A DNA stretch of 63,430 nucleotides, counting the filler, from Eremomyces bilateralis CBS 781.70 (lineage: Eukaryota), in assembly GCA_010015585.1 (NCBI GenBank). It is 16 parts of 16 records of this genome, joined end to end, with 100 filler letters (N's around TTAATTAATTAA, not from the genome) between each part and the next. Parts side by side here need not be neighbours in the genome. Positions count along the whole stretch, not along the records: positions 33,994 to 38,032 come from ML975224.1; positions 38,133 to 41,804 come from ML975225.1; 14 more parts are not named here. One strand, written 5' to 3'. Within the stretch, counting starts at the first letter, position 1. Each line of letters begins with the position of its first letter. The translations under genes and the position numbers were made by a program. This document shows positions 1 to 63,430 of this stretch, in pieces. The notes beneath the pieces were generated by a model. The model saw nothing but the letters and a program-made list of their open reading frames with translations. It was not told the DNA's origin and searched no databases.

Positions 1-16
1 ATTATGATTCTGTATC

Positions 17-204
17 TGTTATGGGTTGAAAACCTTGGTTGGCTAAGGCTGGGAGCCTAAGCCTGATTAGGTTAAGGGTGAATCAGAGTCCAACCTCTCC
101 GATGTAAACAAGAAAGCTTCCCTTTCTTGTTCTCTTCTTTAGCTTAATCTAGAATATCTTTGGCTACGTGTATGTTGTGTACATCCAGCTACCGTGCCGT
201 AACA
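17..204. mobile_element. Solo LTR (188 bp) with 5-bp TSD GTATC
   Basis: TGTTA...TAACA termini; GTATC at 12-16 and 205-209. Confidence 0.85.
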
Positions 205-313
205 GTATCATTTCATATAGTAGCTTTATTTCCTCCAAAACATTCTTCTCGTCGACTTATATCGCGGTCGCTGTAGTAATGACCCATTCAATATAATAAA
301 GCCAGCAATCCAA

Positions 314-2861
314 TTAACCAAACTGACAATCGTTCACGTACTGACCGAGCACTTGATAAGTGAACCTATCCCTCTCCAGCTTCAAAATCTCCGACACTTG
401 ACGTCCTTGACGGTCCTTTAAATCCTTCTTCTTACTATTATTCGCCTGATTGCTTTCGAAACCCTTATAAACTAGATCGCCTTTATCATTATAAATCGTA
501 TCGCCCCTAGAATCATGAAGCAGCAAATGCAATCCGCACTTATCCCAAACCTTGAGCACGATAAACCCTGCCGCTAGCGCCGCCGCATGATCCAGTGCAA
601 CATCGATGTTGAACGCGTCTATCCCCGACTCCACACGGCTATGTTGGCTGAACGGCCCGACGAACGCGCCGCGAAACATCAGCGGCTTCTTGAATTCGTT
701 CTGGAGCAGGTAAAGCAGGATGGTTTGCTCCTTGAGTCGGGATGCGTGTGCGAGCTCCGACACGCTGCGGCAGATGATCTGGCCGCGCAAGAAATCGTGC
801 CATGGCCATTCCTCGACATATCGGCTTTTGGCGCCGATAAGGAAGGCCCCAGCGAGCAGCCAGCCGAAGGTGACGAATTGGAAGGGATCGACGCCTTCGA
901 TCTTTTCGCCGACAAGGAATGGGACACAGAGCGAGCCGAGTATGATGACGATGGCGACGGCCAGGACAACAGTCGAGTACTTTGTTGTTTTAATGCGGAC
1001 AGAGTTTTCACATATCGCCCAGCTCTCTTGCTCTGATTCTCCCCTCTTGTAGTCATTGAAAAGCCCGAAAGCTTTCCTCCTCAACTCCATGGCAGCGTGG
1101 CTCTGAATGGGGTTCCGACGCTCTTTGAGACTTTTCATTTCCTCTGTATGACGGAATCCGTTGTTAGCGATTCCAAATAGTTTTGAGTTAGCATAATGAG
1201 TTACCTTCTAAACCCGTGAAGAGAGGACTCTGCGAACTCGGAATCGTATCCGAGTGAATCATCGTCGGTAGCCCGATCTTTTTAGGGGTAGTGATCGAGA
1301 ACTCTAGTTCAAGGGTTTCTTCACGGGGTCGGTCCAACTTTTGCGAGTCCGGGTCCTTATAAGCAATCGTCCAAGCCAGTGCAGAGTGAAGTTGTTCGAC
1401 CATGTCAGAGTTTTTCATGAAGCTAAGAGGTACTAATAGGGAAATAATATCGTCGAGCTGATCCGTTCTCTTTTCTCCCTTAGCCCGATATATGGGAGAA
1501 ACTTCTCCCTTCACAATATGGTGCCAGCAGACATTTGCCACGTTCGGCGCCTCTGGATCACAATTTACAATGCGCTGGGAGTTCGAGACCAGTAATTGGA
1601 ATGCCGTGTGGCTATATCGGAACTCTTCGCCGTCAGATGTTGTTGAGATTTGGCCGTTCTGGTGCACAGCTAGCTGGCGCAATGTTCGGTTCAATCCATC
1701 TCGGTAAATGAGAGTGCGTACTGGCAATGCGACCGAATCCGAACCCAGGAGTCTGGTGTTCAAGTTGCTCAACATCCCATTAACCAGTTGAAGCAAAATA
1801 TCCCTGAAGTGGCTCTTTGACTCATAGTACGACGCGGCTAGATTTGGGTCGTCAGGGAAGACGACCTTTGCCCCCTCTTCTCCTGAATTCACATGTGGGA
1901 TCTTAACTTTTATCCAGTCTTCATCTTCCTGCTCCGTTTGGATTTGTCGCATTACATCTTCTCCTTTAGCTAGAGCCTTTTCCACCCAATGGACCGGATC
2001 TAAAGCGATAAACTTGAGTTTGACTGCCCATCTTGCCATAACTGCAATGATGTGAGCATTCCAAGAATCATTTTTTGCGATATGCATGAGCCACCAGGCC
2101 AAACATTTGAAAACAAAATCGACCAAAGCATGATAGACTTTGATGTTGTTGGCTTCGTCGTCCAACCGCTTCGGTTCGCGACCATTGATTCGAATCGTCC
2201 CGTGGGGTTCTCTCTGGTAACGCTCTCTGATAAGATCTCGGGCTTGCTTGAAACTTCTGTAAAAATCATAACGGTGGAAGTGCTCTAGGATCAACAGATA
2301 GTTGTCATGGTTGATAACTTGGAGGTGAGTTTCGATTTGGTCAAGCACTTTCGCCAGATCCTGAAATCCTTCTGGGTTGGTAGTACCCAAGATGCCGTTG
2401 CTTTTGAATAGGGGTGGCTTATCAGAACGTGCAAACTCGGCGTACTTGGCTATCTCCTTCTTGATCATGGCATTCTCGTCTTCTAATGTGAGGCCAGATA
2501 TTATAGCATTCTCAAACCTAGGGAGATTTTCGAAGACGTAAGTCCCGTTCGTCCAGCGTTGATAATCCGTTGCTGCCTGAAATATTCGATCTTCATCTAG
2601 TTGGACTAAGATTCTTGGTATTTTCGCAGAGTTATCAGGCCAGCGAAGACCTAGTTCGACGGGTTCGAAGCCGATATTCTTCTCCTCATGACTTAAGTGA
2701 TTGATGAGCTTCACGGAGTAAGTAGAGAAGAATCGCATTACTTACTCGAAGCCCGATTCCGAGTTTACATGCTTGTGCGCGGCTACGGAGCCTCGACCAC
2801 GACCGTTTGCCGGGAAGGAATTAGTTCGCGGTTCAGGTCTAAATGAAGTTGTTCGCAACAT
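314..2861 (-). CDS. ~810-aa uncharacterised fungal protein with two C-terminal TM helices; complement(join(314..1143,1205..2691,2746..2861))
   Basis: ORFs 2742-2999, 1188-2738 and 314-1138 join in frame through GT-AG introns of 54 and 61 nt; hydrophobic segments flank GVDPF, followed by WPWHDFLRG; start codon tentative. Confidence 0.75.
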
Positions 2862-3565
2862 TGGTGAGGTCGCTAAGAAGTGCTTCTTCCAACTGCAATC
2901 GCTCAGCGGCCGAGTACTCGAAAAGTTGGAGCAAATGCCAACTGGCAGGTTCAACACCGTACCAGGACGCTGCCAAGGTAGAGATAGCTTTTCTATCACA
3001 GTGAAGTCGAAAATCTTCTACGTCCGTTTTCGCTAATGAAGCGCCGCCGACAAGATAGGCCTCTAAAATCCTGCAGTGCCGATAGCTGGGGCTATGCAGA
3101 CGGAAGGATTTTTCCTCAGCCTTGTCCTGCAACAAGGATATGGCCCATGTGATTTGACTGGTGACCAGCCCCAAAAGCCTACAGGGTAGATACCTGACGC
3201 ATGCAGAGTGAGGGATTTTTACTTATGGTGTCCTGCCACAAGAATTCGGCCGGTGTGATTTAACCGGAACCGGCCTCAATTATCGTACGACATGGCCTCA
3301 CCGGTCAGTAGTAAGAACCCGCCTTGAATCGCAGCCTTAATACCTAAAAGACCCTTCTGAACATTTGTTCGGTTCTTTTATCACATCTGCTTCAAGCGTG
3401 ACGAGGAGGTTTACTATCTCTTCTTGTTGGGTATGAGCTGGCATGAACCTATTCTGGTGGCCGTGAGGTCCGCGATCAGTCCCAGTGCCGACGCAACTTA
3501 ATTTCTCCTCCGATAATATTGGATTCGATTCCTTTTCAACTCTTTACTCTTGGATATATTTCACC

Positions 3566-5814
3566 ATGTCTGACGAAGACTATTCAAAGTTGAAAGACAA
3601 GGTAGCTGCCTCAGGGCAGGGGAAGACGGAAGAACCAAGTCCGAAAAACCACCACTCCAGATAACTTTAGAGTTAACCATTGCTAGATATCAAACATTCG
3701 GAAATTTCAATTCGGCAACAAGAGCCGAAAAGCGGAGGTCCGGCAATTATCACGGAGAAATCAGGAACTGTTCGCCCAGATAGACAGTTTCCAGAGTACG
3801 CCATGGTTATCCGGGACAAAATCAATGCCAAATACGAGCACCAAGGAACATTTCTCGAAATCCAATCATCGATTATGCAGGAAGCAATTCGAAGCGCCTT
3901 TAGTGAACACTCACAACTCGATGTTCGCGCGGACCCGATCATCTTTCAGAAGCCATATTATCCATTGTTTCAACGTCGAGACAAGATCAAAAAGATTGCG
4001 GAAGCCGCATTAACATCAAACGACGAAATGCGAAAGACGCATTTCAAATGGTTGCTGAAATTCATGGACGATAGTTTCCAGGAGCTGGAAATCATTCACA
4101 AGAGCCAGGTTGTGAAAGGTCTCATTGAATTTAAGCACGTCCAGATGATTTTTGCTAGTGGAGGCATTTTGGTTGGAGAGGAAAATGGACTTCAGGAATG
4201 TGTAATCTTACATGATATCAGTGACATTCTAGAAGATAAACAGAAGGGCGGCAATTACGTGAAACTCAGAGCTTTCAGATGGCAATACAACGGAACAATG
4301 TTTGGTCCTTCGCTCAAAAAGATCCGGTTGGATGAGTTTTCAGCAGCCCGGCAGATTACCGAGCTGGACTATTACCCTATTGAGGCTCTCTCGAAAGAAA
4401 AGAGGGAGAAGCTATTCGAGACATTGATCGAACGCGGTAAGAAGTGGTGCGAGACTGTCGAGGTTATAGATGGCAAGCATTACAAATACAACGGTAAGTA
4501 AGAGTATTTTCACGGCGCACAGATCGACTCTAATTTGTACTATAGGCGTTGTTCAAGTCCCAAGAAGGAATGTTAACAAGCCCTGGAAAATAGAACTTGT
4601 TCCAATACATGTAGGTCATTAAGTGACGTATCTCTACTGGAGGGATTAACGATTTCCAGGTATCCGGTCGCATCGTGTTAAGTCATGAATCATTCGTAGC
4701 CACATATCCTCGACTTGATGTTAGCCTTCATACAACAGCGCGTCGATCTCAGAATTATACCATCCAACCGCCAAAGCAAGAACAGGATGGTGAGCCGCTT
4801 GGTCTTCCTGAACTGGATATTTCAGAAGAGTCATGGATTCCAGAAGGCGACATCTGGAGCTGCGTGCCGAAAATGAACGGGGACGTTGAATTCGTACCAA
4901 GTCCGCTGCAAGCGTTAATCTGCCCTGCTTGGTCACCAGGATACAGCCTTTCCGAAAAAGAATGGGCGTATTTCGACATTAAGCGAGCCAAAGCTATTGA
5001 CTGGAAAGAAGACCCGATCCAGGAGCTTCAGCTCGATGACAACGAAAGGCAGATATTGGTTGATGTTGTTACGGAGCATCTGGAAAATGGAGCATTTCGT
5101 GATGTTGTTGGAGAGAAGGGACAGGGCTTGATTATTCTGCTTTACGGTCCTCCAGGATGTGGAAAGACTCTTACGGCAGGTGAGATGCAAATTGCGTGCG
5201 AATATTCCGAGATACAATTGTCTAACTACATAGTAGAGTTGATTGCAGAACAGAAGCGACGACCTCTTTTACGAATTTCTTGCGGTGATCTCGGCGAAGA
5301 TGCATGGCGTACGGACAGAGAACTTCATAACCTTCTCAAACTAGCACTGAAATGCTCCGCAGTCGTACTTATCGACGAAGCCGATGTATTCCTCTCAAAA
5401 AGAGCTGAAACCGGTACCGGCAATTACGACCACAATGGTCTTGTTGCGGTGTTCTTAAAACATCTCGAGTACTTTCCTGGCGTTATGTTTCTCACTTCGA
5501 ATCGAAAAGATGAGTTTGACGACGCGGCCGAATCTAGGATTCACATTCGTTTACAGTACGAGGCATTGGACGTTGATAGACAGGCAAATATCTGGAAATC
5601 GCATTTGAAGGGTTCTCATGTCCCTGAAGATTGGGATCTCGATGTTTGTCGAGAATTGGCAAGGAAGTACGACATCAACGGACGAGAAATCAAGAATTTG
5701 GTTCATGTTTCAACGGCTATCTGTCGGCAGAGAAACAGGAAGCTATCTATAAGCGATATTGAACAAGTGTATGCGTTGAGGCGCAAGCCAACTTCGAAGC
5801 CTATTCAGGTCTAA
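3566..5814 (+). CDS. AAA+ ATPase (fungal DUF7025-type N-terminus + AAA core + lid), ~680 aa; join(3566..3638,3687..4493,4546..4610,4660..5179,5237..5814)
   Basis: Walker A GPPGCGKT, Walker B VLIDEAD, TSNR sensor, SRIH arginine finger; four GT-AG introns restore one frame; the in-frame intron at 5180-5236 gives GKTLTAE. Confidence 0.85.
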
Positions 5815-5840
5815 GTGCGATCTCAGGGGGGGTTAGGAGG

Positions 5841-6299
5841 TGTAAGGGTCTCACTGTAGGGAACCTCCAATCGTGAGGCAAATATTGAATTATTGCTATA
5901 AAGGAGGAATCTATCTAAAGTGTGCGAGGCGTTATGTCCTGATACTGTAGAGCAAACGGGCCATAAGGCTACAAGGTATCTAGGTCTATAGACCTCTGAT
6001 CTATCATACTACCCCCTCCTTTAAAACACGCGAAGTCTACTAAGCGCTCTATCTAATGATATAATAAGGTCGTCGTCCTAATCATCTTTTTCTTTAATCA
6101 ATTTAGGCGTAAGCTATGCCAGAGCTCGTTATTTATAAAGGCTGGGTAGATATCCGGCGCTTCCTTATATTTCTCGTAATACGAGATAACGAGGTCCCTC
6201 GAGCCTATAATATCCTACTATAGCTACTACTCTAGTTTCTAATTCTACTTATTCTAGCTCTTATAATGAGCTTTATAGTTTATACTATAGAGTACCTTT
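5841..6299 (-). mobile_element. RIP-mutated 3' end of a Gypsy element (LTR family A: LTR 5841-6008, PPT, degenerate integrase tail)
   Basis: Reverse complement of 24525-24892 with many CpA>TpA changes. Confidence 0.85.
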
Positions 6300-6494
6300 T
6301 GTAAGAGTCTCACTGTCGGGAATCTCCAATCGTGAGGCAAACATTGAATTGTTGCTATGAAGGAGGAATCTATCTAAGGTGTGCGAGGCGTTTATCTGTT
6401 GTGAGGATGGATCACGTGACCATCAGTCACAGGAGACTTGGAACGAGTCTTGACAGACTCGAGGACTGCACATGACCCCGCTACTGCTAAGTCA
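6300..6494. mobile_element. Partial non-RIPped family A LTR (6300-6399) nested in the older copy, interrupted at ~6400 by another TG-starting repeat
   Basis: 6300-6399 matches the reverse complement of the family A LTR; similarity ends abruptly at TGTGAGGATGG. Confidence 0.7.
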
Positions 6495-6594
6495 NNNNNN
6501 NNNNNNNNNNNNNNNNNNNNNNNNNNNNNNNNNNNNNNTTAATTAATTAANNNNNNNNNNNNNNNNNNNNNNNNNNNNNNNNNNNNNNNNNNNN
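6495..6594. other. Artificial assembly linker (N run with central TTAATTAATTAA); first of 15
   Basis: Same 100-nt linker starts at 12739, 18700, 24425, 29676, 33894, 38033, 41805, 45116, 48405, 51585, 54313, 57017, 59253 and 61403. Confidence 0.98.
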
Positions 6595-6924
6595 CAGCCT
6601 TTATAAATAACGAGCTCTGGCATAGCTTACGCCTAAATTGATTAAAGAAAAAGATGATTAGGACGACGACCTTATTATATCATTAGATAGAGCGCTTAGT
6701 AGACTTCGCGTGTTTTAAAGGAGGGGGTAGTATGATAGATCAGAGGTCTATAGACCTAGATACCTTGTAGCCTTATGGCCCGTTTGCTCTACAGTATCAG
6801 GACATAACGCCTCGCACACTTTAGATAGATTCCTCCTTTATAGCAATAATTCAATATTTGCCTCACGATTGGAGGTTCCCTACAGTGAGACCCTTACACC
6901 TCCTAACCCCCCCTGAGATCGCAC

Positions 6925-9173
6925 TTAGACCTGAATAGGCTTCGAAGTTGGCTTGCGCCTCAACGCATACACTTGTTCAATATCGCTTATAGATAGCTTC
7001 CTGTTTCTCTGCCGACAGATAGCCGTTGAAACATGAACCAAATTCTTGATTTCTCGTCCGTTGATGTCGTACTTCCTTGCCAATTCTCGACAAACATCGA
7101 GATCCCAATCTTCAGGGACATGAGAACCCTTCAAATGCGATTTCCAGATATTTGCCTGTCTATCAACGTCCAATGCCTCGTACTGTAAACGAATGTGAAT
7201 CCTAGATTCGGCCGCGTCGTCAAACTCATCTTTTCGATTCGAAGTGAGAAACATAACGCCAGGAAAGTACTCGAGATGTTTTAAGAACACCGCAACAAGA
7301 CCATTGTGGTCGTAATTGCCGGTACCGGTTTCAGCTCTTTTTGAGAGGAATACATCGGCTTCGTCGATAAGTACGACTGCGGAGCATTTCAGTGCTAGTT
7401 TGAGAAGGTTATGAAGTTCTCTGTCCGTACGCCATGCATCTTCGCCGAGATCACCGCAAGAAATTCGTAAAAGAGGTCGTCGCTTCTGTTCTGCAATCAA
7501 CTCTACTATGTAGTTAGACAATTGTATCTCGGAATATTCGCACGCAATTTGCATCTCACCTGCCGTAAGAGTCTTTCCACATCCTGGAGGACCGTAAAGC
7601 AGAATAATCAAGCCCTGTCCCTTCTCTCCAACAACATCACGAAATGCTCCATTTTCCAGATGCTCCGTAACAACATCAACCAATATCTGCCTTTCGTTGT
7701 CATCGAGCTGAAGCTCCTGGATCGGGTCTTCTTTCCAGTCAATAGCTTTGGCTCGCTTAATGTCGAAATACGCCCATTCTTTTTCGGAAAGGCTGTATCC
7801 TGGTGACCAAGCAGGGCAGATTAACGCTTGCAGCGGACTTGGTACGAATTCAACGTCCCCGTTCATTTTCGGCACGCAGCTCCAGATGTCGCCTTCTGGA
7901 ATCCATGACTCTTCTGAAATATCCAGTTCAGGAAGACCAAGCGGCTCACCATCCTGTTCTTGCTTTGGCGGTTGGATGGTATAATTCTGAGATCGACGCG
8001 CTGTTGTATGAAGGCTAACATCAAGTCGAGGATATGTGGCTACGAATGATTCATGACTTAACACGATGCGACCGGATACCTGGAAATCGTTAATCCCTCC
8101 AGTAGAGATACGTCACTTAATGACCTACATGTATTGGAACAAGTTCTATTTTCCAGGGCTTGTTAACATTCCTTCTTGGGACTTGAACAACGCCTATAGT
8201 ACAAATTAGAGTCGATCTGTGCGCCGTGAAAATACTCTTACTTACCGTTGTATTTGTAATGCTTGCCATCTATAACCTCGACAGTCTCGCACCACTTCTT
8301 ACCGCGTTCGATCAATGTCTCGAATAGCTTCTCCCTCTTTTCTTTCGAGAGAGCCTCAATAGGGTAATAGTCCAGCTCGGTAATCTGCCGGGCTGCTGAA
8401 AACTCATCCAACCGGATCTTTTTGAGCGAAGGACCAAACATTGTTCCGTTGTATTGCCATCTGAAAGCTCTGAGTTTCACGTAATTGCCGCCCTTCTGTT
8501 TATCTTCTAGAATGTCACTGATATCATGTAAGATTACACATTCCTGAAGTCCATTTTCCTCTCCAACCAAAATGCCTCCACTAGCAAAAATCATCTGGAC
8601 GTGCTTAAATTCAATGAGACCTTTCACAACCTGGCTCTTGTGAATGATTTCCAGCTCCTGGAAACTATCGTCCATGAATTTCAGCAACCATTTGAAATGC
8701 GTCTTTCGCATTTCGTCGTTTGATGTTAATGCGGCTTCCGCAATCTTTTTGATCTTGTCTCGACGTTGAAACAATGGATAATATGGCTTCTGAAAGATGA
8801 TCGGGTCCGCGCGAACATCGAGTTGTGAGTGTTCACTAAAGGCGCTTCGAATTGCTTCCTGCATAATCGATGATTGGATTTCGAGAAATGTTCCTTGGTG
8901 CTCGTATTTGGCATTGATTTTGTCCCGGATAACCATGGCGTACTCTGGAAACTGTCTATCTGGGCGAACAGTTCCTGATTTCTCCGTGATAATTGCCGGA
9001 CCTCCGCTTTTCGGCTCTTGTTGCCGAATTGAAATTTCCGAATGTTTGATATCTAGCAATGGTTAACTCTAAAGTTATCTGGAGTGGTGGTTTTTCGGAC
9101 TTGGTTCTTCCGTCTTCCCCTGCCCTGAGGCAGCTACCTTGTCTTTCAACTTTGAATAGTCTTCGTCAGACAT
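6925..9173 (-). CDS. AAA+ ATPase, duplicate of 3566-5814
   Basis: Identical mirrored ORFs 6925-8064 and 8238-9059. Confidence 0.8.
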
Positions 9174-9877
9174 GGTGAAATATATCCAAGAGTAAAGAGT
9201 TGAAAAGGAATCGAATCCAATATTATCGGAGGAGAAATTAAGTTGCGTCGGCACTGGGACTGATCGCGGACCTCACGGCCACCAGAATAGGTTCATGCCA
9301 GCTCATACCCAACAAGAAGAGATAGTAAACCTCCTCGTCACGCTTGAAGCAGATGTGATAAAAGAACCGAACAAATGTTCAGAAGGGTCTTTTAGGTATT
9401 AAGGCTGCGATTCAAGGCGGGTTCTTACTACTGACCGGTGAGGCCATGTCGTACGATAATTGAGGCCGGTTCCGGTTAAATCACACCGGCCGAATTCTTG
9501 TGGCAGGACACCATAAGTAAAAATCCCTCACTCTGCATGCGTCAGGTATCTACCCTGTAGGCTTTTGGGGCTGGTCACCAGTCAAATCACATGGGCCATA
9601 TCCTTGTTGCAGGACAAGGCTGAGGAAAAATCCTTCCGTCTGCATAGCCCCAGCTATCGGCACTGCAGGATTTTAGAGGCCTATCTTGTCGGCGGCGCTT
9701 CATTAGCGAAAACGGACGTAGAAGATTTTCGACTTCACTGTGATAGAAAAGCTATCTCTACCTTGGCAGCGTCCTGGTACGGTGTTGAACCTGCCAGTTG
9801 GCATTTGCTCCAACTTTTCGAGTACTCGGCCGCTGAGCGATTGCAGTTGGAAGAAGCACTTCTTAGCGACCTCACCA

Positions 9878-12425
9878 ATGTTGCGAACAACTTCATTTAG
9901 ACCTGAACCGCGAACTAATTCCTTCCCGGCAAACGGTCGTGGTCGAGGCTCCGTAGCCGCGCACAAGCATGTAAACTCGGAATCGGGCTTCGAGTAAGTA
10001 ATGCGATTCTTCTCTACTTACTCCGTGAAGCTCATCAATCACTTAAGTCATGAGGAGAAGAATATCGGCTTCGAACCCGTCGAACTAGGTCTTCGCTGGC
10101 CTGATAACTCTGCGAAAATACCAAGAATCTTAGTCCAACTAGATGAAGATCGAATATTTCAGGCAGCAACGGATTATCAACGCTGGACGAACGGGACTTA
10201 CGTCTTCGAAAATCTCCCTAGGTTTGAGAATGCTATAATATCTGGCCTCACATTAGAAGACGAGAATGCCATGATCAAGAAGGAGATAGCCAAGTACGCC
10301 GAGTTTGCACGTTCTGATAAGCCACCCCTATTCAAAAGCAACGGCATCTTGGGTACTACCAACCCAGAAGGATTTCAGGATCTGGCGAAAGTGCTTGACC
10401 AAATCGAAACTCACCTCCAAGTTATCAACCATGACAACTATCTGTTGATCCTAGAGCACTTCCACCGTTATGATTTTTACAGAAGTTTCAAGCAAGCCCG
10501 AGATCTTATCAGAGAGCGTTACCAGAGAGAACCCCACGGGACGATTCGAATCAATGGTCGCGAACCGAAGCGGTTGGACGACGAAGCCAACAACATCAAA
10601 GTCTATCATGCTTTGGTCGATTTTGTTTTCAAATGTTTGGCCTGGTGGCTCATGCATATCGCAAAAAATGATTCTTGGAATGCTCACATCATTGCAGTTA
10701 TGGCAAGATGGGCAGTCAAACTCAAGTTTATCGCTTTAGATCCGGTCCATTGGGTGGAAAAGGCTCTAGCTAAAGGAGAAGATGTAATGCGACAAATCCA
10801 AACGGAGCAGGAAGATGAAGACTGGATAAAAGTTAAGATCCCACATGTGAATTCAGGAGAAGAGGGGGCAAAGGTCGTCTTCCCTGACGACCCAAATCTA
10901 GCCGCGTCGTACTATGAGTCAAAGAGCCACTTCAGGGATATTTTGCTTCAACTGGTTAATGGGATGTTGAGCAACTTGAACACCAGACTCCTGGGTTCGG
11001 ATTCGGTCGCATTGCCAGTACGCACTCTCATTTACCGAGATGGATTGAACCGAACATTGCGCCAGCTAGCTGTGCACCAGAACGGCCAAATCTCAACAAC
11101 ATCTGACGGCGAAGAGTTCCGATATAGCCACACGGCATTCCAATTACTGGTCTCGAACTCCCAGCGCATTGTAAATTGTGATCCAGAGGCGCCGAACGTG
11201 GCAAATGTCTGCTGGCACCATATTGTGAAGGGAGAAGTTTCTCCCATATATCGGGCTAAGGGAGAAAAGAGAACGGATCAGCTCGACGATATTATTTCCC
11301 TATTAGTACCTCTTAGCTTCATGAAAAACTCTGACATGGTCGAACAACTTCACTCTGCACTGGCTTGGACGATTGCTTATAAGGACCCGGACTCGCAAAA
11401 GTTGGACCGACCCCGTGAAGAAACCCTTGAACTAGAGTTCTCGATCACTACCCCTAAAAAGATCGGGCTACCGACGATGATTCACTCGGATACGATTCCG
11501 AGTTCGCAGAGTCCTCTCTTCACGGGTTTAGAAGGTAACTCATTATGCTAACTCAAAACTATTTGGAATCGCTAACAACGGATTCCGTCATACAGAGGAA
11601 ATGAAAAGTCTCAAAGAGCGTCGGAACCCCATTCAGAGCCACGCTGCCATGGAGTTGAGGAGGAAAGCTTTCGGGCTTTTCAATGACTACAAGAGGGGAG
11701 AATCAGAGCAAGAGAGCTGGGCGATATGTGAAAACTCTGTCCGCATTAAAACAACAAAGTACTCGACTGTTGTCCTGGCCGTCGCCATCGTCATCATACT
11801 CGGCTCGCTCTGTGTCCCATTCCTTGTCGGCGAAAAGATCGAAGGCGTCGATCCCTTCCAATTCGTCACCTTCGGCTGGCTGCTCGCTGGGGCCTTCCTT
11901 ATCGGCGCCAAAAGCCGATATGTCGAGGAATGGCCATGGCACGATTTCTTGCGCGGCCAGATCATCTGCCGCAGCGTGTCGGAGCTCGCACACGCATCCC
12001 GACTCAAGGAGCAAACCATCCTGCTTTACCTGCTCCAGAACGAATTCAAGAAGCCGCTGATGTTTCGCGGCGCGTTCGTCGGGCCGTTCAGCCAACATAG
12101 CCGTGTGGAGTCGGGGATAGACGCGTTCAACATCGATGTTGCACTGGATCATGCGGCGGCGCTAGCGGCAGGGTTTATCGTGCTCAAGGTTTGGGATAAG
12201 TGCGGATTGCATTTGCTGCTTCATGATTCTAGGGGCGATACGATTTATAATGATAAAGGCGATCTAGTTTATAAGGGTTTCGAAAGCAATCAGGCGAATA
12301 ATAGTAAGAAGAAGGATTTAAAGGACCGTCAAGGACGTCAAGTGTCGGAGATTTTGAAGCTGGAGAGGGATAGGTTCACTTATCAAGTGCTCGGTCAGTA
12401 CGTGAACGATTGTCAGTTTGGTTAA
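9878..12425 (+). CDS. Two-TM uncharacterised protein, duplicate of 314-2861; join(9878..9993,10048..11534,11596..12425)
   Basis: Donors GTAAGT (9994) and GTAACT (11535); acceptors at 10047 and 11595. Confidence 0.75.
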
Positions 12426-12534
12426 TTGGATTGCTGGCTTTATTATATTGAATGGGTCATTACTACAGCGACCGCGATATAAGTCGACGAGAAGAATGTT
12501 TTGGAGGAAATAAAGCTACTATATGAAATGATAC

Positions 12535-12722
12535 TGTTACGGCACGGTAGCTGGATGTACACAACATACACGTAGCCAAAGATATTCTAGATTAAGCTAA
12601 AGAAGAGAACAAGAAAGGGAAGCTTTCTTGTTTACATCGGAGAGGTTGGACTCTGATTCACCCTTAACCTAATCAGGCTTAGGCTCCCAGCCTTAGCCAA
12701 CCAAGGTTTTCAACCCATAACA
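12535..12722. mobile_element. Solo LTR, mirror of 17-204
   Basis: Part of the inverted duplicate. Confidence 0.8.
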
Positions 12723-13040
12723 GATACAGAATCATAATNNNNNNNNNNNNNNNNNNNNNNNNNNNNNNNNNNNNNNNNNNNNTTAATTAATTAANNNNNN
12801 NNNNNNNNNNNNNNNNNNNNNNNNNNNNNNNNNNNNNNTTTGGATTGTCGACGAAGGTTGGGGACTTGGGGTAGGAGGAGTACAAACCACGTAAAACTCA
12901 CGTGAATATCATGTGATTTAAGGTCTAGTTAGAAAGTTTGTTGTCTCCCCTCGTGCGACCAAAGACCTTAAGGAACTTCGTTCCTCCAGGCATTTCTTCG
13001 CTGTAGAAGTGTAGAAGAGGACGCAATCGGGAACGGAAAG

Positions 13041-13786
13041 ATGCGTCAGAGTAACGTTGACCGCGATAATTGGAGGGTGTCGTGTCGAGAGAGACTCTCA
13101 AGCCACATTCGTAAGTTCACTAAAGACTTCTATCAGCGTTTTGCTAAAAACACTTAAAGGAAACACGCTTGGAATCATGGTAAAGCCATCCGAAGTTCGT
13201 CTCAGTCCGGGACCAAATGATCCATACGCTTGGAAGATCTTGCCTGAGAAGCATCTGGCTTTCTCGGAGATCTTCTCTAAGAATCTAAGTCAGCATTCTA
13301 TTAATGCATATAAAGCCTTATGCGAAGGTGTTGGAATCTCATTTGAGGCAGTGTATGCAAGTACGAATGATACAAACAAATTAAATCAGCTAACACCGGT
13401 AAGTCAAATATACCGTGTCCTCAGACTTCTCTAATTACATAATATAGCTACAATTGGACGACATCAGCTTTAGCACGAAGATTGAGCATCTTCAAAGTGC
13501 AAATATCAAGCTGCTGGAGGAGATGGAAGCATGGAAGGAGAAGGCCGTCGTAGAATCTGAGCGAGCAAAACTTACAGATGAACAGTACCGCAGACTCCGT
13601 GAGAGTTCAGAAGAACAGCTACGTAAGATATGTGAGAGTAATCAACACCTTCAAGAGCAAGTGGAGAACTCTGCTGCTAGCACGGAATACTTGAAGAATA
13701 CGCTTTTAAAGTGTGTTCAGGGGTTAGGGACAGCAGTGCCAATGTTGGAGGAATTGAGGAAGGGAATATCATTCGTAGTTTCTTGA
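13041..13786 (+). CDS. Hypothetical coiled-coil protein, ~215 aa; join(13041..13110,13160..13398,13448..13786)
   Basis: Two GTAAGT...AG introns with CTAA-type branch sites give one frame; E/Q/K-rich heptads in the C-terminal half. Confidence 0.7.
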
Positions 13787-13989
13787 ATCGGAATAAGTGT
13801 CTTTATAAATAAAAAGATTTAAGTTAGTTCGAATCCGATCGCGATATTATGGAGCGTTTTGATTCTATAAAGAACGAAGCCGAGGTAGTAGCGAGCGTCT
13901 CAAAACGTCTTCATAATTTATATTTACTTCTCTTCTTACGCCATGATCCATAATCTCATCGGAGTATTCTCTTCCCTTCCTCAAGCCAC

Positions 13990-16900
13990 CTAGGAGGTGT
14001 CTGTCTGAAGTTGCAACTGCGCACAGCTCTTCAAAAGTCTAGCCCAAATCGCCTTGATTTCCGTTTCAGGGGTACCCTCTGACATACCAGTCAGTGTTAA
14101 TCTGTCGCCTATGAAGATGATACCTGATTTGGCTCGCGTCAGGGCCATATTTAAGAGCTTTTTGTCTTGGAGATAGCCAATGTCAAAATGGACGTTGCAT
14201 CGTACGCTGACAAAAACCACAATGTCGGCCATCCAATCCTGATACCCGTCAATGCAGAGAACCTTCGAGCTAGGGAGGGTGCGTTTGAGAATTTGCATTT
14301 GTCGTGTGTATGGCGTTACTATGACGATTTCCATTGGCTTGCGTGTTGGGTTCGACTGATTTACCGATTCAGGGACCTGGAGCAACTTATAAACCACGTT
14401 ACAGAGTTGCACTTGGCCCTGATTGGACTTTGATTGGTGGCCAAGATCTTCAGGAGCAGAGCACTGCAAGAAGACCATTCGTTTATGCCATGGAAATTTG
14501 GACGGAGGCAAGATCAATTCCGAGTTGATCTCTGCGGACCTTAGCTCGCCATTGTAGAATTCTCTCGAGCTGAAAGCGCAGATGTCGGGATGTATTCTGT
14601 ACTGAGTGTCAAGCATAACCTTCGCAACTCCGGGTATATCAGGCATATTGTAATGCTTTTCGAACAGGGAAGTATCGAAGTCAGCAACAACTGCATGTTT
14701 CTGAACTGTGGCATGGAATTGGGCATGGTCACCGACAAAGACTGCCCGCTGACACCCTTTAGTAAGAGGGATAAGGCTCTCTGGCTGGGTCTGTTGAGAA
14801 GCCTTGTCGATGAGAACAATGTCGAACTTTTCGGAACGCAATAGGCCGAGTCCGGAACCGGTACAAGTGGTAAATATCAACTGTGCCTCACGAACACGAG
14901 CCCGGGCTTCTTGATGACCATGAGCGCTCTCTGTAATGTTTCTCCCAAACATGGCATCACAGGTATACTGCTGGAGGTCTAAGGAGACCTTTTGGAGCTA
15001 CATTGGATGTCAGTCATCGCAATATTTAGAATAGAACGGACAAAGACATACACGTGTAGAGACCCGTAACGGAACTGCTCCTGTTTGCTTTGCTCCCTAC
15101 TGCGCTATATAACTTCTGAGAATGTTGTCTACCGCACTATGTGTGGGTGCCGTTACTAGTATCCTCAAATGCTCGAAGTAGATCTGCATCTGTTCTAAGA
15201 TGACGGCTATTGTATGTGTTTTGCCTGTACCTGGTGGCCCCCAAATGAAGGTGCAATTATTCGCCATTGTTGCTTCAAGTGCTTTGTTTTGACTATTATT
15301 CAGCATCGGATAGGGCTTGAACGGCTGCGCTTTTTGTAGAGTCTGAATTTGACTGGAGCCAAGGCCCGCGAGTGTTGTGTACAGCTTGCAACACTCTACC
15401 TTTTGTGAATAAAAACAGTGGACTGCATCGAACATGGTCTTAGCGGTCACAAAGGATCTGTAGCTGGTGATTTCCCAGAGACAGTCCTCTGCATAAGATG
15501 GTAAACGATGCAGACATCGAAAGGAAGCCGTCGCTAGGTCCGACCGGATAACTATAGCATCAATCGCACTCATTTGCTAAACTGGAGCATTGTGTGGTGG
15601 CTGGGATGGACACATTCGGACATGGTCTCCCACATCAAGTGATCTAGGAGCGTCAATTCGGAGCACACTCATGGCGACCTAGTAGCCATCTTGACCAACG
15701 CCTTTCAACATTAGCGGTATCGGAGACATAGCAAATCTTTGGGCATTGGAAATCATGTCGATGTGGTTAAGTGCAAGTCCTATGAAGCACTTCGTAATTT
15801 GGTCGATTTCTATTGCATTGCCGACCAACAGTCTTTGGCTTTCCGGTTCGAGACACTCGAGCAATAGCTCAATCGCAAGCTCGGCATCGCAGATGGTCAG
15901 TGAAATAAGTTCGACCAGGTCGGCGAAGTTGTGAAGGGAGAGTTGCTGTAAGTTCTGCAGTAAAAGCAGAAAAGATTGATAGACGGCATACTGGAAGGTA
16001 TTTGCGGCCAAGACTAGTTCCTTCAGGAGTGCTGGGCCAAGATCGGTGAAGATGTCATAAAGAGCCTCTTTTTGACGCGCCCAAGTCTGAGACTAAAAAA
16101 ATAGAGAGATCAGATAAGGAGCCTTTTGAAGAAAATTGAGAAGCAAAATTGGAACATCTGAGCAGGCGCCACGGCTATACGGCGTGACTTCAAAAGTCCC
16201 ATTAGCTTCGAGGCGAAGTAGTTCGATATAAACCACTCGGAGATGTAAATACTCGTCGCACGACTCGAGGAGCTCCAGAATCTGCCTAATTTCGCCAAAT
16301 GAGTTGATTGTTCGTAATTTGGATAGATTCTTGTCCCTTACAACTTCAACCACCCGTTGTGAAATACCAGGATCGCCCCAGTCAATGCCTGGGAGCTTGG
16401 GTTTGTTATAGTCTTTGTTGATTTTATCGAAGAGCGGAAGTATTTCTTCGGTGTCAATATAATGAAGCCATTGATCCAATATATCCATGGACTGCACGTC
16501 ACGGTTGCTGATCACATATGCTTCCTGGAAATAACAGGACTAGGAGTCAGCCTACAGTCCTAGGTTCATAAAGAGACACGGAATTTGATACTCACAGCAG
16601 CCAGTATTCCTGCTCTATTTATTCGTCCGACATGTGTCTGTACATCTTTGCTGATCTTGTTAAGCGCAATGCTTGCCCTGAAATCAAAGCTGATCGACTC
16701 GTCAATTGTGACTTGCTTCCGTCTCCGCGTATCACCCTTTTTCCCACTTCTAGGGAAAGAAGACATATCCATTTGACCCCGTGTCAAGAAAACGAAGGTG
16801 TTCTCCCGCTTTTTATCATAGAGTTGGAAAGTAGACTCATTAAAGTACAGTCGATAGTGAACAGTAGTAGGCTTAACGCGATACTCTGGGGAATTTGCCC

Positions 16901-17689
16901 CTTGAGACTGTGGTAAAGCAAAAACCCGCACAGTGGAGCCAACATGCGCTTCGCTTGCCTTTGGTAATTTATTCGGGATATAGATAGCAAGCACTAGGCG
17001 TTCGTCAGGCCGGAACAAAATGAGTTTCTTGTGAAATATCTCCTAGGCCCGGCAGGTGCTGCTCATAAACCGCCCCATTCGTTCGGAAGATGAATTAAAG
17101 ACACATTTCCAGTGAAGACCATGATGGTCAAGCCCGAAGCGATGAAGTTCTTCCGGTAGTACGAGGCTTGACTGTAATAGCCCGTTTCTGGCAATCCCAG
17201 GAGCAGAATTCGTGGGCGGCAACTCTCCGAGAAGCCACCTTTGCTCCTCGTCGGTCAATGCTCTGAAGTTAAAGAAACTAGAATAATTAAGAAACTTTGA
17301 TTATTGCGCCTGCACCAACGGACAGTGAGCTGAACTAGGTCGAACTCCTTTATGGCAATGAGGTCTTTGCTAATGAGTAAATCCATTATATTAATAGGAT
17401 AATCCAAAAGGGGTATATGATCCTTGGTAGCCGCCTCAGTTTCTTGTTTCGCGGCAGAATGAAGAATATCAAGGATGAACGGAGGGGCACTGGTCAGAGG
17501 CTCGGGTGGATCTTCCAGGGTAGCGGGTATACGTACGGTGTTGCCATCTACAGCTATCGAGAATAATCGATTGAGCTGCTGGCACTCTGGACTCATCGGA
17601 CCTTGATGCGACTGATAGAGATATTTGTGTATCTCGCAAAGTAGTCTGCACGATCATCGTTGCCCATCATTGAAAATGATATATGCTCC
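13990..17689 (-). pseudogene. Disrupted gene: RdRP-like C-terminal segment fused to an Upf1/DNA2-like SF1 helicase
   Basis: GPPGTGKT, ILVTAPTHSAVD, VGDHAQ, LDTQYR and ALTRAK motifs; degenerate DKASQ (for DEASQ); ECQQLNRLFSIAVDG resembles the eukaryotic RdRP C-terminus; many in-frame stops; LINE inserted at 17695. Confidence 0.75.
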
Positions 17690-17695
17690 TTAACG

Positions 17696-18628
17696 CCGGG
17701 GTATACGGCGGGCTCGGCATAAGAACGAAACATTACGACAAATCTTTAGCTTTATTCAGGCAGCAAAACAACAGCAACTCAATGTCCAGTTCAACTGGGT
17801 ACCAGCTCACGCAGGCCTTCTAGGAAACAAAATGGCGGACAATCTAGCCTACTTGGCCACGGAAACCGGCCGTAGCCCAACTGATAGGAAGATCACACTG
17901 CGTGAAAGCCAAAAACCGGACAAACACTCTCAAGAACAGAAGCGCGCCCATTTTCAGTCACTAAAGGTAGCCAGACATTTGAAAGAACTAGACGCAGCGC
18001 TCCCCGGAAGGCACACACGAAAACTCTACGACAGGTTGAATAGGATCGACGCGGCGATATTCGCCCAGCTACGAGGAGGCTACTGTAGGTTGAACAGCTA
18101 CTTGTATAAGATCGGGCAAACCGACAGCGAACTCTGCGAGTGTGGCCGGAAAGAAACAGTGGAACACTTCTTGTTAGCATGCCCGAGATGGGCCCAACAG
18201 CGACAGCGATATTGGAGTCAAGATCAGCGTAGGAAGCTTACAGTCGCTAAAATGTGTGGCGCGTACTCATCTCAAGAGCTAGATGGACCGATAGAGAGTT
18301 GGCAACCAAGTATGCAAACTGTACGAGACACAATTTCCTTTGTTAAGGACACTGGGAGATTAAACGCAAGGAGATTCGAATAGAAAGAGAATATGCGGAT
18401 GGGACCTACAGAGCTACCTCGACACTTTGCCGGCAGCAAGAAGAGTGTTACTCTAGAACAGACCCTAGTGCAGCGATAATAGGTCATGATCGTGTATCTC
18501 GCACTTCACAGCTAGTATTAGTTACGTAGTGTATATTAGATAGCTAGATCCCCGCATAGGCCAGCGCGGCCTGAAAGGGTGTAGGAATAATAATAATAAG
18601 AATCAATTTAATAATAATAAGAATCAAT
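17696..18628 (+). mobile_element. 5'-truncated Tad-like LINE (RNase H end, CCHC knuckle, AAT-repeat tail), TSD TTAACG
   Basis: WVPAHAGLLGNKMAD, CECGRKETVEHFLLAC, (AAT)n-AAGAATCAATTT tail; TTAACG at 17690-17695 and 18629-18634. Confidence 0.85.
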
Positions 18629-18799
18629 TTAACGTACTATCTGGATCCCTTTCGGGTCTATGAGCACGATATTCTATCTGGTCTGCCGCGGGCAAAAGTN
18701 NNNNNNNNNNNNNNNNNNNNNNNNNNNNNNNNNNNNNNNNNNNTTAATTAATTAANNNNNNNNNNNNNNNNNNNNNNNNNNNNNNNNNNNNNNNNNNNN

Positions 18800-21407
18800 A
18801 GAAGGTCTCAAAGACGCAGTAAAGCGCAGAGAGTAAACGAGATATGCCAATTCATGCGGAAAAAAAAAATTACATTACGAGAATTTATCCATGTCTACGC
18901 GACGACTCAAGGGTCTGGTGGTTATGGAGAGCGCCCTGCCACGCGTGCCAAACGGCTCGCCGAGGCCGTCTACGGTCAACCAGAGGTCTTAGACGCGCTG
19001 CAAGAACACCCCGCGTCTGGTGCGACAGGAATTGTCACTGTAAAGGGTCTGAGGAAGGAAATGAAGGCACTGGAAGAAGCCGGAGGTATGTTTAGTGCCT
19101 ACCAAGTCGACCGTGTCCAAGAGAGAACTTCACCTGCCGGCATGGGAAGGGAGAAAGAGCCAGAGGGACAGAAAGTCGAGGACTACGAGCGTATACTGGG
19201 CGATATGCAGTTTGGGCAGATGTACGAGCAAGTTAACACTCATGCTCCTCTTCTATGTGGATTGCTTAATGGCATCATGGCGCCCAAGAGAGAGAGAAAA
19301 GATCGATCACTACGGGACCCTGTCAAATTCAACCACAGGATTGCGATAATCACGTCGATTCTCTGCTATTCTCGGGCGTCGGAAGGGAGCAACAAGTTTC
19401 CCCGCGTATTTGGTGCCTTTCTGCACTCAAATGGCGTGAAACGGCGTATCCTCGATCTTCTTCACCAGTTTGGGGTTTGTGAAGGCTACAAGGGAGTCCA
19501 CAGACATCTCGAAACCGTGGCAGAACAAGCAAAGGCATCTTCACCGCCTCTCAGCATAGACGTCGACTGATTGCAACTAGGGAACGGTCCGTCGATATGG
19601 TCAGCAACTAGATGCCTGTGTTGTGTATGACAATTTCGACTATCGAGAAGGTATTAAGCACCAGCTCATTTCAAATCACGCAGAAATGCGCTCTGTGACA
19701 ACGGGAAAGGTTTTCAGAGGCGCCGATATCCCCTCTGGTGGTTTAAAGCAGTCAATGCTGCACCGCGAGGTTCCACTTACAATAGAGGATCTTCTATACT
19801 CTCCTGGTGCAGCAGTATATGACGAGACCGCCGCCAAGATTGATACCTACTTTATAGCGGAGGCAATTCGATCGGTATATCCACTCGCGATCAAATCTAT
19901 CTTCTCTACGTCCGGTATACCTTACCCCGCTATGCCAACAGTCGAGTTACTCGAGCTTCGAAAGACAGACAGCAAGACGCTCGGTCCGATTCTCTTCAAC
20001 GAAGGTACTCTAGATGGCTCCTACGAGGTTATAGAGAGCATCTACAAGCACCAATTCCAACTAGATAATAAAGAATTCGACAACCGTCTGTTCTTGGCGT
20101 TTGGCGATCAAAAAACCTCTTCACTTATCCGATCTATGCAGGCTGAGCAAGTCGACGCGTCTATGGCGTATGATAGAAAAGACTGGCTGATAGGAGTCGC
20201 TGCTCTCTTTCACCTGCGTATGAATTTTCTATGGCTTATGCAAAAGACACATTACGGAAACATGGAGCAACAGGACGCTTCAACTCTCTATCACAACATC
20301 AACTTCTGGGGACGAAAGAATATTCCAGCGGACCGTGCAGCTTTTCAGGTTCTAGAAGAGCTAGTGCTTCACAGTTTCGACGCTCGAGTTGTTGGACTAC
20401 TTTATACTCGCCTCGAGCAGTACGGCATCGATATCTCCGATCAAGAGGGGGTTGACAAGGCAATTCGGAACATGGATACTAGAGGGTTCATGGAACTGGT
20501 GGAGGATGTTCGCAGATCCGCATTTGAGCCGGAAGCCTGGCGACCATCGAAGGAGAAGCATACCAACAATACAGTCGATGAGGAGTTCCTTAGTCATGCT
20601 CGATACCTTCAACAAATGGTTGTGTACAAGACCTTGAAGTACGGCATCAAAAACGGAGATATAGGACTCATCGACCGAGTCATTGGTGTCTGTTGCTTTT
20701 ACTTCGAGGGGACTGGACAATCAAACTACGCATTCGAAATGCTCTATCTAAAACGGCTCACCAGCACCAAAGCTTGTGACAAGGAGCTTCGGCGCGCAAT
20801 ACTCTCGAATAGCCTCGTTAACCCGCATGGCTGTCGGGACACCTGGCAAGAAGTCGATCGTAGCCTTGAATATCTGAACCTGGAGCTGAAAAGAGAGCTT
20901 TGGGCCCGTCGAACGTCGACTTTCGGATTGGATGCTCTGTTCAAGACTACCTCATTAACGGCAGAATATACTGTTTGTCTACGCAGGGCAGTAGAGGACG
21001 CATTCGCCCGGAAGGGCAACTCCACACATTCTGTGCCCTCCGCGATGGATGATATTCATACATTAGCCTTTGAGCTGGCATGCGACTCGATTAAATTTTA
21101 TGACGGCGGCAGGGAGGCAAGACATCAAGCACCAGACATACATACGATCGGGCTCGGAAGAGTAGCAACTCAAAAATTGGAGGTGTTTAATGCAAAGGTC
21201 ATAAGAGATGAAGATCGAATAGTCGTACCACCTTATGAGAGGAGAGGAGCCACGGCTGATTTAGATCCTAATAGCGACACGATGGCGATATTGGTATGCG
21301 CATGCTCATGGAGTTTCTAGTCTCGTGCTAACAGACGTCGCCAGCCCTTGGCAGACAGAGATGTAGCCCATGAATGGGGTTTACCTTCGGACGTCGAGTC
21401 AGAGTAA
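18800..21407 (+). CDS. DUF6589-type (Academ-like) transposase, 5'-partial; join(<18800..19534,19581..21293,21345..21407)
   Basis: YDNFD, GDQKT and LFHLRMN motifs; GC-AG intron 19535-19580 and GT-AG intron 21294-21344 keep the frame. Confidence 0.7.
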
Positions 21408-21472
21408 CCTATCTATAATGTCCACTCGCTGTGGTTGTAGCGGCTATTATTCCCTTTCTTGTTGCGAGGGCT

Positions 21473-23956
21473 TCACCTTGCGTTAGAGTCTAGAACGCCG
21501 AGGACGACCCGTTTCGTTTCTACTTCCCCCCCCCGGGTTAATATGGGACGTTTCAAGGCCCGATTACCATCAATTACACCTGATACCTCATTCTCGCCGT
21601 CTTCGAGAACACCTGACCTAGCAGAAGAATAATCTACGTTTGTAGATGTCATCAACCTACCCATAGATGTAAATGACGAGTTCGCTGATACTATGGTCAT
21701 TGGTAGGGTAGGTAGATGGGAAGAGCACGAGGCTGACACCTCCCTTGCCTGAGCAATGATCCGCTCTAGCGAGGAAACGTACTCTTCTCGCTCACGCGCG
21801 AGTAATACTCTTCGTTCCTGATCAGGAGTTATCAGAGTCTCTGCTTCTATAGACAATCTTCTCTTCCGACCTCTGTGTTGAGATACTTGCTGTTCGACTG
21901 TGGGATGAGCGTGTTCGAATGGCGCCCTTCGTATTAGAACTTGAGCTGCCGCTGCGGTTCCTGGTGTATAGCGTCCGGGCCAGTTCCTCACTACATAGGA
22001 CTTGATTTTATTGAACTCTTCGAACAGCTCATGGGAATGGTCTTTCATCCAAGCCGATTTCGTAAACTTCTCCAACTCAGCAGCCGAGCGGATGTTCGTA
22101 TACTCTCTCGATATTGATATCCACTCTTCCTTCGGCGCGAATAACCGTGCTGAGAGTTCTGGCTTCATCATCCGATGTGCCGAATTCACAACGTTATCTC
22201 CCCAGAGGGTCAGGCGGTCATAAAATGCGCCGGATGCCGTTCCAGTCTGGGGCTTACGAAGACCAGTTGTGGTATCCCATGGGAAAGGTACCGCCCGCGC
22301 CAGATCTGGGTTACAGACATTACAGCACTCCTGCGGTTCAGGAGCCGGTAACCTAGATGCTGGATCCGATAGACTCTCTTGTAGCCAATCCATTAGGATT
22401 CGGCGTAGGCATGCGGATCGATTAACAAGATTGAATAGCGCCGGACAGTCATCGTGTAGGTCTGTTCGGCGTTCTCTCTCCGTTTTGCGTCGGTGCTGCT
22501 CTCCTGGTATATCATATTTAATGGCGTCTACGGCAATATCCGATTCATCATCTAGGATGTCACCGCCCACTCCTGGATCAGCAGAGTACGACTGAGCTAA
22601 CCGGCTCGTGTTGGAAGGCCGTCTTAAACACGACGGCGTCTGAGTTCTGGATAGAAGCGCCGGTCTTGTCGATAAGATCCTGTCACCTATCGCCCAACTT
22701 TCCACCAAGAAGATGGCCTCTCCTTTAATGCCAGCCATCCTAGCTGCACGGCCAAATCGTTGGATAAGGACGCATAAGAGTCGTTCCAGAGGGAAGCCGT
22801 ATTGGACAACTCGTGTGACATCCGAGAGATCTACCCCCGTTCCTAATGATTCTGTGGCCACCATAATTCGGATCTTAGAGTCCGCTTTGGAAAACTGGTC
22901 GTATATAGCATTCTTGTCGTTTGGAGTAGTGTGTGAATGGTAGACCTGGATAATCTGCTTGCAGTCGTGGGCCCCGACGGCCCCAGCTGAGAGTTTCTGT
23001 AGCCAGCCTCGCAGACATTCCGCACATTTTTGGATATCACGTCGGGAGTCTATAAAGATTATAGTCTTCGGAATTCGTTCCGGCGTTGGCGAGCCGTTTA
23101 TGATGGCGTCCTGCAGAACAAAGAAGAGGCTTGTAAATCTCTTCGTTGTCCGTGGTTGGATCATCTCGACGATCAACTTGATCTCTGGCCTATCAATGGA
23201 TGATCGGAAGAACTCGCAGCTGGCCTGGAATCCTGTCATTTTTGTCGCAGTGTCTAATGTCGTCCGGTCCAGGGTGGCAGAGCAGCCAAACCAAGGGACA
23301 CCTCCTCCTAGCCGTCGGCGAAGGAGAGAGAGCTGTGCATACTGTGGACGGATACCACTTCCCCAGAGGGCCACTAAATGGAGCTCATCTACAGCCACGA
23401 TACAGACACGCTTCTTGAAAGTCGGGCTGCTAGCTATTGACCGAAACCAACCTGCGGCAATCTCTGGGCCCATGATAATATGAGTATACGCTCCCATTTC
23501 AATCTCTTGGGCTAATTTCTGGGTCTTGTCTGTTCTGCCATTGATGAACACGGATCTCGCGCCCGGAAGCCTTTGGATTTTGATACACTGCTCCTGTCCA
23601 ATTCGATCCAAAGGGATGATGATGAGGGCGATGCCACCGCGACAAAACAACGGCCCTGCCTGGAATATCACACTTTTGCCGAAAGATGTCTTGGCTGCAA
23701 GAAGAAGGTCCTCTTTCTTGAATACTAAATGCCATATAGCATCAACCTGCTTCTGACGAGGCTCGAATGGGTAGAGATGGCGGTCTAGGCCAGCCCGGAT
23801 GATGCCCTTCTGCACTTCCTCGGGCGCGTTTCTTGCACCTTCGACCAACCGCTGTATAGCCAGCATGCTCGTGGTGCTATAAGCATCGTGGACGAGATCT
23901 CTGGCGATGTCCACAGTCTCTCCACGCCGCCTTCGAAAGCTCGCCTTGCTTCGCAT
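21473..23956 (-). CDS. RecQ-like SF2 helicase convergent with the transposase
   Basis: AKTSFGKS, DELH, SAT, ATESLGTGVD, QRFGRAAR and CCNVC motifs; start uncertain. Confidence 0.85.
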   Translation of the reverse strand: MRSKASFRRRRGETVDIARDLVHDAYSTTSMLAIQRLVEGARNAPEEVQKGIIRAGLDRHLYPFEPRQKQVDAIWHLVFKKEDLLLAAKTSFGKSVIFQAGPLFCRGGIALIIIPLDRIGQEQCIKIQRLPGARSVFINGRTDKTQKLAQEIEMGAYTHIIMGPEIAAGWFRSIASSPTFKKRVCIVAVDELHLVALWGSGIRPQYAQLSLLRRRLGGGVPWFGCSATLDRTTLDTATKMTGFQASCEFFRSSIDRPEIKLIVEMIQPRTTKRFTSLFFVLQDAIINGSPTPERIPKTIIFIDSRRDIQKCAECLRGWLQKLSAGAVGAHDCKQIIQVYHSHTTPNDKNAIYDQFSKADSKIRIMVATESLGTGVDLSDVTRVVQYGFPLERLLCVLIQRFGRAARMAGIKGEAIFLVESWAIGDRILSTRPALLSRTQTPSCLRRPSNTSRLAQSYSADPGVGGDILDDESDIAVDAIKYDIPGEQHRRKTERERRTDLHDDCPALFNLVNRSACLRRILMDWLQESLSDPASRLPAPEPQECCNVCNPDLARAVPFPWDTTTGLRKPQTGTASGAFYDRLTLWGDNVVNSAHRMMKPELSARLFAPKEEWISISREYTNIRSAAELEKFTKSAWMKDHSHELFEEFNKIKSYVVRNWPGRYTPGTAAAAQVLIRRAPFEHAHPTVEQQVSQHRGRKRRLSIEAETLITPDQERRVLLAREREEYVSSLERIIAQAREVSASCSSHLPTLPMTIVSANSSFTSMGRLMTSTNVDYSSARSGVLEDGENEVSGVIDGNRALKRPILTRGGEVETKRVVLGVLDSNAR

Positions 23957-24331
23957 GGGGAATATGAAACAAAATGTGCTCAATAATGAGATATTCACGT
24001 GAATACTGACTGAGGAAGGCGTTATACGGCATCCAATGAGTGTTTTCTAGGCTCATTCGACTGTAAACCCGAGAACGACGGCTGGACGACGATTTCAGCG
24101 CAGTCTAGTTCACCACATATTAGCGTTTTTCACCAGACAGAAGCATGGGCATGTAAAAAAAAAATCAATTACGAGATAGAGCATACTTTAATACACAATT
24201 GATTGAATTTTGGAGTACACAGGTCGTGTTTTGATGTAGTTATTGATGGATTGTGATTTTGCCAAACGGACAGACACACACACAAAACACTAGAAAGTAA
24301 GAGCAGAGCAGTGCGGCTGATGGACAGCGTC

Positions 24332-24411
24332 CTCAGGCTATCTATCAGAGGAGTAGTTTAAGTAACGTGACTGTCCAAAAAAGGCTAGACTCCTCTGAGA
24401 GATAGCCTGAG
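24332..24411. repeat. 23-bp inverted repeat, 1 mismatch
   Basis: CTCAGGCTATCTATCAGAGGAGT (24332-24354) vs ACTCCTCTGAGAGATAGCCTGAG (24389-24411). Confidence 0.8.
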
Positions 24412-24524
24412 CTAGCTGAGGTAANNNNNNNNNNNNNNNNNNNNNNNNNNNNNNNNNNNNNNNNNNNNTTAATTAATTAANNNNNNNNNNNNNNNNNNNN
24501 NNNNNNNNNNNNNNNNNNNNNNNN

Positions 24525-24892
24525 CTCGAGGGACCTCGTTATCGCGTATCACGAGAAACACAAGGACGCGCCGGACATCCACCCAGCCTTTACAAATGAC
24601 GAGCTCTGGGCACAGCTTGCGCCCAAATTGATTGAAGAAAAAGATGATTAGGACGACGACCTCATTGTATCATTAGATAGAGCGCTCAGTGGACTTCGCG
24701 TGTTTTGAAGGAGGGGGTAGTGTGATGGATCAGAGGTCCGCAGACCTGGATGCCTTGTGGCCCTGTGGCCCGTTTGCTCTGTAAACACCAGAACAGATAA
24801 ACGCCTCGCACACCTTAGATAGATTCCTCCTTCATAGCAACAATTCAATGTTTGCCTCACGATTGGAGATTCCCGACAGTGAGACTCTTACA
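24525..24892 (+). mobile_element. 3' end of a family A Gypsy: integrase tail, PPT, 172-bp 3' LTR (24721-24892), abutting the helicase gene
   Basis: PPT GAAGGAGGGGGTAG directly before TGTGATGG...CTTACA. Confidence 0.9.
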
Positions 24893-27800
24893 CCGGTCGA
24901 TCTCCGCTCGTGCCTCCTGCGCTTCCACCCGTGGACATGTCGTAACGACGTGATCGTGTCCGCGACATACCACACATACGCCCTGCCATTCGTCCAATCG
25001 CTGCTGCAATTGATCCACCGCCTGTGCCTCGTCCTGCCGTGCCTGTACCGCTCGTTGACGGATCGCCGCCAACCCTCTCCGCTGCTCATCGAATAGCATC
25101 GCTAAATGGGGCTCTTCCGACGACTCGTCGTCCGTTGATTCGTCGTCCGTTGACTCCTCGTCCGTAGTCTCGCGGTCGTCTGGGGGATCTAGTTCTTTTG
25201 CGGGTCGTACTTCCTTTCCTACGTCGACCTCTCTCGATCCTTAGACTTCCCCCGATTCTAATCTATCGATGGTTATTTCGTCGGAATCCTTGGAATCCTC
25301 CGTGCCGTCCGAATCGTCTGGCGTTTGCTCGTCGACCGCATGGTCGCCATCGGCCGAACCGTGGCGGGGCCGACATACATCGCACGCCTCCTCTCCTTCG
25401 CATCGACGCCGCCCCTGGCGCCCATCCAAATACTCGTCGAGTACGGTCCGCCGGCATCCTCCCCCTTGTAAAAACCGCTGTACTAACGTATCCTCGCTGG
25501 AATCGCCGACGACGATCGATCGACTAGGCCGCCCGTCCCGTCCCGCTCGTCCGCTCTCCTGTGCGAAATCTATTAAATTCCGGGGTACGTCGGCGTGAAC
25601 GATTAGCCGGATGTCCGGGATATCGACCCCCATCCCTAACGCGCTAGTGGCCACGACGATCCGGACCTCCCCGGTCCGAAATTCCTCTAAAACCTCCGCC
25701 TTTTTCTTGTCGGGCAGACCCGCATGGAACGCCTCGTATACGCCGAGCCCGCTTCGTGCTAACCGCTCGACCCGGGACCGGGAATTGCAATATACTACCA
25801 CCTTGCCGTCCTCCTGGTCCACCAGCCCTTCAATCACGGCGTCCTGTTCGTCCGGCCTGGCCCGGTGGTCGACGGAAACTACGGAATATCGGATGTTCGT
25901 CCGGACCGTCGGCTGTCGAATTACGACGCCCTCATCCTGCCAATGCATACGTTCCCGTAATATCCTCTCCTGGCTAGGCGGCAACGTGGCCGTCAACAAC
26001 ACCATCTGCGTCTCCGCGGCCACCAGCGACCCCAAGCGCTGTAACATGGGTCGGAAACCGGCTTGGTCGTTCAATATCACGTGACACTCGTCGATGACGA
26101 TCCGGTCTAACCGCTTCGTCGCCTTCAACCGGTTAATAAACGTCTGGAATTCGCCCGATACGGCCGACTCCGGCGTTACTAACACGATACTGTCGGCGTC
26201 GGGCGGCCGTCGACCGTTCCATTCGGCGCACCCGATCCCCAGCTCCCGGCATCGTCGCTTCATGTCCTTGCGTAATGCAACCAACGGTACCACGACAATG
26301 GTTGTCCCTCCCGGCTCGACCCACGCCGGCAACATAAACAGCACCGACTTGCCGGAACCGGTGGGCATAACCGAGATAACGGGACTAACCCCGGCTTGAA
26401 TCGCCTCGATGGCTTCCTGTTGGACCCCCCGGAGCGCAGCCTCCCGCCCCATCATACGCTGGAACTGCTCGGCCGCGTTCATCCTCCGCATACGCACCCA
26501 TCGCTCAAACCGCGCCTCGTTGGCGTCGTCCTCAAATGGACATAGTCGTTTCCGACTAATAGGTCGCTCTTGGGCGCTCTCGAACCCTAAAAACCGATGC
26601 CAATCGACGCTGGACCCCCGGAACCGCATCCGTGTGTCGGCCACCGCGCCGGCCATCTCCATGATGCCGCGGGAATACACCATCCCGGCCACGTGCGACG
26701 AATGGCCCGCCTGCAAGTCCGCAATCTCGTCGGCCTGCTCGGGATCGGGGGTATCCTCGTCGTGTATAAACGCCGTCGGGGCTCGTATGAACCGTCGACT
26801 AATCCCGATAGCGACATTCCGGTAATCCATAATGCCCAACCGATGCCCTAACCCGATCTCCGTCTCCTGCCGCAACACCGTGGCCATCCGTTCCGATGTC
26901 CACTGCCGACGGTACTCCTGCTTAGGCCACAGATGGGACGGAGACGGGATCTCGCCATTAACCAACGACTGCATACGCTGCTGGAACGGCAGCACCAGCC
27001 ACAAATATCGGATTACTAACTCGCCGACCTCCCGCGGCACGTACCGATGGATAATCTTAACGTTGCCGCTAATGGCGTATCCCTTGTGGTATTGGGTCAC
27101 GAACACGACCATGCCGTCCTCGATAAACACGTTCCGATGGGCCCCTTTGGCGGTATTCCGATGGCGAATGCTCAATAGCTCGGTCCCCCGTGCGGGCTGT
27201 CCGCCAGTAATGTGCATCAATACTAGTAACTTCTCGCGAAACCGGGATAGCTTGGTCATATAATCGTTCACTCCCTTCCGATGGACGCCGCTCTCGCTAT
27301 CGGGTCGCTCAAACTCCCGCCGCATTGCCTCGTGCTCGCCAATCCGGTCGAATAGCCATGTCTCTCCATTTACGGGGAATCGAGTCCGTTGGTCCTGTAA
27401 AAAGTTCCATCCGGGGCGTGCATTAGTCGCGTCGTCGCGCAACGACTCCCACGGAACGACGGGCATATCCCCGGCTCGATCGTCGGCGCAGAATAACAAT
27501 TCGCCTATAATCCGACGCGCCTCGAATAGTACCCCGTGGACCAGCCCCCGAAACTGGGCCATACTGAACTGGACGCCTTTATACAGTAACGTCTCGCTAT
27601 CGTTCCACTCGACATGGCCGCGGGCGGTCGTATTATAATGGATCTTCAGTCCGTACGTGCGCAGGTTCAGCATCCACTGCATGGGGCTCTTACTCCCCCG
27701 CACCATAAACCCGTCCATCATCCGGTCCACCCAATATAAACAGCTTTTCCGGGGGGTCAGACGAGATCCGCTCGGTTAACGGGTTCCCCCGCCCTCGTAC

Positions 27801-29218
27801 CCGCTGTCCTCGAAATCGATAATAGAGCTGGTCCAATACCCATCTTCCTGTAACGGATCGGCCATGTGGACCGCCTTCTGCACCACCATGAACCGGGCGC
27901 ACTTGATCACCGCCGATAAGATGGGTGGATAAGTTTCGGAATCCCTCCACGCGGTTTGGTCGACGCCTAATACGGCTAATGCGCACACTAATGGGCTCTC
28001 GTACTCGCTCTGCATGATCTCTTGGTTTAGCAGTTGGATACACAAATCCAAACATGCCCTCTGGATGGCCGTCATAGTTGGGGGGTCCTCTTGATTCAGT
28101 TCGTTTCCCTCGCGTCCTTCCTCTCCCTCTCCCTCCCCCCCTCCCTCCTCTCCCTCTCCCTCTTCCTCTTGGACTTGCTCCGCCTCCTCGATCAACCGGG
28201 TAAACGCCTGCATTTGGGCCTGGGTAAATCGGTACGGCGGGCTCTCCCATTCGTGTACTCGCTGCGTCCGCACGAAAAACATAAGCATCTGTCGCCACGG
28301 CTGTACTCGTCTCTCGATCGATTCGTGGTCCCAATACGTTTCCAACGGGTTATATCGCGTCTGATGCTCTTCGGTCCGAATCGCCTCTAGCCGAACGAAT
28401 ACCCCCGACTTAGACACCGTCTTTTGGCTGATCTGACCTACCATCATCATAGCGTCCCATACCGCCTGCTCCAACGGATCCCGATCCTCCCCGTTACTGC
28501 CGGGCTTGGCCACCGACGCCATTAATTCGGCGCGCTCGTACTGGCCTGGTATTAAATACTTCGCCCATCCCGTTCGCTCTAACCACGGGTTCGCCTCGTC
28601 CTTCTCTCCGGCTTCGATCCGGGTTCGGATCCGCTTCTCAATCTCCTGGAACTTTTGCTCGGCCTTCTATTGAATCCGCTTCCACGAATTAGTCCGCCCT
28701 TAGGGGTTCGGATGGGGTAACCGTGGGGTAACCCGGAAATATTGCGAGCTATAGCGACTGGGGAAAAACCGTTGATATAATACCTTCTCCGTAGCCGCCT
28801 CGAACCGTCTCTGCACGATATCCTTCTCGGTCTTGCCTGGTCGACCCGCTCTTCCTTTCCTTTGTCGTTCGGTAACCGTCCACTTATGCTCGGTTCGCCA
28901 GTGCTCGATTATAACCGGTCGTCCACGGAATATCTTTCGGCAATCCCCCTTTATACACATGAAACCGTCTTCATATAACGGTAACGCGTTGATAGGCTTA
29001 TCGACGGTATAGGGGACCTGTAATTCCTCATAACTCCGGGTTAATCCACGCCAACGATGGACGGCGCTAGCAATCTCCTGGCTTTGCGCACGCTTCAGCT
29101 TATGGTGTGGCCCGCTTAAATGCCCTGCGACGTCCTTTGGCCAGACGCAATACTTGCATTCGTTGCATACAATCAGTCCGAACACCGGGATACGCGTGAA
29201 ATAATCGTAGGGATCCAT
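24893..29218 (-). pseudogene. TLH-like gene (>1440 codons): DUF3505-like Zn finger, tyrosine-recombinase-like domain, RecQ helicase; five in-frame TAA/TAG stops; 3' end cut by an LTR
   Basis: ORFs 28700-29218, 27776-28522, 25241-27730 and 24857-25099 share one frame; CNEC..HL..HH, NPWLERTGW, GQPARGTEL, QAGH...Y, PTGSGKS, DECH, QESGRAGR. Confidence 0.85.
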
Positions 29219-29675
29219 CGAGCGGTTAGTGACTGTAGCGAGCGGTTGACCTCAGCAATCAATCGTTAGCTTCAGCGATCAGTTGTTGACTTCAGCGAGC
29301 GGTTGTTGACTCTAGCGATCCGTTGTTGACTCCAGCGATCAGTTGTTGACTCCAGAGATGAGTTGGTGACTTCAGCGAGCGGTTGGTGGCTGTAGCGAGC
29401 GGTTGGCCTCAGCGATCAATCGCCAACTTCAGCGATTAGTTGTTGACTCCAGCGATCAGTTGTTGACTCCAGCGATCCGTTGACTCCAGCGATCAGTTGT
29501 TCACTCCAGCGATCAGGTGTTGACCTCAGCGATCAATCGTTAACTCCAGAAATGAGTTGGTGACTCCAGCGATCAGTTGCTGACTCCAGCGATCCGTTGT
29601 TGACTTCAGCGATCAATCGTCAACTCCAGCAATGAGTTGGTGACTCCAGCGATCAGTTGTTGACTTCAGCGATCA
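29219..29675. repeat. Degenerate tandem array of ~18-21-bp units (CCAGCGATCAGTTGTTGACT-like) upstream of the TLH-like ATG
   Basis: About 20 units running to the contig end. Confidence 0.9.
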
Positions 29676-29785
29676 NNNNNNNNNNNNNNNNNNNNNNNNN
29701 NNNNNNNNNNNNNNNNNNNTTAATTAATTAANNNNNNNNNNNNNNNNNNNNNNNNNNNNNNNNNNNNNNNNNNNNATTAAGAATT

Positions 29786-29867
29786 TAATTTCCACCATTG
29801 CTAGCGTGGTGGGAAAATAGCATTTGGTGGGAAAATAACAAAACCTGGTGGGAAAATATCACCAGCC
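29786..29867. mobile_element. Probable DNA-transposon terminus, 3x GGTGGGAAAATA, ending CACCAGCC
   Basis: Same layout and same terminal 8 bp as 45314-45394. Confidence 0.5.
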
Positions 29868-30177
29868 TTACATAAGTTAATGTTTCCGTAAATCAAACAT
29901 TATTGAGTTATAATAACATCTTATTACTTGTACGCCCAATAGGTATTGATCGCTCACTGACTAGATCGTGAGTAGTCCCCGTCACATAAGTTCTCTTAAT
30001 CTTAAATAATTAATAGTAGTCGATAAGAGACTCTACACAAAACAAGCTTCAGTATTTTATACAGCTATTTAATCCACCCATAAGCTATTAGTGATCTAGT
30101 ACCTTGAGAAAGCGGCTCTATCCGGGACATTGGCCTGTCTGAACCTGCCAAACCGACAATTAAACGTCAGTAATGCC

Positions 30178-30990
30178 TCACGGGAGAGGCGTATATGCGG
30201 AGTCGAACTTCTTGTATCCTACACCCTGGACGAAAGTCTGCATCCACGGGCCCTGCGTCTTGTCGTGGGCTAGGTCCCAGTAGAGTTCCGCATGTGTATC
30301 ACCACTGATTTGGTATCTGGCCGCTCCGTCCGCCTTGCGTTCGTCGGTATAGTAGAATCTTCACGTCGCTAGTCTGTCACGCGCGAATTCCTGAAGTAGA
30401 TAGAGGGCTTACTTATATCCGCGATCTTTGTAGGCCTCTGCGGCCGCCCAGATCATGTGAGCGGCGCCCGACTTACCGATACCCTGGGACATCAATTTCG
30501 GGATGGTGGCGACGTTGGTGATATTGCCGGTGTAGATGAAAGTGCGCGCAGCTGACGCTGGAAGCTGTGCAAAGCCTAAGACTGCTTGTTGCGCGGCGAC
30601 AAAGGCACTGAAGATATTGATATTCGTAACGTGATTCAAGTCAGCCAAGGAGAGGCTGAGCGGGTCGTCGGCGGGGGTAAAGCTCGCGGCGCTGGCTGCT
30701 ACGCGTTAGTCAATCGGTAACTGCACGGCAGGGGACGGGGGCTGACCGTTGTAGACAACGACACTGGGGATGCCGAATACCTGCTTCACCTTGTCAAAGG
30801 CATTGAGTACACTATCGGTGTTGGAGAGGTCGCTCGGGATGTTCAGCTGTTCGTCGGTGCTATCAGCCTCCTTCAGCGAGCGAGCGGCAAGCGCGACTTT
30901 GTAGCCCTTGGACGCAAAGGTGCGCGCGACGGACATGCCAACATTGGCGCCCGCACCGAAGATAAGGACAATAGGGGATTTGGCGGCCAT
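30178..30990 (-). CDS. Short-chain dehydrogenase/reductase, 236 aa; complement(join(30178..30358,30413..30698,30747..30990))
   Basis: GAGANVG Rossmann motif, VVVYNA, IYTGN, GKS; two GT-AG introns. Confidence 0.85.
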
Positions 30991-31672
30991 TGTTTGATAT
31001 TGGGTGGACTAATAATAAATTAATTGGGAGTGTTTCGTATTTGCTCGTGCCTTGAAGGGCGGAGAAGTTAGGTATAAGGGTTATCGAGTATGATGTCTTC
31101 TGAATGCTATACATGGCTGAGTCGTACTTATAGTCCTCTGTACTCTTACTTCTAGTAGTATATAACTTACTTATATTAATCCTTGTTAGGCCATACCACG
31201 TCATAGCCGTCGTTCTATAAGGGGCAGACGTTCTAATACTTGGCGTTGCTAAGTAATAAACAGCCCGTAAGGCCGATTACTAATCTTTAGCCCTATCGTA
31301 AGTTAACCTATTACTAACTACTATTCACATTCTGTTAATCAAAAGCTGCGCCCTAGATTTCACCCGCAGCTATTTATTAGCCCGGGCAATTTAATAAGCG
31401 AAGAGTATATTTATAATCTTCTCGCTTGGCCGAATAAACAGTTAATATTAATGTTTAGCGTTATTCCTCTTGCGGCTTAATACGCGAGCTATAGTTCGGA
31501 CCGCCCTTGCTTGTATTGTGGAGAGACCTTAGATTTCTTTGTCATCCATTAATCATCTCAGGCAGTGGCTCATATTTAAAAGTATTATTTAACAGTACTT
31601 ATAAGTGCTTTGGAACTTCATCTTGTCAACATTCTACCAACTCAGCAAAATAATCAACTACAATCCTTTACA

Positions 31673-32671
31673 ATGGCACCTCAAAGCATCTTTCTCGTCG
31701 GCGCTGGATATGTCGGACAGAACGTCTTCGATTAGCTTCTCGCAGCGAAATATCCAGTCACAGTCTTTGTACGGCGACAAGAGCAAGCATCAATATTCGA
31801 GAAGGCCGGGGCAAAAACCGTCCTCGGTACCTTGAGCGATCTCGAGCTGCTTACGAAGCAAGCCGCTCTGCATAAAATGACCATAAACACAGCATCATCC
31901 GACGACCTGCCAAGTGTAGAAGCCATACTGTCAGGCGTGCGCCAGCGTGTTCATGCGGGCCTGCCGAGTATTTATATCTATACGAGCGGATCGGGCGTGC
32001 TCGATGATGGTATAATAGGGATGCATAAGGACGGTAAAGCCTACGGCGACGATGTTCCAGGAGATATCGACGCCTTGCCGCCCTCTTCCATCCACCGCCA
32101 CGTGGACATCCCAATCGTCCAAGCAGCGCATGAGTTTGGAGAGAGGGCAAAGATCGCCATCATTCTTCCTGCACTTGTCTATGGGGTGGACCGGGTCCAT
32201 AAGCGCAATTCTTTCGTGCTGCCGATTCTGGTGCGCTTCACGTTGAAGCATGGGTTTGCAGGCCATGTGGGTGAAGGTCGGAATGTATGGAGTGTCATTC
32301 ACGTCAAAGACCTTGGGCGCGCCTATATGACGATGTTGGCATATATTGAGAAGTCCGCACCAGCAACAATCCTGGAGAATCCATACTTTTTCGCCGAAAA
32401 CGGGTCCGAGGTCTTAATGCGTGAGGTTGCAGAAAAGCTTAGCCAAGTTCTGTTCGAGGCTAGCAAGATCAAGGGTCCTAAGGTCCAGACATTTACTGAA
32501 GCCGACTATGCGGATATTTTGGGTCCTATGACTCCTGTTCTTGGTTGTAATGCGAGAACTCGTACGATCAGGTTACGGGAATTGGGTTGGGAACCCAAGG
32601 AGAAGGATGTTTAGACTACTTGGAAGGAGGAGGAAGTTCCAGCGATATTGGCTGCAATGGACTCGGCGTGA
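31673..32671 (+). pseudogene. NAD-dependent epimerase/dehydratase-family pseudogene
   Basis: GAGYVG, YTSG, LVYG, WSVIHVKDL and LGWEP in one frame; premature TAG at 31733 and 32612. Confidence 0.8.
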
Positions 32672-33257
32672 GAAGGGGAATGAAATCCTCTTATTCGCGT
32701 ATTCATAACCTGGCTTTATATGATTAATCTTGTTTACACAAATAGACGCTACATCTCGAAACAATTGATTTTTCTTTAATAGTGTTATACCGATGCAAAT
32801 AAGCTATCTACAATATCCACGTCCGCCAATCTCTGCACGACCAAACCCTACCGGCTGGGATATTGAAGTCATTCAATTGTATAGTAGGTTCTGTAGTATA
32901 TAAGAAAGCACAGCTTGAGATGGGAAGAGGGGTATTTTGATGAGAGGCAGTTGTTTTTTGAACCGTTATACAAGAACCTCTCCATCAAAAATATATAAGA
33001 AATACATCCCATCTTCCTCATCCTCCCAAGTCTACCTCCCAAGTCTACCACGAAGCCTTAAACTAAAAACCAGAGCTATCAAACGGCCAGCCAACAAGGC
33101 CAATAGAAAGCCTACTACCGGCCTCGGGCTCCTTAACCTGTGCCTAAGCTCATCCACATCCTAGTATCGTCCACACAAACTTGCCGTTCAGGAAGCGCGC
33201 TTTGGGACTGGCAAGCCAAACGTTAAACCCGCCCGGCAGGGAAACTAAGGTCTAGAT

Positions 33258-33600
33258 ATGTGGCTTGAAAACCACTCCATAGAAGATTTTATGATCCGCT
33301 TCATACCAAGAATGGAACATGAGGTCTTAGAACGGGTGGAAGCGAGGACGAACTCGGAAGGAAGCCAGAGCAACCTACTCCTTTCTGTCCGGATGCGTGA
33401 CTCCTGGGGGACCGGAAGGTTCTGGTTCGACTATGGAATCAGGAAGAGTTTCGACATCGATACGGTCTATTAGGCTGCACTTCACAAGGATGGGGATTAT
33501 GTGCTTAATAACAAGATGAGAGAAGAGATAGAGAAGTTAGCGGATCTGAAGATGGAGCAGTTGAAAGCTTATGATGCAGAGTGTAAGGTCCGATTTTCTT
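33258..33600 (+). pseudogene. Degenerate fragment resembling the C-terminus of fungal APH-like phosphotransferases
   Basis: LSVRMRDSWGTGRFWFDYGIRKSFDIDTVY followed by an in-frame TAG; TA-rich context. Confidence 0.4.
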
Positions 33601-33780
33601 TCATGAGATTAGGTTTTCGCAGGCGATACTTGTTCATATGGTTGCTGAACGAGAGATGTAGCGGAGATATCTTTCTATGCTCACTAATCCTAGCGTCTGA
33701 GGCTATAAACTGGATTAGTAAACGTGTCGGAAAGACCGCAGAAAACGGCATCAGAAACCTCCGTTTTTGGAGGCCATTCC

Positions 33781-33893
33781 TGTCGCATTTATGCGGGGAT
33801 GATGATTAAGCACGATTGCTGCTTAAGCTCAGTTACTGTAGAGTCATAACGCAAATTGGTATTAACGATTCCCATTGTCTAGGAAAAGAGATC
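33781..33893. mobile_element. Partial LTR-like repeat (family C)
   Basis: Starts TGTCGCAT; reverse complement of ~50561-50672. Confidence 0.7.
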
Positions 33894-33999
33894 NNNNNNN
33901 NNNNNNNNNNNNNNNNNNNNNNNNNNNNNNNNNNNNNTTAATTAATTAANNNNNNNNNNNNNNNNNNNNNNNNNNNNNNNNNNNNNNNNNNNNCAATTA

Positions 34000-36132
34000 G
34001 TGGTAGACGCCTCGAAGAAGCAGCAATGGCATCCTGTGGCATTTTTCTCACGAAAGATGATCCCAGCGGAACGTAATTATGATACCCACGACCATGAGAT
34101 GCTTGCAATTGTCTCGTCGTTTAAGCACTGGCGTCACTACCTTGAAGGTGCCAAGTACAAGGTTGAGGTGCTTACGGATCATAATAATCTCCGTTACTTC
34201 ATGACAACCAAAGAGTTGACTAGAAGGCAAGCTCGTTGGGCAGAATGGCTCTCTGCCTTCGACTTTCAGCTCACCTACCGGCAAGGGAAGCTGAATCCGG
34301 CCGATGCCCCATCCCGTCGGCCGGATTACCTTAAAGAGGCCCAAAAGGGTCGACAAGGTGAAGACGAGACGCTCGACGGAGTGCTCGCGTCGCTTCAGCG
34401 CCAGTTGGCGTCTCCCCAGAGTGAAGGCACTCCACTAGGGATATCTGAAGCATATCTTGCAGCATTCAGTGTTGCTGAGGAAGAGGAAGCGCAACCTCAT
34501 ACCTCTCCTATCCAGTACGTGGGAACAGGCGCGCCTGGACAGGAAACGACATATATGCCGTCAGACTCGGTTTCTAGTGCTATCGTAAGTGCCATGGGCA
34601 CTGATCAGTACGCAGAAGAGCTGCGCAAGTCCATAGAGGCAGATGCCACGCAGTTAGAGCCTGATAGCAGTCGGAGTCGGAGCATCGCTGCCATTCAGAA
34701 GCGATGGCGGGTCGATGGAGACTTTCTCCGCTATTGCGACCGTATATACGTCCCAGCGGGCGAAATACGGTTGCGAGTACTCCATCAGTGTCATGACGAT
34801 CCTCTTTCAGGCCATTTCGGATTCACAAGGACGTTTGAGCTCCTTAGCCGGACATTCTGGTGGCCAGGGATGCGTGCATACACAAAAGATTACGTCAAGT
34901 CTTGTGAGGCCTGCGCGAGAGCCAAAGCGCCACGGAAGAAGACCTTTGGGGTCCTAAAGGCACTGCCTATTCCTACCAAGGCCTGGTGCGACATTGCACT
35001 CGACTTTATCACAGACTTGCCGCCTTCTAAGTGCAGAGGGCGGACGTATGACTCTGTTCTCGTCATAATTGATCGGTTCACAAAGATGGCACATTACATA
35101 CCCGCAACAAAGACCATAAAAGCCCCCGAACTAGCTGAAGAGTTCATTTGGGAGATCATACGCTTACATGGAGTGCCAAAAACAATCGTTTCGGACCGCG
35201 GACCACTGTTCACGGGTGGGTATTGGAGCAATTTCTGTTACCACCTCAGCGTTAGGTGCAAATTCTCTACAGCATACCACCCACAGACAGACGGCCAGAC
35301 CGAAAGACAGAATCAGACGCTCGAGCAGTATCTTCGCTGTTATTGTTCCTATGAACAGGACGATTGGGCAGTACATTTACCCCTTGCGGAGTTCGCTTAC
35401 AATGATTCAGTTCATGCTACTACCGGGATGACACCATTTGTGGCGAACAATGGTCAACATCCGCGACGAGGGGAAATGCCCGGCGAACGGTACCAAAAGG
35501 GTATCAATGTACCTGCTGCAGATCGAGCGGAACGCATTCTCAGCCTCCAGAAGGCTATGCGTGAGAATCTGGTTAGGGCAGTCGAAAGCCACGCCAGAGG
35601 GTACGACAAGACCCATCAAGATCATCGTTTTGCCATTGGAGATAAGGTTTACCTTGCAACAACCAACATTAACACGACAAGACCATCCAAGAAGCTTGAC
35701 TATAAGCAAATTGGCCCCTACGAGATCACGGAGGTGGTCAGTAGTCATGCTTATCGCCTGAAGCTGCCAAAGACGCTCCAAATCCACGATGTGTTCCATA
35801 TTTCACTCTTGCACCCGCATTACGCTGCGAAGGACACGGATAGGGCGCAAAAGGCACCGACGCAGATCGTTTCGCAGGACACGGAGGACACGTATGTGGT
35901 TGAGGAAATCTTAGAGAAGAAACAAGACGGTATGGGTCGTTGGACGTATCTGATCAAGTGGAAGGGCTATGATGAGTCCGAAAACACTTGGGAACCAGCC
36001 GAACATATCTCCAAGTCGGCTATGGCAGCCTTTGAGCGCCGAATGGGCCTAAGGGGGTCCAAAAGGAAGCGTCAAGAGCCAGAGGCTGCTAAAGGACCAC
36101 CAAAGAAGCGTGGCAGACCGCGTAAGGCATGA
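34000..36132 (+). CDS. Pol, 5'-partial: RNase H, integrase, chromodomain, AT-hook
   Basis: PVAFFSRK..ERNY..E, HDDPLSGH..CEAC, LDFI, SDRG, GQTER, GPY, YLIKWKGYDESENTWEP, KKRGRPRK. Confidence 0.95.
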   Translation: MVDASKKQQWHPVAFFSRKMIPAERNYDTHDHEMLAIVSSFKHWRHYLEGAKYKVEVLTDHNNLRYFMTTKELTRRQARWAEWLSAFDFQLTYRQGKLNPADAPSRRPDYLKEAQKGRQGEDETLDGVLASLQRQLASPQSEGTPLGISEAYLAAFSVAEEEEAQPHTSPIQYVGTGAPGQETTYMPSDSVSSAIVSAMGTDQYAEELRKSIEADATQLEPDSSRSRSIAAIQKRWRVDGDFLRYCDRIYVPAGEIRLRVLHQCHDDPLSGHFGFTRTFELLSRTFWWPGMRAYTKDYVKSCEACARAKAPRKKTFGVLKALPIPTKAWCDIALDFITDLPPSKCRGRTYDSVLVIIDRFTKMAHYIPATKTIKAPELAEEFIWEIIRLHGVPKTIVSDRGPLFTGGYWSNFCYHLSVRCKFSTAYHPQTDGQTERQNQTLEQYLRCYCSYEQDDWAVHLPLAEFAYNDSVHATTGMTPFVANNGQHPRRGEMPGERYQKGINVPAADRAERILSLQKAMRENLVRAVESHARGYDKTHQDHRFAIGDKVYLATTNINTTRPSKKLDYKQIGPYEITEVVSSHAYRLKLPKTLQIHDVFHISLLHPHYAAKDTDRAQKAPTQIVSQDTEDTYVVEEILEKKQDGMGRWTYLIKWKGYDESENTWEPAEHISKSAMAAFERRMGLRGSKRKRQEPEAAKGPPKKRGRPRKA

Positions 36133-36418
36133 GAACTCTTTCCCTCCTTTTTCCCCACGAAGGGTTTTTTGGAAGGGTTTTAGCGAGCTCATGGTGCGAT
36201 TGTCACGTTTGGTCCTTTGGGCACTGATGAACCTATTCTGCCAAGATCACCTGGATCAGAAGAGAAGTATGAGGTCCCATTTGCCCAGAAGGCTACGCTA
36301 TGCTATGTTTCGCTAAGCTATGCCGCTAATAACATGAGTTTCGACCTACCGCCATCGCAGTGGCGCGTTTCGAATCGTACTCTACCCGATGGTACCTTTG
36401 GGTACCAACTCCACCTGT

Positions 36419-37459
36419 CTACTCCTCCTCAGTATCAGGAATGACGAAAGGCCTATCATCGCCAGAATCCTGGGCTTCACCATCCACAGCAGTGGATTTG
36501 AAGAGCTGACCAGCGAAATTCGACTTTCTGGCCTTGAAATGGTTGAACGAATGGCTTCCATCGTCTTCTTCAACAACCTGAATGACACCTTTCGTGGAGA
36601 GACGGAGGTTCAAGGCGCTGAAGGTGCCGGAAAGTCCCTTTTGGACCCGCTTGAACCATCGTTGGTGCTTCTCGAGGTGAGACGAGTGGTTGACAAGTTG
36701 AATCTCCGCCACGGCAAGCCTTTGCTTCAAATCCAGCAGCTCTGCGTTCGTCTCGAGAGCCATCGCGTTTATGTGGTCCATCTTAGCAACGAGTGCGTCC
36801 TATGGGATCCTATTAGCATCGAAACCACCAAGATCGCATGGAATGACTCACAATGTCCATCTTCTTCCTCTTCCTATCCTTTTGTGGCTTGGAGAGTGGA
36901 GTCAAAACACCAGGAACCGATGTGCCGCTATGAAGGCGCCAAACGCCAAAGATGCGCGTGTTCCGGCCTTGCAAGCCATCGTACATCTCTCGAATGGTGT
37001 TGAAGGCTCTCGCAGGTACCGGTTGGTTAAGTTCGATCGCAGTTCGGACCGCAAGGACGAAAGGAGCAAGCGATTTCCAAAGACTGGACTCAATCTCCAA
37101 CAATTAGCACTCGCCTAAATTGAAAGGGCACAAAGAGGTCAACAATGTACCTGAACACATTGATTGCCTGCTCTCGCAAGGCAATTCCCACATCGAGCTG
37201 TCGCCGTCGTCGCTGCATGCTCCGAAGGAGCAGGGAAACGGCACAACTCCCAGTCGTTGGGATCCTCAAGAGTCGCAAGAGACCGCAAGCACTCATAACA
37301 TGGGAAAGTGCATGGCTTCTGAGTCTTGGCGGACTTGATCCCAGCTTCGCGGAACCCTTTGCTTCGCGCAGCCGGAGAGTAGGGGACAGCAGTACCGTCA
37401 CCGTCGTCAGAGTCAGAATCAGACTTGGACGCGATCTGCTGGCGCGGAAGGGATGACAT
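36419..37459 (-). CDS. Antisense 3-exon gene inside the chromovirus, 310 aa (Zn-cluster-like, NLS, coiled coil); complement(join(36419..36799,36852..37094,37151..37459))
   Basis: Phase-0 introns GTACAT..GCTAAT..GAG (56 nt) and GTGAGT..GCTAAT..TAG (52 nt) join three ORFs into a stop-free frame. Confidence 0.75.
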
Positions 37460-39337
37460 CACGACTAGAAAGCGTCAGCTAGACCAGAAATGGATCTTTT
37501 GGACCTGAATGCACCAATGCAGGGCTTCCTGGTACATTGGGACCTTACCGGTTTTTCGGGTCCAAATGGGTCCAAACGGATCAAGTGGGTCGAAATGGTC
37601 AAAACGGAATTCAAGAAAAAGTGGACTGAAGTGTTTTTGGCAAGTGCAACCGGGTGCCAAGACTCTGCTTACATAGGCAGAATTTTCTACAAGTTTCAGG
37701 AATTCTTACCTTTTAACACAGTCATTTGGGCATCACCGAAATTTCTTGGGCTGTTCGGGACGAGCAACCCCTAGAAAGGGGGTATTGTGAAGATTCACTA
37801 TCTGCATGAGCCATTTGGGCCCTTTGGGCCCAGGTCGGATTATCTTTCATCCTTACCCCGCTTTTGAGGTATATAATGCCCCGCACGAATCCTACCAACT
37901 CTCAACGGTAGCGATTCGCGCTGTTACACATTACACGATTACATACAATACAAATACGTTGATACAGACTTCTTGATCTATTCAGTTGCCTACAGCAATC
38001 CAATATCACCCAGGACTACCAATCCTTGACAGNNNNNNNNNNNNNNNNNNNNNNNNNNNNNNNNNNNNNNNNNNNNTTAATTAATTAANNNNNNNNNNNN
38101 NNNNNNNNNNNNNNNNNNNNNNNNNNNNNNNNATGGCTGCTCCCAGATGAAATTCGAGTCGAGTTGGCTCGACATCCTTATGCTCCGCTCCTAAGCACGT
38201 CTGAGGTAAAATGGGGGAGAGGATCTCGAGGACAAGAGTTGGAGGAGACTCTCCGGGACATGGACGATGGCGCAGCATACGCAGTCCGATTTCGAGCCTT
38301 TATGGTGGAGAATGCCGCCAGATTCCGGGAAGAGTCACAGAAATTGAATGCCACGAAAAGTCAGAAGAAACGACCAATGGGTTAGAGCGGCGTCGGCCGC
38401 CGAATCATCACCCGGAATTGCTCCAGACTCGAGCTCTTCTTGCCAAACGGCCACAACCAAGGGCCCGCCTTCATTGTCAATGTCTGCTCTTGGTGTATTC
38501 GCGCGAACAAGACAGAACGACATGGAAACTAGTGGAGATGGAAGAAACGAAAAGGAAAGTAAGACGGAGGAAGCGAGCAGATACTGTTGACACAATCAGA
38601 ACGATTGACCAAAGTGATGTTGTATCACCGATACAACGACGACGTTTGTAAACGTTGCCAAGATCTAATGGAGTGTGTTCTTAGCAAAGCCTACTATGGG
38701 ACAGCCGGAGAGACAGCCAGAGGGAATATTCACTGCATCAGATGGCGAAAACGAGTATGGGGATGATGCAGATGATAACGAGGATGATAATGATCCCCAG
38801 GAAACAGATGAGGAAGTTTTTGTCACTTTAGAGCCTCTGGATTTTGACAAATAATCCTTATTTATTGTTGCATACAAATCGTTGCACCTTTTGTACAAAA
38901 AGTAGCCAGACGGGCTGAAGCCCTGAAACCTTACTGCGAATTTATTCCTTAGTAATCATCGAGGGCTTGGCACGTCTGGTATAACGAGATAATCACCTGA
39001 CTTCAGTGTGTTGGGTCACGTGGTTTGTGTTTGCTCGGAGATGTCTATCTCTATCTCTTCACGCTGTATTTTAGATACATCCAATACATCGCTCTTCTCT
39101 CTCATACGTTATCTTTGCTCGATTGGAGTATTCTCCACAGAATCAATCACGTAACTAGTTAACTATAGATGTTAATAGTCAATATAGTCACGTAACTGTC
39201 ACTTTAGGGGAATTCATCCGCCACCTGACAAGCTCCGTGATTCCAGACCATTATACAAAGCATGTAGCGGCTACTTGGAAAGCGCCGATTTGAGTAGACA
39301 CGGGCAAGCGCCCCACTACTCGCTGCTGGTCGGATCC

Positions 39338-39509
39338 TGTGATGGATCAGAGGTCCGCAGACCTGGATGCCTTGTGGCCCTGTGGCCCGTTTGCTCTGTA
39401 AACACCAGAACAGATAAACGCCTCGCACACCTTAGATAGATTCCTCCTTCATAGCAACAATTCAATGTTTGCCTCACGATTGGAGATTCCCGACAGTGAG
39501 ACTCTTACA
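39338..39509 (+). mobile_element. Solo family A LTR, TSD GATCC
   Basis: 172 bp TG...CA; GATCC at 39333-39337 and 39510-39514. Confidence 0.92.
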
Positions 39510-39784
39510 GATCCGTACTATAGTAACAATTAATCCTGCGGAGAAGAGGCTAACTCATGTGCCGAACATGCCGGAAACAGCTTAGCTAGGAGTGTTTACC
39601 GAGGAGCGATCAGGGTACTTCACGAGCATGTTGCATTCTGCTCGCAATAACATACCGATAGCAATCCAAACAACACCTTTTTAAGAACACCCACCTCTCG
39701 GGATACGCAGTATATGCTCTCGAGTATTATTTCGAACGTCACTCATTTGGCCCACGATCTTAACTGCTCTACTCTATCTGAGCC

Positions 39785-41449
39785 ATGTCACCTCATCCAT
39801 TGGCCGGACCTTATACCCCGCTGTCGGTAGATGGGACCTTATCACTGTCACAGTTTATGGTCAGATTCAATCCTGACAACGTACCTAACGCTAAAGTCAT
39901 TCATACCGATACTATTTTGAACAAACACATTACTTATGGAGGACTACGTGAGCAGGCAGCAGCTTGTGCTTGGGGATTACGGAATCTAGGTTTAGGCGCG
40001 GGGAAAACGCTCCTCGCGCTGGTTCCAAATTCGACAGACTTCGTGTTGCTTGCGCACTCAACATGGTGGTCAGGCGCATGCTTCTCCCCTGCCAATCCTT
40101 CGGCGACTGCTACCGAGATTGCGCATTTCCTGACGCTTGTAAAGCCAGATGTTGTTGCAACAACCCCCCAACAGCTGCCGTCTCTCCGAAAAGGCTTGAC
40201 TCTGGCTGGCTGTCAAGCTACCATCATCACTCTCATCTCAAGGTCGGCAGGGCTGCCTCTGTTCCCCGACGATATCACCGGACGGACGAAGGACGAAGTT
40301 GCGCCGGTCTACGATCTTGCAAGTGATGGGCTCGATGGAAAAACCGCACCAGCAGTCATATGCTTCTCTTCGGGCACCACTGGCAAGGTGAAAGGGGTGG
40401 TATTATCCCACTACAACCTCATCTCCAACGTTCTGCAGTTCAGATGCTCCCTTCCTAGTATGGCCAACTCGTCGGCCCGCGAAGTCTTCTTCCCGCCCTA
40501 CTGCCATATTTACGGTTTATCATGTGTCGTGCTACAGGCCATGTGGCTCGGAGCATTTGTCTGTGGCATTCCTGCATTCGATCTCGAGCTGTTTTGCGAA
40601 AAAATGGCGGAGTACAAGGCAAACTGGGTACATGTTGTGCCTCCAGTGGCCATCATGCTGGCAGACTCTGATATCCCTCTTAAATATGATCTCTCCTCTC
40701 TTCGAAGGATCGTTATTGCAGCGGCACCAACCAAATACAGTCTACAGATGAGGCTCAAGGACCGCTTCTCTGGATCGGTTTTGGTCCTGCAAGGGTACGG
40801 TCTCTCGGAATGTTCGCCTTCTGTGCTCCACCAACACGAATCTGATGAGGCCGATATTGGTACGGTTGGAAAGGTCTTATCCGGTACCTTGGTCAGATTG
40901 GTTAACGCCAACACACATGAGGACGTTGCTCCTGGAGAAGACGGAGAGCTTTGGGTACGCGGACCACAAGTCATGTTGGGCTACGTTGGGGATCCCGAAG
41001 CTACCGCCAAGTCATTTTCGAGCGGATGGTTAAAAACGGGTGACATCATGAGAGTTGACCAGAAGGGAAATTTCTGGGTTGTTGATCGCTTGAAGGAATT
41101 GATCAAATACAAGGGGTTTCAGGTGGCACCGTCCGAACTTGAGGACCTCTTGATCAGCCATCCATACGTGTTGGAAGCAGCCGTCACTTCGATTTATGAC
41201 GACACACAAGCCACTGAACTGCCACGCGCCTATGTCACTTTGACCAAAGAGGTCATGGCCCGGCATGATCTTAACGTCGAGGAAGCGCTGCAGGAGATCC
41301 ATCAATGGCTCGATGGGCAGGTCGCTGGTTATAAAAAACTTCGAGGCGGCATCTTTTACATGCGGGAACTTCCAAAGACAGCAAGTGGCAAGATACTGCG
41401 AAGATTGTTACGGTCAGCGACGCCTCAAGCCAGCCCGAGTAAGCTATGA
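39785..41449 (+). CDS. 4-coumarate/phenylacetate-CoA ligase-like AMP-binding enzyme, 554 aa, with PTS1
   Basis: SSGTTGKVKG, GYGLSE, GELWVRGP, TGD, DRLKELIK, PKTASGK; C-terminal SKL. Confidence 0.92.
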   Translation: MSPHPLAGPYTPLSVDGTLSLSQFMVRFNPDNVPNAKVIHTDTILNKHITYGGLREQAAACAWGLRNLGLGAGKTLLALVPNSTDFVLLAHSTWWSGACFSPANPSATATEIAHFLTLVKPDVVATTPQQLPSLRKGLTLAGCQATIITLISRSAGLPLFPDDITGRTKDEVAPVYDLASDGLDGKTAPAVICFSSGTTGKVKGVVLSHYNLISNVLQFRCSLPSMANSSAREVFFPPYCHIYGLSCVVLQAMWLGAFVCGIPAFDLELFCEKMAEYKANWVHVVPPVAIMLADSDIPLKYDLSSLRRIVIAAAPTKYSLQMRLKDRFSGSVLVLQGYGLSECSPSVLHQHESDEADIGTVGKVLSGTLVRLVNANTHEDVAPGEDGELWVRGPQVMLGYVGDPEATAKSFSSGWLKTGDIMRVDQKGNFWVVDRLKELIKYKGFQVAPSELEDLLISHPYVLEAAVTSIYDDTQATELPRAYVTLTKEVMARHDLNVEEALQEIHQWLDGQVAGYKKLRGGIFYMRELPKTASGKILRRLLRSATPQASPSKL

Positions 41450-41709
41450 GGCTGTACGAGCTAGAGAGCCCCTGCAAAGTACAAATGAGACGATGTACAG
41501 AGTGTGAGCGAAAGTACTCCAACAGTTTCTTAGAACCTTTGCATCACAGGATCCTTGTGAGGCCACAGAGATAGGGTGACGCTCCTTTTACATCCCCCCG
41601 TGCTCCGTTTATGTTGGAAATCAGAGTTTATTACTTAGTCATCACACAAGATTCCTTACCTTATTTTGTACCTTACGTAATCCTAGTTATATCTACCTTG
41701 CAAGGTTTT

Positions 41710-41804
41710 TGTCGCACGTGATGTGCTAAAATGGTTGGGAGTGAGGTGCTGTTGTTCCAGCAGCGAAGTTGTTGTATTGTTGTGTTGTAGGTATCTGAAA
41801 GTTG
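41710..41804 (-). mobile_element. Partial Copia LTR (family D)
   Basis: Matches 63337 onward; no PBS beside this copy. Confidence 0.75.
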
Positions 41805-41904
41805 NNNNNNNNNNNNNNNNNNNNNNNNNNNNNNNNNNNNNNNNNNNNTTAATTAATTAANNNNNNNNNNNNNNNNNNNNNNNNNNNNNNNNNNNNNNNN
41901 NNNN

Positions 41905-43586
41905 TGCTGTACGATAAGATCAGATCCCTATGCTCTTCTCTTAGAGTAGTTATTGCAACTACTGCTCTTGGAATGGGTATGGATATCCCTGATATTATGG
42001 TGGTTGCTCAATGGGGTCTTCCAATCGGCCATAATCTCGGTAATATTTGGCAACGGGTTAGACGGGCTGTTCGAGTGAAGCAAGCAATCAACGGGATGGC
42101 TTTTATATTCCTGCCATACTATGCGTTCGACTTAATGGGACAGGATCCTGTTCAAATGCCGAGTTCGCGTAATAATCAGCCATTGTCTCAGAAGAAAAGG
42201 GGAAAGCGGAATACGATCCGGTTACCTAATACCACCCACTCACCATCGCCATTATTGCAAGGCGGTGGAGCTGAGTCTGACTTCTCTGAACAGTCTGATA
42301 ATACCGAAGCAGTCAGTCAAGAGAACTCGCAATTAACTGTCCCAAAGTCTAAGAAGAGGGACAAGTCAGATGGTCCACCTCTATAGACTGTTGATGAACT
42401 TAGGCATAGGGCAACCCTCCTAATAACGATCCGTTCTCTTGCCAACGCGCTATGCAGACGGCAGGTATTCCTTACGGAGTTTAACGAGGACCAATGCGAG
42501 CCAGATACTACCCCCATTCGAGCAGACAAGAAGGTCTGTTGTAATGGGAAGGAGTGTAATCTGGCATTGTTCCAGTTGCCACCAATGCCTGATACCCCCC
42601 TCAAGTCTACCAAACCTGGCCGAGAGACTAAGGCAGGTATTGCACTGCATCTATTGGTTATGTGGTGTCTTGAATAGGTGGAATCGATCTTCCCACGAGC
42701 GCAGCAAATGATTCCAATCCTAGCTGGGGTGATCATTCCTCAAGAAGCGCAATGGGCTATTGCTCGTATGTATACCTGTGCGAAGAACTTAACAACGATA
42801 CCTATACTAGATCAGGAGGCATTGTTAGCCCTCTTTGATATCGAAAACTAGGAATATCGAAACGCCCTACTCGATCCTTTGCTGGTATTCCTTGTCCAGA
42901 TAGTTCCAGACGTATACTCGAAGCATGCCGCGATACTAGAGGAACGAAAGTGTAAGAGGAACCTGAAGGCACTGGCCGGAAAGGCTACAGGGGCTGCTGC
43001 TCAAGACTTGGGGAGTAATCCTCAAGACTTGAGTATTATACCTAATCCCACTCTATCTAAAGAGGAAGAGGTTGCTCAAGATGTCCGCAGTCGTCAGTCG
43101 GCAGATGATAGGGATGGGCTCCGGGTTATCATGCATAACGAGCTTCTTGCGCAGAAGCTTAATGAGTATCGGGAAATATTCAAACCCCGCCATTGGCCCT
43201 CGTTTTCATCACTGCCGGAGATATCGGAAGGGTCGCAGGAATTAGGAAGCTCGTTTGTCGGAGGAGGGGAGTCATCGTTCGTATCACAGTCTAGCGTTAA
43301 GTTAGATTCTGGTACAGATAATAAGACTACGATCCCCTCGGATATAAAAGCTCCTATACCTGTTGACATCCTGTCGCGCAGCCAAACGACCAAACGAGCT
43401 GCTCAAGATTCTTCTTCAGGTATGCGCAAGAGAAGTCGGACGCCGCTTAGGGAAGTATCTGGAAACCAGGAGAAAGGACAGATCACCAGACAAGACAGGC
43501 CGAATACGCCTAAACGAGCTGGTCTTCGTACTCATGTACAGTTGACGCCAAAAGGGAAGGATCTATGGGGGAAGAGTGGTAAATAG
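41905..43586 (+). pseudogene. RecQ-like helicase, C-terminal part, with in-frame stops
   Basis: ATTALGMGMDIPDI, WQRVRRAVR, CRRQVFL..CCNGKEC; TAG stops. Confidence 0.7.
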
Positions 43587-43728
43587 AAGAACAAAGATTT
43601 GGACGTGTTTTGGTTGGGAGAACTTCGGATGGCCCTTTTTAGACTAGTGTCCTTTTATTTCCAGATTTGTACCAACTTCAAAGGAAATGGGGTGGGTAGG
43701 AACCCATTGATTTATGATTATATATACA

Positions 43729-45115
43729 TCATCTTGTAGACCTTAATAAGAAGATTCCAGCAATGTTATCATTTTTGAAAAATATGAAAGATTGGTAGGG
43801 ATATTGCACTTTGAAGTGAGCGATAACGCAGTCAAAGAATATCATCATCTTCAACAAGCCCATCTTCACAAGCCTCAGAGTAGGTAATTGCTTGTGAGAT
43901 CTCAGGGTTATGAAGATCCAAATCCATCTCTTCATTAAGGTCAGGATCAGCCTGGGGGATGATACTAGAGCGGACTGGTATCCGATTGTTGAAGGAATTG
44001 ACCTTTTGTTCTAAGACCTCAGCACCAATCCGGAAGATATCAGGCGCGTCCCAACCAACAGCTTCACGAGGTTAGATGGTGAGCAAAGGACTGCGTAGAT
44101 ATAGTTGAAGCGCGCGACTAAAGATATCCCGTTAATCAGCTTTAGTGGTATGTCGATCGCTTTGGGTAAAACCAAATGAGTTCTCCCATACTCCACGAAT
44201 CTTAGAGAAGATATTACTTAATAATGCGACTCTACTAAAGGTTTTGTCTGCATTATGTGTTGAATTCTTCAACAACTTTATATTAATCTTGTATACGCAA
44301 TTAACGTGTTTAAGGGCTAGATTAATAGCCTTAAACTGGCCTGGTTTGCTATGCAAATTCATAAGACTAGATGATAGTATTGCGTCGCGGAGAATCTTCT
44401 CTGAAACGCATTCAGATAATACCCAACGAAGATGGAGCATTTTATCACCATACTTGTGCTGTCCAGTTGCGTAGAAGATAACTGCAAGTGGGTCGATTAA
44501 ACGGTTAATCCAGCCGATGTCGCCATTCTTGACTGCTTTACGCAAAGAAAGGAAGATGCTGATTAACTGGACAAGCCGGCAGAGACTTCGAAATTCAAGT
44601 CCATATTGTGTCGTGTCCCATGCCTCTGGAGAGAATGCCAGTATGTAGACCTCTTTTATTATAGAGATAAGTTCTTCTGGCTCCAGGTTCTGGATAATTA
44701 GATCCAGTTTCGAACTTAGACTGGTATCTTCAAGGAATGCCTTTTAGATATGCCCTCGTCTCGTAAGAACATGGTACCATAGCATTAAGACACGAGCATA
44801 AAATGATTGCTTAAGCAGAGGGTCAAACATGTAGAACTTTGGGGATTCTCGAGTATATCCTTTTCGATCCCAGTAGATGATATCCGATAGAAGCGTTGTA
44901 TCTGATAGTAGTAAAGGCTTCGCATCCGATGGTAGTGAAGGCTTTGTATCCGATGGTAGTGAAGGCTTTGTATCCGACGGTAGTAAAGGCTCCGTATCAA
45001 AATGGATACGGACGATCGTTAGGATTAGATTCATGAGGACATGGAATAGTCCAGGTGGACCTAACATCCATCTCCGTCTGTCAAAAGGTAGAATAGCATT
45101 CTTCTGTGCCTCCTT
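43729..45115 (-). pseudogene. DUF6589/Academ-like transposase remnant convergent with the RecQ fragment
   Basis: GLFHVLMN, FYARVL, AVKNGDIG, GQHKY and AILSSSL parallel the 18800-21407 protein; stops; 3' boundary approximate. Confidence 0.7.
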
Positions 45116-45313
45116 NNNNNNNNNNNNNNNNNNNNNNNNNNNNNNNNNNNNNNNNNNNNTTAATTAATTAANNNNNNNNNNNNNNNNNNNNNNNNNNNNN
45201 NNNNNNNNNNNNNNNCTCCATGCTGAGATTATAAGAGAAAGAACGGATTGAATATTGACGCTGTCCCTGGGCGAAGAGGAGGCAAAATACGCGCTAGGCT
45301 CAGTTGAGCGATT

Positions 45314-45394
45314 AATTTCCATCATCACTAGCGCGGGGGGAAAATCTCACGGGGGGGCAAAATCTCAAAAGCGGGGGGGAAAATCTCACCAGCC
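45314..45394. mobile_element. Probable DNA-transposon terminus, 3x G-run/AAAATCTCA, ending CACCAGCC
   Basis: Related to 29786-29867. Confidence 0.5.
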
Positions 45395-46280
45395 GAATTT
45401 TAATTTAAATAGCAATGTCAGAATGGTGGGGAGTGCGCAGCTTATGGGTTGCGCAGAATGACGGGGGTTGAACTTAATGCACCCGCAACTAGGGCTTCAA
45501 GACGCCAATCCTTGTAATTTGAAGCGATGAAACATGAACGGTCATTCATCGTATCGCGCCGATGAACATCGAACATTGGATAATATTAAGCGTCTCTGCA
45601 TCAAATCAACATCCTGGAATATGCCTTTCTTTGCATGCGTGACTCCGGTCTGGATTCCACATTGCGCTCTTCCATCGTTGCGTCCCGTTGTGAAATGCCG
45701 ATGATGACCGTTCGCCCGCATTTTACATGAAACCATCCCACCAATATCCCACTTCCGGGTTTTGAAAGGGCGTGGAAGAGTCGATCCAGTTCCTAGCAGC
45801 AGCAAAGTTACGATGAACGAATTTATGATACTAATCCTTGTTACGGCAAGACAAGAAATTAAGTGCGGATGCGGAGTGCGGTAGTTGAAAGTACTTTGGG
45901 CGGCTCGTTGGGAAATACTCAAGGAGTCTTTGTGGGCCTTTTTTACTCAGGTACCACGCCATGTGGTCTCTGATATAGCCACCAGTTCCCTTGAGGCCGA
46001 TCCATATCGTCTCCTCTAACTATCGGAACATTTACCATAGCATAGGGTAGTCCTGGCTCAAAACCCTTGGAGGCTGCCAGACTTCATTAACTCCTAGTGG
46101 TGATCATTTAGTCCATCCATGCCCCGTAGAGCAATTCCGGGTATTCCGTACACTAGCTAATATTACTTATGCACTGGCCCAAGTTATACCAGTATCTATA
46201 TATATGGTAGTATCTCTACATAAGACGTGGAATTACAGCTTGGATTGTCGTGGAAGACAGGATTCATCAGTAACGAAATC

Positions 46281-47942
46281 ATGCTCTCGCTTCTTCTCCT
46301 TCAGGGACTCTTCTCTTCCCTCGTCCACTGCAGTGGGCAGCCATGGGTTGTGGGTCAGGCAGTGGGAACGACGAGTGGGCTGGCGAAAGGGCGGAAATCA
46401 CCAACGTACCCCGAAGTTTCTGAATATCTAGGGATTCGATTCGGGCAAGATACATCGGCCCAAAACCGCTTCATGCCGCCAAAACCCTATTCTGGGACTG
46501 GAACAATGAATGCAACTTCTTTTGTGAGTATAACTACAATCTAACGGACGCAGAATTGGAATTCTAACATCGAGTAGCCAGCGTATGTAGCACATTCTGC
46601 ATATACCGTACTTTGATCAAGCTCAGTGTGATTTATCCAGAGCTTGTCCCCAAGTCGCGCCTCCAGGACCGCCGGGCGCCTTCCCAATACCAGCAGTAAC
46701 AAGCGAAGATTGCCTTTTTATCAACGTTTGGTCGAAACCCCAGTCCGGGGAAACAAGAAAAGCAGTCGTACTCTACATTTTTGGCGGAGCCTTTATCGGG
46801 GGTGATGCTTCCGCTTCGATTTCCAACGGCGCTGGCCTAGCGAACAACGAGGACGTCATCGTGGTCGCTCCGAATTACCGTGTCAATGTTTTCGGATTCC
46901 CGAGTGCCCCTGGACTCACCCAGAAAAATCCCGGGCTCTTAGACCAGCGACTCGCCGTGGAATGGACGAAGAAGAACATCGCCGCGTTCGGTGGAGATCC
47001 AGACCGCATTACTATCTACGGCGGATCTGCCGGTGGCTCTTCGGTCGATTATTATGCGTACGCATGGACGAAAGACCCGATTGTAAACGGACTGATCGCA
47101 TCATCTGGCACTGCGATGATGACCGGGCCATTCTCGCTGACGCGCCCAGGAGACTCGAATGACGGATGGTACAAGCTGAGCGCCAGTCTTGGATGTGGAG
47201 GTGCAGAAGCCGGAGAGCGCACCATCGCGTGCGCCCAAACGAAGTCCATGAAAGAAATCCAAGCTGCAATTCCTATTCCCAGTGGAACCGGAGTCAGCAT
47301 GATCACAGGCATGTTTGGTCCCATGGTCGACAATCAGACCATCTTTTCCGATTACTATGAACGAGCGAAGGCCGGAAATTTCATTCAACGGGTATCGCAT
47401 GATTCCATAGATCTTGATTTATAGTCCTCGACTGACGGTAGCAGCCCATGCTTGTTGGCAGCAACCACAACGAGTCCCTTCTTTTCACGACGCTTGGCAA
47501 CATCACGGATCCAAAGGCTGCCACCTCTTTGGAAAATGGATTCAACTGCGGCGCGGCGGAGGCGGCAAAGGCAAGATCGCTTCTCGACGTTCCAGTATGG
47601 AGATACCATTTTGCAAATAACCCGCCGAACTCAACTTTGGGTGCGCTCCACGGTATGGATGTTATGTATGTTTTCGGAGATGGTGTAGAAGGCGTATCCA
47701 AGTTGCTTCAGTCCTCCTGGGCGACGTTCGTGAGAGATCCGAAGAAGGGGCTGTCTAAGATTGGTTGGCCGAAATATGATCCGAAAGGTATATCCGTCTT
47801 GTCTTTTCGAATGCGCATGTGGGATTCAACGCTGACTCTGAAAGGGAACACTCTGGTACGGCTTGCCTACAACAGCGTTCCAGTTGCGGACTTCGTTCCA
47901 GCCACAATGTATGATGGAACCTGTCCTACCAGTCAGATCTAG
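46281..47942 (+). CDS. Secreted type-B carboxylesterase, ~479 aa; join(46281..46523,46578..46582,46641..47391,47445..47787,47845..47942)
   Basis: Signal peptide, SEDCLFINVW, IFGGAF, NYR, GGSAGG nucleophile elbow, NHNE, ALHGMD. Confidence 0.88.
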
Positions 47943-48109
47943 ACGTCAATTTGAGACACCCTTTCGGTCCCGTTGCTTCTCGTTTTAAAATTGTGCTGAG
48001 AACAAATCCGTGAAGAAATGGGCTCCGCTGATATTTTTTTTGCGTTGAGCAATATATGTATATTCGTTCCCAAAATATATTTTACGACGTGGTACGAGCA
48101 CTCTACGTA

Positions 48110-48177
48110 GAAGAGAGAGAGAGAGAGAGAGAGATTCATACGCCCGTCAGGCCTCTCGGCGAGGCCCATGTGGGGAA
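48110..48177 (-). mobile_element. 3' end of a LINE/SINE-like repeat: GC hairpin and (TC)n tail
   Basis: Related copy on + strand at 50674-50728. Confidence 0.6.
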
Positions 48178-48720
48178 CTACCTAAGCTGACTAATTACAT
48201 ACATTGGTGCCTTGTGGCCTTGTGCCCCCATTTTCTATCTTCGGTCTTCTAACTAGCTTCTATATCTGCGGCTAACATAGGGAAATATTATAACTGTGTT
48301 AAGGGAATAAGATGGTCAGTTTGCTGAATGCCTCTGTTCTTCTAGGTTCTGATCTAGAGTGACGCTGCTCTTACTCGGGCACAGCGTCGGATCGGAGGGT
48401 TGGGNNNNNNNNNNNNNNNNNNNNNNNNNNNNNNNNNNNNNNNNNNNNTTAATTAATTAANNNNNNNNNNNNNNNNNNNNNNNNNNNNNNNNNNNNNNNN
48501 NNNNTCGATCATAGATATAGGTCAACTGACCTCACGTGATTAACCTAACCCGATTAGGATGGTGAGCCGAACCTTTTTCAGGGTCAGCCGAGCTGTCACC
48601 ACGCGACAGTAGTCTAGCTTTCACGTGAAAATTGTGGCTTTTTTCGCGACACAAAAACAACGCGAACTAAACACGTGTAGCTTACCACCAAATGTACCTT
48701 TAAACATGGTCACCATTTGA

Positions 48721-48777
48721 TCTCCCTTAACCCTCCACGTCTCCCTTAACCCTCCATGTCTCCCTTAACCCTCCATG
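48721..48777. repeat. 3 x 19-bp tandem repeat TCTCCCTTAACCCTCCAYG
   Basis: Seen directly. Confidence 0.85.
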
Positions 48778-48938
48778 TTTCCCTGTCTTCCGTAGCATAA
48801 CGCTAGAACCCGTATAACTCGCATCAGGACCCGGCCGTACAAGCGTAATAATGGTACGAGCTAGCTACACAGTCACGATAAGGTACAGTCCGCTAACCAG
48901 AGCAGTCATCAAAACGCGAATCGCTCGTCGTCCTCGAT

Positions 48939-49919
48939 ATGAATCGGCTTTATTCCGTGGGAGAAATCAGAGCTATCATCGAGGCACGTAAGGCCGACTT
49001 GAAGAAACAAGGAATGGAAGTCACCGACGATACCATCATTCAATGGGGAGAGAAAAAGCGCAAGTCCGACGTAGCCAGCCTTGACGATAAGGCGTCCGCA
49101 GAGTCACCTGATGAATACTCTGACGAGGATGAACCAATTTCTATTAAAGAGAACTGTGACCAGATACGGAGCAAGATCAATACTTTCATAGACAATGGCG
49201 GTATGAAGGTCACCGAGTTCCAGGAAGTCATTGGAGTCAGTGCCTCCAGCTACTATGGCTTCATGAAACAGAAGGGCAAGGACAAGGGTAGCTCTAGCGG
49301 TACCTATATCAAAGCAGCCCAATTTTTCCAGAAGCGTGAACCCAAGAGGCTGCCCATGCCGAAGAAGAGGAAAGTGTCCGATTCAAAAGCAGCTTCGGGC
49401 GAAAAGAACCCTGAAGGCGCCGCGCCCAAAGCCAATAACATGGTCAAATCCAAGAATTCGACTGCTCTTGATATTTCAAGCATTTCTCTCGATGGCGAGG
49501 ACACTGACTCCGTCCCTATTTTTGACTCCCCTGGAGAGATCCGCCGAAAGATCAGTCTTTACCTTCGTAAGGACTGCGTCACCCAAGCGGCTTTTCTCCG
49601 CGAGCTCCACGCCCAGATGCACGGTCCGCGCAAGCTGGCGAGGATGCAAAGCTCCCAGCTCACCAACTTCAGAGGCAAGAGGGAACCGATGGGAGGTAAC
49701 CAATCCGGCATCTACTATGCTGCTTACGTCTTTTTCGAGAAGCAGCGCTTGGCCGCGAACAAGCCAAAATCCCAGCATCGCCTCGAAATGGAAGAAGTGT
49801 GGGGGGGTAGAGGAGGTGTCGATGTCAAAAGGAATCTAGTCAACCAGCGTATCCTCTGTATGCCCAATCAACGGCCCTCTGCGGACAAATTTGGTCGCGT
49901 CTTGGTAGTCCAACGCTGA
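48939..49919 (+). CDS. Conserved fungal protein with two internal repeats (DUF7726-like), 326 aa
   Basis: NCDQIRSKINTFI / SPGEIRRKISLYL repeats, each ending G..S..Y.AA..FF; start uncertain. Confidence 0.75.
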   Translation: MNRLYSVGEIRAIIEARKADLKKQGMEVTDDTIIQWGEKKRKSDVASLDDKASAESPDEYSDEDEPISIKENCDQIRSKINTFIDNGGMKVTEFQEVIGVSASSYYGFMKQKGKDKGSSSGTYIKAAQFFQKREPKRLPMPKKRKVSDSKAASGEKNPEGAAPKANNMVKSKNSTALDISSISLDGEDTDSVPIFDSPGEIRRKISLYLRKDCVTQAAFLRELHAQMHGPRKLARMQSSQLTNFRGKREPMGGNQSGIYYAAYVFFEKQRLAANKPKSQHRLEMEEVWGGRGGVDVKRNLVNQRILCMPNQRPSADKFGRVLVVQR

Positions 49920-50470
49920 TGAAATTGATTCCCGATATAGTCTTTCATTTGCTGTTGTCTGTTACTGGCGTTGATGGTTGTTCTTCTTTCTGTCAATTAC
50001 ACTCATCGTATATTAAGGTGTACATATGCTATTGTATTATGTATCTAGACATAAGTAGAGAGAAAATGAAAGTTCAGTATCAAACCTGTAGTAACTGCCA
50101 GATGTTCAGGAGTCTCTCAACCATAGTCCCTAAATGCCCAAGTTCAAATAAATCGGACCAAGGGATATAACTGTGACCGCTTGGTGTAAAAAGCTAAGGA
50201 CGTATTCCGGTCAAGTCCAAAATCGCCGTATAAATACCAATGATTGTTTGCTAACATGGAGCGTGAGCGTTAAATCGAAAAGAGGCCTGAGATCGTTTGC
50301 GTAATCCTTGGCGGTGCCTGACTTTGGACTTGAGCATGTTGAAGTGGTACTGAATATGGGCATCAACAACTTGCCAGGACATCTTGGAGACTGACCGGTC
50401 CCATTTCCGGTAACACTTCCCCCAAAATACATACACATAAATACACACTCAATCAGTTTAGTCTGTTCTT

Positions 50471-51290
50471 TGTGAGGAAGGCTTAGTAGAGGGCTCCCGC
50501 TAGATTCGCGGGTCCGAGGCTCGTATGTATTTAAGTTATCTTCATCTGGCTACTAGCTAGATCTCTTTTCCTAGACAATGGGAATCGTTAATACCAATTT
50601 GCGTTATGACTCTACAGTAACTGAGCTTAAGCAGCAATCGTGCTTAATCATCATACCCGCATAAATGCAACAATTCCCCACATGGGCCTCGCAGAGAGGC
50701 CCGACGGGCGTATGAATCTCTCTCTCTCTGTCAAGGTTAGCTAGTCCTGGGTGATATTGGATTGCTGTAGGCAACTGAATAGATCAAGAAGTCTGTACCA
50801 ACGTATTTGTATTGTATATAATGGTGTAAATGTGTAACAGCGCGAATCGCTACTGTGATGGATCAGAGGTCCGCAGACCTGGATGCCTTGTGGCCTTGTG
50901 GCCCGTTTGCTCTGTAAACACCAGAATAGATAAACGCCTCGCACACCTTAGATAGATTCCTCCTTCATAGCAACAATTCAATGTTTGCCTCACGATTGGA
51001 GATTCCCGATAGTGAGACTCTTACACTTTATTGCTATCTTCTCTATAAGTATTTACTTATTCGGAATATATTAATTGATTGAGAATCATTGAAATTAGTA
51101 GTTCAGTACTCTGATTAGTCACGCTATAACTAGGACCTATCGAAAGAAAGACCTATAAAGAACCGGAATTACCGAACCGACAAATCAAGATATTAGAACC
51201 CTATCGATCCTTATCGGCGTATAGATCGGCTGAACAAGAATCGGAATTCGAGCCGCAGGCTCAGCAAGAGATACAAGATATAGGCCTTGT
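50471..51290. mobile_element. TE nest: family C LTR (50471-50672), LINE-like tail (50674-50728), partial family B LTR on - strand (50729-50853), family A 5' LTR (50854-51025) and RIPped internal sequence
   Basis: Each piece matches another copy in the window; right boundary approximate. Confidence 0.8.
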
Positions 51291-51684
51291 CTACTTCGTA
51301 GCTGGCAGGTTTAAGAAACAGGGGCCAGGTGGGCGTTGTGGCTTTTCTATTATTAGAAACCTGCCAAAACGGCCAATGTCTACCCACTGGCAGGTTCGGA
51401 AGCTGCAGGTTCTTACTGTGTAGTCATGTTCCCAAGTCACGATGTGTGACTTCGCATAATAGCTTCAAATTCCAAACTGACCTCTCTTAGCCATCCACCC
51501 TGCAGCTACATCCCAGCCACGTGACCTAGGAATACTATGCTCTAATTAGTCTATTTCGAAAATCCCTAAAGCGTGGGCACCCCTNNNNNNNNNNNNNNNN
51601 NNNNNNNNNNNNNNNNNNNNNNNNNNNNTTAATTAATTAANNNNNNNNNNNNNNNNNNNNNNNNNNNNNNNNNNNNNNNNNNNN

Positions 51685-54312
51685 TAATGGCTGTTGGTAG
51701 CAAGTGGTATGGAATGTAGTGCTTAATCATCATAGCTGCCACTGTCTCTCCTTCCATATCTTTACAGGGGATAAAGATCGCGCCTTTGCCTAACCTGTCA
51801 ACAATCGTAAGGAGGTGTCGGTTTCCTGAGCGCGTTTTTGGAAGGTCAACGACAAAGTCTATAGAGATTTCGCTCCAGATTCTTAACGGAACCGGCAGGG
51901 GCCGGAGTAGGCCTTGTTTTCGATCTCTCCATACTGTGTTCCTTCCGCAGGACTGACAGTTCCTTACAAAACGACGAACGTCCTCGTGAAACTTAGGCCA
52001 GAAGTACTTCCTTGACAGGATGCTAATCATGCCTTCCATCCCGGGGTGCCCTATTAAGCGCGAGTCGTGACTTTCCTAAAGGATGCTTATTCGCAACGGT
52101 TCACTCTCTAGTACCCAATATCTCCCGCGATAGAGTAGAAACCCGTTTTGTACCCGTAGATCAGACATAGACTTCTTCAGGCCTCGATACTCTTCGGGGG
52201 CATATCGTTCACCCTTTTCTAATGCTAACTTAAACGCTTGGTAAACTTTGTCTCCCTCAACTGAGGCATTCCATAGCTCTTGTAACGATTCCGATGGTGC
52301 GGGTTAGGGCACAGCTTCTAGTTGCACTGGCGCTACTCGTACGATTAGGTCGCTCGGAATTAACTGCGCGACTCTCCCTTGGAGACGTTCGTCGCTACTG
52401 TCTTATAGGACATCTTTATCCTTCCGGGAGAGTACGTCGGCAACAGCATTTAGGCGGCCTAGTCGGTATTCGATATTAAATAAAAAGCGGGAAAGGAATG
52501 TCATCCACCTTGCTTGTCGTTCAGATAGCTTCCTCTCCTGCATGAAGTACTGGAGGTTTCGATGATCGGTCCTAACTTTCAAAGGACAACTGGTTAGCCA
52601 GTCTTGGTGCTCTTCTAAGCCCGTGATAATGGCCAACAGTTCCTTGTCGTGAATCGGGTAGTTACACTCGGCAGAGTTTAGCTTCCGTGACGAGTAGCCG
52701 ACGGGTCGAAGCATCCCTTGGTCGTCATGTTGGTAAACTGCTGCTCCTAACGCCCAGCCTAAGCAATCGCAGTCTAGAATTGTTTCCTTTCCGTCTTCCC
52801 ACATCTTCAAAAGTGGTACTTTGGCAAACGCTTGTTTCAAAAGCTCGAAACCCCGTAAAGCTTCTTGGTCCATCTTAAAAGGGAGCTCTTGCTTAGACTT
52901 CTTCGTTAGGTTATTCAAAGCTATCGCTAGCTCAGAGTAGTCTTTGATAAACCCTCGGTAGAAGTTCGCGAAACCAAGGAATCCGCGTAGGCCTCGGAGA
53001 GTCTTTGGAGCTTCCCAATTCAAGATCGCCGCGACTTTCTCTGGGTCCATAGAGATTCCCTTCCCAGCTTCGACAATGAAACCTAAGTACTTAACTCGTT
53101 GGGTATAGAACTCGCACTTGGTGATATCGACTTGTAGACCTACAGTCCTCAGGCGCTCCAAGACCATGCGGACTTGTTTCTTGTGTTCCGCCAAGGAACC
53201 GTCCGTGTAGATCAGAATGTCGTCGACGTACACGGATACAAACCAGTCTAAAAACTCGCGTAACGTGTAGTTGACGAAGCGTTGGAAAGTGCTTGGCGCT
53301 CCGGCTAGTCCGAAAGGCGTCACTAGGAACTCATAGAGTCCATACCGGGTTCGAAAGGCTGTCTTCCACTCGTCTCCTTCGGCTATTCTGATCTTGTTGA
53401 AAGCTACGATGATGTCTAGCTTCGTGAACCATTTTACTTCGCTTACTTAGCTCAGGGTTTCCCTGATCAGAGGCAACGGGTAACGATCCTTCCTCGTTCT
53501 CTCGTTAAGACCTCGATAGTCGACGCAGAATCGGAGGCCACCCCCTGGCTTCGTGACGAATAAGACAGGGGCCGCTGCTGGGGAATGGCTGACTCGAATA
53601 AAACCTTTCTCGAGGAGCTCGGTCAAGGTTTTCCGTAGGACAAGTAACATTTCTCTCGACATGGAATAGAGCGGTCCCCATAGCGCTTCTATTTCTTTCC
53701 CATCTTGGTCCTTAAGTAGTTTAATCCGGTGGTTAACCCTAGGTCGGGAAGGGGGGAGTTTGTCTGCTTTCATTCGATTAAACACGTCTTTAAGATCCAT
53801 AAGATCCGGGGGAAGGTAATCTTCGATCTTGACTTCTTTCTTCCCTTGTAGGGCTTTCTCGATATCAGCCATCGATACTACGAACACTCGTGTTGGTTCT
53901 TTTCTGTACTTCTTTGTGGCGTGCGCGAAGGACACCGATGAAATCTGTCTAATCTCTTTCGCAAACTTCCGGAGTTTAGGAGTGTCTAACTGCTTAACGG
54001 AGACGCCAGTTCTTTCGATATACAAAGTCCCCGTCTATGCGTTCGTGTAGGCTCGTTCGTTCTCTAGCCAAGGAGTGCCTAGGATCATCTAGTGCTCTCC
54101 TGCTATCTTGGGGACAATGTAAAGGAAAATCTTCCCCGATGGTGTTCGTGCTGATTAAGACCCTCTAATATCTAATGAATCCAGTATTACACACTCTGTG
54201 ATCTTATTCTTTAATAACTCTTCGAATCCTAATACCCCGATAGGTTCAGGGAGGGTAAACCTGTCAAGCTTCAATCGCCTTATAACTCTTTCTTCGATCA
54301 GTCTATAAGATT
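51685..54312 (-). mobile_element. Ty3/Gypsy pol fragment (PR end, RT, RNase H, IN) with RIP-type stops
   Basis: [40 protein letters not shown]. Confidence 0.92.
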
Positions 54313-54412
54313 NNNNNNNNNNNNNNNNNNNNNNNNNNNNNNNNNNNNNNNNNNNNTTAATTAATTAANNNNNNNNNNNNNNNNNNNNNNNNNNNNNNNN
54401 NNNNNNNNNNNN

Positions 54413-56650
54413 TAGCTGTTAGTAGCAAGTGGTATGGAATGTAGTGCTTAATCATCATAGCTGCCACTGTCTCTCCTTCTATATCTTTACAGGGGATAAA
54501 GATCGCGCCTTTGCCTAACCTGTCAACAATCGTAAGGAGGTGTCGGTTTCCTGAGCGCGTTTTTGGAAGGTCAACGACAAAGTCTATAGAGATTTCGCTC
54601 CAGATTCTTAACGGAACCGGCAGGGGCCGGAGTAGGCCTTGTTTTCGATCTCTCTATACTGTGTTCCTTCCGCAGGACTGATAGTTCCTTACAAAACGAC
54701 GAACGTCCTCGTGAAACTTAGGCCAGAAGTACTTCCTTGATAGGATGCTAATCATGCCTTCCATCCCGGGGTGCCCTGTTAAGCGCGAGTCGTGACTTTC
54801 CTGAAGGATGCTTGTTCGTAACGGTTCACTCTCTAGTACCCAATATCTCCCGCGATAGAGTAGAAACCCGTTTTGTACCCGTAGATCAGATATAGACTTC
54901 TTTAGGCCTCGATACTCTTCAGGGGTATATCGTTTACCCTTTTCTGATGCTAAATTGAACGCTTAGTAAACTTTGTCTCCCTTAACTAAGGCATTCCATA
55001 GCTCTTGTAACGATTCCGATGGTGCGGGTTGGGGCATAGCTTCTAGTTGCACTGGCGCTGCTCGTACGATTAGGTCGCTCGGAATTAACTGCGCGACTCT
55101 CCCTTAGAGACGTTCGTCGCTACTGTCTTATAGAACATCTTTATCCTTCCGGGAGAGTGCGTCGGTAATAGCATTCAGGCGGCCTGGTCGGTATTCGATA
55201 TTAAATGAAAAGCGGGAAAGGAATATTATCTACCTTGCTTGTCGTTCAGATAGCTTCCTCTCCTACATAAAGTACTAGAGGTTTCGATAATCGGTCCTAA
55301 CTTTCAAAGGACAACTGGTTAGCTAGTCTTAGTACTCTTCCAAGCCCGTGATAATGGCCAATAGTTCCTTGTCGTGAATCGGGTAGTTATACTCGGCAGG
55401 GTTTAGCTTCCGTAACGAGTAGCCGACTGGTCGAAGTATCCCTTGGTCGTTATGTTGGTAAACTGCTGCTCCTAACGCCTAGCCTGAGCAATCGCAGTCT
55501 AGAATTGTTTCCTTTCCGTCTTCCCATATCTTCAAAAGTGGTACTTTGGCAAACGCTTGTTTTAAAAGTTCGAAACCCCGTAAAGCTTCTTGGTCTATCT
55601 TAAAAGGGAGCTCTTGCTTAGACTTCTTCGTTAGGTTATTTAAAGCTATCGCTAGCTTAGAGTAGTCTTTGATAAACCCTCGGTAGAAGTTCGCGAAACT
55701 AAGGAATCCGCGTAGGCCTCGGAGAGTCTTTGGAGCTTCCCAATTCAAGATCGCCGCGACTTTCTCTAGGTCTATAGAGATTCCCTTCCCAGCTTCGATA
55801 ATAAAACCTAAGTACTTGACTCGTTGGGTGTAGAACTCGCACTTAGTGATATCGACTTGTAGACCTGCAGTCCTCAGGCGCTCCAAGACCATGCGGACTT
55901 GTTTCTTGTGTTCCTGTCAGGGTACGAAGAATGAGGCAAAACTCTGTGATTCGTGATATACTAGAATAAATCTACAAAGGGGGAAGAAGGATCTAAAATA
56001 CAATCCGCTGTGTGAGGGAGTGATAAGTAGGCCTTGGGGGTGAACATAACACATCGTAAGGCCACAAGGCACCCACACCCCCAGGCATCAAACTGAATTC
56101 AGTCTTCGTTCCTTCACAGTTCCGCCAAGGAACCGTCCGTGTAGATCAGAATGTCGTCGACGTACACGGATATAAACCAGTCTAAAAACTCGCGTAACGT
56201 GTAGTTGACGAAGCGTTGGAAAGTGCTTGGCGCTCCGGCTAGTCCGAAAGGCGTCACTAGGAACTCATAGAGTCCATACCGGGTTCGAAAGGCTGTCTTC
56301 TACTCGTCTCCTTCGGCTATTCTGATCTTGTTAAAAGCTGCGATGATGTCTAGCTTCGTGAACCATTTTGCTTCGCTTACTTAGCTCAGGGTTTCCCTGA
56401 TCAGAGGCAACGGGTAACGATCCTTCCTCGTTCTCTCGTTAAGACCTCGATAGTCGACGCAGAATCGGAGGCCACCCCCTGGCTTCGTGACGAATAAGGT
56501 AGGGGCCCCTACTAGGGAATGGCTGACTCGAATAAAACCTTTCTCGAGGAGCTCGGTCAAGGTTTTCCGTAGGATAAGTAATATTTCTCTCGACATGGAA
56601 TAGAGCGGTCCCTATAGCGCTTCCATTTCTTTCCTATCTTGGTCCTTAAG
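54413..56650 (-). mobile_element. Second, more RIPped copy of the same Gypsy pol with nested insertions
   Basis: Colinear with 51688-53717; differences mostly C>T/G>A. Confidence 0.92.
55915..56118. mobile_element. Solo LTR (family E, 204 bp), TSD GTTCC, inserted in RT
   Basis: TGTCAG...TTCACA; empty site GTTCC seen once in the contig-12 copy (~53185). Confidence 0.92.
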
Positions 56651-57016
56651 TGTGAAGATTCACTACCTGCATGAGCCATTTGGGCCCTTTGGGCCCAGAT
56701 CGGATTATCTTTTATCCTTACCCCGCTTTTGAGGTATATAATACCCCGCACGAATCCTACCAACTCTCGACGGTAGCGATTCGCGCTGTTACACATTTAC
56801 ACGATTACATACAATACAAATACGTGGATACAGACTTCTTGATCTATTCAGTTGCCTACAGCAATCCAATATCACCCAGGACTACCAATCCTTGACACTC
56901 GAATCGCTCTTCTTGGCTGTACAACGCTGAGCAGAGTAGAGAATGTCTGACAACACCATCAATCCCCGGGAGACAAGGGCCACTAGGGCTAGCAGGGCCC
57001 AAGCGGCCTCTGAAGA
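56651..57016 (+). mobile_element. Family B 5' LTR (56651-56897), self-priming PBS and probable gag start (ATG 56943)
   Basis: CGAATCGCT just after the LTR is complementary to AGCGATTCG within it; frame MSDNTINPRETRATRAS open to the contig end. Confidence 0.85.
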
Positions 57017-57116
57017 NNNNNNNNNNNNNNNNNNNNNNNNNNNNNNNNNNNNNNNNNNNNTTAATTAATTAANNNNNNNNNNNNNNNNNNNNNNNNNNNN
57101 NNNNNNNNNNNNNNNN

Positions 57117-57435
57117 TACCACAGTCATTTGGGCATTACCCAAATTTCTTGAGCTGTTCGGGACGAGCAGCCCCTAGAAAGGGGGTATTGTGAAGATTCA
57201 CTACCTGCATGAGCCATTTGGGCCCTTTGGGCCCAGATCGGATTATCTTTTATCCTTACCCCGCTTTTGAGGTATATAATACCCCGCACGAATCCTACCA
57301 ACTCTCGACGGTAGCGATTCGCGCTGTTACACATTTACACGATTACATACAATACAAATACGTTGATACAGACTTCTTGATCTATTCAGTTGCCTACAGC
57401 AATCCAATATCACCCAGGACTACCAATCCTTGACA
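57117..57435 (+). mobile_element. Family B 3' end: PPT and 3' LTR (57189-57435) abutting 28S rDNA
   Basis: Matches ~37718-38031. Confidence 0.92.
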
Positions 57436-59252
57436 GACAGTCAGATTCCCCTTGTCCGTACCAGTTCTAAGTTGGTTGTTAAGCGTGCGCCGGACGGCCG
57501 AAGCCTGCCAAGGGCGTCCGCCCGCGGGTGCTGGAAGGCGCCGGCCCGAAGGCTAGTGCCGACCTGCTCCCGGGGGTTCGGCCCAAGGCCCAACGCACCC
57601 AACCCTTAGAGCCAATCCTTATCCCGAAGTTACGGATCTTTTTTGCCGACTTCCCTTACCTACATTGTTCTATCGACTAGAGGCTGTTCACCTTGGAGAC
57701 CTGCTGCGGTTATGAGTACGACCTGGCGTGAAAGCTATTCCCTCCCGCGGGTTTTCAAGGGTCGTCGGAAGCGCACCGGACCCCGCAGAAGCGCGGGGCT
57801 CTTCCGGCCATGGAACCCTATCTCCGGACAAACCGATTCCAGGGTGATGGGCCGTTAAAAAGAAAAGAGAACTCTTCCCAGGGCTTCCGCCGACGTCCCC
57901 GCGATCGTTTGCGTTGCCGCGTAAAGCCCACATCCAGGTGCCGGAATATTAACCGGCTTCCCTTTCGGCCGACGGCGCGAGCGCGCCTTTGAAACGGAGT
58001 TTCCCTATGCCTTAGGATCGACTAACCCGTGTCCAACTGCTGTTCACACGGAACCTTTCCCCACTTCAGTCTTCAACGTTCTCAGTTGAATATTTGCTAC
58101 TACCACCAAGATCTGCACTAGAGACGGTTCAACGCGGGCTCACGCCCTACGCTTCGACACGCATCTCCACGCCTGCCTACTCGCCAGGGCATCGAATCTA
58201 CCCTGGCGGCGGGGTATGGGTAGCACGCTTGAGCGCCATCCATTTTCGGGGCTAATACATTCGACCGGTGAGTTGTTACACACTCCTTAGCGGATTCCGA
58301 CTTCCATGGCCACCGTCCGGCTGTCTAGATGTATTAACACCCTTTGTGGTGTCTGATGAGCGTGCATTCCGGCACCTTAACCCCGCGTTCGGTTCATCCC
58401 GCATCGCCAGTTCTGCTTACCAAAAATGGCCCACTAGCAACGTTACATTCGGAGGGGCGCGTGCACTTAAGTCACAAAACCCGTCTCACATATTTAAAGT
58501 TTGAGAATAGGTGAAGGCCGTTTCGGCCCCCGAGCCTCTAATCATTCGCTTTACCTCATGAAACTGAACTCGTTGCTGCTATCCTGAGGGAAACTTCGGC
58601 AGGAACCAGCTACTAGACGGTTCGATTAGTCTTTCGCCCCTATGCCCAGATTTGACGATCGATTTGCACGTCAGAACCGCTGCGAGCCTCCATCAGAGTT
58701 TCCTCTGACTTCACCCTATTCAGGCATAGTTCACCATCTTTCGGGTCCGACCACCTACGCTCTTCCTCAGATCCATCCGTAAACTTCAGGACCGGGCGAT
58801 GCTGCAACAACGGTCGCACCTTGATCACTTTCATTCCGCGCACGGGCTTAACACCCGAACACTCGCGTAGTTGGTCGACTCCTTGGTCCGTGTTTCAAGA
58901 CGGGCCGCTAACGACGATTAAGCCCGCATCCGAGCGAACGCGTGCCTCGGTCCGGGCGGGCGGTATTGCACCACGGCTATAACACCCCCCGAGGGGGGCC
59001 ACATTCCGTTGGCGTTTCTCCCGCCGCCCAAACCGATGCGGGCCAACGCGACCGCGTGCCCGGGGCAGAAGCCCCGGTGAGCGGCCGCGATAAGTCTCAT
59101 CGCTAGCGCTTCCCCTTTAACAATTTCACGTGCTGTTTCGATTCCTTTCCAAGATGCTTTTCATCTTTCGATCACTCTACTTGTGCGCTATCGGTCTCGG
59201 GCCAATATTTAGCTTTAGAAGAAATTTACCTCCCATTTTGAGCTGCATTCCC
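57436..59252 (-). rRNA. 28S (LSU) rRNA, partial (D1/D2 region to domain IV)
   Basis: Conserved GGTCCGTGTTTCAAGAC (LR3), TCCTGAGGGAAACTTCG (LR5) and TACTACCACCAAGATCT (LR7) sites on the + strand. Confidence 0.97.
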
Positions 59253-59750
59253 NNNNNNNNNNNNNNNNNNNNNNNNNNNNNNNNNNNNNNNNNNNNTTAA
59301 TTAATTAANNNNNNNNNNNNNNNNNNNNNNNNNNNNNNNNNNNNNNNNNNNNTTGTCCCTCTTCCTGCTTCCTAGGTTATGATAATTACCCGAGAATCAT
59401 TGCGGGGAAGAGCTAATACCTATCAACGGGAATTGCCCCAGATCTACAATTGGTCAAAGCTTGTCAGTATCTGCCCAATGAAAGGGGTATTTACACCATA
59501 GTTCAATCTCAAGGCGCGGCATAATGGAGGTTCACAGTTGTATTCCGAACTGGTCGTTTCATGCAAGAGGGGCATCGCTTTAGCATGTCCGGCGGTCCGG
59601 ATCGATCAACCCTCGTAAGATAGGGGAGGATGCAGGTCATATAAAGGACTTCTTGGCAACCATGGCCAATGGAGCTCTGGATCTCGAGGTCTCTGACATT
59701 TGTGATTTTTTTCCCTTAGATTTGCCATTCAGAATTCCCGTATTATCATC

Positions 59751-61402
59751 ATGGCTGAGCCCGCCGGCAAACGCAAACGCATCAATGCGTACATTGTCTT
59801 TATCCTTATATTCGTGGGCTTCGGTTCTATGACCTATGGCTACACAGCATCGATCATTGGTACCACTCTCGGGCAGCCCTCTTTCATCGAGTACTTCGCT
59901 CTAGAGACTCGCTCCAATGGCACAGACCTGATCTCGTCCACCAACGGCCTTTTCCAAGCAGGAGGTGTCATTGGAACATTGATGCTTCCCTGGGTATCCG
60001 ACAGATGGGGTCGCAAATGGGGAATTGCCGTTAGCGCCTTTCTTGCTTTGATCTCTGGTGCCGTTCTAGCCGGATCGACGGATATCGCCGAGTTCCTGGT
60101 GTTTCGATTCATCGCTGGAGCAGGTGCGTTCATGGCGCTCGCTGCTGTTCCGGTAAGTCTAGTTTCCCTTCCGAGCAGCCTCTCCTAATTGTGTTCAGAT
60201 CTGGATGAACGAAGTCGTCCCCGTCCATTTCCGCGGCGGCTTGGTCGACATTCACGCCGTCTGCCTGATCTTCGGCTACACGGTCCAAGGCTGGGTTGGC
60301 CTCGGCTTCTACTTCTGGGATGGTGGCGAGAACACATGGAGACCTCCACTGGGACTCCAGTGCGCCTGGCCATTTATTCTTCTGTGTGGATTATATTGGA
60401 TCCCTGAATCTCCAAGGTGGCTCGTCATGAAAGACCGGATGGATGAGGCTCAAGCAATCCTGAACAAGCTCCATTCAGACCCGTCGGACCCGGAGAATAC
60501 GGAGGCAAGAGCGGAATTCTACCAGATTCGGAAGCAGATTGCAATTGACCGGACGCTTGGCTCCTCGTGGCTCACCATCATGAGGAAGCCGTCGTATCGA
60601 AAACGTGCATTCTTAGCCATGGGCACGACATTTATCATCCAATGTTCAGGGGTTTTGGTGGTCAACAACTACGGACCTACCCTGTATAAAAATCTCGGAT
60701 TTAGCCCTGTCAAGCAGCTGCTGTATCCAGCGGCATGGCTGACCTTCGCCCTGGGGCTCAATGCCATGGCCATTTGGACCGTGGACCTCTTCCCCCGGCA
60801 AAAGTACATGGCCTTTGGCGTTCTGGGCTGCATGCTCACTCTTGTCGTTGAAGCAGCACTCGTAGCGGAATTTGTTCCCTCAGATAATGAGAGTGCATTG
60901 CAGGCAGCCGTGGCGATGTTCTTCATCTACCAAGTCTTCTACAGCTTCTGCCTTGATGGTAAGTCAAGGGATCACGCCTGCACTTGTAATTACATCCATA
61001 CTGATAGCGATAGGGACGCAATTCTCATATCTCGGTGAGCTGTTCCCGACGCATCTTCGCGCCAAAGGAATAGCTCTGGGAGTTGCGATGATTTCTCTCA
61101 CTAACATCGTATGGCTGCAAGCCGCGCCTACTGCTTTCAAGAACGTTGGATGGAAGTTCTATCTCGTATTCATTATCGCTTCGGCAATTGGAGGGGTGGT
61201 CATGTGGTTTTACTTCCCTGATACAAAAGGTAAAGAAGAAGGCATCTAGTGTGACGGTGATCCAAGCTGACATAGCACAGGCCTTCCGCTGGAGGAAATC
61301 GCTGCAATCTTTGGCGACACAGACGATGTCGCGGTATATCGGCGCGAAATTGACATTCATGGGAACATCATTGAAGACCATCACGATGAGAAACCTGGCG
61401 CT
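59751..61402 (+). CDS. MFS sugar porter, 3'-partial; join(59751..60152,60199..60958,61014..61229,61281..>61402)
   Basis: DRWGRK, PESPRWL, QCSG..NNY, ELFPTHLRAKG, PDTKGLPLEEI; three GT-AG introns. Confidence 0.92.
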
Positions 61403-61502
61403 NNNNNNNNNNNNNNNNNNNNNNNNNNNNNNNNNNNNNNNNNNNNTTAATTAATTAANNNNNNNNNNNNNNNNNNNNNNNNNNNNNNNNNNNNNNNNNN
61501 NN

Positions 61503-63430
61503 TTGTAGCTTGTTCGTATCACTCTGTGTCTCTCTTGAAGCTGCTTGTGTGGATAGAGCTTGCGGTGGAGAGAGGAACCCTGATGGTACTTCGTATTGGA
61601 CTAGATTTGAGCTAGGAACTGTTGTGTCTTCGTCGATTGGAAACAGTTCCGTATCCGACTCATCTATATCAATCTCGTTGATAGTGATTGACAATGCTTG
61701 TCCGGTTTCAGGAGGGCTTTCAACGAGCTGCGGATCATACATGACCTTCTCGTCTACTTGTACATCCCGAGATATGACAACACGATCTAGATGTGGGATC
61801 CAGACTTTGTAGATGTTGGTCGCGTCTAGCCCGACAAGCCATCCCATGATTGCTTTCTCTTTCAGCTTTGCTGTGGCTGGACGAACCCTTTTGTTTTTGA
61901 TCAAGACATATGCACGAGACCCAATGATTTTGAGATATGAGAGGTTGGGTTTGCGGCCATGGACCATCTCAAAAGGTGTTTGCCATCCTTTCCGCTGTAC
62001 CGGAATACGGTTGAGGAGTCGAGTAGCGTACGCAACGAGATATGGCCAGAGTTTGTGAGGTAGTCTGCTCTGGATGCCAATTTTGCGCGCTGTAGCCATA
62101 ATCACCCCCCCAGAACGTTCTGCAGGACTGTTCTGGTCTGGAGTATCTGGTGGAGATAGGTTGAATGTGATGCCCTTCATGGAGACGAGGTCCTTCCACG
62201 CATGGCCTAGGCCTTTTTCGCCATCTGATTGAATGTATCGCGTTGTGAAGCCCCAGTTGTCATTCGTGATCAAAAGGAACTCTCGACTTTTGTAGCTGTG
62301 CTAAACGCAAGCTTTGATGTAGCAAACTATGCCCTCGACCTAGTTGTTGCCGAAGTCGAGGCTGATGTGTTGCTCTCCTGTATTGCGTTTTCAGGTTGGC
62401 TTTTGGAGGTATCAGCGGGCTAAAAGTCTAGCAAAGCCATTTGAGATATGTCACTTTCGACTCGCTCAGATTCTCGATCTTGTACCGCTTCGCGTTGTTG
62501 ACGAGAGCAGGCCATCGACTAAGCCACTTATCGAGACCGATCTGATTGATTATCACAGAGTATGCGAGGAAGGTGTTCAGGATCAAACTGTACCTGTGCA
62601 AACAGCCTGTATCGACCTATTGTCTCCCTCGCTATGTGTGATAGCGATAAAAGCTCCGCTTCAGTTGTTGACGTGGTTACAGTCTTCTGTTTAGACGACT
62701 GCCACATGATTGATCCGCAGAACATCTTCATAAGGTAACCTTGCGTAGATTTTCGAGTCTCTGGATCATCCGCGAGCGATGCGTCGCTTGACAGCTGTAG
62801 TACTTCATCATTGTCTGTCTCTACTACTGTGGAGTGGTCCACAGAGCCCAAGAACTCGATGGTGTAGTACTTTGTGGTCTGGAGATGTGAGAGAACTCGA
62901 TTTGCGTACCGCAAGTGCTCTGGTGAAGGGTTCGTAGCGAACTGACTTTAACTGGCTGGCTGCAAAGGAGACATCCGGTCTTGATACCATTGCTGCATAC
63001 AGTATTGAACCTAACCTTTCCTACATCTCTGTGATCTGTTGAATTGATTCTTGCTGAATTCTTGCTGAATTCTTGCTTGATTCTTGCTTAGCTCAGCCAA
63101 TATCTGAGGTCTTTTGCTTGAATGTAAGGCGGGGTTGTCGTATTTGCTTTTTCTATAACCCCTCTTTTTGTGTAGCCGGCCTAATATTATGCCGACTGAG
63201 GAGGATCGTTCTCATGAGGAGAACTGTTCCTTCGAAGAGAATCGTTTCTCGTGAGAAGAGTGTTATTGCGATAGATATATCGCGGATAATGCTGTGTAGC
63301 AGAGGAGGAGTGGGTTTAGCGCTTTGGGCTCATAACTGTCGCACGTGATGTGCTAAAATGGTTGGGAGTGAGGTGCTGTTGTTCCAGCAGCGAAGTTGTT
63401 TGTATTGTGTGTTGTGTGTAAGTTGTGTGT
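61503..63430 (-). mobile_element. Rearranged Ty1/Copia element: 5' LTR end (63337-63430), PBS (63326-63336), RT end/RNase H (~63020-62540), integrase core (~62270-61503)
   Basis: IQSDGE, DQNSPAER, ISRDVQVDE; SDASLADD..RKST.GY, STTEAE; PBS GTTATGAGCCC. Confidence 0.85.

Follow-up and report, generated by a model that had tools for sequence, protein, structure and literature searches.

A Chromovirus Fragment with a Long Segment between pol and the 3′ LTR

The DNA analyzed (the window) is a stretch of 63,430 nt from Eremomyces bilateralis CBS 781.70, in which 16 short contigs are joined by N44-TTAATTAATTAA-N44 spacers, and the gene described here lies on one contig only. This contig (4,039 bp, positions 33994-38032) carries a partial chromovirus pol followed by 1,653 bp, a polypurine tract (PPT), and a long terminal repeat (LTR). 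Because the window is made of contigs and spacers, the element is seen here as a contig-limited fragment that begins within RNase H. The 3′ part of pol (33994..36132, plus strand) is open from the contig start to the stop codon at 36130-36132 and encodes RNase H, the integrase zinc finger and core, SH3, and a chromodomain. The Pfam matches follow in domain order: RT_RNaseH (1.3e-29), Integrase_H2C2 (2.5e-22), rve (6.4e-8), SH3_Tf2-1 (5e-19), and Chromo (1.4e-13). With RNase H followed by integrase and a C-terminal chromodomain, the element has the pol domain order of a Ty3/gypsy chromovirus, and its LTRs agree with this: they have TG..CA ends, a PPT precedes the 3′ LTR, and the same LTR also stands ahead of a gag-like start.

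The segment from the pol stop to the LTR occupies 36133-37785 (1,653 bp; G+C 0.51, with 0.52 in pol). The PPT lies at 37774..37783 (plus strand), and the same letters precede the LTR of a second copy at 57177-57186. The 3′ LTR (37786..38031, plus strand; 246 bp, TG..CA) ends one base short of the contig end and contains a tandem TTTGGGCC pair at 37814-37830 and a TATATAAT box at 37870. Its limits (TG..CA, 246-247 bp) were set by two other copies, 56651-56897 and 57189-57435. The former is a 5′ LTR of the same family (56651..56897, plus strand; 97.2% over 247 bp against the LTR at 37786-38031); downstream of it are a leader and, at 56945, a gag-like ATG. The latter belongs to the second copy (57117..57435, plus strand), which holds the last 72 bp of the segment, including the PPT, plus the LTR and abuts LSU rDNA. 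The region 37714-38032 matches 57117-57436 (96.6% over 320 bp), so the 72 bp preceding the LTR are common to the second copy, and the four differences of that copy (37716, 37734, 37738, and 37749) are minor alleles of the DNA sequencing runs introduced below. Sequence and Pfam thus reproduce the anatomy given in the preliminary description of this DNA (pol stop at 36132, then 1.65 kb, PPT, and LTR from 37786), and the ~70 bp before the LTR that it had seen to recur in another copy are the 72 bp shared with 57117-57188.

The earlier claim that the segment belongs to the element was examined in public sequencing runs, of which X1 is probably RNA (a guessed label) and X2-X4 are DNA runs, X4 under another organism label. 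The run data are contigs without strand or transcript ends, with reads placed at 90% likeness, and their depth does not equal a true expression level. The passage from pol into the segment is bridged by contigs of X1 and X4, both ending at 36223, and that from the segment into the LTR by an X1 contig (37627-37815). In DNA runs X2 and X3 the depth of the segment is like that of pol. No target site duplication and no direct, inverted, or terminal repeats were found at the bounds of the segment. These results, together with the 72 bp in the second copy, support the assignment of the segment to the element. X4 is without contig cover at about 37016-37216 and 37639-37773, and an X1 contig extends 1,784 nt upstream of the contig start. 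LTR depth is 4-8 times that of internal parts in X2 and X3, which indicates that solo LTRs exist.

Structure and Splicing of the Antisense Gene

When joined in phase 0, the minus-strand stretches 37459-37151, 37094-36852, and 36799-36419 give a frame of 310 codons followed by a stop. Rereading of the sequence recovered the three ORFs, the two phase-0 introns (52 and 56 nt), and the 310-aa frame with Cx2Cx15Cx16Cx2Cx7C and KDRKRKK that had been described before. Read along the minus strand, the gene begins with an upstream noncoding exon within a presumed antisense promoter region (37549..37785), the exon beginning at or beyond 37549, and a tandem pair of TTTGGACC lies in this region at 37559-37576. 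A 5′ leader intron (37465..37548; 84 nt, GTAAGG...GCTGAC...TAG), absent from the earlier prediction, is given by an X1 joint. This joint also sets the 5′ limit of the start-codon exon (37151..37464), which has its ATG at 37459-37457 and contributes 103 codons. Intron 1 (37095..37150; 56 nt, phase 0, GTACAT...GCTAAT...GAG), whose GTACAT donor and GAG acceptor are unusual, is followed by coding exon 2 (36852..37094; 81 codons, with the basic cluster KDRKRKK at its end), intron 2 (36800..36851; 52 nt, phase 0, GTGAGT...GCTAAT...TAG), and coding exon 3 (36419..36799; 126 codons plus TAG), which encodes a long heptad-pattern helix and then an acidic tail. The noncoding stretch from the pol stop to the antisense stop (36133..36418, minus strand) presumably serves as 3′ UTR and terminator. 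With a coding frame that lies beyond the pol stop, ahead of the 3′ LTR, and antisense to gag-pol, the gene appears to be an aORF of the aORF-3R class of Vicient and Casacuberta (2020).

Splice junctions were sought in the same runs. In X1, a joint 37094>37151 skips 56 nt with CT..AC ends (GT..AG on the minus strand; depth 1,033), and another, 37464>37549, skips 84 nt with the same kind of ends (CT..AC, again GT..AG on the minus strand; depth 1,821). A further X1 contig stops matching at 36799, and the 16 letters that it has beyond this point equal the sequence from 36852 on, a loose end fitting the intron 2 junction. The shorter side of these junction contigs has only 23, 26, and 16 letters. 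None of the three junction signals was found in DNA runs X2-X4, and two of the three fall on junctions predicted earlier from sequence alone, 37151/37094 as a full joint and 36852/36799 as the loose end. X1 depth is 1,912 and 1,948 at the intron places, about half of the 3,414-4,233 at the exon places; in X2 and X3, intron places and exon places have about the same depth. Summed X1 contig depth, a coarse measure, is ~1,045 over pol and exceeds 7,000 at about 36289-36423. X1 contains one pol variant only, but both variants of the antisense gene. The X1 contigs total about 30 million letters, which is fungal-genome-like. In X1, whose RNA label is guessed, the leader intron (84 nt) and coding intron 1 (56 nt) are thus seen removed as full joints, and coding intron 2 (52 nt) by way of the loose end. 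The leader intron implies that the transcript starts at or beyond 37549, at most about 240 bp from the 3′ LTR or inside the LTR, and such a start fits the antisense promoter near the 3′ LTR that had been proposed for this gene.

A Predicted Orphan Protein with a Seven-Cysteine Module

The start-codon exon encodes an acidic, Ser-rich N-terminus followed by a seven-cysteine module. The pattern Cx2Cx15Cx16Cx2Cx7C spans residues 54-101, residue 50 is a seventh Cys, and all 7 cysteines of the protein fall within residues 50-101. KDRKRKK begins at residue 175. AlphaFold2 gave a mean pLDDT of 57 for exon 1 alone; in exon 3 it placed a helix at exon residues 2-69 (pLDDT 84-95 across the first 50), and 74% of the a/d positions of exon 3 are hydrophobic in one heptad register. 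The Pfam, structure, and sequence searches were run on the exon peptides separately and so cover domains that lie within single exons.

Pfam assigned no family to any exon peptide (exon 1 at E≤1 and E≤10). The module had been called Zn-cluster-like, and this holds as a resemblance. As a member of Zn(II)2Cys6 (PF00172; Cx2Cx6Cx5-16Cx2Cx6-8C) the module was rejected, both by spacing, the first loop having 15 residues and not 6, and by profile, Zn_clus giving no match to exon 1 at E≤10. Gal4 combines a Zn(II)2Cys6 DNA-binding domain with a coiled-coil dimerization helix downstream. The present protein resembles this layout, with six cysteines arranged as two CxxC-containing halves and a long helix further on, but is not a member of that family. 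For bZIP, the exon peptides, scanned one by one, gave no Pfam match, and an exon boundary falls between the basic cluster at the end of exon 2 and the helix at the start of exon 3. The profile of DUF3716 (PF12511) has no match at E≤10, the sole lead to it being an Atlas cluster at rank 7 (score 0.80), 28% of whose members carry this domain. Atlas leads with scores of 0.88 and 0.77 were sub-threshold. DUF3716 is described as a cysteine-rich fungal domain in accessory genes of a Zymoseptoria DNA transposon (PMC8232023).

Relatives of the protein are very few. Word-index searches with exon 1 yielded 85 candidates among longer proteins, 0 of them at E≤0.01, and 2 candidates among near-length proteins, 0 of them accepted. 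An exhaustive phmmer search with exon 3 against 1.84 billion representatives returned 2 matches, one a genuine partial relative (P0004, 116 aa) and the other a 1,046-aa low-complexity repeat protein that was judged spurious. When metagenome data were scanned with the alignment of exon 3 and P0004, 164 pattern matches were obtained and 0 were confirmed. In tblastn searches, the three exon peptides found nothing below E 0.18 in 29 chromovirus loci and nothing below E 0.24 in the 15 other contigs of the window. A PDB sequence search gave no match for exons 1 and 2, and the one chain matched by the exon 3 alignment, at E 0.45, was disregarded. Judged by these searches, the antisense product appears to be an orphan protein, with no Pfam family and one remote partial relative.

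Two Variants and Purifying Selection

Two variants of the segment are present in the DNA runs, at a segment depth about equal to that of pol, and both variants in the three DNA runs carry the antisense gene. From pol across the segment to its last 72 bp, the variant alleles stand at about 40-50%. The two variants may be alleles and not copies that arose by transposition. Among the listed variant places, 9 lie in the CDS, 7 of them synonymous and 2 nonsynonymous (binomial P = 0.0008 to 0.008; crude pN/pS 0.09); because only two variants are visible, the selection test rests on these 9 places. Variation is also lower in the CDS, with 9 listed variants in 930 bases, than in the introns and flanks of the segment, with 19 in 720 (P = 0.012, Fisher's exact test). 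These counts refer to listed places, and 3 further variant places lie outside the listing. Three listed places fall inside intron 2 and 6 variant places in the 286 nt of the presumed 3′ UTR and terminator. Both listed indels of the segment (37497 and 37600) are noncoding, and no listed variant creates a stop. The best of the unspliced frames has 6 synonymous places out of 13, below the spliced frame. These results show that the 310-codon frame is under purifying selection (two variants, 9 places), in keeping with the gene having been described as intact. Together with the splice signals of X1, the bias toward synonymous changes sets the frame apart from a chance ORF. The aORF-3R class is characterized by presence in most copies of a family and by conservation like that of the element's own proteins; in the small sample of two variants the present gene agrees with this, as both carry it at pol-like depth and most of its CDS differences are synonymous.

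Antisense Genes of Other Fungal Chromoviruses

The preliminary description had asked whether homologs of the gene always lie between a chromo-integrase and an LTR. No homolog was found in 29 metagenome loci with a related chromovirus pol, but analogous genes do occur there: 2 of the 29 (L008 and L012), from more distant chromoviruses, have a different antisense, intron-split gene at the same place, which encodes six cysteines and a coiled coil. Like the present gene, those of L008 and L012 are antisense, lie directly 3′ of the chromo-integrase, and have an intron just past a cysteine module that is followed by a coiled coil. A six-frame scan of the 29 loci and the window with a loose six-cysteine pattern gave 3 matches, namely L008, L012, and the present gene. 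L008 and L012 are related within their own family (E 1e-8 and 3e-4), which has 20 relatives in databases, two of them named uncharacterized proteins of Bionectria ochroleuca. Database relatives of this family either lack annotation or bear automatic names that mislead, which calls for caution when such annotations are used. Membership of the present gene in the L008/L012 family was rejected: BLASTP gave E 0.22 or no match, hhalign probabilities of 2.4% and 0.2%, and tblastn no similarity. The L008 and L012 proteins have about 190-240 aa and near-canonical cysteine spacing, whereas the present protein has 310 aa and, besides its long loops (x15 and x16), one more exon of 81 residues and a seventh cysteine.

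Comparison with Known Antisense Genes of Retroelements

Antisense accessory genes of this kind are already known, among them brtn of Boty, gene23 of Grande, and that of RIRE2, and the present gene is an unusually well-supported, intact member of the kind. Our literature search found a single fungal case, brtn, and no report of an antisense gene of an LTR retrotransposon with Zn2Cys6. According to the accounts cited here, brtn lies antisense between pol and the 3′ LTR of Boty in Botrytis and Sclerotinia (PMC7264820, PMC8365987, PMC4227169), and Boty, like the present element, is a fungal chromodomain Ty3/gypsy element (gag, RT, IN, CHROMO) with an antisense gene between pol and the 3′ LTR. The two genes are compared here by position and orientation, and the present gene adds junction-level splicing evidence and a between-copy selection test.

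Plant Ty3/gypsy elements with an antisense aORF at this place are also on record, namely Grande of maize (gene23), RIRE2 of rice, Retand of Silene, and PvRetro13 of Phaseolus (PMC7264820). As presented in this review, gene23 is transcribed from its own promoter and has a nuclear product, and conservation of plant aORFs across copies has been read as a sign of function. These aORFs are like the present gene in position, orientation, and the orphan state of their proteins. Their hosts are non-chromovirus lineages, unlike the present element; Retand, for example, is placed among non-chromoviruses (PMC11963269).

A more distant likeness is to a retroviral antisense gene. It is an analogy only: HBZ, the antisense bZIP factor of HTLV-1, is likewise encoded by a minus-strand protein gene near a 3′ LTR. 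The first exon of HBZ is spliced, and its protein carries nuclear signals together with a zipper at the C-terminus. The present gene is not counted as a member of the HBZ family. Host, element family, and cysteine module all differ, and the separately scanned exon peptides have no Pfam bZIP match. In HTLV, the antisense promoter is described as lying inside the 3′ LTR (PMC7264820).

Interpretation of the Antisense Gene

We consider it likely, with a probability of about 0.7, that the element carries a real, element-borne, spliced, protein-coding accessory gene. Because the introns are antisense to the genomic RNA, the RNA of the element would never present them as introns; they would be copied faithfully in each round, and the element can in this way carry a normal spliced fungal gene. 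A captured host gene, or part of one, that is carried and expressed without any role in the life cycle of the element would also show ordinary fungal introns and a leader intron of its own, and no retroelement family matches the gene. We regard such a passenger as improbable: a host paralog was found neither by the exon 1 word-index searches nor with exon 3 (which, in 1.84 billion representatives, gave only the partial relative of 116 aa), no relative was seen in the 15 other contigs of the window, and capture in antisense with promoter and introns intact is impossible through the RNA of the element. Purifying selection across both variants and the analogous genes at the same place in other chromovirus lineages also speak against it. 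There is similarly little probability that the antisense RNA is itself the product, pairing with genomic RNA or feeding RNA silencing to restrain the element, with the ORF incidental. The review cited above (PMC7264820) treats antisense transcripts of several retroelements for which a part in regulation has been proposed, and the coverage of both pol and the antisense region in X1 suggests that sense and antisense RNA may coexist; however, 7 synonymous changes out of 9 and a CDS less variable than introns and leader are characteristic of selection acting at the protein level, as opposed to an RNA duplex, and the 310-codon frame is kept across two introns with its cysteines all in one module. 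A role of the RNA and a role of the protein are mutually compatible.

Two further explanations concern the data themselves. The junctions in X1 could derive from DNA, from a processed intron-less retrocopy in the genome of that strain, as the guessed label and the genome-like sum of about 30 million letters would allow. We think this very improbable, given that the depth of X1 is uneven (about 1,045 over pol, 3,400-4,200 in exons, and about 1,900 in introns) while DNA runs of the same label are flat, and that X1 has one pol variant with both variants of the gene; a retrocopy would, moreover, itself prove that a spliced mRNA had existed. It is still harder to believe that the gene is no part of the element, whether through a truncated pol, a host gene, and an unrelated solo LTR lying side by side or through misassembly of short reads. 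The contig is indeed only 4 kb and ends at the LTR, and LTRs outnumber internal parts in X2 and X3. Nevertheless, the PPT directly precedes the LTR, and in the second copy the same final 72 bp of the segment, PPT, and LTR adjoin another flank, rDNA. Independent runs from three studies under two organism labels rebuilt the same joins, and the variant alleles keep to about 40-50% from pol through the segment to its final 72 bp.

For the element-borne gene, a mode of action can be proposed. Transcription would start from the gene's own promoter in the ~240 bp adjoining the 3′ LTR, or inside the LTR. In the product, the seven-cysteine module is predicted to be metal-binding, the basic cluster KDRKRKK is probably a nuclear import signal, and the helix of ~70 residues probably pairs as a coiled coil. 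The resulting oligomer may enter the nucleus and regulate the transcription or the chromatin state of the element, by activation or by copy-number control, in analogy to HBZ of HTLV-1 and the nuclear GENE23 of maize Grande. The preliminary description had also pictured a nuclear regulator, possibly a trans-activator, a silencing antagonist, or a targeting factor. Taken jointly, an antisense promoter in the ~240 bp by the 3′ LTR or in the LTR, a product with metal-binding, nuclear-localization, and coiled-coil parts, and nuclear self-regulation form a tentative proposal that we would put somewhat short of even odds.

A bolder version is unlikely: in many lineages of fungal chromoviruses the element would encode, on its antisense strand, an oligomeric, sequence-specific nuclear factor of its own, which here would bind TTTGGRCC pairs as a two-promoter switch. 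In the LTR, the factor would bind the paired TTTGGRCC sites of U3, some 45 bp ahead of the TATA box. It would also bind those in the leader of the antisense gene, which have the opposite orientation, and sense transcription (transposition) would be set against antisense transcription (restraint or latency). If true, fungi would have in this switch a parallel to the HTLV-1 Tax/HBZ circuit, independently evolved, with fast-diverging cysteine-module proteins.

The plant antisense aORFs include none with a known function according to the 2020 review (PMC7264820). The present gene is rare among such genes in being intact, in a low-copy family with two variants, with introns and leader supported at the junction level and a selection signal at the protein level. 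We know of no antisense accessory gene of an LTR retrotransposon with a known function. The features just named make the gene a practical entry point to the function of antisense accessory genes, and it could show whether fungal retrotransposons regulate themselves in the manner of complex retroviruses.

The antisense segment and its host element

The 16 contigs of the window stand in falling length order (6,494 to 1,928 bp) and are joined by 15 spacers (N44-TTAATTAATTAA-N44, between 6495 and 61502), so genes flanking a spacer are not genomic neighbours. The antisense gene lies on the seventh contig (33994-38032, 4,039 bp). The plus-strand frame of this contig has no stop before the one at 36130-36132. 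Its Pfam domains follow in the order RT_RNaseH (1.3e-29), Integrase_H2C2 (2.5e-22), rve (6.4e-8), SH3_Tf2-1 (5e-19) and Chromo (1.4e-13), and identify it as the 3′ portion of a chromovirus pol. A plus-strand purine run (polypurine tract, PPT, 37774-37783) is followed by the 3′ LTR (37786-38031, plus strand), which starts with TG and ends with CA one base short of the contig end. The LTR limits were set by two further copies in the window. The copy at 56651-56897 (97.2% identity over 247 bp) has unrelated DNA before it and is a 5′ LTR because a gag-like ATG at 56945 comes after a short leader; the copy at 57189-57435 is preceded by 72 bp matching 37714-37785, purine run included, and followed by minus-strand LSU rRNA. 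A further copy, comprising the 3′ half of this LTR, lies on the minus strand at 50728-50856 (93.8% over 129 bp), with unrelated DNA before it and a short GA repeat after it, and is probably truncated or interrupted.

The distance from the pol stop to the 3′ LTR is 1,653 bp (36133-37785), in agreement with the approximately 1.65 kb given in the preliminary description. In related metagenome chromoviruses where both ends could be placed, the corresponding gap is 227 (L018), 268 (L010), 575 (L013) and 1,178 bp (L008).

Data on copies came from the other window contigs and from public sequencing runs. Four runs hold the segment (X1 to X4), from three studies and under two organism labels, X1 to X3 sharing one label and X4 bearing the other. 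None of them is recorded as RNA, and the RNA status of X1 is a guess. The run data are de Bruijn contigs rather than reads, without strand or transcript ends, and were aligned to the whole 33994-38032 contig. The passage from pol stop to segment is bridged by contigs of X1 (33994-36223) and X4 (34741-36223), and that from segment to LTR by an X1 contig (37627-37815). In the DNA runs the segment has a depth similar to that of pol, and in X2 and X3 the LTR is 4-8 times deeper than the internal region; therefore solo LTRs or extra LTR copies exist. Minor alleles occur at approximately 40-50% throughout pol, the segment and its last 72 bp, and at all four of the places 37716, 37734, 37738 and 37749 they are the letters of the second copy (57117-57188). 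The internal region thus exists in two variants in the genome, and the segment is present in each. The G+C content of the segment is 0.51, versus 0.52 in pol, and no direct or inverted repeats bounding the segment were found. The view that the segment is borne by the element is upheld by the bridging contigs, the pol-like depth, the alleles common to the second copy and the lack of bounding repeats.

Two observations concern the surroundings of the element copies. The minus-strand eukaryotic LSU rRNA (Rfam, 1,291 bits) adjoins the second copy's LTR (57189-57435, within 57189-59252) near model position 2,300 of 3,401, and therefore an element copy lies in or beside 28S rDNA; in an X1 contig, the sequence ahead of the LTR start is one that we take to resemble SSU rRNA. 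These LTR-rDNA junctions could mean that the element targets rDNA chromatin, or they could stem from assembly or from a chimera. Moreover, pol fragments of another gypsy family, approximately 30% identical to the chromovirus pol over approximately 385 residues, are found on the minus strand of contigs 12 and 13 (51686-52705 and 54429-55430). On contig 13 such a fragment is located upstream of the 5′ LTR of the chromovirus family, and the two elements are therefore either nested or side by side.

Gene structure and splicing

The antisense gene is encoded on the minus strand by exon 1 (coding part 37459-37151, 103 codons), exon 2 (37094-36852, 81 codons) and exon 3 (36799-36422, then TAG, 126 codons), which join in phase 0 to give 310 codons. 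Intron 1 (56 nt, GTACAT...GCTAAT...GAG) and intron 2 (52 nt, GTGAGT...GCTAAT...TAG) are on the same strand. In X1, a contig joins 37094 to 37151 at a depth of 1,033, skipping 56 nt whose ends are CT..AC (GT..AG on the minus strand), which is a full joint at the junction predicted earlier for intron 1. The predicted junction 36852/36799 of intron 2 is matched by an X1 contig that terminates at 36799 and continues with 16 letters identical to 36852 onward; this evidence is weaker because it is a 16-letter loose end and not a full joint. A third joint, from 37464 to 37549 at a depth of 1,821, skips 84 nt with the same CT..AC ends (GT..AG on the minus strand) and reveals an intron in the 5′ leader that is new relative to the earlier prediction (GTAAGG...GCTGAC...TAG), with its acceptor 5 nt before the ATG. 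The shorter sides of the three junction contigs (23, 26 and 16 letters) are below the 30-letter comfort mark, as is expected from a k=31 graph when spliced and unspliced forms coexist. None of the three junction signals is present in the DNA runs X2, X3 and X4.

The depth pattern agrees with splicing. In X1, intron places have summed depths of 1,912 (36802) and 1,948 (37138), about half of the values for exon places (3,414 to 4,233), and pol has approximately 1,045; in X2 and X3 the intron, exon and pol depths are about equal. If X1 were actually DNA, the junctions would represent a processed retrocopy of the antisense gene; however, such a retrocopy would itself require a prior spliced mRNA. 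The predicted introns of the antisense gene inside the element are seen removed in X1, intron 2 by its short loose end. X1 also holds pol as one 4,014-nt contig of a single variant and the antisense gene (36419-37459) in both variants at approximately equal depth. If X1 is RNA, the sense-strand RNA would come from one copy only and the antisense gene would be expressed from both.

Selection on the frame

Variant places were taken from the run-contig listing, beyond which there are 3 further places. Among the 9 listed variants in the coding sequence (930 nt), 7 are synonymous and 2 non-synonymous (I194M and A82T), with a binomial P of 0.0008 to 0.008 (taking 23% of sites as synonymous, or 33% when just transitions are considered) and a crude pN/pS of 0.09. 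In the remaining 720 nt of the segment there are 19 variant places, of which the 3′ flank contributes 6, the leader region 9 and the pair of coding introns 4. Their density is higher than that in the coding sequence (P = 0.012, Fisher's exact test). Both listed indels of the segment are non-coding, and none of the listed places creates a stop. As a control, the best unspliced frame on either strand reaches 6 synonymous changes out of 13, and the 8 listed places in pol comprise 4 synonymous and 4 non-synonymous changes. These results show that the 310-codon frame is conserved at the protein level, on small numbers and between two variants that could be alleles. The preliminary observation is borne out and reinforced, and an element-borne, spliced and selected gene is well supported.

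The antisense protein

All seven cysteines of the protein are located within residues 50-101, with the spacing C-x3-C-x2-C-x15-C-x16-C-x2-C-x7-C. Exon 2 ends in a basic cluster, KDRKRKK, which begins at residue 175 and, by its likeness to the classical consensus, is a putative nuclear import signal. AlphaFold2 models exon 3 as a single helix (residues 2-69, the first 50 of which have pLDDT 84-95), after which comes an acidic tail of poor model quality; in one heptad register of the helix, hydrophobic residues occupy 74% of the a/d positions.

By database search the protein is an orphan. With each exon peptide searched alone, Pfam gave no match at E<=1, and none at E<=10 for exon 1, for which two word-index protein searches also found nothing; these Pfam scans took the exons separately, so the exon 2/3 junction, with the basic cluster and the helix, lay outside them. 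Searches of PDB and Atlas gave no usable match. When exon 3 was compared exhaustively by phmmer with 1.84 billion representatives, a single real match emerged, P0004, a partial relative of 116 aa (E 3e-8; 35% identity over 81 residues by BLASTP) that has the KHQRW and DSGDD motifs in common with it. The zinc-cluster label of the preliminary description was not borne out, because a Zn2Cys6 identity fails on both the cysteine spacing and the Pfam profile. DUF3716, to which Atlas pointed (28% of the members of a cluster with score 0.80), was not confirmed by Pfam either; DUF3716 proteins are described as accessory genes of a Zymoseptoria DNA transposon (PMC8232023).

Antisense genes in other chromoviruses

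Metagenome contigs searched with the integrase-chromodomain part yielded 29 loci with 26-76% identity over the best segment (26-44% in the 19 longer matches). No relatives of the three exon peptides were found in these 29 loci. A loose six-cysteine pattern, searched in six frames of the 29 loci and the window, has only three matches, namely the present gene, L008 and L012, and all three lie just downstream of pol on the strand antisense to it. The L008 gene (6443-7056, minus strand, ATG near 7056; pol stop at 6523, LTR from about 7701) has Cx2Cx7Cx8Cx2Cx7C, then an intron of approximately 55 nt with a TTCTAAC branch site, then a coiled coil. The L012 gene (667-1349, minus strand, Cx2Cx6Cx8Cx2Cx6C) has the same layout. 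The L008 and L012 genes are homologues of one another (E 1e-8 and 3e-4). Their family, present in 2 of the 29 loci and absent from the window, counts 20 relatives in the databases, none with a Pfam domain, two of which are uncharacterized Bionectria ochroleuca proteins and several of which are misnamed automatically (efflux pump subunit, Holliday junction resolvase-like, aminopeptidase). In this family, prokaryote-style gene calls continue straight across the intron.

The L008/L012 family shows no significant similarity to the present protein, and it resembles the present gene in place, in strand, in the intron right after the cysteine module and in the helix that comes next. Common descent with fast divergence is possible. 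In L013 (10883-11359), L005 (2001-3899) and L014 (2002-2496), stop-free minus-strand frames of 159 to 266 codons also occur after the pol stop and before the next LTR. They have no cysteine pattern, and those of L013 and L014, which were scanned, have no Pfam match; these frames may represent additional accessory genes or be open by chance.

Possible function and precedents

Splicing of the genomic RNA does not recognise introns that are antisense to it, and because of this they survive reverse transcription; the element is therefore able to carry a normal spliced gene. The promoter would lie within 37549-37785 or in the 3′ LTR. The predicted product would enter the nucleus, form helix-driven oligomers and bind metal by its cysteine module, and it may act on the element's own transcription or chromatin. 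Candidate sites for a dimeric factor could be tandem pairs of TTTGGRCC, a motif picked post hoc from repeat output, which occurs 16 times in the window versus 3.7 expected (none of 100 shuffles reaches 16), with 12 of the 16 within this element family. Such pairs are found in the U3 of each LTR (37814-37830, 56679-56695 and 57217-57233), one of them approximately 45 bp upstream of the TATA box, and another pair, in the opposite orientation, lies in the antisense leader (37559-37576).

The accounts of Boty-like (BcGypsy1) elements in Botrytis and Sclerotinia, in the portions that concern them, describe gag, RT, IN and CHROMO domains and, in antisense orientation after pol and before the 3′ LTR, the gene brtn, which the current B05.10 annotation lacks (PMC7264820, PMC8365987, PMC4227169). 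The present gene is like brtn, as described there, in its antisense strand and in its place. In the relevant part of a 2020 review, Grande gene23, RIRE2, Retand and PvRetro13 are listed as plant members of the antisense class; there, gene23 is credited with a promoter of its own and with a product found in the nucleus, no function was known for the plant class at that date, and the antisense promoter of HTLV is located in the 3′ LTR (PMC7264820). Our literature search found no report joining an LTR retrotransposon, antisense and Zn2Cys6. The kind of gene is already known and its novelty is modest; its value is that the example is intact, apparently expressed and low in copy number, and that its introns are mapped.
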